From: Carcharhinus amblyrhynchos
Lineage: Eukaryota
Assembly (NCBI GenBank): GCA_965287045.1
Contig: OZ336871.1
Coordinates: 20,212,001-20,276,000, forward strand
DNA: 64,000 nt
Direction: 5' to 3'
Position numbers and translations under genes: made by a program. Of the stretch, positions 1-64,000 are shown piece after piece. Below the pieces are notes generated by a model. The model was not told the origin of the DNA, made no database searches, and worked only from the letters and a program-made list of their open reading frames with translations. Numbering within the stretch: the first letter of the stretch is position 1; every line of letters begins with the position of its first letter.

Positions 1-700
1 AAATTCGTAGAGATAATGCAAGTTACAAGATCTACCTTATACTCTAATTTTCTCAGTAAGTACATAGCCCATGTAGGCCCAGTGGTTTACAAGGGTCAGA
101 CACACCACTCTCTGAAACCAAGTGACAGATGCCACTCCGAACAATCTCTGTGGATTTCTCATCAACACCCTCGCCCCCACCAGATACTTCTCACATTGTG
201 AGCCAACTGGTCTCATTGGAACTCCTGAGTTCCATGTAATTGTTTCCAAACTCCATTCTTGAAGAACATGCTTGGAATTTTCCTCCAAACAAAGCTTTCT
301 CTCTGATGTTTTCACCAAGGATCCACCTCCAGGATTTCAACCTCTCTTAGTGTTTCATTGCCTTGGATTGTCACTTGCCAAATCTCTCAGGTATCCAGCC
401 AGTCCAACAGAATACCATCGCTTCACAGGCTGTGGTAAGGTGCCACCAAACCTTTGATTTACCTTGGACATCAGGCTTCTCGCTCAGCTGACTTTAAATC
501 TTTAAAGCTCTCTTTAACTCCAAGCACATCCTCTGCTTTTTATTTCACCAACCTTGTTTGACTTTTTGTTCTTTGTTCCTTTAGCTAACTTCCCAGACAC
601 TTTTGTTTTTGCCCCTAATCGCTAGTTTTTGGGACTTCCCTTTAGGAAATCTGCTCCCCTCATTTCCTGTCCTTTCCAGCTTCTTCTAGCTCATCTTTAA
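1..700 (-). repeat. Partial LTR-like repeat, same family as 50681..51913
   Basis: ggtcagacacaccactctctgaaaccaagtgacagatg...tggatttctc aligns by eye with about 50974-51040, and similarity continues downstream. Confidence 0.6.
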
Positions 701-721
701 AGGATACCCAGATTTCCAATT

Positions 722-1252
722 TTTGATTTCAATTATTATTGTATTTTTAGCATGCTATACAGACAAAGCATACCGTATATAGGGAAGAAAAGGAGACAGT
801 GCAGAATGTAATGTTACTGTCATAGCTAGGGTGTAGAAAAAGACCAACTTAATGCGAGGTAGATCCATTCAAAAGCCTGAAGGCAGTAGGGAAGAAGCTG
901 CTTTTGAGTTGGTTGGTACATGATCTCAGAGTTTTGTATCCTATTCCTGATGGAAGAAGGTGGAAGAGAGTGTGTTGGGGTCATTGATTATGCTGACTGC
1001 TTTTCCGAAGCAGCAGGAAGTGTAGACAGTGTTGATGGACGAGAGGCTGGATTGACTGATGGACAGGGCTTCATTCATGATCCTTTCTAGTTTCTTGTGG
1101 TCTTGGACAGAGCAGGAGCTATACTAAGCTGTGATACAACCAGAAAGAATGTTTTCTATGGTGCATCTGTCAAAGTTGGTGAGAGTTGTAGCTGACATGC
1201 CAAATTTCCTTAGTCTTCTGAGAAAGTAGAGATGTTGGTGGGCCTTCTTAAC
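722..1252 (-). mobile_element. Rex1/Babar-type LINE 3' fragment
   Basis: ORF 1124..1309 (KKAHQHLYFLRRLRKFGMS...IENILSGCIT) is a typical Rex/Babar RT C-terminus. Related copies at about 12580-12810 (+) and 55660-56655 (-). Confidence 0.75.
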
Positions 1253-3772
1253 TAAAGGACCCCTTCCACTGCACCCCCCGCCCAAATGGAGGAGGGAAAC
1301 TCTCTTCATTCCTGTACCACCACAATTAGAAGAGCAATCTCACCCCTCCCCTAGTGATAAGGAAAAACACCTGCAATGGAGCTCCTCCTGGCACTGCCCT
1401 CTGTCACTGGCAGGGGGTACTACCAGTGTGCCAGAAGCAATGTCCGGCAAAACTCGGAGACCATATTTAACCGTTCACCCCCGGTATAGTCACCTTGACT
1501 GGTTTTTGTTTTTGAAAACCAGTCTCGAACAATGGCATCATGTCACACAGCTGGCTGGGACCTTTCGCTGAGGGTAGAAGTAGTGGCGGCAAGCTTGCTA
1601 CTTTAATGTTAATTCATGCAAATCAGGCTTGCGTCCTTCTTGGGATTTGCACTCGTGGTGAATGGTGGATTTCAAGTGTTGGTTTTGGAGGTGATGATAG
1701 AGTTAAAGAAAAGAGTTTGGCACCTGAAGTGAGAAACCCGTTGACAATATCAGCTACCATACAGTTCAATAGAGGCAGTTGAATGGTCAGGATTTTGTGT
1801 GGATATAGAATAAAGGCAGCAGGAGATGGGATAGTGGGCAATTTGAGTTTACAGAGGGCATGAGGGGAAATAAGATTAACTAGAGCAAGATGAGAGCTCA
1901 AGGTAGGGGGAAACTTTAGAGGATGTTTGGCCCAGCAGGGGTCATACAGGACTCGTAACACTGGTGGGATTTCATGGCCTTGCTCGGGTGAGACCAGAAA
2001 TTCCCACCTGAGGTCAATGGAGTTTTACATTGTTGGTCCATCACCCGCTCCGATTCCATGGTGGGAGAATTCCGGCTACCAATGCTGCCAGACTACTGAG
2101 CTTTTCCAGAATTTTCTTATTTTATTACTACTGCCCTCAATGACAAAGGACAAAACCTCTTCTGCATTCACCATAATTGGTAAAGGGATTGCCTACTTTT
2201 TATGTAGTTTATTACTAAGCATTGGGCTCTTGGGCTAGCCCGTGTATTGTCTAGAAGCAGTACAGCCTGATTAACACTTCAGATTTATTTGAAAACATCC
2301 AAGAATGAAAGCAATCCAAAACTGCATTTCTCTTATTTACATTAGACAGTGCAAACATTGACGGCGTGCAACAAAAACAGAAAATGCTGGAAAATCTCAG
2401 TGGGTCTGATTAGCATCTGTGGAGAGAGAATAGAGCCAATGTTTTGAGTCTGGATGAGCCTTCAGCAGAGCTACTGAGATTTTCCAGCACTTAGATCCCA
2501 GCATCCATAGTATTTTGCTTTTATATTATTGAGAGTGCATCAGTTTTCCTGCATAATTGCCAATAACCCCATGGCATGCTTGTATTTGAGTTGAATAACC
2601 TGTTCCAAAGTTCAAAGCTAAGCCTACTTGTGACACTAATAAATAAACTTAAGTTAACACTGCAGTGAAGTTACTGTGAAAATCCTCCAGTCACCACACT
2701 TTGGCGCCTGTTTGGGTACACTGAGGGAGAATTTAGCATGGCCAATGGACTGTGGAAGGAAACAAGAGCAGCTAGAGGAAACCCATGTAGACATGGGGAG
2801 AACATGCAGACTCTGCACACAGTCCTCCAAGCCATGGTCATTTTTGGAGACTTTGATCAGAGAGACTCTCTATTCAGAAAACAGGGTGCATATCCCGACC
2901 TTCCTGAACTTTGATCTTCTTTGCCTTGCCTTGAGGGGCAATAAATTATCAGTCTGGGTGTGTATGTCATTGTGTTGCTGAGAGAAACAAACAGCAGTAA
3001 CTATTCTAACTGTAGATATGCTGCATAACCAGCAAGGTATAATCCAATAGTAATTCACCATGGACCAAAAGGCTTCAATTTTGCTACAGTTAAACAGACA
3101 TGTCAGATGAAACATTTCCCTTGTCCCTGACTGGCACAGTCCCACACTATCTCAACAAATCAATAGCTCCTTTCAGGGACAAGAGAGTAACTGATGTGGA
3201 GAATGGAAATGTACCTTTGGGGTTAAGATTGTAATGGAGTGAAATTGCTCTTCACCCTGGATCCTTCCTGACCTGGTATTAGACATGGCAACACAACAAA
3301 ATCCACAAATAGCAGTCTAATCATGCTAATTTTTTTTAAGTGCTGGTTCAGAGGTCAGTATTGGCTGGGGAGAACTACCCTGTATCATTGATTAAATTTG
3401 TATCAGCTTATTCTAGAGCACAGTGCTTCCAAAAACGATCTTAGGCTGATAGCTGGTGCTATGTCTGCAGACCCAAGTGGTCACCTGAAGATGTGATGAC
3501 GTGACTACAAAAAGGGTCATGTGAAAGGAGCACAGGAGTTCTCTCCTGAGTGCAGGAGAGTATAAACATGACATAGCTGCTCTGCCAGTGAATAAACTAC
3601 TCTGTGAGAAGTCCTTGTTATCAGTGTTTCAGGAACCTAGCACATTTCCAATACAAATTGGAGCAGTAATGGCATAAAGAATTACTTCAGCCTTGATTAC
3701 AACATTTACCAATCCATAATCTGAATTATTCCAAATGGTTGTTCACAAATTGTGTTTTCTTTACATTTTAAG

Positions 3773-3923
3773 TTGGCCGCTGAAGATACTGCCACTGGCC
3801 AGTTGGCCACACTGGAAGAATCAAAATTAACATCTGCACCCAGATCTTACTTGACATCTAAAGAACAAACCGCGGAGGAGGACATGGAGGAGACGGAGTC
3901 AGTCGTCACAGAGGGCAACACAG
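3773..3923 (+). CDS. ZNFX1: ZNFX1-like exon, acidic linker (LAAEDTATG...EGNT)
   Basis: ttttaag| acceptor and ACAG|gtaatg donor. Open frame ending in phase 1, matching the next exon. No recognisable sequence homology, so support is splice-based only. Confidence 0.65.
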
Positions 3924-6900
3924 GTAATGTAGAAAATTCTAATTCTACCAAAATCTTAATTCACATCAAGAACATAAGAAATAGGAGCAGGAGTAGGCCA
4001 TCTAGCCCTTCGAGTCTGCCCAGCCATTCAATAAGATCATGGCTGATCTGAAGTGGATTAGTTCCACTTTCCCGCCCTCTCCCCATAACGCTTAATTCCC
4101 TTATTGATCAGAAATCAATCTACCCGTGACTTAAACATATTCAACAAGGTAGCCTCCACCACTTCAATGGGCGGAGAATTCCAGAGATTCACCACCCTCT
4201 GAGATAAGAAGTTCCTCCTCAACTCTGTTCTAAACTGCAACCACCCCCCCCCCCTTATTTTGAGGCTGTGCCCTCTAGATCAAGATCTAAATAAATTCGA
4301 TGCATAGTTTCTGGGTGACTGTATCAAGGAATGTTTATCACATCCTGATTAATGTCAACTTATCGTTGGTCCCCATCAATAGCAAAAAGCAAAAGATTTT
4401 TCATTTTAGTTTCTGCATTGTTTTGCTTCATAATCAAGAAATACACTCCAGAGATGTGCGGGTTAGGTTGATTGGACATGCCTAAATTGCACCTTAACGG
4501 GGACTAGCAGAGGGTGTTATGGGGCTAGGGCCTGGGTGGGATTGTTGGTTCGATGGGCCAAATGGCTGCCTTTTGCACTGTAAGGATTCTACTTCCTGAT
4601 TTCTTTCAGCAAGCACCAGCGATCTGTCTGATGAGGAAGAGCAAACGGAGGATGAAAATGAACTGATTCATGTGACTGAGGAAGTTGAGCTGTTGCAAGC
4701 GGAGAGGATGATCGGGGATGATAACCTTCAGAAACAAGTGAAGAGTGCAACTGCCCGCCTGGCTGCAATCCGGCAAAAGTTTCTGGCCTTTCAGTCTGAT
4801 GACGATGAAGGCACTGCCAAATCGCAAGCTGGCAGTGAGGAGGAGGAGGAGGGTGGTGATGCTGAATGGAAGGTAATTTTTTAAAAAGTTTATTTCTGGG
4901 CTGCGGATACTATTGACAAAGGCCATTTATTGCTCAATCATAGTTCTCCCCCTCCAGAAGAAAAGGAATAACTTGTATTTATACAATATAGAATCCCTAC
5001 AATGCAGAAGGAGGCCATTCAGCCCATCAAGTTTGCACTGATTCTCCAAACGAACGTCTCACCCAGGCTCAGCCCTGTTACCATAACCCCACCATGGCTA
5101 ATCCATCTAACCTGCACATCCCGCGACACTAAGGGGCAATTTAACATGGTTAATCCACTTAACCAACGTATAAGATGATGAATGGGATGGATAGGATAGA
5201 GGTGGAGAGACTCTTCCCGCTCAGAAAGGACAGTAGGACTAGGGGGCACAGCCTCAAGATAAAGGGGGGGCAGTTTAGAACGGAGTTGAGGAAGAACTTC
5301 TTCACTCAAAGGGTGGTGAATCTCTGGAATTCTCTGCCCGTTGAAGTGGTGGAGGCTGCCTCGCTAAATATTTTTAAGACGCGTGTTGATGGGTTTTTGG
5401 TAAGAGAGGGGATTAAGGGTTATGGGGAGAGGGCGGGAAGGTGGAACTGAGCCACGACAGATCAGCCATGATCTTATTGAATGGCGGGGCAGGCTGTAGG
5501 GGCCAGATGGCCTACTCCTGCTCCTATTTCTTATGTTCTTATGTCTTTGGACTGCAAGAGGAAACCAGAGCACCCAGAGGAAACCCATGCAGACACGGGG
5601 AGAATATGCAAACTCTACACTGACAGTGACCCACGCCGGGAATTGAACCAGGCCCCTGGCGCTGTGAGGCAGCAGTGCTAACCCATGCCCCATCATGACC
5701 TCTAGATGTTCTATAGAATTTTACAGCTAATGAAGAATTGTGTTGAAATCTCTGTTACTCTGTGGGAAACATGGCAGCCAAATTTAGCAAAGTAAGGCCC
5801 AGAAAAGCCAATAATTTGTTTCAGTCATGTTGATTGAGGGATACTCATTGGCTAGCACAGTGCCAAGCTCCCCTGCTTTTCTTAAATGGTGTCGTGTGAT
5901 CAGACAGGGGCCTCTAAGCTGAGTGGCTGTACTTGGACAATGTAGCACTGCCGCAGTTCATGCTGGAGCTTTGCTTCTTGAACTGCTGTGGCCCATATGG
6001 GGCAGGAACAGCCACAACACAGTCCAGCAAGGACCACCAGCATTTTGACCATATCATGTAAAGAACTGGTGATACTTATTCGAGCCAGGATGGTGTACAA
6101 TTTAGAGGGGAACTTGGGGATTATTGGGTTACTATGGACCTGCTGCCCTTGCCTCCTAATTGGTGGAATTTTGGATTGTCCATGCTGTTAAAGATGTAAT
6201 TCAGGCTTCAGTTAGGGTTGGGAAGTTGGGACAATGTCAACATGTTGTTTGGTTGCCTCCTTGGGCTAACCCAAGAAGCATTGGGAGTATTGTGCAGCAC
6301 AGTGGTTTGCATTGCTGCCTCTCAGCGCCAGGGACTCGAGTTCAATGTCGGTTTGGGTGACTGTAGTTTCTCTTTCACCCTCCATTCCTATTCTTGCCTG
6401 AAGCTGCAGCACAGAACTCAGCTGTGTTGTATTTTTAGGGTGCTTTATGATGCTTCCATCTCTTTCCATCCTGCCGTGGGTTAACGTGGTCCCTATATGA
6501 GCCCTTGCTGTGCTTTCACTCCGTTATGTGAATGAGCCCCGGCCCAAAAAGCAAGTCAGTGTTCAAATCATGTTAGAAGGTCAGAGGTTTGTTGGGAAGA
6601 GAATCTTAGCCAATTATTGCAGAGGAATAGCCAGCTGGCAGAATTTTCCTCGGAATCTGTTTCATTGAAAATGCAACATGGCTGCATTACGAATGGAAAA
6701 CTTGCTGCAACAGGCTCAGCTGCACAGAATGGAACCAACTTTCAACACAGTTGGTCACCATACATAAAATGTACGTGACAGAAGCAGGCCATTGAGCTCA
6801 ACTGATCTACGCCAGTATTTATGTTGCTCATCCACCTCCTTCCATCCCTCTTCACCTCACTATCAAGATATTTCTTTCTTCGTCATGTACTCACCTCGCT

Positions 6901-9900
6901 TCCCCTTAAACACATCCAGGATGCTAATCACCCTAATTTCCTCTCGGTGGTAGTGAGTTCCATATTCTAACCAGGGTCTGGGTAAACAAATTTCTCCTGA
7001 GTGCCTATTGAATTTAGAAGTGAGTATCTTATGTTTGGCAGGTCTTGTAGCACAATGGGTAACATCCAGCTGCTTCTAAGCCAGAATACAACTTCCTTGG
7101 CCATCAAGCCCTGGTTCAAGTCCCACCCCAGGATTGATGGCCAACGAAGTTGCATTCATACATCGGGTTGAGTTTCAGTCCTTCCAAGACACTCAAGTAG
7201 CACATTAAGAGTGAGAGAAATTCCTGGTTAGCCATGTGATGGAAATGATTTTTGGGAGCCTCTTCCATCACCATCCATAGCTCCAGATCATAGCATGCAT
7301 GTAAATAAATGCATGTTGCCACAACAGCTCCCCGAGTGCACTGTAACATATATTTATAGCGCCTACTTTTGGATTCTCCCAGAAATGGAACATCTCCTTC
7401 AGAAAGAAAGATAAGGAATGATTGAATAAAACTGTTGCAGCATTTGCACGTTAAAAAGGGAATGAACTCACTATACAAGGCATTGAAGTCTGGTTTGGAG
7501 TTCAAAGATATTTTGAGGAGGCACTCTCCAAATCTGGGATTTACACCAGCTAGCATTCAGCAGCAATGATTGTGAAACTATTGTTTTAACCTTCAAAAAG
7601 TTTATAAAGTTTTAAATATCACAGGCACTCCAGTGAACATTGACCTTTTTTAATGCTGTTTGAAATATAACAGGGCAGACAAAATCACACTGTTCCCAGC
7701 TGTTCAGGGCTCAAGGTTTAGGGACCATAGATAGAAGATTAAATGTTAAGAGATTTCAAACCAACAGAATAGAAAACTTCTTTACCAGTGGTGCAGTGGG
7801 TGTGGCGACCAGGGGGCATTTGCAGTAACTTAATTGCCGTGTTAATGTAAGCCTACTTGTGACAGTAATAAAAATTAACTTTAAATAAACTGCTGCCTTA
7901 CAACATCAGGGACCCAGGTTCAATTCCATGGATGACTGTCTGTGTGGAGTTTGCACGTTCTCCTCATATCTGCATGGATTTCCTCCAGGTGCTCCAGTTT
8001 CCTCCCACAGTCCAAAGATGCGCAGGTTAGGTTGATTGGCCATGAAAAATTGCCCCTTAGTATCAGGGGGATGAGCAGGGTAAATATATGGGGCTATGGG
8101 GAAAGAGCCTGGGTGGGATTGTTACTGGTGTATGCTCGATGGGCTGAATGGCCACCTTCTGCACATTGGGGTTCTATGATCCTATATAAATTGAAAGGTT
8201 GTGGAATTCACTTCCAGGATTGGGGCTTGGGGCAGAAACATTTCAACATTCAGTGGTAGGTTGGACAAGTGGGTCAAGGTGAGAGAGGTGGAGGATAATG
8301 GGATCAGGGTGAATAAATGTGATTAGTGTTAATTGGTCACATGGAGAATAAAGACCAACACCAACTGGTTGGATTGAGTATCCTATTTCATGCAAAAGGC
8401 TGTGTATTTCCATGTGGGACAATGGCTTATCACTAACTTCTCAAGCTTAACAGGGATCTTTGTTCAAACTGGAGTGGAAAATCTGTTCCAGATGTGCACA
8501 GAGTCAGAATTATAGTTGTGTTTCAGTTAAAACTGCTCTGAAGCGGGTGCTAGCATCATATTGCACGACTAAATGCAATGAATTTTCTAGGTTCAATTTG
8601 ATGAGAAAAATACTAAAGAACTTCATGGTTTCCCCTCATCACTAGCTCTCACTGTAATGACTGTCTCTCTGCTGTTTTTATCAATAGAAGGTAACGAAAA
8701 GTAAGAAAAAGATGCGAGCAATGGTGAAGAAACAGCTGAAGTGCACTGACCACATGCCAGAAGATGAAGCCAACAACATAGATAACGTTTGGGAACTCGC
8801 ATTGCGCGATCGCTGGAAACTATACAGGTTTAATCACTCATTTACTCAGAATTCATTGTGCTTGGGGTGATCTGTAAATTGTATCCTTTTAGATCAAATA
8901 TTTATTTTCAAAAGAGAACATTTTGGTATCCTCTACCCTGCCACTACCCACTCACTCCTCCAACTGCTGCTGTCAAAATAAAACCTCCTAAGAAAATTTA
9001 ATGCATCCTGATAATCTCAACAACGTTGCTGGTATATTGTGGGTGGAATGAAATGTTTGTACAATCTGTCACTTTGTCCTTTGCCCCTCTCCACGTGCCT
9101 TTTATACTGTCTTGGTAGCTCGTGCTTTTTCATAGAATCATAGAGACCATACAGTGCAGAAAGAAGCCATTCAGCCCAAGGAGCCTATACTAGCAAAAAT
9201 CCCACCCAGGTCATGTCTGTGTAACCCCATGTATTTATGCTGCTAATCTCCCTGACACTAAGGTGCATTCGAGCATGGCCAATCAACCTAACCCACGCAT
9301 ATTTGGACTGTGGGAGAAACCCGGAGGAAACCCACGCAGACACAGGGAGAATGTGCAAACTGCACACAGACAGTTGCCCAAGGCCGGAATTGAATCCAGG
9401 TCCTTGGCACTGTGAGATAGCAGAGTTAGCCACTGTGCCACCCTCTTGAACGTAACTAATGGTAATCGTGGTCTTGCCTTACTTGCAAACATGCCTGCAC
9501 AAACGTTGGAACATGGTTGTACGTAGTGGCACCAGAAAACAATCTAGCAATTCACAAAAACAGGCTCATGTGCTGCACGTACTAAATGTATATCTGAGCT
9601 CCTTGTAATAAGGAAAATTCACAGGAGGTTCATTGCAAATGGTACCTTGCAATAATCTTTGAAAGATGTAACTTGTCTTCATATAACCCCCAAATTGAAT
9701 TTACATTGGTTCCTGTCCCACCAGCTAAAAGGTCGGGGGAACCCACACATGATCTCCTTGGCTATCCTGCAGCAGTTTAATGCTGAGAGTAGGATTAATT
9801 GCATTAAGGGGAGACCTCTGTCCCTAATCTCAGGTGGATATCCTATCTTAGGAGAGCTGCCAGCATTGCGCCCACTGTTGGTACCTCTGGCAGGCCTCTG

Positions 9901-12900
9901 AGGAACACAGCTAAGTCTGGGTTTGGCATTTCTGTAAGAGGAGTAGTTGGGGAGTGGGGGTGGTGGTGGTGGGGGGGGCGGGGGGAGTGGAAACAAGGTG
10001 AGAATGACCTCGGGGAGCGGTGCCTCTGGTGGGTCCAGAAGACCCCTAAAGAGGTCCCTGCCACTTGCCTGAAACCAGCCCACATAAATAAAGCTGCTAG
10101 TTTCCTTTGTGGAGTGGGACACCCTGTGTAGTGGACAGAATGTTGGTGGTAGTAGGATGAGGCCCTCAATAGATTCAAGGGCAGGTGACAGGCCTGACAC
10201 ATAGAGGTCAGGGCCGGGCAGGTAGGCAGAGGGAAAGCTGCCCACTGGATTTCAAGTGGCCTGTGCTTCAACTCTGTCAGCCAGGGAGCATCATATCCAG
10301 CCTCTCATTACAAAGATAATGCCAAAATGTCTCTAGCAATTCATTCCTTCTGGTTCTTAAATCAGTCAGTATTGGGTCCACTTCAGGAACATGAACTGGG
10401 GAAGAAACCCAAGTTGTGAGATGGGATTTTATAGCCTCGCTCGGGCAAGGCTGGGAATTCCCGCCCAAAGGCCAACAGGGAAGGTAGTAGAGTTCCGGCG
10501 GTGGTGGCATGAATGAAATCTGCTGCCCATTTGACACAATGCTTAATATTTGGTTCAATTCACTGTATTGGAACCGACATCAGGGGCTGCATATAACAGA
10601 CAGCCAATCCATTATTGCCCTTTCATAACTCCATTGGTGCTCAGTTGTTACGTATGTTCTAGACAAAAATCAATAGGCTTGTGGATGCTAAGGGAATTGA
10701 TGATATGGGGATAGTGTAGGAGAGTGAAGTTGATGTAAACCATTGACCCTGATTGTGTTGGATGGTAGAGAGGCTCAAGGGTTGAATGGCCTATTTCTGA
10801 TATTCCAATGATAGCTAGTAAGTGCCGTTATGACTCCAAAGGTTTATGGGCTGATCTTTTCATGTGTTTAAAATAATGAAGGGATGCATAATCAATGCAA
10901 ATAAATATCATGTGGCTAATTAAGCATCCCAATTAGTGTCTGGGCCAGAAGCCTGCCTATCTCCGAATTGATTAGAGAGAGTTGGGCAGACAGTGGGATC
11001 TCCACCCTGCACCCTTCTTCTCAATCATATGGCTCTGCCATTTCCCCTCCCTCCCCCCTCCCCACCAGTCTTGGATTTCAGCTCTGGGGCAAGGTGGAAT
11101 GGGGCAGGCGGGAGCATTAATCCCACTTTGCCGTCTGTCAATGAGTTGTCCAGGTGCCGGTGTAATATGGTGATTTTTATTGCAGGCTGTGGTTGTCAAA
11201 GTACCAAGTCGAAAGCAGGCGTCAAATGTTAACATATGAGGAGCAATATCAGAGAATTGTCAACCGTCTTGTTGAGCTGAGAAATCAAGAGGAAATGATA
11301 GTCCTTCGACAATCTAAAATAATGGGGATGACCACAACAGGTATACACAGCTACTTCTAACAGTGATAGCCATGATGTGAAGATGCTGGCATTGGATCGG
11401 GGTGGGCACAGTAAGAAGTCTCGCAACACCAGGTTAAAGTCCAACAGGTTTACTTGGTATCACGAGCTTTTGGAGCACTGCTCCGAATGTGACTCACCTA
11501 AAGTAAATGTTTATTTATTAGTCACAGGTAAGACTTGCATTAACACCGCAATGAAGTTACTGTGAAATTCCCCTAGTCATCGCAGTGTGGCGTCTATTTG
11601 GGTCAATGCACCTAACCAGCACCTCTTTCTGAATGTGGGAGGAAACCCACACAGACATGGGGAGAATGTGCAAACTCTACACAGACAGTGACCCAAGCTG
11701 GGAGTCGAACCTGGATCCCTGGCACTGTGAAGCAGCAATGCTAAACACTCTGTGACCCCAATGAAGGAGCAGCACTCCGAAAGCCTGTGATACCAAACAA
11801 ACCTGTTGAACTTTAACCTGGTGTTGTGAGACTTCTTACTTTAACAGTTACGGCATATTATTTCTCACATTTCCAATCTTACATATGCTACAATCAGAAA
11901 ATGTAAATTCCATTTATGATATTTGCTTTGCACAGTAAGAAAAACAAATCTATAATTCTTGTATATTTTAATATCTGATAGCTAGTTCAACAGCATTTCA
12001 TTTTCTTTCATCAACCCTATATAAAATTCCAATTGTTCCATTGAAGCATTGTGTGTACAAAAATTCCCCACTTTAGTTCTCCTGCAATACCTTTACTGAA
12101 GTAGGAGTGGTTTAGACAGCCAGGAAATAATCTACACATGATGTGGAGATGCCAACATTGGACTCAGATAAGCAGAGTAAGAAATCTCATAACACCAGGT
12201 TAACGTCCAACAGATCAATCTGTTGGACTTCATAACCTAATGTTGTGAGATTTCTTACTATAATCTACAGGGAGGAATTGGAGAGAATGACAGAAATTTG
12301 CTTTCCAATGTATTAATAGACTTTTTCTGAAATGTATAAACAAATTATTTTGACATGGTATCTTATGCATTACTTCACAAGGTTACATGAACATACTTAC
12401 TTTGACTCCCATATGAGCTTCAAGAGTGTACCTGAATGCTACCTCATCACCACTTCTCTCAACTCTTCCGCTGTTGCTAAACCATCAAACTGCTTATCCG
12501 ACATCCAATACTGGATGAGCAGAAATTTCCTTCAATTAAGTACTGGGAAAACTGATACCATTGTTTCAATCCTCAGTCTGAGATCATACACCAACTGATT
12601 CAAGAACAGCTTCTTCCCTGCTGCCATCAGACTTCTGGATGGACCTACCTCATTTAAGTTGATCTTTCTCTACACCCTAGCTATGACTATGATATTACAT
12701 TGTGCACCCTCTCCTTTCCTTCTCCATGTACGGTATACTTTGTACAGCACGCAAAAAACAATATTTTTCACTGTATCCCAATACAAATGACAATAATAAA
12801 TCAAATTAAAAGTCTGTGACTAAAGCTGTCCACTCACAACTTTGGTGCCACATTTGACTCCAAGATGAGCTTATGACATTTTATGCCATCACGAAGACCA

Positions 12901-15900
12901 TCTCCATAATCCTGCCTCAGCTCATCTGAGATTGAATCTCTCATTCTTCCCTTTGTTACCTCGAGACTAGACTATTCCAATGTACTCGTAGCTGCTCTCC
13001 CATACTCTACCCTCTATAAGTTTATAGTCACGCAAAACATCTGTTGCCCATGCGGGCCTTAACTCACATCAAGTGCCTTTCAGTTGTACTTGCCGTCCTC
13101 TGTTGGCTCCCCGTCAGACAACATCTTGATTTTTAAAGCTCCCATCCTTGTTTTCAAATCCCTCCATGACTTTGCCTGCCCCATCTCTGAATCTTCTCCA
13201 GTCCCACCACCTTCCCAAGATATGTATGCTTCCCTAATTCCAGCCTCTTGAACATTCTTAATTTTAACAGCTTTCAGTAGCTTGGACCCCAAGTTCTGAA
13301 TATCATCCTGGCACCTCACCGCCTCGCTACCTCTTCCTTTTAAGACACGCCTTAAACACTACTCTTTGACCAAGCTTTATTTGGCCTGATTGAGGGGGAT
13401 TCTCTGGAGAGTGATGCTGATGGCAACCTCCCCACCCTCCGCCCTAGGTACCCAATGTGGAGGAAGAGAGCAAGCGATGGGAAACTCTGAGAGCAGTGGG
13501 ATCAGAAGATCCCACCATGGACCAATGGAGGACCACCTCAACCCTGACAAAACACACTGCAGGGACGGGGTGGGGTCGAAAAACCTGCTCAATATCTCTT
13601 TATGTAGCTCTGTCATGTTGCGCTTTATCAGTCTCCTGTGAAGCGTGTTCTATTTTGTTAAAGGTGCTGTGTTCATATAAGTTGCTGTTGCAGGTTTATT
13701 CATTACACATGTTGAAGTGTGTGCACAATTATCTTCCTTAGGTGCGGCAAAGTATAGAACTGTCCTGCAGGACATTCAGCCAAAGATTGTGATTGTAGAA
13801 GAGGCGGCTGAAGTGCTAGAGGCTCACATAATCACCACCCTTAGCTCAGCCTGCGAGCATCTCATTTTAATAGGTGATCATCAACAGGTAAGAATTATTG
13901 CAGAAAAATCAGAATGGGGCTCATTTTGGTAAAGAGTTGGTAACCCATTTACATCTCTGCTATTTTCCAACCTCAATCCATGCCAATACATTAGTCCCAA
14001 CCCCATGAGGTCTCATTTTGTTTAATAACGTCATGTGTGGCACCTTATAGAATAGTTTTTGAAAGTGCAAATACAGTACATCCGCAGGTTCCCTATTATC
14101 TACCCTCCTAGTTATATGCTCAAAAATCTCTAAGTACTTTGTTAAACAGCATTACTTTTTCATAAATCTGTGTTGTTTCTGCCTAAGCAAATTATGAATT
14201 TTCATATAAATTTAAGGGCAGCAATTCAGAAGTGTGTTCCCATTCCTTCCAATTTTCCCTTCGCTGCCACTCAGATGATTCAAGTATTCCAACAGGTATA
14301 GTTACTGCAAGAAGACGTTTGACTATATTGACATGGTATTATCCTTGGTTCATTGGGACCATGCTCCCCAAGGAGTTCTAAATTTAGAGGTTCAAATCCC
14401 AGGCCAGAGATTTGAGCCTATATTCAAGGCCAATTCTCCAGTGTGGTACAAAAGGAGTGCTGCACTGTGGGACGTGCTGGCTTCCGGATGCGATGGTAGA
14501 TGATGGTCCAATCTGCTTTCTCAACTGGATGTAAAAGATGGTATTACTTCAAAGAAGAGCAGAGGAATCTATTCCGGTGTCCTTCACAGTATTTATCCCA
14601 CAGCCAACATCACTAAAAACATTATCTGGTCATTTGGGAGTTTGCTCTAACTAGCTACCAAATTTCTTCACACTATGACAGTGACTACGATTTACAAGTA
14701 CTTCATTAGCCGTAGAATACTTTTGGGGTGCCCCGAATTCATGAAACATGTAATGCAGATTTTTTTTTTTGTTCTAGTTTGTACCTGTTCACCTTCAGTG
14801 AGGCAAACCTGAATGGCGCTCTGTGCCCTGATTAAATTAATTTCCTGTTCAGTTTTGAAGATTGGCAAAGGAGAAGTCGCTCGTGCCAATTCACCCGATA
14901 ATCAGTCCCAGCTTACCAAGATCTTGGCAACCTCACTGTGTTATCGCTTTCTAATTTCAGCTCCGCCCAAGCGCAACTGTGTACGAACTTGCGAAAGATT
15001 TCAACCTGGAAGTTTCTTTGTTCGAGCGGCTGATAAACATGAAAGTGGAGTTTGTCCGGCTTGATTATCAAGTGAGTTTCCCTATCAACTTTTTATTTTC
15101 TATTTATTCATGGGATGTGGGCCTTCCTGGCTGGGCCAGCATTTATTGCCCATTCCTGAGGGTGATTAAGAGTCTGTAGGCCAGATCAGGTAAGGCGGCT
15201 GATTTCCTTCCCTAAAGGGCATTAGTGAACCAGATGGGTCTTTGTGACAATTGACAATGGTTTCATGGTCAACTTTCAGATTTTTTTTATTGAATTTAAA
15301 TTTCACCATTAACTGTGTTGGGATTTGACCCCAGGTCCTCAGAGCATTACTCTGGGTCTCTGGATTACTAATCCAGCGACAATACCACTATGCTACTGCC
15401 TCCCCATGGATTCCTGAGAGTCTTATTCATCATTCCATGTCTGCTTCCCTTGAAGTGAAACTACCCTGTTGTTACACCTTTTCTCCTCCCTGCTTTTATT
15501 TCTATCCTTTCTTGCTGAGCTTAAGTTCACTACCTGGAGGGGAGGAAGGAGGGAGAATAGATGTCAGAAAATGAATGGCTTTTTTTTTGGGCCTCTTCCA
15601 CTTATTTGGGATATAAGTCAGAAGATCTGAAATGGAGGCGCCATGTGCCATTGTCTAAATGTTGAAGTTTCCAATATATGTCGTCATTTATCAGAGTCAG
15701 CGGTCTGGGATTTTTCTTGAATCTTTAAAATCCATTTAGCCTTTTGCCCAAATCTTTGGTCATATGACCTAATACAGCCACCTGTTGCTTCACACCCTTT
15801 CCGAGAAGCTTGACCTTTGAAAAGTTAAGCTGGGGTGGAGGGGAAGAAGATTGGTCCAGTGGGAGTTGGTAGGTAGGGGAGAAATTGCACTGGGGTTTTG

Positions 15901-18900
15901 TTGGGGGGGGGGGTGAGGTAGAGGGGAAATTGTGAGGGGGGGTTGATGGGGAGAGAATTTCAATCTGGGGATAGGGAAGATGGCATGGGGTGGGAGCAAT
16001 GGGTGTGGAAGGGCTATTGTGCAAGAATTGTAAGATATAAAGAATACCATGAAAGAACATCTTCAAAGCGGGGTCTGGTTTTACAAAAGAGCTAGGAGCA
16101 GGAATAGGCAATTCAGCCCCACAACCCTATTCAATATGACCATGGCCGATCTTGCCTCTGCCTGAACTTCATTTTCCTGCCATTCCACATCATCCTTCAA
16201 CCCCTAACTAAATAAAAATCTGGCTGTCTCCTCAAATTTACTCAATCTCCCAGCATCCAGTGAATTCCATAGATTCACGACCCTTTGAGAAAGTAGTTTC
16301 CCCTCATCTCTATTTAAAATCTGCTACCCCTTATCCTAAAACTATGACCTCTTGTTTTAAATTGCCCCACAAGAGGAAGCATCGTCTGTACGTCTACTTT
16401 GTCAATATCTATTATCATCTTATGTTCCGCAATTAGTTCTCCTTCCATTGTTCTAAAGTCTAGAGAATATAGGCCTAATCTCACTTTTCATCTCTGGAAT
16501 CAATCTAGTGGATCTTCTCTGAACTGCCTCTGATACCACTACATCCTTCCTCAAATAAGGGGCCTAAAACTGTACTTTTTCTAAAGTTAACTCAGTTTTA
16601 TGTTTGAAATTCAGAAATAGAGGGAGTGATACTCCCATCCCACTGCGCTAATTGTCTAGCGCAGCAGGTTGGGGTTGGCCAGGGTATTGGGGGGGTGGGG
16701 GGGGGGGAGGTGGTGTGGGGTCAGAGCTGGGTAGGATATGGGGGTTGGGGGGGAATGGGCGGTCAGGGCGGAGGGACAGCAGTTTGGGGCTCCTGGGCTG
16801 GCTAACGATTGAGCTGGCCTGCAGTCGGGAGGCTGACAGTTTGGGGCCACTGCGCACATGCAGACGCCCGCTGGTTTCAGCCTTTCCAGCATGAATAGGC
16901 CCTGCCTCCTGAAACATAATGACATTCACGCTGATGGCGTCAGGAGTGCAGAGAGTGTGAGAGATTCTTTCTGAAATCCCACTGAAAAAAAAACGGTGAA
17001 TTACTCCAGTTTTACCGTGAATTTGACACTTAGAATTTTTGTGGGTGAACTCTGACCATAGAAAATAAACTGTGATTGTTTTTGGTGTCTGAATGCTTAA
17101 GTGATATTGCTTATCGCAACTGTTTGAGCGCTGTGGTCTAAGGCAATTGATGACATTAATGTCAGTTCTGACATTTAAAATCCATCGCTTAGCTATCATT
17201 TAAAATGATGATGTTCAATAATGGCTAAATAAGTAGATTCTTAATTCCAGATATTTTTCATTGAATTCAAGTTCCACCATCTGCTGTGGTGGGATTTGAA
17301 CCCAGGTCCCCAGAACATTAGCTGAGTTTCTGGATTAATTATCTACCGATAGTACAACTAAGCCATCACCTCCTCTACCCTCCCATGGTGGGATTTGTCC
17401 CCAGAGGATTAACTAGGACCTCCAGCTTGCCAGTCTAGTAACATCACCAAAACACCACCATCTCCCTTACACTAATAGGGCATTATATTGAAATTCAAGT
17501 ACTCTCAGTGAGAGAGAGAGATTCACCAGCGAACGCAATTCCTGATTGCTGTCCCGTCAAAGCTGACAGATGTATATGTGATGAATTGCAGAGATCAGGC
17601 AGAGGAGTAATGCCAGATCTTTGTAAAAAAACTGGGTACCTAGGCGTAGTGTCATGATCAGGAGAGGGAAGGTACGGAGTCAAAAGAAAGGGGTAGGCAG
17701 GGATTGTCAGTCACAAAGTGTCCTTGTTGCAAAAAATTACATTTTTGACTTATCAGAAAATATATTTGAAAGTCCATCAGGCCAAAACATTATCTCAGTT
17801 TCTTTTTCCACGTAGGTTTCCTGACATATTGATTTTTCCAGCAATTTCTGTTTGTATTGCAGATATAAATGTTTTGCAGAGACCTCTTGTGCGGCAGTCT
17901 AAAACAAGAGGTCATAGCTTTAGGGTAACAGGTAGCAGATTTAAAACAGATGAGGAGAAACTACTTTTCCCAGAGGGAGTGAATCTATGGAATTCACTGG
18001 ATGCCGGGACATTGAATATCACTATAAAGACTCGCATTCTAATCAGTATTCTGTAAACTGTGTGTGCCTTTATATGCTCTGTTTGAGACCAGAACTCTCC
18101 ACTCACCTGATGAAGGGGCAAACCCCGAAAGCTTGTGGGTTTACTATCAAATAAACTTGTTGGACTTTAACCTGGTGTTGTGAGGCTTCTTACTGTGTTT
18201 ACCCCAGTCCAACGCTGGCATCTTCACATCGTGTATTGCAGATTTCCAGAGCTTCAGCTATTTGCTTTTGAGTAGATTTTTTTCCCCTCATTTTTGCAGC
18301 AAGATTTGTGAACTAGCCCCAACTAAATTGAGAATTGATATTTTTTGTATTGAAGATTTAATTGATCCATTCAATAGAAAGCAAACCTAATGATCAATCG
18401 ACTTCTATCTAGTGAGGAAGAGAATTGTGTCTAAGTTCCTCAGGCTGACTCTGGCTAAGGTAGGCGTTCCATTCGTAGACATGCAGGGTAGAATAGGTGT
18501 AGGGTGATGCGGCGGCGCGGGCTCGTTGGGCCGAAGGGCCTGTTTCCCGTGCTGGGTTGTTCTTTGTTCTTTGTTCTTTGTATCCTTGTCAAATATTGCC
18601 TGACCAAAAATATGGTGAAAATTTCCTTTGAAAATATTGTGCCCTGAAATTTTCTTTACTGTTCACAACTGTATATTTTGTTCTGGTAATATTTCTTAGA
18701 TTGTCAAGACTTTTGTGTACCAGTTGTTTTTGGGTGCTTTTTAGGTGTGTAACTCTGTTAATATGTCAGTGCGTATGTATTGTTTTATTTGAAGCAATAT
18801 GCAGAAGTCTCACTGCTATACCTTTCTCTACCTTGTTCAGCATCGAATGCGCCCTGAAATTGCAAAACTGATAACTCCTCACATCTATGACAAGTTGGAA

Positions 18901-21900
18901 AATGTGGAGTCTGTGAAACAGTACGAAAACATCAAGGTAACTTTTACTCTAAACCCTTGAAGCATGTGGTGTCATACTGAGACCCCTGCCCCAGAGGATA
19001 GATGACTGTCGAATCATAGGATCCCTACAGTGTAGAAGGTGACCATTTAGCCCATCAATTCCAAACTCAGGTGACTGTGCAAACTCCATACATTCTCCCC
19101 ATGTCTGCATGGGTTTTTCCGAGTGCTCTGGTTTCCTCTCACGGTTCAAAGATGTGCGGGTTAGGTGGATTGGCCATGCTAAATTGCCTGTTAGTGTCAG
19201 GGTAAGTAGGTAGGATAAATGCATGGGGTTATGGGGCTAGGGTCTGGATGGGATTGTGGTTGGTGCAGACTTGAAGGGCCGAATGGCCTCCTTCTGCGCC
19301 GTAGGGATTCTATGATCCAGGGCGGGATCAAAGTTCAGGGCTTAAATAAAATTAACCAATGTGTCTGGTCAGTGTATGACTGTGCAGGTCTGCAACACAC
19401 TCAGACAGCTCCGTAGTGGTTGTGTCCCCAAGGGAGCATGTTGGAACCGCCAGCCCGCAATTTCCCTTCTCTCAACGCTCAGTCTTTCAAGAACGCATGG
19501 CCATCCAATATCATATCAAAATAACAAGCAAACTTGCACCAACTTCAGGTGTGCCCCAAATGTAAAATTCACTCCTATGTTTTCTACAGTCACTGTTGAT
19601 AGTCTAGTCCTTAGACTACCAAGGCACATTAAAGAGGTGTTAGACACTGGTTTAATCATAATCACACTATAAACACAATTGAGCTGTGGCTCAATTCGAA
19701 GCACTCTAATCTAGGGACCTTGAGCAGAAAATCTCAGCAGATGCAGTACTGAGGGAGTGTCACACTGCCAAGTGTCATCTTTAAGTTGAAATGAATCCAG
19801 ACTCTGGATTCGATCTAAATTTTCTTTTGTCCCAGTGTAAACCCTCCCCTGCCCACCCCCCTATCCCCCGCTGCGCCATTTGTTCTGCTATGAACACAGT
19901 CTGCTATCTTACCTTTCTGCCACTATCAGCATCTACTTCACCCCTTAGCTGTGTCATTAACAGTTCCTTTGTTACAAGTAAAATGCTGGAATCTGAAACA
20001 GAAACAGAAAATGCTGGAAAATCTCAGCAGGTCTGACAGCATTTGTGAAGGGAGAATAGAGCCAAACATTTCGAGTCTGGATGACCCTTTGGCAGAGCAT
20101 CTCTGATGAAGGGTCATCCAGACTCGAAAATTTGTCTCTATTCTCTCTCCACAGATGCTGTCAGACCAGCTGAGATTTTCCAACAGTTCCCCTGTCTTGT
20201 GTCCAAAACATGTTTGTCCAATCTCATAGAGCTCCCTGACCTTCTACTTTGTTCCACCTGCTCCACCCCTTCTTAACCAGTATAAACACATCACATTCTT
20301 CCCTTTAGCTCTGAAAAGAGTTATACAGACTCAAAATATTTAACTCTGTTTCTGTCTCCACAGATGCTGCCAGACCAGCTGAGTTTTTCCTGCATTTTCT
20401 GTGTTTATGTCAGGTTTCCAGCATCTGCAGTACTTTACCTTTTTATCAATAATTAATGATCCGCAAATATTGTGGATTTTGTAACACGCTTTCGTGGGTT
20501 TCATTGCTCATCCCCAGTTACCTTTGAACTGACTGGTTGCTAGGCCATTTCAGTGGGAAGTGAAGGGTTAATACATTCCACGTGCTCATCTCAATGTTGT
20601 GAGGGTTCCCGCCTCTACTATCCTGAGGGGCAGTGAATGCCAGACTATCACTCTCTCTCGGTAAAAAAGGTTTTCCTCAAAGCCCCTGTAAGTCTCCTGC
20701 CCCTTATGTTAAATATATGCCCCCTTATTATTGACCTTGCTTCTAAGGGGAAAGCTTCCTATCAACATTTATCCATGCCCCTCATAATTTTGTGCACCAA
20801 GATTAGCCTTCTCTCTGCTCCAAGGAGAATAACCCCAGCCCAACCAGCCTCTCTTCATAGCTGGCAGACTCCAGCCCAGTCAACACCCTGGTGAATCTCC
20901 TTTGTACCCTTTTCTAGTGCAAACACATCCTTCCCATAGTGTGGCACACAATACTGCAGCCCTAGGCTCCCTTCTGTGCCTCAACTCATAAAGGCAAGTA
21001 CCCCATATGCCTTTTTAACCCCTACCCACCCCGCTTCCTTCAGGGGCATTGGACATGAACACCAAGGTCTCTCTGGTCCTCTGTGCTTCCTATTGTTCAT
21101 TGCTTGCCTTGTTACTCCTCCAAAGAGCTAATCAACTTGTCTCACTCCACTATTTCTCCATATCCCTGCAAATCTTTCTCTTTCAAGTACATATGGCAAG
21201 ATGAGGGGAAACAGTGGCGTAGTGTTAATGTCACCAAACTAGTAATCCAGAGGTTCAGGCCAATGCTCTGGAGACAAGAGTTCACATCCCACCAAGGCAG
21301 CTGGTAGAATTTAAATTCAATCAATAATCATGGAATATCTTCAGTGTAGAAGGAAGCCTATCAAGTCTGCACCTACTCCCCAACAGACTGTCTTACCCAG
21401 GTCCTATCTCTGTAACCCCAGGAATTTACCCCATTGATCCACTTAACTTGCACATCTTTGGATTGTGTGAGGAAACTGGAGCACCCAAAGAAACCCATGC
21501 AGACACAAGGAGAATGTGCAAATTCCACACAGACAGTCACCCAAGGCTGGAATTGAACCTAGATGCCTGGCGCTGTGAGGCAACAGTGCTAACCACTCTG
21601 CCACCATGCCACCCTGGATTTGAACATCTTTTTATTAATGGTGACCATGAAACTATTATCGATTTGTTATAAACACCCAGCTGGTTCGTTCATGTCCTTT
21701 AGGGAAGGAAATCTGCCCCCGTTACCTGGTCTGGCCTACACGTGACCCACAAAAAGTTGTGGTTGGCTCTCTGAAATGATGTGGCAAGCCACTCGAGTTC
21801 AAGGGCAATTGGGAATGTGAAATGAAAACTGATCTTGTCCAGCTCCCGCAAGAGGAAAAGATCATTTTTAAAAGTTTAATTCCTTTTGAATTTGCTTCCA

Positions 21901-24900
21901 CCATGCCTTCAGGTAGCTCATTCCAAATCATTACAACTTGTGATGTAAAAATAATTTTTCACATCTCTCCTCGAGTTCTTCTGTCAAATTCTGGCTAGTG
22001 GCCTCCCTGCCAGTCTAAACACTTACTCTATATCTATTCTATTGAAACCATTTGCACTTTCAACAACAATTAAATTTTTCCTTAACCTTCTCCATTCTCT
22101 TGGGCAGAATCTTGTGCTCTCACTATTGGCACGGTGGCACGAAGAGCATATAATTAAGTGGGGTAATGGCTCATCAGAACCCCACCGCCACCTTGCCTCA
22201 GCCAGAATTATGTTCTGGGTGGGTAGGCCCAGGGTCGAGCTACCCTCCTGTTGCCTGTTGATGCCCTTATGTGGCTAATTAATGACCCTTTAAGATATTC
22301 ATCCTTCAGCTGCTGGTATTTAACAGTGGGCCTGTCACCATGGGTGCACAACAGATGAAACCGTGTGGCCAGTTTGTCGGTGGGGGCCGGGGCAATCAGA
22401 GGTACTCCGTGCCTGAGAAAGGAACACAACATCATGGGTGGGGTGCTGCCAAGAAGCTCGCTCAGTGTGCCATTGCTGCCAGTCCCTAGAAACTCTTCCC
22501 CTGCAACAGCACTCCCTTCCCCCTCATGTTACTTACCTGCGGCCTGGCAAGCTCCACGATCCTGGGGCTCTGGTAGATGGCCTTTCCTGTAGTGGTGCCG
22601 CTAAGCACAAGAACTGCTCTTGATTGGCCAGCATCTCTCAGTACACAAGACTTCTGCCCTCGGGGTCTTGATTCCAGGGGAAGGCCTGCGGCTGGCCTTG
22701 TTGCTGCCTGATTGGCTTGTGGCTTGGTGGATCCTCCCAAAGGGAGGCAATGCAGATGTCCAGCAAGACTACAAGACATCTGGCAACAAGATTCTGCCCC
22801 CTCATCTCCTTTTTATTCCCCCCTCAAGTTACACACCATTGTGACTTGTACATTCATCACCATTCTTTCATAGTCACTTGGTCAAAATGCTGGACCTCCC
22901 TCCTTATAACTGTAACAAGGGTGGCTCAAGAAAGTGGCTCACCTTTTAAAGGACAATTTGAGATGGGCAATAAACGCTGGCCTTGACAGTGACATCCACA
23001 TCCTATGAATGAGTAAAAGATACAACATGAACTCCCTCATCCGTAGTACTATTCTAACAAATCTCCTTTCTAAGGCCTTGATACTTGTCTGATGTAGACT
23101 GTGGACTGATGAAGTTAGCCTTAACATAGAGTCCCTACAGTGCAGAAGGAGGCCATTCGGCCCATCGAGTCTCTACCAACCACAATCCCACCCAGGCCCT
23201 ACACCCACATATTTACACTACTAGTCACCTGACACTAAGTGGCAACTTAGCATGGCCAATCAAACTAAACTGCACATCTTTGGAGTGTGGGAGGAAATTG
23301 GAGCACCTGGAGGAAACCCATGTAGACACGGAGAGAATGTGTATTCTCTGCACAGATGGTGACCCAAGCTGGGAATTGAACCCAGGTCCCTGGTGCTGTG
23401 AGGCAGCAATGCTAACCACTATGCCATTATCTCCCAATCCTAAATTTTAAACTCCCGTTTTAAGTATTAACAACCCTTTCTCTCCCCTTTTAATTAGGGA
23501 ATCTCGACGAATCTCTACTTCATTGATCATGAGCAGCTGGAGAATATGACCAAGGAAGGAAAAAGCTTTCACAACGAACACGAAGCACTTTTTGTGAAAG
23601 CCCTTTGCAATTATCTGATCCAGCAGGGGTACAAGCCATCGCAGATTACCATTCTGACCACCTACTCGGGACAGTTGCTTTACTTGAGGAAGATAATGCC
23701 AAAAAACCAATTTAATGGCGTTCGGGTCTGTGTGGTGGACAAGTATCAAGGGGAAGAGAGTGACATAGTGATCCTGTCGCTCGTTCGAAGCAATGCGCAG
23801 GGCGTGGTGGGGTTTTTGCGGATACCAAACCGCATCTGCGTGGCCCTGTCTCGGGCAAAGAAAGGCTTGTACTGCATCGGCAACATGAAAATGCTATCGA
23901 GAAAAGTCCCGCTGTGGAGGGCGATAGTTGACTGGCTATGCAGTAATGGCAAGATGGGTCCCGCGTTGAGTTTGTGCTGCCAGAACCATCCAAGGAATGG
24001 TACTTCGGTGTCAACAGCTGAGGATTTTGTTCAGGTTCCTGCGGGAGGGTGCTCCTTGCCTTGTACCATACGGCTGGAGTGTGGCCATACTTGCGGCTCT
24101 CCTTGCCATCCCTCCAACCTGGACCATAAGCAGTTTAACGAGTGTAACGTCAAGGTGACCAAAGTCGTCCCCCAGTGTGGTCACAAACAACAGGTGCCCT
24201 GCTCCTCTTCATTGGAAAGATTCGTCTGCCAGGAGCCCTGCCAGAAAACCTTGGATTGTGGGCACCGGTGCGCGCGCCGCTGTGGGGAGACCTGCACCAA
24301 GAAATGCCCGGCAAAGGTCAGGGTCACGTTGAGGTGTGGTCATGAGAGGCAGACGCTGTGCCACCTGCAGAAGGAGAGTGAGATTGCTAATGGCAGGAAT
24401 TTGCTGTGCAACCAGCTGTGCAGGGCACAGCTGGCGTGCGGCCATTCGTGCACGGCTGCCTGCTACGACTGTGCCGGCGGGCGGCTTCACCTGCCCTGCA
24501 GCTCTCCGTGCGAGCGGACGTTGATCTGCACTCACCCGTGCGACGCGTCCTGCTCCAAGGAGTGCCCTCCTTGCGGCCGGGCCTGCGAGAACCGCTGCTC
24601 GCATGACAAGTGCCCGAAGCTGTGCGGCGAGGCCTGCGAGCCCTGCCAGCAGCCCTGCGAGTGGGCCTGCCCGCACTACTGCTGCACCAGGCTGTGCCAC
24701 CAGCCTTGCAACCGGAAGCGCTGCAACCAGCCGTGCCCCCAGACGCTCGAGTGTGGGCACCCGTGCATCGGCCTGTGCGGGGAGCTGTGCCCCAACAAGT
24801 GCCGTGTGTGCCACGAGGATGAAGTCACTGAGATATTCTTCGGAAAGGAGGACGAAGCTCAAACCAAGTTTGTGCAGCTGGAAGATTGCGGTCACATCTT

Positions 24901-25594
24901 TGCGGTTCACGGATTCGATGACTGGATGCAGCAGTCGGAGCAAGATGGGCCTGAGCCGAAGCTCAGCCTCTGCCCCAAGTGCTCAACACCCATTCGAAGG
25001 AGTGGCCGGTACGGGAACGCCATCAAGGGCACCCTAGCTAAAATAGAGAAAGCTAAAGCAAAGATCGTGGGAAATGAGGAGGAGTTGAAAGGCTTGAAGA
25101 AAAGTCTGGAGCAAGTTCTTGAAACGCAGGTGGAATTGTCCAACTATTATTTCACCGAGGTCCAGGACTTGCACTTCCAGCTACAAGGGTCCCCCACAAA
25201 TATGCACACACTGGCCGTCCTGGGACAAAAGGTTGTCTTACTTTCCAAGATCGCTCAGTTGAAGACCAGAGGAAGTGAGCTGTTGGAAGAACAGAAAGCC
25301 AAGATCCAGAGTAAGACTGAGTGGCAGGTGAAGTGGATCTTGAGAAGCAGAGTTCAGTTCACTGAACAGGAGATTTCTAGCATTGAGCGAGAAATATCAA
25401 TGCTAACCCATCTGACTGACATATACTTAATACAGAACACGATGCTAAAGCAAAGGAAGGCGTTTGACTTAGCGTCACAGTTAACTTTCAATGAGGTTCT
25501 ACACACACTAGAAGATGGCAAAGCAGATTACGAAGAGAAATGGTTGCAAGAAAGTGTCGATAGATTGAAAAGGAAATATCCTTTAACAAGCTAA
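3773..25594 (+). CDS. ZNFX1: ZNFX1-like helicase gene, 3' portion (8 coding exons; 5' exons lie upstream of the window)
   Basis: join(3773..3923,4610..4872,8688..8827,11186..11340,13742..13887,14961..15071,18841..18936,23498..25594). All introns are GT-AG with matching phases. The spliced translation follows ZNFX1: [79 protein letters not shown]1 fingers. Could be a paralog rather than the ortholog. Confidence 0.93.
3968..4280 (-). mobile_element. CR1 LINE 3' fragment
   Basis: Tail aagaacataagaaataggagcaggag; closely similar to 48765-49100. Confidence 0.8.
4610..4872 (+). CDS. ZNFX1: ZNFX1-like exon (...[21 protein letters not shown]...AEWK)
   Basis: ttctttcag| acceptor and AAG|gtaatt donor. 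Resembles ZNFX1 LIEIAEEADLIQADRVI...GEWQ. Confidence 0.9.
5166..5540 (+). mobile_element. Young CR1 LINE 3' fragment nested in a minus-strand SINE (4988-5690)
   Basis: ORF 5175..5450 is the CR1 ORF2 C-terminus (RTRGHSLK...[14 protein letters not shown]). Near-identical to the 3' end of 38046-41220. Confidence 0.9.
8688..8827 (+). CDS. ZNFX1: ZNFX1-like exon ([17 protein letters not shown]...[16 protein letters not shown])
   Basis: Not in the ORF track; translated by hand. Tandem acceptor tag|aag| and AG|gtttaa donor. Resembles ZNFX1 KKKMKKRVKDEL...DVWQLDLSSRWQLYR. Confidence 0.9.
9131..9443 (-). mobile_element. tRNA-derived V-SINE (HE1-like) with CR1-type tail; representative of more than 20 copies
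   Basis: A/B-box head (gtggcacagtgg...ggattcaattcc), V-core gtttgcacattctccc...ctcccacagtccaaa, tail (gattctat)n. Other copies at about 7890, 19013, 21340, 23126, 30885, 34475, 41892, 43285, 45002, 53738, 55865, 59568, 63326 and 63655. Confidence 0.85.
11186..11340 (+). CDS. ZNFX1: ZNFX1-like exon ([21 protein letters not shown]...IMGMTTT)
   Basis: Not in the ORF track; translated by hand. tgcag| acceptor and ACAG|gtatac donor. Resembles ZNFX1 LWLQLYQADTRRKILSYERQY...VVGMTTT. Confidence 0.92.
11371..11840. mobile_element. Non-autonomous Penelope-like inverted-repeat element interrupted by a SINE (about 11500-11759)
   Basis: Arms 11410-11484 and 11766-11840 are inverted copies. Shares the terminus catgatgtg(g/a)agatg and aacctggtgttgtgagacttcttact with other copies. 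Confidence 0.7.
12137..12259. mobile_element. Miniature Penelope-like hairpin element with 10-bp TSD
   Basis: TSD ataatctaca at 12127-12136 and 12260-12269, plus an internal inverted repeat. Confidence 0.75.
12440..13385 (+). mobile_element. Decayed L2-type LINE 3' fragment with a Rex fragment nested at about 12580-12810
   Basis: [21 protein letters not shown] motif, then SRLDYSN-like (tcgagactagactattccaat) and tail cttaaacactactctttgaccaagc. Confidence 0.7.
13742..13887 (+). CDS. ZNFX1: ZNFX1-like exon, helicase motifs II/III (GAAKYR...EEAAE...GDHQQ)
   Basis: ttag| acceptor and CAG|gtaaga donor. Walker B-like IVEEAAE and GDHQQ motifs. Confidence 0.95.
14388..14760 (+). mobile_element. Ancient Deu-type SINE (SacSINE1/AmnSINE-like), decayed
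   Basis: ggttcaaatccc B box, followed by ggatgtaaaagat...gaagagcag...atttatccc core recalled from DeuSINEs. Related fragments at about 5750-5890, 19700-19800 and 55365-55500. Confidence 0.55.
14961..15071 (+). CDS. ZNFX1: ZNFX1-like exon ([24 protein letters not shown]...LDYQ)
   Basis: tttcag| acceptor and CAA|gtgagt donor. 111 nt, phase 0/0. Confidence 0.95.
17865..18231 (+). mobile_element. Chimeric insertion: CR1 fragment plus Penelope-like terminal repeat within one 12-bp TSD
   Basis: TSD tgtattgcagat at 17853-17864 and 18232-18243. 5' part encodes SKTRGHSF...VNLWNSL; 3' part matches 46940-47140. Confidence 0.75.
18103..18138 (+). ncRNA. Minimal type I hammerhead ribozyme motif (Penelope-like element)
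   Basis: TCAC-CTGATGA-A-GGGG CAAA CCCC-GAAA-GCTT-GTGG: both conserved core boxes, 4-bp stem II, palindromic AAGCTT stem III, stem I CAC/GTG. Confidence 0.75.
18841..18936 (+). CDS. ZNFX1: ZNFX1-like exon ([32 protein letters not shown])
   Basis: ttcag| acceptor and AAG|gtaact donor. 96 nt; carries the (Q)HRM motif. Confidence 0.95.
19978..20445. mobile_element. Second Penelope-like family: inverted plus direct terminal repeats with a hammerhead core at 20103-20128
   Basis: About 20007-20098 is inverted against about 20101-20186. Core ctgatga-agggtc atcca gactc-gaaa. Degenerate relatives at about 2370-2520, 30296-30435, 41398-41540, 49520-49760 and 55742-55850. Confidence 0.65.
23498..25594 (+). 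CDS. ZNFX1: ZNFX1-like terminal exon: helicase C-lobe, NF-X1 zinc-finger array, RING-like domain, helical region; no RZ finger
   Basis: aattag|GGA ATC TCG is in frame with ORF 23546..25594. Contains [18 protein letters not shown], Cys/His repeats and LEDCGHIF...[11 protein letters not shown] stop at 25592-25594. Confidence 0.95.
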   Translation, partial: GISTNLYFIDHEQLENMTKEGKSFHNEHEALFVKALCNYLIQQGYKPSQITILTTYSGQLLYLRKIMPKNQFNGVRVCVVDKYQGEESDIVILSLVRSNAQGVVGFLRIPNRICVALSRAKKGLYCIGNMKMLSRKVPLWRAIVDWLCSNGKMGPALSLCCQNHPRNGTSVSTAEDFVQVPAGGCSLPCTIRLECGHTCGSPCHPSNLDHKQFNECNVKVTKVVPQCGHKQQVPCSSSLERFVCQEPCQKTLDCGHRCARRCGETCTKKCPAKVRVTLRCGHERQTLCHLQKESEIANGRNLLCNQLCRAQLACGHSCTAACYDCAGGRLHLPCSSPCERTLICTHPCDASCSKECPPCGRACENRCSHDKCPKLCGEACEPCQQPCEWACPHYCCTRLCHQPCNRKRCNQPCPQTLECGHPCIGLCGELCPNKCRVCHEDEVTEIFFGKEDEAQTKFVQLEDCGHIFAVHGFDDWMQQSEQDGPEPKLSLCPKCSTPIRRSGRYGNAIKGTLAKIEKAKAKIVGNEEELKGLKKSLEQVLETQVELSNYYFTEVQDLHFQLQGSPTNMHTLAVLGQKVVLLSKIAQLKTRGSELLEEQKAKIQSKTEWQVKWILRSRVQFTEQEISSIEREISMLTHLTDIYLIQNTMLKQRKAFDLASQLTFNEVLHTLEDGKADYEEKWLQESVDRLKRKYPLTS

Positions 25595-25772
25595 GCTTTC
25601 TGAGTCTTGCTATAAAACACAGCGATGCATTTGGCGACTGTTCATTGGCGAGTGCATAAAATACAATGTTGGAATTGGTAAAACAAAAATGATCACTTTT
25701 GCAAAGGAGTAGCTTCAGAAATGATGAATATGCTGTAAAATTACTCAGGATTTGTACTTCAATTTAACTTTC

Positions 25773-28700
25773 TGTCATAACCCTCACGAGAGCCATTGGG
25801 AATCACAAATTGATTTTGCTCTGGGACTTACTGAGTATGAGTTCTCCTGGTAACCGGTAATGAATGACCTGCCCAGCTTGAACTCAGTACCTAAGGTTTT
25901 TATAAGGCAGGCCAGGACTGGGCCCGTTGTACTGCAGTCCCAACCAAGGACTGGTGTATGGACACCACATAAATAAGTGATGTTCCTTTCCAGTCAGCTT
26001 TTCTGAGTTCTTGCATTGGCAATGAGGAACAAGAAACAGCCTTGTCTTTCAACGAACCTGATAAGACAGTGACAAGGAAAGTTTTTTAAATGCCGCTGTT
26101 TGGGGAACTGGAAAATTATGATGTGGGTGTGAAGGATTGGCCATAATATGCCGAAAGAATGAAATATTTCTTCCGAGCAAGCAGGATAGAACGGGACGAC
26201 TGGCAAAAAGCCATCCTCCGGACTGTTTGTGTGGCCTCAACTTTCAGCATCAAAAATAGTTTAATGTATCCGGCAGCTCTGGATTCATGTTTTTGACAAA
26301 TTGGTGGAGATGGTATTGGACCACTACAACCCTAAAGCATCGGTTTCCCTGCGACAGTAGAGGTTTAACATGGAAAATAGGCTTCCTGAGGAACCAGTCA
26401 CTCTTGACGAGATTGCGGAAATTGGCGGAACACTGCGAGTACGGGTCAGTGCCTCCGGACATGTTTAGGGATTGTTTAGTTTGTGGAATTAACAGTACTG
26501 CAACCCAAAGTAAGCTACTGACTGAACCAACTCTGGACCCTGAAGAAAGCTACAGAATTGGTCTTGCCCGCAAAAATAAAGTGGAGAAAGGGGCCCAGAA
26601 GTTTCAAGGATCCATATACGGTACCGTCCTCAGCCTTCGATGAGCCCCATACCACAGAACCAAGTCCCCAGCGTCTCCTATTTACTGCCAAGAAAGAGCG
26701 ATTGGTGTCGGAGGTCGTGAGATTCCAGAATTAGACGGGAAGCCTCTCCACAATACAGTGAGGAGTGAACACATTAATGCTGCACGTGTAGTCATGGGGT
26801 CTGCCCCAGGCAAGGCCACAAAAGTTGACAAAATGTGTTCAGCACAGGCTGAAGGGTAAAGCCACCTCAGGGCAAGGCTTTCCAAATGAACCAGCCCAAG
26901 AACGAGGAATTGATGTAGCTGAATTGCATCATTGTACCCAAAGTGGCTCCAATCCCGATAAAACTCCAGGCAAGAGGTCAACCCTTAGACTTGGAGGTAA
27001 ACACAGGAGCTGCTAAATCTGTTATTTGGGAGCAAACCTTTAAGCCACTATGGGCATCTTGCCTTTAAGCCTATGGGATACCAAGGCTAGACTGACCACA
27101 TATATTGGGGACCCCTTCACGTTTTGTTGGGACCACTGTAACCCAATCACACATGGGCAACAGACAGTTGGATTTATCCCCCGAATAGTGGTGCAGTGTT
27201 TTGAGAAGTGACTGGCTGCAGAAAATCCACCTGGATTGGCAACACATTTTAAAAAATGGTTACTGGCGATTCATACAAAATCATTGGGAATTATCCTGAA
27301 GTGTTGCAAGAAGACTTTGGGAAGATTAGAGGCACTAGGGCCAAGATCTGCGTGGACTCAGGCCTGACCTAAATACTTCAGTGCATGACTGGTCCCTTAT
27401 TCTCTATGTGCCAGATAGAGGGCTAATTGGAAAGGTCTATGGGAAATTGGCATTATACGTCAAGTACAACTTGCAGAATGGGCCATGCCAATAGTCCCAG
27501 CTTTAAAACCTGACAATTCGGTTTGTCTCTGTGGGGATTATAAGTTGACAGTCAACAGAACCTTCCGCTTAGACAGATACCCTGTGCCACACATTGGCGA
27601 CTTGTATGCAAAGCTGGCTGGGGGACACATTTTGCAAATTGAGTATGAGTTATGCCTACTTCCAATTGGAGCTTGTGGTGTCATCCAGGAAGTATGTCAC
27701 AGTAAATACTCAAAGGACTGGATGAGTATACCTGCTTGCCCTTTTGAGGTGTCTTCGGCTTGTGCCATTTGTGCCAAGGAACACGATGGAGTTGAAGTCT
27801 TTCTTCAGGCTCATACGGTAAATTCACACCAAACTTGGTGACCCTGCTGTCTCCCTCCATGTACTGTTTCAAAAATAGTCATCCTGGCAGATGCCAAAAG
27901 AGGAAGTCTTTGCAAATGCCAAACAACAATTACTGTCAACGAATATACTAACCCATTATAACAGTCTGAGACCACTCACTATGACCTGCGATACCTCCCG
28001 CTACTGGCGGGGAGAGGGAGATATTATCGCACCGTTGGGATGATGAGTCAAAACATCCAGTCATGTACGCGTCACGAACCCTGGCGGATGCATAGGGGAA
28101 GCATGCCCAGATCGAAAAGGAAAGTTTGACCATGGTGTTTGTAGTGAGAAAGTGCTATCAGTACGTCTACGGTTGGCACTTCACCATGGTAACCAATCAC
28201 TAACCTCTGGGCCTCTTCAAAGAAGGCAAGGTGGTTCCTCTCAGCTCACCAGCCCGGATCCAACATTGGGCACTGCTACTGGGTGTCTATGAGTATACTT
28301 TAGAATACTGTCCAGGGATATACAGAGCCAATGTGGATGACTTGAGCTGCCTCCCAATACCCACCAGTCTACTTTCTCCTTCAAAGATGGACAAAGTCTT
28401 AAAGATTCTGAACTTTATGGACAAACCGCCAGTATCCAACAAACACAATACATGGACCCAAAAGGACCCCATGTTGGTGAAACTACGTCACATCATCCTA
28501 TGCGGTGGATCACAAGGGCATCCTACTGAGGATTTGAAATCTTACCTCGAAATATCAGGAGTTGGGTATAGAAGCTGACTTAGCTTGATGTTCCCAAGTC
28601 TGGACTGAAAAATTGTGCTAAAACAAGAAGCCCAGAAGTTGCCACAATGGTCAGAGACTGGATAGAGTCTTCAAGCTGAGCGATACAGGGTCTATGTGAA

Positions 28701-29160
28701 GAACCTCAGTGATGCATTCTTTGGATTCCGGGTGTTATCCTTGAATAAACTGGACTAATGTCATATAAGGTACAAACCAGGGGGAAGACCTACAAAGAAC
28801 ACATTGATCACCTCAATCATAGGAACCCTCCACAGAGGCAACAGGTTCTACGGGCACTCCACAGTCAGCATCCTTCACACCGGCCTACGGATGGGACATT
28901 CTGCTCGCTGTAAGCATAAGAGCCAGTCCTCAGGACATTGATTCTGGCTTAGATATGAAGGAAGAGGTGGTGGTAACCCAGTCAGAGGTTGTCACCGAGG
29001 ACAAGCTTGCTGCAGTGGCTTTTTGGTGTCCTGTATACAAGAGGCATTCACTGACCCATTACAAACCTCCCCCATGACCAGATCCAGCAAATATGGAAAT
29101 GAGACTACGGGCAAAGAGACAGTCCCAGAATGATTTGGATGGTAAGGTAGAGTGATGCGA
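25773..29160 (+). mobile_element. Decayed Gypsy (Mag/K02A2.6-like) LTR retrotransposon
   Basis: Putative 5' LTR TG...CA at 25773-26015. PBS-like tggcaatgagg (Mag-type TGGCGACGAG). Gag starts MPLFGELENYD at 26090, then LRKLAEHCEYG...RDCLVCGIN. Protease LEVNTGAA near 26990; RT WAMPIVPALKPDNSVCLCGDYKLTVN; RNase H ARIQHWALLLGVYEY. Many stops and frameshifts; no matching 3' LTR seen. Confidence 0.85.
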
Positions 29161-31624
29161 CTATGGTCATGTAGTATCTGTGTCAATGTGTATATTTAAT
29201 GGCAAAATACTGATTTAAGCAATGGTGCAGTCTCTCATCACTGCGGACCCTTCCCGTAACTCAGATGAATACTTATCCTGTGATAAAGTCTTACAGATCG
29301 GAGGCTGGAGGTAGCAGATTCAGCTAATGATTGTCGGGAAAGCAGATTGCACCATCAGTGAGTGAAGGAGAGGAATTGGTCTGGGTGAGATTAGGAGGAA
29401 GAGCTGTGGCACTAAGTGACGCCTGGATGGTCGTCACGGTGACCTCGGATGTTGGTCCTCCAGAAGAAACTCTTCAGTTGTGAGCAATAAAATAAAACAA
29501 AACTTACTCCAATTTATAAATCAAAGAAAAAGATTTAAGAAAGAAACTTCATTACTCCAGCACTTGAGGCCTCACCCTGGGCCATTCCAAGCTCCCCCCC
29601 GCCCCCAATTCCCAACAAATTCTTATTTATACTGAGTCAGCTGACCACCACATCATTTTGTCATTGCTTACATAGTGTACTGGGTCAGCTGACCCTTACA
29701 TCTTGTTACCATTGGTCACACTACAGTGTTATCATTGGTTATATCCTATCATCAGAGACCACATGACTTTCTCATCTAAGGTTTTGGCAAATCTTGGTAA
29801 ACATGTGACTCCTGATCAATGAGGTGGCAGTGCGTGCAATTTGGAGCTGGAGCGCAGGCTTTAAGTTGGAGAACCAGACAACGCATTGTGATAGTTACAA
29901 TAATGCTGTTACTTTGCTGTAAATGATTTTCATAGTCTTTTCCTGGAAATAAATAGTTGTCACTTCACCGGCTGGCCACCAGGTGTTCCGTTATTACAGT
30001 GGACAACAGTGAAGCAATATGTGACCTGATCCGCTAGGCAAGAGGTAGAAAGAGAAGAAGCAGAGAGCAATTTGAATCTGCACCATCTGCTTCTGTGGGA
30101 TGAGTTTCATCACTGTCTGGGATTCTACACATTAAACATTGGCTCCAATAGCTAATTTAAGCTCTTTGGTTAATGTGAGAAAATGATCCCGAGTGTAGTC
30201 TATTTTAATTGTAATGTACACCTCAATATTTGCTATGAACAGGTCATTATAAGAGCTGTTTGCAATCATAGTGTTGTGCTAGAGTAAAAACTTGATAACA
30301 GCAAATTACTACAGATGCTAGAACCTGAAACCAAAAGAGAAAATGCTGGAAAATCTCAGCAGGTCTGGCAGCATCTGACAGTAAGGAGAGAGAAGAACTG
30401 ACGTTTTGAGTCCAGATGACCCTTTGTCAAAGCTGACAGTTGCACTCTTTCCTATGTAGGTTCCTGAAGTGCGAAACTGTTATCACAGTGTCTGTTGATT
30501 TAGGGATAAGTCGTTAAAAAAAATCCTCATTTCACAGCAGGAACATTTGAGATTTATAAACGAAGTTTAACAAGCCTGCATGCCATGGTGATGTTGTAAT
30601 CTTTATATTTCTGCAGCTTTATTGCTTAAAATAATCCTTTTGTGAAGTAAAATCAGAAATGCTACCTTGTGTGATTTAGTGCGAGCCTATATTGTAATTG
30701 TGGGTTAAAATAAAAATCTTGAACCAAACTTTGTACCCTGCATTTTGTTTTCAAAGTAACGTTTACAGTATTAAGATATAGCCATAGACTTAGACAGAAT
30801 GAAGTGTTTATATACTCCAAAATGACCATAATGCACTTCTGGGAAGTCACGAAACGATGGATGAATAGTGATTCAAAAGAAATCAAAGAATCCCTACAGT
30901 GCAGAAGGAGGCCATTTGGCCCATTGAGCCTGCACTGACAACAATCCCATCCAAACCCTATCCCCATCACCCTACGTATTTGTCCTGCTAATCCCCCTGA
31001 CACTAAGAGTCAATTTTGCATGGCCAATCAATCTAACCCACACATCTTTGGAGTGTGGGACGAAGCTGGAGCACCCGGAGGAAACCCACGTTGATGGGCG
31101 GAAGTGAACTCAGATTTGTGGATTATATACAGCATATGAGCCAAAAAAAGCAACATGCTTTATATTTTGGATCCTTGAGTTGCTCCAGAGACGATGGCTT
31201 GAGTGCTGGGTCCAGAAATCATACTTGGAAATGTTCTGGTTACATTTAGATAGATTGGTGTCAACACCTGACTTGTGGCTCAAGTCGAATTTTCAGCTTC
31301 TGAACTCTGGAATTCATGAAAATTTCCTCCAATCTTCCATTATGAGACTGGCAGGAGAATGACTGGATTGGACTGAGGGAGGCCCAGTTACCTCTGGTTT
31401 CCTCTGATACTGGATGCTTCCCAAGGAAAATTTCATCAGCGCTTCACAAGGCAAGTAACAGTCCAGGCGCAGGGATTTCCTGCTTCAGGTCATCGAAGGA
31501 GATCGCGTAGTGAATAATTCTGTGAATGAGATCTGAGGTTTTGGCCACCACGAGCCTGAAGGCAGCCACACCTGGGCCCAGACTTGGTGAGATTTATTCC
31601 TTGCAAAAATTCCTTAATTGGTCC

Positions 31625-32259
31625 TGTTATGCTTCAGGTTAGAAACTCCGAAGTGTTTTATAAAGTCTGCCTGAAGCATAAGTTTTGCATCTTGAATTTG
31701 GCTAGGATAAGCATGAGATGTTTCAGTTCAGGTGTGATTTAAAATGCCCACCATGGAGCTTTTATCAAACAAAGTTTATTTAAGAATATAGTTAACATAT
31801 ATGGAAAAAAATTAGCAATAACCTTTATCAATTATAAGCAAAACAACCACTAATGTTTATCAGATGTTCCAATTAAAACCAATGTCCAATAAACAAAACC
31901 CTTTAAACAGATTTATCTCTGTACAGGCTAAAGCTCACTGGAATCCAGTTCCTTCCGTTGAATGCTGAGTTCAAATGATCTTGAAAACTCAGAGCAGTTT
32001 GTAGTCAGATCAGCTCCTCAAAACACATTATTTACTGTAGCATGACAACAAGCCTTTTTTTCAGTTAACAGGTAAAATGTTCAAAGCAAAACAGGGGCTT
32101 CTTTTCCAGCTTCTAATGCTGCAGACAAAATGAAACTGAAAGCTGAAAAACTTCAGTCACCTGACCTGCCCGCAGTTTTTTTTCCTCCTTCCAGCAATGA
32201 CATCATCCAAGGCTGTGCCCACAGTTTAAAAAACCTCTTAAAGCTACACTAACCTCACA
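31625..32259 (-). repeat. Solo-LTR-like repeat
   Basis: TGTTA...TCACA termini and aataaa on the minus strand (31776-31781). No TSD found. Confidence 0.4.
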
Positions 32260-32765
32260 AATTCATGGAATGTGTGCATCGCTGGGAAGTCCAGCATTCA
32301 TTGCCATTCCAAATTGCCATTGAGAAATTAGTGATGTGCCACCTCTCCATACCACTGGAGACCATGTGTTATAAACATATTCAGGCTATTGACAAATCTA
32401 GAGTTCTGTTATGAAGAGTTCTGGTCTTTGACCTAACAATAGTGAAGGAAAGGCGATCAATGACATTCCAAGTCAGGATGATACATGATTTGGAGGAGTG
32501 CTTGCAAGTGGTGGCGATCCTTGCAGTTGCTGCTCTTGTTCTCATTGATGGAGAAATAACACATTTGAAACAAAAGCAAAAAGTGCTGGAAAGCTTCAGC
32601 AGGAGAGAGGAACAGCATTAGTATTTTGGGTGCAATATGTCTGCTGTTCAGAACTGAAAAGGGGTAGGTTTGAAAGATGCCATTGAAGGAGCCTTGGTGA
32701 GTTGCTGCAGTGCATCCTGTACATAGTACACACTGCTGTCACTGTGTGCCAATGGTGAAGAGAGT

Positions 32766-33372
32766 GAATGCTGCAGCTGTATAGGGCATTGGTGAGGCCA
32801 CAGCTGGAGTACTGTGTGCAGTTTTGGGCGCCGCACCTGCGCAAGGGTATTTTGGCCCTGGAGGGAGTGCAGAGGAGGTTTACTAGGCTGATACCGGAGT
32901 TGAGGGGATTGAGCTATGAGGAGAGGCTGAATAAACTAGGCTTGTACTCGTTAGAGTTTAGAAGAATGAGGGGAGATCTCATTGAGACGTATAAGATGAT
33001 GAATGGGATGGATAGGATAGAGGTGGAGAGACTCTTCCCGCTCAAAAAAGACAGTAGGACTAGGGGGCACAGCCTCAAGATAAAGGGGAGGCGGTTTAGA
33101 ACGGAGTTGAGGAGGAACTTCTTCACTCAAAGGGTGGTGAATCTCTGGAATTCTCTGCCCGTTGAAGTGGTGGAGGCTGCCTCGCTAAATATTTTTAAGA
33201 AGCGGGTTGATGGGTTCTTGATAAGAGAGGGGATTAAGGGTTATGGGGAGAGGGCGGGAAAGTGGAACTGAGCCACAACAGATCAGCCATGATCTTATTG
33301 AATGGCGGGGCAGGCTCGAAGGGCTAGATGGCCTACTCCTGCTCCTATTTCTTATGTTCTTATGTTCTTATG
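32766..33372 (+). mobile_element. Young CR1 LINE 3' fragment
   Basis: ORF 32768..33271 (LYRALVRPQLEYCVQFW...) and (ttatgttc)n tail. Confidence 0.92.
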
Positions 33373-33747
33373 AATGTTTAAGATGGTGAATGGAATGTCA
33401 ATCAAGCTGGCTGCTCTATCCTGGTTGGTGTTGAGCATCTGGATGTTGTGTGGACTTTTATCCTGGAAAGTAGAAGATATTCTATCTCCAGGCTTAAGAG
33501 TCAGAAAATGAATTAATTGCTGCAGAATTCCAAAACATTGACCTGGATTGGAGCAAGGAAGGGGAAATGATACTGAGGAATCTACAATCTTATTCAGGAG
33601 GAAGAGAGTCTGCCTTCTGATATGACAGTCTCCTGGGATTTGACAAGAAACCAGCTCCAACCTATAACCCTCCATGAGCTCTGTATTCCCTCCAATTTTC
33701 ATCACTTAGGCATCACTCATTTTCAAGATACTAAGATCTTTCACTTC

Positions 33748-34800
33748 ATAAGAACACAAGAACTAGGAGCAGGAGTAGGCCATCAGGCCCCTCGAGCCTG
33801 CTCTGCCATTCAATAAGATCATTATCTTTCTGTGGACTCAGCTTCACTTACCCATCTGCCCACCATAACCCTTAATTACTGTTCAAAAATTTATCTATCC
33901 TTGCCTTAAAAACATTCAATGAGGTAGCCTCGACTGCTTCACTGGGCAGGGAACTCCACAGCTTCACAACCCTTTGTGTGAAGAAGTTCCTCCTCAACTC
34001 AGTCCTAAATCTGCTTTGAGGCTATGCTGCCTAGTTCTAGTTTCACCCCCCAGTGGAAACAAGTTCCCTGCTTCTATCTTATTTAGTTCCTTCATAATCT
34101 TATATGTTTCTATAAGATCGCCCCTCATTCTGAATTCCAATGAGTATAGCCCCAGTCTACTCAGTCTCTCCTCATCAGCCAACCCTCTCTGGAATCAACC
34201 TAGTGAGTTTGCTCTGCACCCCTTCTAATGCCAATATATCCTTTCTCAAATGAGAAGACCAAAACTGTACACAGTACTCCATGTGTAGCTTCACCAGCAC
34301 CTTACACAGCTGCAACATAATCTCGCTGTTTTTAAACTTCATCCCTCAAGCAATGAAGAACAAAATTCCATTTGCATTCTTAATTACCTGCTGTACCTGT
34401 AAACCAACTCCTTGAGATTCCTGCGCAAGGGCACCCAGGTCCCTCTGCACAGCAGCATGCTGCAATTTTTAACTAAGTCCAAAGATGTGTGGGTTAGGTT
34501 GATTGGCCATGCTAAAAAATTGCCCCTTAGTGTCCTGAGATGCGTAGGTTAGAGGGATTAGTGGGTAAAATATGTATGGATATGGGGGTAAGCCTGGGTG
34601 GGATTGTGCTTGGTGCAGACTCGATGGGCCAAAGGGCCTCTTTCTGCACTAGTGTTCTATGATTCTATGAAATAATAATCCATTTTGCTGTTATTCTTAC
34701 AAAATGGATGACCTCACATTTACCAACATTGTACTCCATCTGCCAGACCCTTGCTCTCTCACTTAGACTATCTTTGCAGACTTTCAGCGATCTGCTTAGC
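33748..34800 (-). mobile_element. Older CR1 3' fragment with a nested SINE (34475-34670)
   Basis: ORFs 33994..34182 and 34665..34865 (WQMEYNVGKCEVIH). Confidence 0.8.
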
Positions 34801-36609
34801 ATATTCCCTTTTATTTTGTATTCCCTATAACTTTCTGACCCCTCTGAATGTATTACCTCACTCAATGTTAAAATCCACCTGCCACTTTACCACCCACCCC
34901 ACCAACTCATCTATATCGTTTTGGAGATTAGTCCCAGATGACCATAGGATTCTCCTCTCAAATGGGAGAGTTGACTGGTGGTGATTTTAACCTGAGGATC
35001 ACCACACCTCAAGTGAGGTTGAGAAGGTGGGGCCTTCATGAATAATCTCAGCCAGTACAGGAATTGAACCCATGCTGTTGGCATCACTTTGCATCACCAA
35101 CTAGCCAACCAGCCATCCGAGCTAACTGACTCCAAGTACTGGAAAGGGTGAAGGAAATATTTATGAGAATGATGCTAGAAATATGTGATATACATATCAG
35201 AAAAGATCTCCCTAAAAAAGACTGAAAAATGACCTAATAGAGCGCTTTAAAATTCTGGAAGAATTGAATAGAGTGGGTACAGAGAGAATGTTTCCTCTTG
35301 TGGGAATGCACAGAGCAAATAGACCATCAATGTAGGGTCACCATCAAGAATTCCAATCAGGAATTCAGGAAAAACGTCTTTACTAAAGAGTGGTGAGAAT
35401 GTGAAACTTGCCACCACAGAGAATGGGAGCTCCACAAACATCTAATGGAGAAGGGAATCAAGGATTATAATGACAAATTTAAGTGAGAAAAGACAGGAGG
35501 AAGCGTAAGTGGATCACAGGCTGGTCAGGTCGAATAGTCCATCCCTGTGTCGTATATGCTACGTAATCTTTTGTAAAGTGCATGCCTTCACAGTTTAACA
35601 CATTGAAATCAGCTTGCCACAGTTTTATCCACTCACTTAATCCCTGAATCCTATTGTAACTTTTCTCCTAGCCACACAACTTGCTATTGCCTCCCATTGG
35701 TAGATTTCAGGAATGTAAGTGATTCTGGTTCTGCTGCCTCTGGTGGTCTGCATTAAGGCACAATATCACATTCTGCCAGGTTCCCATATTTACAGGAACA
35801 GAGCTGCCCAAACTCCACACTCTCTGTGTTCATCACCATATAATCACAGAGTGAAAGTACTATTTATTGAACGATTAGCTTTCCATGGAGACGCAGCAAA
35901 CAGACATTGCGGTTAGTTCCTGTTCCACAGGGTGGCAGGAGACGCCACTAACTGAGCTCTCGGTTACCCTGCTCTATGAAGCAAATCATCATCATCCCAA
36001 GCTGGTTAAAATGATGAGAATGAAATAACAAGACAAGGGGAAGTTGTTGATTAAACCTAGCAATCTCCTACAATCAGAGACAATTTGATTCCCACAATAA
36101 CCAGATGATGGGATAGGGAATAACAAGAAACATAGAAACATAGAACAGTGCAGCACAGTACAGGCCCTTCAGCCCTCGATGTTGTGCTGAGCTATGTCCG
36201 AACCCAAGATCAAGTTATCCCACTCCCTATCATTCTGGAGTGCTCCATGTGCCTATCCAACAAGCGCTTGAAAGTTCCTAAAGTGTCCGACTCCACTATT
36301 ACACCCCAACTACTCTCTGAGTAAAGAAGCTACCTCGGACATCCATCCTATATCTTCCACTATGAACCTTATAGTTATGCCCCCTAGTAACAGCTACATC
36401 CACCAGAAGATAAAGTGAAAATCCTTGGATCTAGCAAAGCATCCTTTGAGATGTCCTGAGCAATGGGTGTCAATGATAAAGATACAGAATCACAGCTGGA
36501 ATCACTATAGCAGCTGCTTCGGGCGTTGCTTTTATCACAGTTCTTCAGGAGTTCTTCTAGTTCATTCCTGGTCTAATTCAAAGTGGTCAGGCTGTGGTAG
36601 GCAGGTAAA

Positions 36610-36905
36610 AAAGTTTATTAGTGTCACAAGTAGGCTTACATTAACACTGCAATGAAGTTACTGTGAAAATCCTCTCGTCGTCACACTCCGTTGCCTGTTC
36701 GGGCACACTGAGGGAGAATTTAGCGTGGCCGATGCAGCTAACCAGCACGTCTTTCAGACTATGGGGGGAAACAGGAGCACCCGGAGGAAACCCACGCAGA
36801 CACGGGGAAAATGCGCAAACTCCACACAGACCGTGGCCCAAGTTGGGAATGGAACCCAGGTCCCTGATGCTATGAGGCAGCAGCACTAACAACTGCGACA
36901 CCATG
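36610..36905 (-). mobile_element. V-SINE variant with an alternative 3' tail (...tgtaagcctacttgtgacactaataaa)
   Basis: Same head and core as the HE1-like SINE but a different tail. Copies at about 11500, 47425, 47950, 56680 and 62028. Confidence 0.8.
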
Positions 36906-37925
36906 CTTAGAGAATCTGGTCAGTAAAAATAAGAAAAACTGATTGTAGGACATCCCAAAGGATGCTCACTAGAGTCAGTGAACGACTCTGTCAGGGCCTC
37001 AATATGAAACAGCTTGCCTTATGATTTGTTCATATACTGTTTAATTTTTTATTTTATTCAGTAGTGTCACAAGTAGGCTTACATTAACACTGCAATGAAG
37101 TTACTGTGAAAGCTTGACTGTGGGAGATTGACAGCTTGCTGGAACTAATCAAGGATTTCTCCAATTCTTTATCTTCAGCCCTGTTTGTCTGGATGTTATG
37201 GGAGATTGAGAACTTTTACCTCCAATAAAGGACTCCTTGGCCTTTTGGAAAAAGCACCTTGGGATAAGTAAAATACCTAAATAAGCAGGGAGAGGTGTTG
37301 GGAAGACAATGGGCTTGACTGTGCTACAGAGGCGGGGCTCATTACAAGCTGGGCGAGCTGTAGATTTCACTCTGCAGGGTGGGTCTGCTAGTTGCCTGAA
37401 ACTTAACCGCCCTCTGTGATTTTTCTAGAGGCAGAATCTTGGCAAGGGAAGAGTTACCTTCAGGCAGGATAGCAAATTTACCAGGGACACGCGGGCCCCA
37501 CATTGCGTCAGCACCTCATCCAAATAGGGGCGATGAGGTAACTGCTTAGCAGGAGCCCCAAGACTGCAGAAGCAGGTGCTAAAAAACTCTGTGTTAAAGT
37601 CAGAATCAACAACACCCACACTCACTTGCCACGGTTCACTTCCCCCTCATGCTGCTGCGCTGAAGTGAAGGTCTCAGCGACCTGCTGCTTTGCGTTTTTA
37701 TCAGCAGCCCAGGGATCGGAATGTCGGGCTCCTGATCGGAATGTGCAGCTCCTGATTAAATTAAATTGAAAGGAGCGACATGGCAATCTGACTGGGATCC
37801 TGGCAATCCAATCTGTGAACACTTTGATTTGGATGTTGTGATGTGGAGATGCTGGTGTTGGACTGGGGTGGACAGGAAGAGAGGTTACATGATGCCAGGT
37901 CATAGTCCAACGGGTTAATTTAAAA

Positions 37926-37962
37926 TCACAAGCTTTCAGAGCGCTGCTCCTTCATCAGGTGA
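37926..37962 (-). ncRNA. Minimal hammerhead ribozyme motif in a Penelope-like element (about 37838-38045, continuing 41221-41395)
   Basis: Minus strand reads TCAC-CTGATGA-A-GGAGC AGC GCTCT-GAAA-GCTT-GTGA: intact core with a 4-bp stem I. Confidence 0.75.
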
Positions 37963-38045
37963 GATGTAGCGTGGCACGCAGGCACAGAATATACAGGCAG
38001 AGTGACGAAAGCCCGACACCCACAGATAACCAAGAGTATCAGCAG

Positions 38046-41000
38046 ATAAGAACATAAGAACATAAGAAATAGGAGCAGGAGTAGGCCATCCAGCCCTTCG
38101 AGCCTGCCCCGCCATTCAATAAGATCATGGCTGATCTGACGTGGCTCAGTTCCACATTCCCGCCCTCTCCCCATAACCCTTAATCCCCTCTCTTATCAAA
38201 AACCCATCAACCCGCGTCTTAAAAATATTTAGCGAGGCAGCCTCCACCACTTCAACGGGCAGAGAATTCCAGAGATTCACCACCCTTTGAGTGAAGAAGT
38301 TCCTCCTCAACTCCGTTCTAAAACGCCCCCCCCTTTATCTTGAGGCTGTGCCCCCTAGTCCTAGTGTCTTTTTTGAGCGGGAAGAGTCTCTCCACCTCTA
38401 TCCTATCCATCCCATTCATCATCTTATACGTCTCAATGAGATCTCCCCTCATTCTTCTAAACTCTAATGAGTACAAGCCTAGTTTATTCAGCCTCTCCTC
38501 ATAGCTCAACCCCCTCAACTCCGGTATCAGCCTAGTAAACCTCCTCTGCACTCCCTCCAAGGCCAAAATATCTTTGCGCAGGTGCGGCGCCCAAAACTGC
38601 ACACAGTACTCCAGCTGCGGCCTCACCAATGCCCTATACAGCTGCAGCAAGACCTCCCTACTTTTATATTCAATCCCCCTCGCTATGAAGGCCAGCATCC
38701 CATTCGCCTTCCTGACCACCTGCTGCACCTGCAAGCTGGGTTTTTGCGACTCATGCACAAGGACCCCGAGGTCCCTCTGCACCGTCACCTGCTGCAGTTT
38801 TTCGCCCCGTAAGTAATAGTCCTTCCTACCATTCTTCCTACCAAAGTGGACCACCTCACACTTGCCAACATTAAATTCCATTTGCCATTTCCTGGCCCAT
38901 TCGCCCAGCCTATCTAGATCCTTCTGCAGACTCTCCACACCCTCCGCACAATTTGCCGTTCCCCCAATCTTGGTGTCACCAGCAAATTTCGATACCCTAC
39001 ACTCGGTTCCCTCCTCCAGATCATCTATATAAATGGTAAAAAGCTGAGGCCCCAGCACCGACCCCTGGGGCACTCCACTAGTCACCATCCGCCAATCCGA
39101 ATAGCACCCGTTGACCCCCACTCTCTGCCTCCTATTTGACAACCAATCCTCTATCCACGCTAACACCCTACCCCCAACTCCATGTCCCTCGACCTTCTGC
39201 AATAACCTCTTGTGAGGTACTTTGTCAAACGCCTTCTGAAAATCTAGAAAGACCACATCCACCGGCTCTCCTCTATCCACTGCCCTAGACACATCCTCAT
39301 AGAACTCCAGTAAATTTATCAGACACGACTTCTCTTTAATGAAACCGTGCTGCGTCTGCTCTATCAAGCAATTCCCTTCAAGGTGCCTTGCAATTTCCTC
39401 CTTAATGACAGATTCTAACATTTTACCTACCACAGACGTTAAACTAACCGGCCTATAATTCCCCGCCTTTTGCCTGGCACCCTTCTTAAACAACGGCGTA
39501 ACATTAGCCGTTTTCCAATCATCCGGCACTTCCCCGGAATCCAGCGACGTCTGGAAAATAACCACCAAGGCATCCACTATCACCTCCGCCATTTCTTTCA
39601 GAACCCTCGGATGCATTCCATCCGGTCCTGGGGACTTGTCCACAATCAGCCCCTCCAGTCTGTCGAGCACTGCCTCTCTAGTAACAGTAATGTCATTAAG
39701 ACCCTCTAGTCCTACCACCTTTCCATCGCTAACACCCGGCAAATTATTCACGTCCTCCTCCGTGAAGACAGAAACAAAAAAGTTATTCAATACCTTAGCC
39801 ATATCCCCATCCCCTACCACTAGGTCCCCTTTCTCATCCTCTAAAGGACCAACGTTCACCCTAGCCAGCCTCTTCCTTTTTATATATTTAGAAAAACTCT
39901 TGCTATCCTTTTTTATATTAAGCGCTAGCCCAGCTTCATAGTTTCTCCTACCCTTCTTTATCAACTTCTTTGTCAATCTTCGTTGACATTTAAACCTCTC
40001 CCAATCCTCTTCTCGCCCACTACTCTTAGCTACTCTAAATTCCTCCACTTTTAATTTAACACTTTCCTTCACCTCCTTCGTTATCCACGGCTTATTACCT
40101 CTCCTCCTACGGTCCTTTTTGACCATCGGATTAAATTTCCGCTGAGCACCAAGAAAGATCTCCTTAAAGATCCTCCACTGCTCCTCAGCAGACCCTCCCT
40201 CCAACGCGTTCCCCCAGTCCACATTCGCCAATTCTTCTCTCATCCTACCGTACTCCCCTCTATTCAAACAAAGTACGCGTGTCCGGGAACCCACTTTCTC
40301 CTCCTCCATCTGCACCAGAAACTCCACCATACAATGATCACTCTCCCCAAGAGGATCCTTCACCGCAAGGTCCCTAATTCTACCCGCCTCATTACATAGC
40401 ACCAGATCCAAGATAGCTCGCTCCCTCGTCGGCTCCAACACACACTGTTCGAGGAAACTACCCCGGCAGCATTCCAAGAACTCCTCCTTGAGCCCTCCGC
40501 GTCCAACATGGGTCGACCAATCAATATGCAGATTGAAATCCCCCATAGCTACGGCCGTCCCATTCCTGCACGCCGCACTTATTTGCGCGTTAACAACCCG
40601 CCCCATCTCCAGATCATTATTCGGGGGCCTATAGAACGACACCCACCAGCGTCTTCCTCCCTTTGCTGTTCCTAATCTCCACCCACAACGATTCCACCCT
40701 CTGCTCCTTGGCTCCAATATCATCCCTTGCTACCACCGTGATGCTATCCTTAATCAGCAGAGCTACGCACCCCCCTTTTCCCTCCTGCCTATCCTTCCTA
40801 AACACTTGATAGCCCTGTACATTCAGCTCCCAGTCCCTGTCACCCTGCAGCCACGTCTCTGTAATGGCCACCAGATCGTATTCATTTGTGTCGATCTGCG
40901 CCACCAGCTCATCCACTTTATTCCGAATGCTTCGTGCATTCAGATAAAGCACTTTCATCCCAGCCTTCACCTGGACCCTATTTGCCAGAACGCCACCAAC

Positions 41001-41220
41001 CATACTCACGCCCCCTACTCCCTCTATTATTGGGACATCCTCGGCCTCTTCCCTTACCTGTACCCTCTCCTTAACTTTAGACCTCGTAACATCACCTACC
41101 CTCGCACCCTCCCCCCCCCTAATTAGTTTAAAGCCCTGCCTACTGTCCTCTTTACTCGATTCGCCAGCACTCTGGTCCCAGCACGGTTCAGACCAACCCC
41201 ATCCCAGTGTAGGCCAGCTA
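38046..41220 (-). mobile_element. CR1 LINE, ~3.2 kb, near-complete ORF2 (APE endonuclease + RT), disabled
   Basis: ORF 40629..41228 (YLNARS, ITETWL) and ORF 38318..40723 (YRPP, GDFN, SDH, SGVPQGSVLGP, FAGDTK). Frameshifts near 40635 and 38325. Confidence 0.95.
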
Positions 41221-42429
41221 AATAACAAGTCTTTTACAGGTAATCATGAGTGCTAATAGATAAATGCAAACAGTTAAGTATAATTAGTATGTGTAAAGTG
41301 TGGACAGGCTCTATGACAAGTGAAGAGATGACCTGTGCTTACCGATAATTTAAGGCAGAGAGAGATAAATACAAATAATTGAAGAGTACAAACTGGATAA
41401 AAGCAAATTACTGTGAATGCTGGAATCTGAAACCAAAAGAGAAAATGCTGGAAAATCTCAGCAGGCCTGGCAGCACCTGCAAGGAGAGAAAAGAGCTGAT
41501 GTTGCGAGTCCAGATGACCCTTGGGTCAAAGCTAAAAGGCATAGAAAGTGGGAGATATTTACACTGCAGGGGGAGGGAATGAAAGATGAGTCATAGCACC
41601 AAAAACAAGGGGAAAGGCTAAGAGATGCTAAAGGGCCATTCACACCTTCTATTCTCTCTATGGACTGCCATTCAATCAATCCGTATTATTCAATTTTCAC
41701 TCAATCATTCTCTCCCATCACTTAGTCACAGCAAAGAAAATGCAAAAGGTTCAATCAGCTGTGAGCTTGATGGATGGCTTCCAATCTCAACCTCCTGTCC
41801 TCTCTTTAATCTGAAACGCTCTGTCCTTGTCAGGAGTTTTTGATTGCTGACCACCCCTTCAATCTGCAATATGCTGCCTCCCACTATCTGTCATAGAACC
41901 CCTGCAGTGCAGAAAGAAGCCATTCTGCCCACTGAGTCTGCACTGACTTTCCAAAACAGCATCTTACCCCTGCCCTATCCTGGTAATAGCAGGCATTTAC
42001 CCTGCTAAACCTACACATTTTAGGACACTAAGGGGCAATTTAGCATGGCCAATCCACCTAACCTGCACAACTTTGGGCTGGGAGAGGAAACCGGAGCATC
42101 TGGATAAAACCCACACAGACACGGGGAGAACATGCAGACTCCACACGGACAGTCACGCAAGGCCGGAATCGAACCAGGTCCCTGGTACTGTGAGGCAGTT
42201 GTGCCACCCTCCAGTCCTCTGAGACCTCCCCTGTACCAGTGAGGATACAAAGATTTCTCTCAAGGCTGCAGCAATTCCCGCTCTTGCCTCTCTCGTATTC
42301 TGGGGAAGAGCCTATCAGGCCCTGGAGACTTGTCTACCTTGATGTCTCTCAAGAACCACAATACCTCCTCCTTTTTGATCTCAACATGACTCAAACTATC
42401 TGCACATCCTTTCCCATCATCAACCAAGA

Positions 42430-42975
42430 CCTCATCATCCACCAAGCCACATTACCAGAAGGATGTGGAGGCTTTGGAGAGAGTCCAGAAAAGATTTACC
42501 AAGATGTTGCCTGGTATGGAGGGCACTAACTATGAGAAGAGCTTGGAGAAACTCAACTTGTTCTCACTGGAGTGACGGAGGTTGAGGTGAGAGCTGATAG
42601 AAGTCTACACAAGATTATGAGAGGCATAGCCAGAGTGGATAGGCAAAAGCTCTTTCCCAGGGTGGAAGAGTCAATTACTAGGGAGCATAGGTTTAAGGTG
42701 CGAGGGGCAAGTTTTAAAAAAGATATACGAGGCTGATTTTTTACACAGAGTGATGGGTGCCTGGAACTCGTTGCTGGGGGAGGTAGTGGAAGCAGATATG
42801 GTAGTGACTTTTAAGGGGTGTCTTGACAAGTACATGAATGAGATGGGAATAAAGGGATATGGTCCCTGGAAGCATAGGGGGTTTTAGTTTAGTTAAGTAG
42901 CATGGCCGGTGCAGACTTGGAGGGCCAAAGGGCCTGTTCCTGTGCTGTAATTTCCTTTGTTCTTTGTTCTTTTGT
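42430..42975 (+). mobile_element. Older CR1 3' fragment
   Basis: Decayed ERVQKRFT...TRGHRFK...WNSL-like coding and a (ttctttg)n tail. Confidence 0.75.
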
Positions 42976-43659
42976 GTCCTGGATTGGTGCCACCCCAACC
43001 TACGTCAGCTGTGGTTCACCACTAGACCCTACCTATTCAGGAATGCATGGGAAAGTTCTCTTCTCAAAGGTGACCAACTTGCACAATTTAAAGCAGTGCT
43101 GTTATTTCCCTCCTTCCCCAAGGGGCTGATTTTGGGTGTGGGCTCATCATGATGCTGACAACTGCCAGAACGTAAGCTGCAGCGTGGGTTAACCACAGTG
43201 TCATCTGTCTTTGTGAACCTGAACTAATACAGGCCGGGACAGGCCTCAACATGGTCTCCGTTCTTGCGTCATTGGTAGTTTCACAGGATCCTTAGAGTGC
43301 AGAGAGAGGCCATTCAGTCCATCGAGTCTGCACCGACAATAATCCCACCCAGACCTCATGTCCCACCCTTCTAGTCCCCCTGACACTAAGGGACAATTTA
43401 GTATAGCCAATCAACCTAATCCGCACACCTTTGGAGTGTGGGAGGAAACTGGAGCATCCAGAGAAAACACAGATAGGCAGGGGGAGAATGTACAAACTCC
43501 ACATGGAGAGTGACCCAAGGCCGGAATTGAATTGGGGTCCCTGTCGCCGTGAGGTAGCAGTGCTAACCACTGTGCCTCTTGATCTTTGTGAGTTGGCCTT
43601 GGTTTTTTTTGCAACAGCGTACGATTACCAAAGGACTGTGATCTGGGTAGTTTTACCTG

Positions 43660-46320
43660 GGCCTGCTCCAGCAGCGAGTGCTTTCATTTGTAGAAGGTCG
43701 GACTGAGTTGGAGATGCTCAAAGACTTGCTTTTCCATTATTGGTTGAGCTCTCTGGCCTCTGGACTTGCTGTGGATGCCACCTCGCATGGCTATTTGCCT
43801 TGCTGCTGCCACCCTCCCTCACTACTAACCATACTCAAGCCATTTTCCTTGGCCTCCTGGTTCACTGCTGCCACTTTTCGTGGGCTTCTGATGAGATGCT
43901 TCCTCTGCTCTTGGCCTCCTGCCTCTCTTGTGCTGGTCTCGTTGACCATTGCCGCTCTCAGGCCTCATTGTTATCCCAAGTCAAGAAGCTAAAGGGCACC
44001 CAACTGAGTCCAGACTGACGCAAAAACTTGTGTCCTATTATTCTGCACAGCTTTGTGTATTGCACCCAGTATACATTTGCCAGCCTGGAAAGGAGTCACA
44101 GGTTTCAGGCAGGCCAGAGGCTATGCGGACCTCAGTCTGAAATCAGAGAAGGGAGTGCAGGAGAGCAGCGGGCATGCAGCAGGAACTATCATTGGGAACA
44201 TGGTGTGCCCCAACCACAGGGAAGGCCCAGGGCTTCAAAGGAAAAATACACAGCTTGGTGTCAGGGCTGTCCTACAGTCAATGTACCTGGGTGTGGCGGG
44301 CTCTGTACTGAGCAGAAGAGGGCATGGTGATGGTCACAATGGTTATCCACAACCTCTACATGCGGAACACAATACAGGGAGATTATTTAAACCTCTTGTG
44401 GAAGAGGGGTAATGCTGTAAATGCGTTCACACCCTCCAGATGGGGTGGGTACAGGTCCACATGAGGCATGGGCACCCACAGTTGATGATTCATGAGGGAG
44501 TGTGTTAATGTCCACCACCACAATGATGGGATCTGGTAAATATGGGGAAGGCTGGAAAATAGTAAGTGGCATCGTGAGGCTCAGGTAAACTGGAAGCACA
44601 TAGCCAATGAGGGAGGGTCGGAATCCGCCCTGTGATAAAGATGCAGCACCACAGCCTCAACACAGCCTCGAGTAAAATGGTATCTTCCAAATTCGAAAGT
44701 AAGACTGGTTCTATCTAAGAGGGGTACCACCCACATGCTCCCTCATAGCACAGGCTATCGTACTGCTGAAGATGTGATCCAGGTGCCTGGACCAACTGCT
44801 GCAGGGCCATGTCTGTGAGGTGTTGTCTCAAAAGTGACCCCAAGTCTAACCTTGAACTACGTCCCACCGAGAAATGTGCCTCTGCTGAGGGAGGGTGTAG
44901 GTAAATGTTGTGATTGTTTATCCTGAGCCCCCTCATCCTCAGATGTTCTTTGGGGAATTGCTAGGCTGACTAGCTGGCCAGCTGGTATCTACAAAAAGAC
45001 ATGGCGGCACAGTGGTTAGCACTGCTGCCTCAAGTGCCAGGGACCTTGGTTTGATTCCCGGCTTAGGTCATTGTCTGTGTGGAGTTTGCGTGTTCTCCTC
45101 ATGTCTGTGTGGGTTTCCTCCACGTGTTCCGGTTTCCTCCCACAGTCCAGGGACGTGAGGGTTAGATAGATTGGCCACGCGCAATTGTCCCTAATGTCAG
45201 GACATTAGCAGGGTAAATATCTGGGGTTATGGGAATAGGGCCAGAGTAGGATTGTGGTCAATGCAGACTCGATGGGCTGAATGGTCTCCCTCTGCACTGT
45301 AGGATTCTAGGATTCTATAACAGTTTCAGTGGATGAGTTGAGAATAATCCAGTGTGCTTTGCACTCACTGTGAGTTGTAGGACTGGGTGATGGAGTTGAG
45401 ATCCAAATTGATTGTTGTGAGAGACCAAACTCTGCGTTGCCACATGATCGATTATAGTTCTTGCCAGCAAGCTTGCAGCAGCCTCCTCAAACTAGGTGAA
45501 AGTGAATATATCTGCCATCCCTCTCCTGACCTGGGCTCAGTCTGGCTTGTGGTGAGCAAGTTTGACATATATGAAGTCAAAGGAAAGAGATATGATGGGA
45601 GGGAATGGGGCAAAGGTTGGGTGAGATGCATGTGGTGAGCTCCCCTCATAGGGGACAGAGATTGGAACTCGAGCAACAAGACAGATGGGATGGTGGTGTT
45701 GTGAAAGTCTTGTTGAGAGAGTGAGTGTTAAAATATGTGTCTTCTGACACTGAATGTGTGAGATTCATGAAGAGGGAAACAGTTTGAGCACATGATGCCA
45801 TGCTGAGAGTTTGACAGTGGAGGAAGCTGAGAGGGGACTTACCCTGGCGGAGTGGATGGGATCATTCTTCCGCTTTCTGCACTAGATGGCACTTTGAGGG
45901 CGAGTGGCAGCCACGCTGACCTACTGGGCAATGGCCTCCCAGACCAGAGAGGTACAGTTTGTGTGCTTCTTTGTACTACTCCTGGACTTTGCTAGTACGC
46001 TCACAGGAAGCTGAATAAGGGCCGTTAGATGGTCAAAGCTGCCTTCTGAATAATTGAGATCCTGCATGACCTGGTGAAGGAATGTGGGGCTTGAGAGAGT
46101 GATATGAGCATGCTGGACTGGTGTTTAAATATGGCACCAGGATCTTAGAACACATCAGCTGGAATTGGGCAGACGAACCAGCTGCCAGCCTGCCAGGAGG
46201 GGAAGTCACCTGCACATAAATAATGAGGTTCCGAGCACAGAAGCTGCCATGGGAACCTGTCATTCTGGCCAATGGGAAAGGAGTCAGCTGAACCGCCCCA
46301 ATGCTGCACCCTTGTCTCAA
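43660..46320 (-). mobile_element. PIF/Harbinger DNA transposon remnant including a Myb/SANT-like exon (45843-45944)
   Basis: Minus strand translates VWEAIAQ*VSVAATRPQSAI*CRKRKNDPIHSAR followed by |gtaag, a Myb/SANT (trihelix) signature. Element boundaries approximate. Confidence 0.55.
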
Positions 46321-46488
46321 AATGGGAGATTTCCACCTCTACCAAATCTCCTCTCAAACTTCTCTTTTTGAAGGAGCACAAACCCAGCTTCTCTAAACTC
46401 GCCATGAAATCCAGCGTTCCTCTGAGCATTCTCATAGCTCTTTTCTGCACCCTCTGTAAGATCTTCACATCTTGTCTAAGTTTTGGTG

Positions 46489-47140
46489 AAAAGTCTGACA
46501 ACACCAGGTTTTAGTCCAACCTATTTATTTGATAATATACTCGCAAGCTTTCGGGTTAGCCCCTTCGTCAGGTGAATGGAGAGTTCTGGCCTCAGACAGA
46601 GCATATAAAGCACAGACAGTTTAGAGATTACTGATTAGAATGCGAATCCTTACACCTAACCTGCTGTTCAAGACCTGAAGTGGCTGATAATGTGAGTGGA
46701 AGGAGCACTGATCACAGGTTACAGGGATGTGTATTGTCTCCAGACAGTACAGTAAGTGAGGTTTTGCAAACCCAGGCAAGTCACGGGGGTTACAGATAGT
46801 GCGACATGAACCCAAGATCCCTGTTGAGTCACTTACTGTACTGTCTGGAGACAATACACATCTCTTTAACCTGTGATCAGTGCTCCTTCCACTCACATTA
46901 TCAGCCACTTCAGGTCTTGAACAGCAGGTTAGGTGTAAGGATTCGCATTCTAATCAGTAATCTCTAAACTGTCTGTGCTTTATATGCTCTGTCTGAGGCC
47001 AGAACTCTCCATTCACCTGACGAAGGGGCTAACCCGAAAGCTTGCGAGTATATTATCAAATAAATAGGTTGGACTAAAACCTGGTGTTGTCAGACTTTTT
47101 ACTGTGTTTACACCAGTCCAACGCCGGCATACCCACATCA
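46489..47140 (+). mobile_element. Penelope-like element forming a 271-bp-arm palindrome with 12-bp TSD, inserted in an old CR1 fragment (about 46325-47420)
   Basis: Arms 46489-46759 and 46829-47099 differ at 2 positions by eye. TSD taagttttggtg at 46477-46488 and 47141-47152. Hammerhead core ctgacga...gaaagctt at 47017-47043. Confidence 0.85.
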
Positions 47141-49556
47141 TAAGTTTTGGTGCCCAGAGTTGGGCACTATACTTCCGATAAGGCTGAACCAGAGTTTTAC
47201 ACAGGTTCATCATCATATCCTTGCCTTTGTACTCCATATCTCCATTTATAAAGCCCAGAATCCCCTACAGAATCCCTTAATTTTTAAAACATTCCCAACC
47301 TTCCCTGCCACCTTCAACTATTTGTGGCTTTAGTACCCGTAGGTCTCTCTATTCCTTTACTCTACTTAGAATTATGCCCCTTATTTTGTATTGCTTGTTC
47401 TACCAAAATGTACTTTTAAACACTATTTATTAATACCACAAGTAGGCTTATGCTGCTGTGAAGTTACTGTGAAAATCACCTTGTCGCCACATTCCAGCAC
47501 ATGTACACTGAGGGAGAATTTAGCACGGCCAATGCACCTAAGCTGCACATTTTTCAGATTGTGGGAGGAAACCCACACAGACACAAGGAGAGTGCACAGA
47601 CTCTACACAGACAGTGACCCAAGCCGGGAATTGAACTGCTATGAGACAGCAGTGCTAACCACTGTATCACTTCACTGCATTAAATTTCATCTGTCAAATG
47701 TCCATTCATTCCATATCTGATTTATATCCTCTTGAAGTTTATCACTATCCTCCTCACAGTTCACAATATTCCAAGATTTTTCGCTGCAAATTTTGAAATT
47801 ACGCCCTGCAAACTAAGTCTACATCAGTACTATCAGTCAAGAACAGAAGTGGGTCCTGGCACTCATTTTCTGTTCAATCCTGTATACCTTCTCTTGTAAT
47901 ATTGCTTTAAGGGTTTGCAGCATGACACCATTAGAAAGGAAAGTTTGAACTTTATTTATTAGTGTCACAAGTCGGCTTATATTTACACTGCAATGGAGTT
48001 ACTATGAAAATCCCCTAGTTGTCACACTTGATTGGCGCCTATTCAGGTAGACTGAGGGAAAATTTAGCGTGGCCAATGCACCTAAGCAGTGCATCTTTCA
48101 GACTGTGGGAGGAAACTGGAGCACCCAGAAGAAACCCACGCAGAACATGCAAACTCCACACAGACAGTGACCCAAGCTGGGAATCGAACCCTGGTCCCTG
48201 GGCTGTGAGGCAGCAATGCAAACCATTGTACCACTGTGCCATCCCACGTGACAAGTGTGTCATGCAGTCCTGTTTGAGTTTCATTTTCACTTTCAGCAGA
48301 GCACATACATGCAGTTATGCAGCTTGGGCATCTTGAAGTTTTATAACCACTTACATGTGTTCTCATGTGCATACTCTTAATAAATAAACCCATAATATGT
48401 TTCCACCATCCCCGAGGAATGATTGGTGCCTTTGTATCATTGTAAAAATTCAACATTATGTCCAGTCTGGAAAAAACATCATTAACTATTAGTACCTGGT
48501 TTCCACCACTCAGCCAAACACATACCCATGCTATAACTCTACCTTTTGTTCTGTGGCATTCATCTTGACTGACAAGTATATTTGGCGTTTTATCAAGTGC
48601 CATTTGGAAGGCTGCATACACTATGTCATCCTCAATACCCTCATCAACCTTCTTTGTTATCTCATCAAAACAATCAAGTTTGTTAAACAAAATTCACCTT
48701 TAAAAAAAAGTTCAGTCACGCTTTTCCTAATTAAGCTGCCCCTCTCCAACTGACTGGAAATTTTAAGAACATAAGAAATAGGAGCAGGAGTAGGCCATCA
48801 AGCCTCTCGAGCCTGCTCCACCATTCAATAAGATCATGGCTGATCTGAAGTGGATCAGTTCCACTTACCCGCCTGCTCCCCATAACCCTTAATTCCCTTA
48901 TTGATCAGAAATCTATCTACCCGTGACTTAAACATATTCAGCGAGGCAGCCTCCACCACTTCAATGGGCAGAGAATTCCAGGGATTCACTACCCGCTGAG
49001 AGAAGAAGTTCTTCCTCAACTCTGTTCTAAACTGAGTCCCCCCCCCGCCCCCCCCCCCCCCGCCCCCCCCCCCGCTTATTTTGAGGCAGTGCCCTCTATT
49101 CTGGTGTCAGGGATTTTGTCTCAGGGATTTGGATATTTTATCTCAGGGATTTGTATCTAAAACTTTCCCACACTTGGGCTTACCCTTACATTCTTTTTGA
49201 ACAAGGGTGTGTCATTTTAAATTCTCCAGTACTCTGGCAGTACACCTGCACGTAAGGAAGATTGTAAGATTAATGCCGATCTGCAGCTTCTATCATTAAT
49301 TCCCTCAGCATCCAAGATTCTATTCATCCAGATCGGTGCCGTATTGACAGGAATTCACTGGCCGTGCACGCCGGCAGGATTCTCCAGTCCCGCCGACAAC
49401 ATGCCGATGGGAAACCCGACATCAATGGGAATTCCCTCGCAAACAGCGCACCACCTTCCACCAATGGCAGGGGTGGGGGGGGCTGGAGATTCTCACCCAT
49501 CAACTTTAAGCACAGCTAGCTTTTCTGACAAAGGATCATCCAGACTCAAAACAACT

Positions 49557-49682
49557 GGCAAAATTTTACTGGCACGTCCGCCTGAGGTTCACATGATTCC
49601 CCCCGAGGCCAACGGAGAAAGCCGTTCTCCAAGCCTTGTCCGCCCCTGGAATCGGGGCAGGCATGCTGGTAAAATTCTGGCC
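49557..49682. mobile_element. Short MITE-like insertion in a Penelope-like fragment
   Basis: Imperfect terminal inverted repeats ggcaaaattttac / gtaaaattctggcc with a GC-rich interior. Confidence 0.45.
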
Positions 49683-50680
49683 ATCAACTCTGTTCTCCTT
49701 CCACAGGTGCTGTCAAACCTGCTGAGATTTTCCAGCATTTTCTGTTTTTGTTCCAGCATATCTAATGGTTCCTTTTTATGAAGTTTTACCCCATTCAAGT
49801 AACTGCCTTCCTTTCACTATGACTTGGGTAACATCTTTAAGTATTTATTTACTACCTCTACCTTCCTGCATAGATTGCTTTTCCGCCCCGCACCCCCGGA
49901 AATCTAGGCTCCCTCCTTTATTTTACAATTAACTGCTACTGAAACGTTTGGATTCCCTTTTCTGCTAGCTGCCAACCTTTTCACATACTTCCTCTTTGGC
50001 TCTCTAATTTCCTTTCACACTTCCCCTCTGAACTTTCTGTACTCAGCGTGGTTCTCACTTATGTTATTACCCTGGCATCTATCAAGTGCCCCCTTTTTCC
50101 TGCTGCATCTTAATTTATATCATTTTCGTCATCCAGAGAGCCTTGGCCTGAACTTTCAGGTAGTTGGAAATGTACCTCAACCGTACCTGAATATGTCCTC
50201 TTAAAGGCAGCTCATTGGGCTGTTAGTTTTGTTGGCTAATCTGTGATCCATGTTTAACCAGGAGAGATTTGTTCTCATGCCAATGATATGGGCCATTCTC
50301 CAATCTAGTCTTTTATTACTCTAGGTTGCTCCTTGTCCTTTTCCATGAATAGCCTAAACCTTATGACATTGTGATCACTGTTCCTAAAAATTCCCTAATG
50401 GGCATTTGATTCATTTCCTTCCCTGGAACCAAATCCAACAACATCTCTTTTCCTGTTGGACCGGGAACATGCAGATGAATAGATTCTCTTGAACTGTAGG
50501 AACTCTTCCCCTTCTGTCCTGTACTATATTACTACGTCTGAAAGCTTGTGAGATTACTATCAAATAAACTGGTTGGACTCTAACCTGGTGTTGTGAGAGT
50601 TCTTCCAGTATTACTACCCCAGTATATATTAAGACAATTAAAGTCATTAATTATCACTACTCTAAATTGCATACGTAATG

Positions 50681-51913
50681 TGTAACAATCCCAGTAGGTG
50701 TTACTACTGGATGGTCCCAACATGGAACCCTGGTTCAAAAGACCATACTTTTACTTTGTTTTTAGAAAATGTGGATGGACAGAGCCTCAAGACAACCAAT
50801 TAGTTTTTAGCAACAGAAACAAATAATTTATTAAACATGAAGAGTTTGACTGTAGCACAATAATGCTTCGCTCCCATTTATCTTCACAAATGTACACAAA
50901 TTTTAAGGATAACACAACTTATGATGTAATTCTCTCAGTAAATACAGTCCCTGTAGACCAACAAGTTAACTGTGGTCAGACACACCCCACTCTGACACCA
51001 AATGACAGATGACACCCCATCAAACTTCTGTGGATTTCTTCTCAAATCCCCCCCAGATAACTCTTACTGTGAGCCAACTGGTCTCACAAGACTCTGGCTT
51101 CCACAGGAGGGTTTCCCAAACTCCACTCTCAGAAAGACATGTCCTCTTTCAAACAATTATTTCCCTCAGGCAAGGATCCACTTCCAGGATTTCCAACTTT
51201 CCTTTCAGTAGTCCTCTGCCTTGAATTGCCACATGGATTGGATCTTTCACACAATCTCTAAGGATCCAGACATGCCAATAGCTTCTTGGGCTGTATTAAG
51301 ATGTCAGCAAACTTTTGATTTATTTTAAATATCTGATTCCCCACTTCAAATCTGATTCCTGCATCTGTCTCTGTTTCAGAACACCTTCTCTGCTTTTATT
51401 GGAATTCTGATTAACAATAGCTTGTTCAGATTAATTCTTTTTGTCCCTCTGACATAAATCTTCCTGAGATCTCTCATCATTTCCTGGTTTCTAGAACTAT
51501 CTGTTCTTTAGTCTCTGGGACTTGCTTTCCTTCCATTACTCCACTGTCCTGTGTCTGCTTCTGGCAGAGCTGTGAGAGCTGTTTCCTGTCCAGCTGCTAA
51601 GCATCCAATTAAAACTAAACTCAATAAGTCTTTCTAACTTAAAGGTAGTCCCTGGTTGCCAAGCAACAGCTTAGTCCTTCCCTTAGCTCCATTTGCTTTT
51701 CAAATCATAAACTCTCTAATCACAATACAGACACAGTTTGAAATTAAACCAAAATTTCTTTGCATGCAAACACTTTTGTTTATAATGAATTTAACTAGAA
51801 TTTTAACCCTATGTGCACAGAAGCACTAAATAAGACTCGCACACATATGTACCTTATTTCTAATATCCAACAATAGAAACACAAATACATAAAACTATCT
51901 CTGCATCCTGACA
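50681..51913 (-). repeat. Solo-LTR-like repeat (~1.23 kb)
   Basis: TGTAA...TGACA termini; paralogous to 1-700; inserted in old CR1-derived sequence. Confidence 0.55.
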
Positions 51914-53139
51914 AATTTGAGCATTTGAGGACTCTGGGTCATTCCTTGATGGAGTTTAAAAGGAGGAGGGGGGATTTTATGGAATACTGAAAGGCCTGGG
52001 TAGCGTGGACATAGGAAAGACTTTTCCATCGTTTAGGCAAGTCTAGGATCCGAGGGCACAGTCTCAGAGTAATGGACCAACCCTTTAGAACTGAGATGAG
52101 GAGAAATTTCTGTGTAAATCTATGAATGTATTGCCACAGAAGGCTGTGGAGGCCAGGTCACTGAGTGTATCTAAGACAGAGATGGATCGGTTCTTGATTG
52201 GTAAAAGGATCAAAGGTTACAGGGAAAATGCAGGAGAATGTGGTTGAGAAACTCATCAGCCATGATTGAATGCTGGAACAGATTCAATGGGCTAAATGGC
52301 CTAATTCTGCTCCTATAGCTTATGGGCTTATGGTCTAAATTTCCCTGTAAATTTACTTCTCTATATCTTTCCAACTAGCTGGTGATCTACAAATTACACC
52401 CAGTAGCATAATGACACTCCTATTTTTCTTAATTCATAATGCAATAGATTGTGTCCCTGAATCCCTTCAGGGCATTTTCTTTCTCCAGCACTGCAATATT
52501 CTGCTTAGTTATTACAGCCAACACTATGCTTTTATTCTTTGATGGGATGTGGATGGCACTGGCAAGGCACTCTATCCAGAAAAATTTAGTACCCAGTATT
52601 GCCCTCCCTTGCAAAGGCCCTTTCAAGATATTGCACATGTCTGTCTGGGGAAGAAATAAAAGGGGAGAATTTTCCTATTTCACTCACAAGAAGAATTGTA
52701 GCTGGCGAGGGGCGCACCATGTCACGGTCCGTTGCCCTCGGGCCAAATTTTCCGGTTTCAGGGCGAATGTGGCTGGAAAATCCCAATTTCTCAACAAATA
52801 GAGGCATACAATTCTAACAAATAATTAACTGTAAATTATTAAATGTGTGTCAGACCAATGCCAATCAACAGTAAAAATAGGGTGAATCAGAGCCACAAAG
52901 TACCACTAATTAAGTTATATTGGGAGGACTGATTTGTGTAAAATGCATTACGTTTTAAAGTTCAACACGAAGGTTTTAACGCATGCAAAAGGGGGGAAAA
53001 AGAAATTGGACAGAACTGTCACAAGGAATGGTGTAACGTGGGAGGACGAATGGCTAAAAATCTTTTGTGAAATAAGTAAATTGCTGGGAAGGGATTACTT
53101 TGCTGTACTTGTATATTTGCAGCTGTTCTGTGTGCAGTG

Positions 53140-53328
53140 TGCAGAGTGAGGGGCAGTCTCTCTGAGGTTGGGTGATATATTTCTCTGGGGCTGACAGTTT
53201 CCTGGTTAAATTCGGATTGCCGGCTCTGCGGGATCATTTCATTCCGATAACTTGGGAACACTCTCTCGCTTTATCTCGCCACCCCTGGCTCTGGCTCAGC
53301 CCCGATCCTCCGGAGCAGAAGCTGCGAG
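53140..53328 (+). promoter_or_regulatory. Candidate promoter / non-coding first exon of a downstream gene
   Basis: Apparently non-repetitive, locally CpG-enriched segment ending in a good donor, GAG|gtgaga, followed by G-rich sequence. Confidence 0.35.
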
Positions 53329-53800
53329 GTGAGAAGCCGGGGTAAAGGGTGCGTTGTGGGGTGTGGGGGAAGGGAAGAGTGTAGTGCCAGTAGCCCAGGG
53401 TGAAAGTCGGAGCCCAGTCTGTGAGGGTGGAAGATCCTGCCTCGCTCCACTGGCTGTACATTCTGTATACAGAAACACAAACGTGTTACTTTGTTCAAAG
53501 TGTCAGCTCAGAAACATCAGGGGTGGGTGGGTGGGGGTGGGGATGTTGAGATGGGCAATAGGGAGAAGTGTGTGGGGTGGGCACTAGGGGTCTGGGAAAA
53601 TCAAGTCTTGGGAGGAGCAACTGGGCTGGGATGAATGGGGGGGGCACTGCCCTAAGGGGATGGGCATAATAACATTCGGGGGCACAAATCATCTGAGGAG
53701 AGAGAGGTGGGCACAGGGGACTACTAGGCATAAGGAGTTATAGAATCCTACAGTGCCATTCAGTCTGCACTGACAACAATCCCACCCAGGCCCTATCCCC

Positions 53801-54327
53801 ATAAGAACATAAGAAATAGGAGCAGGAGTAGGCCATCCAGCCCTTCGAGCCTGCCCCGCCATTCAATAAGATCATGGCTGATCTGTCGCTGCTCAGTTCC
53901 ACTTTCCCGCCCTCTCCCCATAACCCTTAATCCCCTCTCCTATCAAAAACCCATCAACCCACGTCTTAAAAATATTTAACGAGGCAGCCTCCACCACTTC
54001 AACGGGCAGAGAATTCCAGAGATTCACCACCCTTTGAGTGAAGAAGTTCCTCCTCAACTCCGTTCTAAACCGCCCCCCCTTTATCTTGAGGCTGTGCCCC
54101 CTAGTCCTACTGTCTTTTTTGAGCGGGAAGAGTCTTTCCACCTCTATCCTATCCATCCCATTCATCATCTTATACGTCTCAATGAGATCTCCTCTCATTC
54201 TTCTAAACTCTAACGAGTACAAGCCCTGTTTATTCAGGCTCTCCTCATAGCTCAACCCCCTCAACTCCGGTATCAGCCTAGTAAACCTCCTCTGCACTCC
54301 CTCCAAGGCCAAAATATCTTTGCGCAG
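53801..54327 (-). mobile_element. Young CR1 3' fragment nested in a SINE
   Basis: ORF 53893..54333 matches the other young copies; SINE sequence lies on both sides. Confidence 0.92.
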
Positions 54328-57300
54328 CCCCACGCATTTACCCTAGCTAGTCCCCCTGACACTAAGGGACAATTTAGCATGGCCGGTCCACCTAACCTGC
54401 ACATCTTGGGACTGTGGGAGGAAATCAGAGCTCCTGGAGGAAACCCACACAGACATGGGGAGAATGTGCAAACTCCATACAGACAGTGACCCAAGCTGGG
54501 AATTGAACTCGGGTTGCTGGAGCTGGGAGGCAGCAGTGTTAACCATTGTGTCACCGTGCCACCCAGTCTAGGGTAGTGGTTCCCAACCCTTTACATGTCA
54601 TGGCATGCACGCCTCTATTGCATAAAAAGTTATTGAGGCATGCCTCCTATATTTTGTCTTCTTCCCTTGCTGGGAACTTCATTATTAACTTCTCCCGATC
54701 TTTTCGTCAGTCTGTTTTTACCTCTCTAGCATCCCCTGGGGTGTTGCAACCGTTTTTGAGTTTTCACTTTTTACGTGGGTGTATGGGGCCTTTGTCTTCA
54801 GCTCCAAGTCCCATGTACATGGGCCTGACCAACATAAAAATTCTAAACCACACACATGCGGCTCTTTCCAGGGCGGCGCATGCATGGGAGGCCTGAGATT
54901 CGTCAGGTCTTGGGGACGCTGATCACGGAGCTGAAAACAAAGATTAGCTTTAGTTTCATTGCATGAATTGTGAATCTTTTTTCCTGGCACACTTACGGAG
55001 TCCTCACAGCACACTGATTGGGGACCATTGGTCTCAGGGGCATGGTGCTGGGGGAACTAGGGGACAACACACTTGACTGGGGAGAGCCCCAAGGAGGCTG
55101 AATGGTGAGGGGAGACAGCCCTTGGGACAAGTCAGGGGGGATGGGGGGGTGAATGGTGAGGGGAGAGAGCCCTTGGGGCAAGGCAGGGGCGGGGTGTGGT
55201 GAATGGTGTGGCAGGCGAGAACTGAGGAAGGTGAATGGGGAATGAGTGTGCCCAGGGTGGTGGGTGAATGGGAGTACGGAAGTAACTTTAAGAGGGGAGA
55301 GTGGAAAGAAGTGGGGATGGAGAGGGGCCTGGGAAGGATGGACATCAATAAAACAAATAATCTGATCATTATCACCTTATTAAATTATAGGATCTAGCTA
55401 AATGCAATTTGCCTGCTACATTCCTTATGTTACTACAGTGACTAAACTTGTAAAGCACTTTTCATGTCCTGGGGTTGTAAAAGACACAGCATAAATATAC
55501 AGTACAAAACTTTCCTTTTCACAGACGCCTTGATGTTAATATTTGATCATGTACAGCTTAGTATTATCAGAAAGCCAAATGATATTTCAAAAAATAAAGT
55601 TCAAGATTAAGATAATCAGATTTAAAGTTGTGGCCCAAAAGGCAAATGAGAGAAGCAGATTTGATTTATTATTGTCACATGTACTGGGATACAGTGAAAA
55701 GTATTGTTTTATGAGCACCAAACAGACAAAGCATGCCTTTTAAAAGCAAAATACTGCAGAGACTGGAACCTGAAACAAAAACAGAAAAGGTTGGAAAATG
55801 TCAGCAAGTCTGACCGCATCAGTGAGCAGACAATAGAGCCAACGTTTCGACTCATTCATTGATTGGGGCAGCACGGTGGTTAGCGCTGCTGCCTCACAGT
55901 GCCAGGGTCTTGGGTTCAATTCCAGCCTCAGGTCACTGTCTATGTGGAGTTTGTACTTTCTCCTATAGCTGTCTGGGTTTCCTTTGGGTGCTTCAGTTTC
56001 CTCCCACAGTCCAAAGATGTTCAGGTTAGGTTGATTGGCTATGTTAAATGGGGGATTAGCAGTGTAAATGAGGTTTACAGGAATAAGGTCTGAGTGGGAT
56101 TGTGGTCAGTACAGACTTGATAGGCCAAATGGCCTCCTTCTGTATTATAGGGATTCTAACACATTACATCGGATAGAAGGAAGGGAGAGGGTGCAGAATG
56201 TAGTATTACAGTCATGTCTAAGGTGTAGAGAAAGATCAACTTAATATAAGATAGGTCCTTTCAAAAGTCTGATGGCAGCAGGGAGGCAGCTGTTCCTGAG
56301 TTGGCTAGTACATGATCTCAGACTTTTGTTTCGGAAGAAGGTGAAAGAGAGTACATCTGGGGTGCGTGGGGTCTTTGATAATGCTGGCTACTTTTCCGAG
56401 GCAGCGAGAAGTGCAGATGGAGTCAATGGATGGGAGACTGATTTGCGTGATGGACTGGGCTACGTTCACAACCCTTTGTAGTTTCTTACGGTCTTGGTCA
56501 GGGCAGGAGCCATATCAAGCTGTGGTACAGCCAGAAAGGATGCTTTCTTTGGTGCATCTGTAAAAATTGGTGAGAGTCATAGTGGACATGCTGAATTTCT
56601 TTAGCTTCCTGAGAAAGTAGAGACATTGTTGGGCTTTCTTAACTATAGTGTCAGATTTGTTGCTGACTTACAGATTAAAAAAAGGTTTATTTATTAGTCA
56701 CAAGTAGGGGGACTACTGAGGCATAAGGAGTCATAGAATCCTACAGTGCCATTCAGCCTGCACTGCCAAGAATCCCACCCAGGCCCTATCCCCATAATCC
56801 CATGCATTAACCTTAGCTAGTCCCCCTGACACTAAAGGGCAATTTAGCATAGTCAATCCACCTAACTCACACATCTTGGGATTGTGGTAGGAAACCAGAT
56901 GAACAAGTAAATTAACACTGCAATGAAGTTACTGTGAAAATCCCCGATTCGCCACTTTCCGGTGCCTGTTCGGGTCAATGCACCTAACCCACTCATCTTT
57001 CAGACTGTGGGAGGAAACCCACACAGACACGGGGAGTATGTGCATTCTCTGCACAGACAGTGAGGCAGGGACCCAGGTTTGATTCCCAGCTAACCACTGT
57101 GCCACTGTGCTGCCTGTAAATGGAAAGGGTAAATATAGTGTGATAATAGTTAAGTCCTGCAAATGAGCAATCTTCAAACTCCCCAATGTTTACGTAACAA
57201 AGCAGGAAGCAACATTAGGTGAAATAGCGCCTTTGTGACCAGCAGCACTATAAGCAGAGTCAGAGGTGTAGGTCAGTTTTGTTCCCTGCTCATCTCTCTC

Positions 57301-60300
57301 TCAGCTTTGCTATGCCTGGATCATTGCTGAGCAGGCAGTCCTTCTCATTGCCGAACTTTGTGAATATGTTAAAAACAACAAGTGGTAAATATAGTATGGA
57401 ATGGCATCGTGTATGGGCTAGATGGAAGAGGAGTGGTGAGCTTCTCTCCCTGGGAGGGATTTAATGAACTGATTGGGTTTTGCAACAAATTCCACAGATT
57501 AGCAGATTGGATTTATTTTCACAATTTCCCTTGGTGATATTTGAACTTTTGACCCTATACGATTAGCCCGTAGCCACCAAAGCTATAAAAAGTGTGGATA
57601 TACAATGCTAGTCGCACACACTGTTAAATCACCTCTCTGCAATGGACAGTGAAAAGAAAAAACAAAATTTAAAGTAGCTGAAGAGGCTATCCTTTCAGTA
57701 ATCAAGGGTTTTTTTACATGTTGAGACATCCTGTTATGAATTAACTCAGTCAAAGGTGGACCTGAGATGCAGTTTCTCAAGGCATTGCATAGTTAATGTG
57801 TGAAGTAATTCCAGAGAATGTGCAATATTTCCTTCACAATTACGTTATTGCTTAATCAGATCATTGGAGTGTATTTCCAGTTGCAGATGGTTTTCAGTAC
57901 ATTGCCAGAATCATTGGTTCATGTGACTCCTTTTGGAAGCACAGATATACTCACTTAAAAGGGAAATGTCTTTAGCCAATTTTATCTTTCCTTCTTAGAT
58001 ATTGGATATAAACGCCCATTGGATTAAAAACACAAAAAGCATGTAATGTACATTTGTGTAGCACCTTTAACATAGGAAAACATCCCAGGGCTTCTGATCT
58101 GTGTCACTGTGGATGCTGAACATGGCCCCATTATCAGCTAAATTCATCAAATCCTTCTATTTCTTTCTCCCTGGCTATCTCTTTATAGATATACCATGGA
58201 TATCTATGGTATCCATGGCTGAATTTCACCCTCGGGATGTGCCCAATGTAGGCGTGGCCAGAAGCGGACATAAAAACCCACTGCCCACCGAAATTGCATT
58301 GTAAACTTGACATTTCACCAGGTGGCTAATAAGAACCGTGTCTGCCGGTTGGGTTTGCGCTGCGCAGCGAGTGGGGACGCGGTGGGAAGGGATTTATAAA
58401 CGGAAGAGACAGCTCCCTGAAGGCTGTCAGGTGCTGTGGGAAGGTTGAGGGTGCTGTTTGAAAGGACTCCAGTAACTGTCCCATTTCACAAGCCATGGCC
58501 TCAGCCTCTGGTGCTCATGGGAGGTGCGGAAGAGCAAGTCGAGTGGGCACTCTCCTCCCACCACCCCTGCCACCCGCCCCCATTGTTCCACATAAACATA
58601 CAGAAAAGATCAATGAATATTCAATTGATTCCAATTTTCAATCATTGCAATCTTTGGAATCGGTGTCTCCTCTTGTGCGGGTAAAGAGATACAATGAAGA
58701 GCGGGAATCTCAGGAAAGCAGGATACAGCCATAAGCTCATGGCCCCATGTTGCACACCCTCCTCCACTGGATAATCGGATCTGTCTGGGCTGCACTTTGT
58801 CAAAAAACGAGCAAGGATCCCAGAATCTCAAGGTATCAAAAATACAAAAAAAAAGTGACCCCAGTGGTTCTAATGGGAACTATTCCTCACCCAACCATGA
58901 CAGCTTAAAGCTTTATAATTTTGAAGACTTTCTTTGGGTCACCTCTTTGCCTTCTTTTTTCTCTAGAGTAAAGAACCCAAGCCTCTTCCTGATAGCCCAG
59001 ACTTTTACTTCACAATTATAAATCTCCTTTGCATCTTATCCAGTAACTCCATACTCTTTTTGTACTAGGGGGACCAGAACTGAGCACCTACTGGGAAAGG
59101 AAACATTTGCAAGACTTTGGGGTAAAAGTGGGGATTTGGGACTAGTTGGATAGCCAAAAAAGCTGGCACAGGTATGATGGGCTGCATGGCCTCCTTCTGT
59201 GATTCTATTGAGTTCTTCACTTTCTTTTGGGTCTCCGACAGTGGATGCAAAAAGCCACGGAGATGGGAACTTAAGGAGTTTGGAGCGATAGTGTAGGTAA
59301 TGGTGGAATAATAGAGAAAGGCATGAAGAAAGTGGACCCACCACCTGTACCTGGGTCAAGTATTCCCTTCTATTAGCACCATGAGGATTGCAGTGATTCA
59401 AGAAGCAGGTTTACGAGCTGTGTCATGTCATGTCAGCTATGCCCACATCTCAAGAACAATTTTTTTAAAAAGCCAAAGACAACAGAACATAATACACTGA
59501 GTGGACTGAAAGCCTCAATGCTTTACACATTTTACTGCTAGAGGCACCCGGGCAGTACGTTGGCACAGTGTTTAACACTGCAGCCTCACAGCGCCAGGTA
59601 TCCGGGTTCAATTCCAGCCTTGGGTGACTGTCTGTTTGGAGTTTGCATGTTCTCCCCATGTCTGGGTGGGTTTCTTCCGGGTGCTCTGATTTCCTCCCAC
59701 AGTCTAACAATTGCAGGTTAGGTGGATTGGCCATGCAAAATTGCCTCTTAGTGTACTAAGATGTGCCGGTTAGGGTAATTAGCAGGGTAAATATGTGGGA
59801 TTATGGGGTTGGGTGAGATATTCTGTCGGAAAGTCAGTGTAGACTCGATGGGCTGAGTGGCCTCATTCTGTACTGTAGGGATTCTATAGTTCTAATCTAT
59901 GATTCTATACCTGAAGGGCACACTACTACATATATTTTATACATAAAATATATGTAGTAGTAGAGAATCATATATTCAAAATATATGTAATAGTGTGCCC
60001 TTCAGGAATAGAATGTCCCTGCAATCAGCCATTCTCTGTAACACTTTGAGAGGCCCCAGATCTCACAGTTTCTATAGATTGTATTCCTTCATCTTATGGA
60101 CCTCATCCCTTAACATGCAGTCTGCTGCAAACTGTCACTGCTGTCTGCTGGAAGAGACGTGACTTTCTGATTCATTGTGGCAAAAAACGTATCCGCCCCT
60201 CAACCTGATGCACATAAGATCTGAGGGAGATAAGTCAGTCAGAAGATTTCTACTGGCCACGTATTCAATGTGACCCTGAAAGACCCCAGAAATTATTAGA

Positions 60301-61312
60301 GCGAGACCACAAATGTATGACCGGCTTCCTAATATTTAATGTGCCCAGACCCTAAGGAACTATCATTAACTTATCTTGTTCCCTGGAATAATGCATTGTT
60401 CCTAGAATGTCTACAACCAAATGGACAACTCCATCTCTGCCATGGCAGCAATGCACAAGAGGCTCAAACATAGAAGAGCAGGAGGAGGCCATTTGGCCTT
60501 TCGTGCCTGCTCTGCCATTCATCACAATCATGGATGATCATCCAACTCAATAGTCCAGTCCTTCTTTCTCCCCATAACTTTAGATCCCATTTGTCCCAAG
60601 TGCTATATCTAGCTGCCTCTTGAATACATTCACTGTTTTGGCTTGACACCATTCAGGGTAAAGCAGCTTGATTGATCAGCAAACTATCCACCATCTTATT
60701 TCACCACTAGCACATTAAGTCTGTGTTGGAAGATGCTGTAGAAGAAACCTCAGTGGGTTGCTGCAATGTATCTGGTATAGTGCAGCAACCCACTGAGGCT
60801 TCTTCTACAGCATCTCCCAATCCCTGGTCTCCAATATCTACATGAGCAAAGGCGGCAAGTGCACAGGAACACCAACACTTTGACGTCTCCAAGTCCACTC
60901 TGACCTGGGTGTATTATTGTCATTTCTTTGTGGTTACTGGGTTAAAATACTGGAGCTCCTTAAAAACAATTTAGGAGCACCTTCACCATGGAAAGAGGAG
61001 AGGTTTGAGAAGAAGATCCACCACCACCTTCTCAAGGGCAATTAGGAATGGCATGAAATGCAGACCTTGCCAGTGGCATCCGTTCCTACATGACAACAGA
61101 GGCTACACTTCAAAAATGTCAACTATCTATAAAGTGCACTGAGGACAGCCTAAGGTCATGAAAGGTGCTATATAAATGCAAGCCCATCTTACTTCTCGTA
61201 GCTTATGAATGAGTTTCAGAAAAATCATCTGCAGATACCAGGTGACAAAACTGTTTGGGAATTTCAACAAATATATTCCTGCATTCTTTTATAAGAAGAA
61301 ATGTTGGTCACG

Positions 61313-61908
61313 AAGAACATAAGAACATAAGAACATAAGAAATAGGAGCAGGAGTAGGCCATCTAGCCCTTCGAGCCTGCCCCGCCATTCAATAAGATCA
61401 TGGCTGATCTGTCGCTGCTCAGTTCCACTTTCCCACCCTCTCCCCATAACCCTTAATCCCCTCTCTTATCAAAAACCCATCAACCCGCGTCTTAAAAATA
61501 TTTAGCGAGGCAGCCTCCACCACTTCAACGGGCAGAGAATTCCAGAGATTCACCACCCTTTGAGTGAAGAAGTTCCTCCTCAACTCCGTTCTAAACCGCC
61601 CCCCTTTTATCTTGAGGCTGTGCCCCCTAGTCCTACTGTCTTTTTTGAGCGGGAAGAGTCTTTCCACCTCTATCCTATCCATCCCATTCATCATCTTATA
61701 TGTCTCAATGAGATCTCCCCTCATTCTTCTAAACTCTAATGAGTACAAGCCCAGTTTATTGAGGCTCTCCTCATAGCTCAACCCCCTCAACTCCGGTATC
61801 AGCCTAGTAAACCTCCTCTGCACTCCCTCCAAGGCCAAAATATCCTTGCGCAGGTGCAGCGCCCAAAACTGCACACAGTACTCCAGCTGCGGCCTCACCA
61901 ATGCCCTA
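61313..61908 (-). mobile_element. Young CR1 3' fragment
   Basis: ORF 61419..61901 and (aagaacat)n tail. Confidence 0.92.
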
Positions 61909-64000
61909 TGACAGTAAGATGCAAGTACATAGGTAATAAATGGACATAAAGTTTACTTGTCATATAAATGTGCCTCTTTCTTGAACAAAAAAATAAAAAC
62001 ATGTGGATTAATGATCGTTTCTTTAAGGTGGCACAGGTGACATAGTGGTTAGTGCTGCTGCCTCACAGTATCGGGTCCAATTCCCAGTCTGTCTGTGTGG
62101 AGTCTACACATTCTCCAAGGGTGTCTGCGTGGGTTTCCTCCAGGTGCTCCGGTTTCCTCCCACAGCCTGAAAGACATGCTGGTTACGTGCTTTGGCCATG
62201 CTAAATTCTCCCTCACTGTACCCGAATAGGCGCTGGAGTGTGGCGGCTAGGGGATTTTCACAGTAACCTCATTGCAGTGGTAGTGTAAGCCTACTTGTGA
62301 CAAATAAATATACTTTACCTTTACTTTTTGCATTTTCTGCAGAACCAGAACTTTGTGCAGAGTTCCACATTTGATGACAGGTGATAGAAATCTACACCAT
62401 CGTATATATCTGTCCACAAAGTAGTCAGGAATCTATATGAGAAGTTTGCAATGGAAGGGTAAAGGGTTTGGTTACACGTTTATTTTGAGTCTGTGTGAAG
62501 GGTGTGGAATGCTACGTTAATCGTCAGCTCCCTGTAAAATTCAGCAGATATATACTTACTTGACAATTGAATTTCAGAAATGCATGCTGTAGTCTTTTGC
62601 CTGCAGCTTTTCTGGCAGACGTCCACACTTGACTGGGCATTGCTACAAACCAGACCTCATTTCCTGTAAATGGCTGCAAGAGTCACACTGTAGTCAGGCA
62701 GAAGAACAAGACAGACTGTTACAAGTGTATGTCGCTGAGATTCTGGTACGTGACTACTTGTTGAAAATGCTGTGTGAGTGGAGAAGCTTGTTGTAAACAC
62801 CGTCAGTTTGTACAATTTACACTCCTGGAAATTATAATTGGGGATATCAGTGTTAATGTGAATCAGGTTTGAGTCGGTGCAGTTATTTACTCCAGGATAA
62901 AATGTTGTGCAAGAGATTTTGAACGATTGTTAGAGTGGGGTGCCTCCATTGTGAGAGATTTTTGATGTGGTAAGTTGGAGTGTTAGCTTCATTACTGGGG
63001 GAAGGGTGGAGAAGAGGTGCTTCCCTCCCCGAGGGTTTTGGGGAGGGGGATTATCAGAGGGTGAAATAGTAACAACTTGTTCAAGGGCAAGAGAGTCTGT
63101 CTTGTAACCTTCATGACCTGCTGTGTCTATAACACAAAGGGACTTAAAACTCCTCTGGGCCTACACTCCTCTTCCAACTCCGAATGCTTGTGCTTTTCCA
63201 TCATTTCCTCCACTGCACTATGGAAGTGGCTTCAGCTGCCTAGATCCTAAGCTCTGGAATTTTCTCCATGAAGGTCTCTGCCTCTCCACCTCTGCTCAAT
63301 ACAATGATCCCTGCAGTTGACTATCTGGCACGGTGGCACAGTGGTTAGAACTGCTGTCTCAGAGCACCAGGTTGAATTCCGGCCAAGGGTAATTGTCTAT
63401 GTGGAGTTTGCACATTCTCTCTCTATCTGCATGGGTTTTTTATGGTTTCCTCAACGTGTACAGGTTGGTTGATTTGGCCATGCTACATTGCTCCTTAGTA
63501 TTAGGGGAATTAGTGGGGTAAATACATGGATTTATGCGGATAGGGGCTAGGTGGGTTTGTTGTTGGTCAATAGGCCAAATGGCCTCCTTCTGCACTGTAG
63601 GGATTCTATGATCCTGACCAAATTTTTTCTTCCCTCTCCTACCAGTACAAACTACTGTGTGGTGTTTGCACATTCTCCCCATGTCTGCGTGGGTTCCCTC
63701 TGAGTGCTCCAGTTTCCTCCCACAGTCAAAAGATGTGTGGGTTAGGTTGACTGGCCATTGACCCTAGTATCAGGGGTATTAACAAGGTAAATGAAGGTTA
63801 CGGGAATAGGTGGGATTGTGGTCAGTACCGACTCAATGGGCTGAATGGCCTCCTTTTGCACTGGAGGGATTTTATGATTCCAACTTGTGGCTTTGGTGTA
63901 AAGTTTTGTCTGATGATGCTTCTGTGGTTGTACTTTCATGTTAAATGGGCTGCATAAATGTAAGCGGTCAATGTTGAAGGAAAGTTCAATTTAGAAAATT

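Follow-up and report, generated by a model that had tools for sequence, protein, structure and literature searches.

A ZNFX1-like gene of the shark Carcharhinus amblyrhynchos stops just before the RZ finger. Is this an artefact, a decaying copy or a maintained protein, and what could a ZNFX1 that ends there still do? The window, the whole stretch of 64,000 nucleotides that was analysed, contains the 3′ part of this gene. As reported for the human protein, ZNFX1 has a single E2 site, F1575, that serves two ligase routes: (i) a Z-RING/Miz route of direct transfer, with linchpin Q1623 and K63 chains as its product, (ii) an RZ route, in which C1860 and H1881 carry out transthiolation and the resulting K48 chains drive turnover (10.1101/2025.09.05.674436, 10.1101/2025.10.14.682297).

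Gene model and the missing RZ finger

The last exon is an open frame of 698 codons (23498-25594, + strand) that encodes the second RecA lobe, a zinc-finger stalk, a RING-like (Z-RING/Miz) domain and a helical bundle; the protein ends in ...[12 protein letters not shown], followed by a TAA at 25592-25594, and this 3′ end is single-copy in the assembly. A spliced model was guided by the Mustelus asterias orthologue (2157 aa), with an input that included 100 kb upstream and 50 kb downstream on the same contig. It has 18 intact exons with GT-AG at every intron and a single stop, and the resulting protein of 2132 aa shares 1845 identities with the guide. Its best PDB match is human ZNFX1 (9q9z, E 1.8e-88), and it matches PF13087 at E 1e-32. 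The window portion of the spliced gene comprises 1053 codons, so that the initial annotation's figure of about 1,050 intact codons stands as regards frame and introns; it does not stand for the stalk, where one zinc finger (25 aa) that is present in orthologues is absent in frame. The acidic plug helix of insertion 1C, an insertion enlarged in some sharks, occurs in two copies in the window protein. The features are:

Up to ~30.4 kb upstream of the window start, + strand: exons 1-10 (spliced model)
3773..3923, + strand: coding exon 11 of 18; insertion 1C, duplicated block (spliced model)
4610..4872, + strand: coding exon 12; second plug-helix copy, autoinhibitory (spliced model and plug-helix comparison)
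8688..8827, + strand: coding exon 13 (spliced model)
11186..11340, + strand: coding exon 14 (spliced model)
13742..13887, + strand: coding exon 15, with Walker B (EEAA) and the beginning of motif III (spliced model and alignment)
14961..15071, + strand: coding exon 16; RNA-stacking Tyr, human Y1043 (spliced model and alignment)
18841..18936, + strand: coding exon 17 (spliced model)
23498..25594, + strand: coding exon 18, the last, from the second RecA lobe to the stop (frame list, searches and spliced model)
24137..24142, + strand: junction of the 25-codon in-frame deletion, approximate position (alignment to orthologues)
24839..24841, + strand: E2-docking Phe, kept; counterpart of human F1575 (sequence and alignment)
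24887..24982, + strand: the four Z-RING zinc ligands, all kept; counterparts of human C1591, H1593, C1619 and C1622 (sequence and alignment)
24983..24985, + strand: linchpin position (human Q1623), here Ser (sequence and alignment)
25592..25594, + strand: stop codon, after the last bundle helix and before the position of the RZ ubiquitin-binding helix (alignment and model)
25595..25720, + strand: possible eroded RZ-coding sequence, not above chance (three scorings against controls)

The RZ finger is absent, with its catalytic Cys, general-base His and ubiquitin-binding helix; the protein stops short of it. That the frame ends with neither an RZ finger nor a splice donor had been claimed at the outset, together with a proposal to search locus and genome for the domain, and the searches bear the claim out. 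None of the seven GT dinucleotides within 25461-25600 has a donor-like context by eye. A PF20173 (RZ) profile run over the genome gives 4 matches among 44 scored candidates, none of them near the window: they lie in a gene on C16, in a distant gene on C2 and at two places on C21. When five RZ tails are compared with 214 kb by tblastn, only the helix before RZ falls below E 1 among the matches listed. The full-length paralogue on C16 has a frame of 835 codons with the same exon start that runs through a complete RZ finger; a separate RZ exon is not expected, since the RZ of that paralogue shares the open frame of the last-exon counterpart. A downstream RZ exon was rejected on the absence of a PF20173 match at the locus.

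The motif FIGEC, initially annotated as a faint possible relic, is indeed readable at 25641-25655 in another frame, and across four frameshifts in 25593-25720 an RZ helix, an HW pair, a Cys-x-Asn-Gly and a catalytic Cys are colinear in order. That goes beyond the FIGEC of the initial annotation, but no RZ relic 3′ of the stop is claimed, none of three scorings being above chance: the relic score is reached by 58/400 genomic and 30/300 shuffled controls with a local profile, by 17/150 and 14/150 with an anchored profile, and by 171/3000 and 315/3000 at the DNA level. No register is claimed because several fit by eye. The last 284 residues were modelled from an alignment of 77 rows; the model has a mean pLDDT of 93 and a complete final helix at residues 266-279, with which the predicted bundle closes, suggesting that the stop falls at a domain edge. 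A single-sequence fold, with a pLDDT of 39, was uninformative, and a fold search with the 284-residue model returned no match at E<=0.001.

Paralogues, orthologues and the age of the loss

Three ZNFX1-like last exons are found in the genome: that of the window gene, that on C16 and a distant one on C2. The full-length paralogue sought by the initial annotation exists, as the C16 gene has a complete RZ; the third paralogue, on C2 and distant from the window gene, has a degraded RZ. The window-type and third paralogues lie on equal-sized contigs in four named sharks and are both on C2 here, a co-location that, with the matching contigs, fits orthology.

The top matches in a search with the C-terminus are 11 elasmobranch clusters without PF20173 and a chimaera protein with PF20173, which appears after the ninth cluster and is followed by two RZ-less skate clusters. 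Cluster members supply five further species, and RZ is absent from the orthologues of 16 named elasmobranch species (shark, ray and skate) besides the window species, a set that consists of gene models, not sequenced proteins, and in which the Rhinoraja tail is divergent. The RZ motif is present in 0/12 elasmobranch members and in 3/3 chimaera members. Chain length agrees: from the last Z-RING Cys to the C-terminus there are 184-209 residues in elasmobranch orthologues (203 in the window protein), whereas the count is 283 for the chimaera, 293 for the full-length ZNFX1 of the shark and 296 for orangutan. A C-terminal Cys is conserved in several orthologues; a lipidation signal there was rejected, the Cys being absent from the window protein and from several rays.

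The ZNFX1 duplication predates the split between chimaeras and sharks and rays. The part of the protein before RZ was used for a quick maximum-likelihood tree (46/47 rows, the starfish row being dropped as too short); in it the clade has an SH-aLRT of 100, and the chimaera branches off beside the 12 elasmobranch rows, which group together (99). In a second tree, also fast (37 rows, 982 columns), the sister group of the clade consists of the full-length genes of both sharks and bony vertebrates (100/99). The date claimed is simply older than the chimaera split, since the sister node is open in the first tree. Because the chimaera orthologue retains RZ, a single loss on the elasmobranch stem, in the ancestor of sharks and rays, is the simplest reading by parsimony; several losses are possible. 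The chimaera protein (Callorhinchus milii ZNFX1-like, P0010) keeps the RZ Cys and the zinc ligands. It has a Ser linchpin and a Cys at the position of the RZ general-base His, which suggests that change in the ligase had begun ahead of the RZ loss.

The window lineage is under purifying selection and the gene is not decaying. A site-class test on the branch to the window species finds changes at 5/492 conserved sites against 103/923 others (Fisher p=1.3e-14). Frame and splice sites are unbroken and constraint is strong, so that the marks of a pseudogene are missing. The early description of a maintained RZ-less ZNFX1 is upheld by this constraint, the 18 intact exons and the RZ-less orthologues in 16 species. 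The clade evolves 1.5-3.4x faster than the full-length gene. By B/A distance, which sets the clade against the full-length genes in six pairs from four species, relaxation is lowest in the Z-RING and bundle, at 1.5 versus 2.3-3.4 for ARM, helicase and stalk. A scan for interferon elements was uninformative: its two sites, one strict and the other loose, lie 14-25 kb upstream of where coding exon 1 begins.

Retained residues and the Z-RING linchpin

Residue numbers follow the row of orangutan ZNFX1, on which the published human positions are recovered. K625, E1007, F1210, R1216, R1223, Y1043 and F1575 are kept in 13/13 clade members. The window protein has the UPF1-like SF1 marks, with the Walker A Lys (K625), EEAA (E1006/E1007) and the motif VI Arg (R1223), as well as the equivalents of the RNA-binding residues F1210, R1216 and Y1043 and of the stalk residues C1264 and C1292; the Y450 equivalent is Phe. 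Its ARM domain is 25-28% identical to that of full-length ZNFX1. At the ARM interface, positions 226, 230, 268 and 272 keep their character, and 219 is polar in 11/13 clade members. A complex prediction for the ARM domains of the two Mustelus paralogues, run without alignments, gave no answer either way (score 0.01).

In the Z-RING, the four zinc ligands and the E2-contact Phe are kept in 13/13 clade members, the chimaera included. The linchpin is S in 10 of these, L in 2 and E in 1; it is R, Q or K in 33/34 other aligned rows, the exception being the third paralogue. The Arg/Gln (or Lys/Asn) linchpin of a Z-RING/Miz E3 is thus lacking in the entire clade. More widely, 251/269 fetched proteins match the Z-RING pattern and 233 of these have R, Q, K or N at the linchpin; the remaining 18 are 12 from the window clade, 5 from the third-paralogue lineage and 1 from an insect. 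A Ser linchpin is not unique: caecilian and Pogona paralogues combine it with an RZ Cys/His pair that is intact, and it is less rare in distant representatives, at 14 of the 119 pattern matches among 146. Since the docking Phe is fixed and the linchpin varies (S, L or E), we read the low relaxation of the Z-RING as probable selection on E2 docking with relaxed selection on E2~Ub activation. With RZ absent and the linchpin replaced, both ubiquitin-transfer routes look degraded.

Two published cases bear on what a changed linchpin may cost. In human ZNFX1, Q1623A together with C1860A is reported to abolish activity in vitro (10.1101/2025.10.14.682297), and a defect at Q1623 or C1860 alone to cause a strong drop in auto-ubiquitination in cells (10.1101/2025.09.05.674436, 10.1101/2025.10.14.682297). 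For RNF38, the reported strength of E2~Ub binding depends on the linchpin (Ser 59.5, Ala 60.4, Gln 29.2, Arg 2.5 uM); activity is minimal in all tested variants except Arg, Lys and Met, Glu being the worst and Gln near-inactive too (PMC12326332). RNF38 transfers poorly to ZNFX1, since Gln is near-inactive in the former, yet human ZNFX1 works with it.

Candidate function and its alternatives

Human ZNFX1 is built alike, with ARM, helicase (including 1B/1C), zinc-finger stalk, Z-RING and helical bundle in this order, and its tested ATP, RNA and E2-docking residues are kept in the window paralogue. Unlike the human protein, the window paralogue has no RZ, a Ser linchpin, two plug helices and one stalk finger fewer, and its genome also carries a full-length paralogue. 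C. elegans ZNFX-1 is likewise a natural RZ-less ZNFX1 that keeps the Miz/Z-RING, but its loss is independent, and the shark copy is a vertebrate paralogue beside a full-length gene. In the human variants E1727fs, V1788fs and C1860A the Z-RING is also present and RZ activity gone; these, however, are alleles of one gene that are harmful or were engineered; the shark copy retains the entire helical bundle and is under purifying selection. The chimaera orthologue belongs to the same clade and shares the Ser linchpin, but retains the RZ finger. LGP2 is a paralogue of RIG-I/MDA5 that keeps the sensing part and has dropped the output module, and TRIM pseudoligases are reportedly paralogues that keep the scaffold part and drop the output module; for both the analogy is functional alone, their domains being unrelated to the window paralogue.

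The explanation we favour, and to which we give an even chance, is that this intact, conserved paralogue would be a long-lived RNA sensor, able to dock E2 but largely silent as a ligase. The duplication came first, before the chimaera split; 13/13 clade members are without an Arg, Gln or Lys linchpin, and the chimaera has exchanged the RZ His for Cys; the RZ finger would then have been lost, by parsimony once, in the shark and ray ancestor. Its conserved residues suggest that the protein binds ATP and single-stranded RNA under the gating of the plug helix, may dimerise through ARM and binds E2 through the Z-RING. Lacking RZ, it would form no ubiquitin thioester, no K48 chains for self-degradation and no RZ-dependent RNA adducts, and with a Ser linchpin the direct RING route is probably weak. 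More speculatively, as a stable subunit that clusters RNA it may tune or buffer full-length ZNFX1 bound to the same RNA: it could hold E2~Ub, serve as a substrate in trans or pass E2~Ub to the RZ of a neighbour. Trans-autoubiquitination has been reported for human ZNFX1 (10.1101/2025.10.14.682297), as has an ARM-ARM dimer (PMC13710534); cooperation from Z-RING to RZ across protomers has been proposed (10.1101/2025.10.14.682297, PMC13710534), and a split-site, trans-acting model is attributed to Grabarczyk et al. 2025 as cited in PMC13710534 and PMC13270118. Co-assembly with the full-length protein would be the weakest step of the mechanism: the ARM identity of ~27% and the polar residue at interface position 219 in 11/13 disfavour a shared dimer.

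That loss of RZ alone makes the protein ligase-dead, as initially annotated, does not hold: human RZ-less constructs are reported to be active in vitro, above full-length C1860A (10.1101/2025.09.05.674436), and C. elegans ZNFX1 is naturally without RZ (10.1101/2025.10.14.682297). Support for the conclusion comes instead from the replaced linchpin, a feature that the annotation did not contain. The same observations lend weight to a Z-RING that still transfers ubiquitin directly into K63-type chains, the products of the allosteric route; it may need an E2 with a preference for the closed state, such as UBE2N, to do so. Such a protein would be a degradation-resistant RNA trap, the natural equivalent of human C1860A, which retains about half of the delay in virus growth (~2.5 h versus 5 h; 10.1101/2025.09.05.674436), and a parallel to C. 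elegans ZNFX1. We regard this as possible, though clearly less probable than the silent sensor. F1575 and the zinc ligands are invariant, and the low relaxation of the strongly constrained Z-RING fits retained activity as well as retained docking, which counts against silence. So does the existence of Ser-linchpin RINGs, FANCL and TRIM32 among the studied ligases, and a weak linchpin can mean selectivity for UBE2N, as in TRIM8 (PMC13769585). Against direct transfer stand the drift of the linchpin among S, E and L, with Glu the worst residue in RNF38, and the reported effect of Q1623A, strongest in the RZ-less human construct (10.1101/2025.09.05.674436). Human ZNFX1, moreover, is reported to prefer UBE2D, with detectable UBE2E activity, and human truncations that contain the Z-RING and lack RZ confer susceptibility to infection (10.1101/2025.10.14.682297).

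If both catalytic routes are degraded and the helicase residues invariant, the protein might work independently of ubiquitin, as an RNA helicase or granule scaffold (for instance for germline small RNA or mRNA), with the Z-RING as a structural element or a sensor of ubiquitin chains. The faster evolution of the clade and the enlarged insertion 1C of some sharks are in line with this, as is the reported trapping of RNA in granules by C. elegans ZNFX1 without RZ (10.1101/2025.10.14.682297); the E2-contact Phe, invariant in 13/13, argues the other way, and we consider this reading quite unlikely. Least probable by far, and already largely refuted, is an artefact or decay: an assembly-error stop, a downstream RZ exon or a pseudogene. 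The 25-aa stalk deletion is private to the window copy, whose end is also three codons shorter than that of Mustelus; against this weigh the absence of RZ in 16 other elasmobranch species and from the surroundings of the locus, the intact exons, the lineage constraint and the confidently predicted helix that closes the bundle before the stop.

The initial annotation's suggestion of an undescribed kind of system goes too far, an RZ-less ZNFX1 being known from C. elegans, and the orthologues are already publicly annotated as 'ZNFX1-like'. What is new is a vertebrate ZNFX1 paralogue in which, as far as its residues tell, one route is deleted and the other altered, beside the full enzyme. Among the papers listed by searches of a collection that covers few subscription journals, none is on the shark paralogue or on RZ loss in sharks, though subscription papers or the orthologue alignments in preprint supplements may already mention them. 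The division of work between the ZNFX1 ligase sites is disputed in papers of 2025-26: parallel K63 and K48 routes versus a dimer relay, RNA trapped versus RNA ubiquitinated. One shark genome offers a natural series: the complete enzyme, a copy without RZ whose linchpin has changed, and a third in which RZ is degraded. To these the chimaera adds an intermediate; trans-complementation and RZ-free ZNFX1 function thereby become directly testable with evolved proteins. In humans, alleles without RZ make their carriers susceptible to infection, so that a vertebrate lineage with an RZ-less copy under selection is informative.

A bolder extension of the silent sensor, in our view unlikely, is that cartilaginous fishes have split the two-site ZNFX1 ligase across genes: a silent subunit would co-assemble with full-length ZNFX1 on RNA, dock E2~ubiquitin, and feed or withhold it from the RZ of its partner in trans. 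If this were true, the window paralogue would set the balance between RNA trapping and self-destruction, as an LGP2-like regulator of the ZNFX1 pathway, and the chimaera copy would be a preserved half-way stage.

The C-terminus and related RZ fingers

The last residue of several orthologues from sharks and rays is a Cys (C-termini of P0001, P0002, P0004, P0005 and P0007 examined), which is missing from the window protein, where the stop falls three codons before that of Mustelus. In the chimaera orthologue P0010, alignment shows an RZ finger that retains its zinc ligands and catalytic Cys, with a Cys at the position of the general-base His; judged from sequence, this finger could possibly represent an intermediate state. 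Matches elsewhere in the same shark genome (G000) include:

Contig C2, near 146.96 Mb, minus strand: third ZNFX1 paralogue (L008)
Contig C21, near 11.56 Mb: short frame matching the RZ family PF20173 (L028)
Contig C21, near 18.08 Mb: short frame matching PF20173 (L029)

When aligned, the third paralogue retains an RZ-like finger, including its Cys, with Gln at the general-base position, Asp as the linchpin and Leu/His at the RNA-binding positions F1210/R1216. Its kin include caecilian and lizard ZNFX1-like proteins having an RZ finger and a Ser linchpin. The two C21 matches, one of which is interrupted by an internal stop, are possibly RNF213-like genes, although this is a guess.

Possible repeats and signals beyond the gene

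26260-28578: broken frames, 700-3000 bases beyond the stop
38318-41243, minus strand: long frames of 803 and 204 codons
32768-33271, 53893-54342 and 61419-61952: 3' fragments of a CR1-like LINE

Inspected by eye, the broken frames resemble the remains of an LTR-retrotransposon; no Pfam family was found in three frames tested from this region. A single AATAAA lies within 25591-28000, at 26575. The long minus-strand frames resemble a LINE of the CR1 type.

The zinc-finger stalk and insertion 1C

24137-24142: in-frame 25-codon deletion in the assembled sequence, leaving the rigid stalk minus one zinc finger
3773-4872, with two exons preceding the window start: enlarged insertion 1C

By alignment, the missing finger is present in Mustelus and most other orthologues, and the Pristiophorus gene model has a partial gap at the same finger. 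Among the orthologues compared, insertion 1C spans 434-440 residues here and in Mustelus, Scyliorhinus and Carcharodon; Chiloscyllium has 365, and the others have ∼280-305. Within it, a block of two exons seems to have been duplicated, yielding two acidic plug helices. This doubled plug helix may confer tighter autoinhibition.
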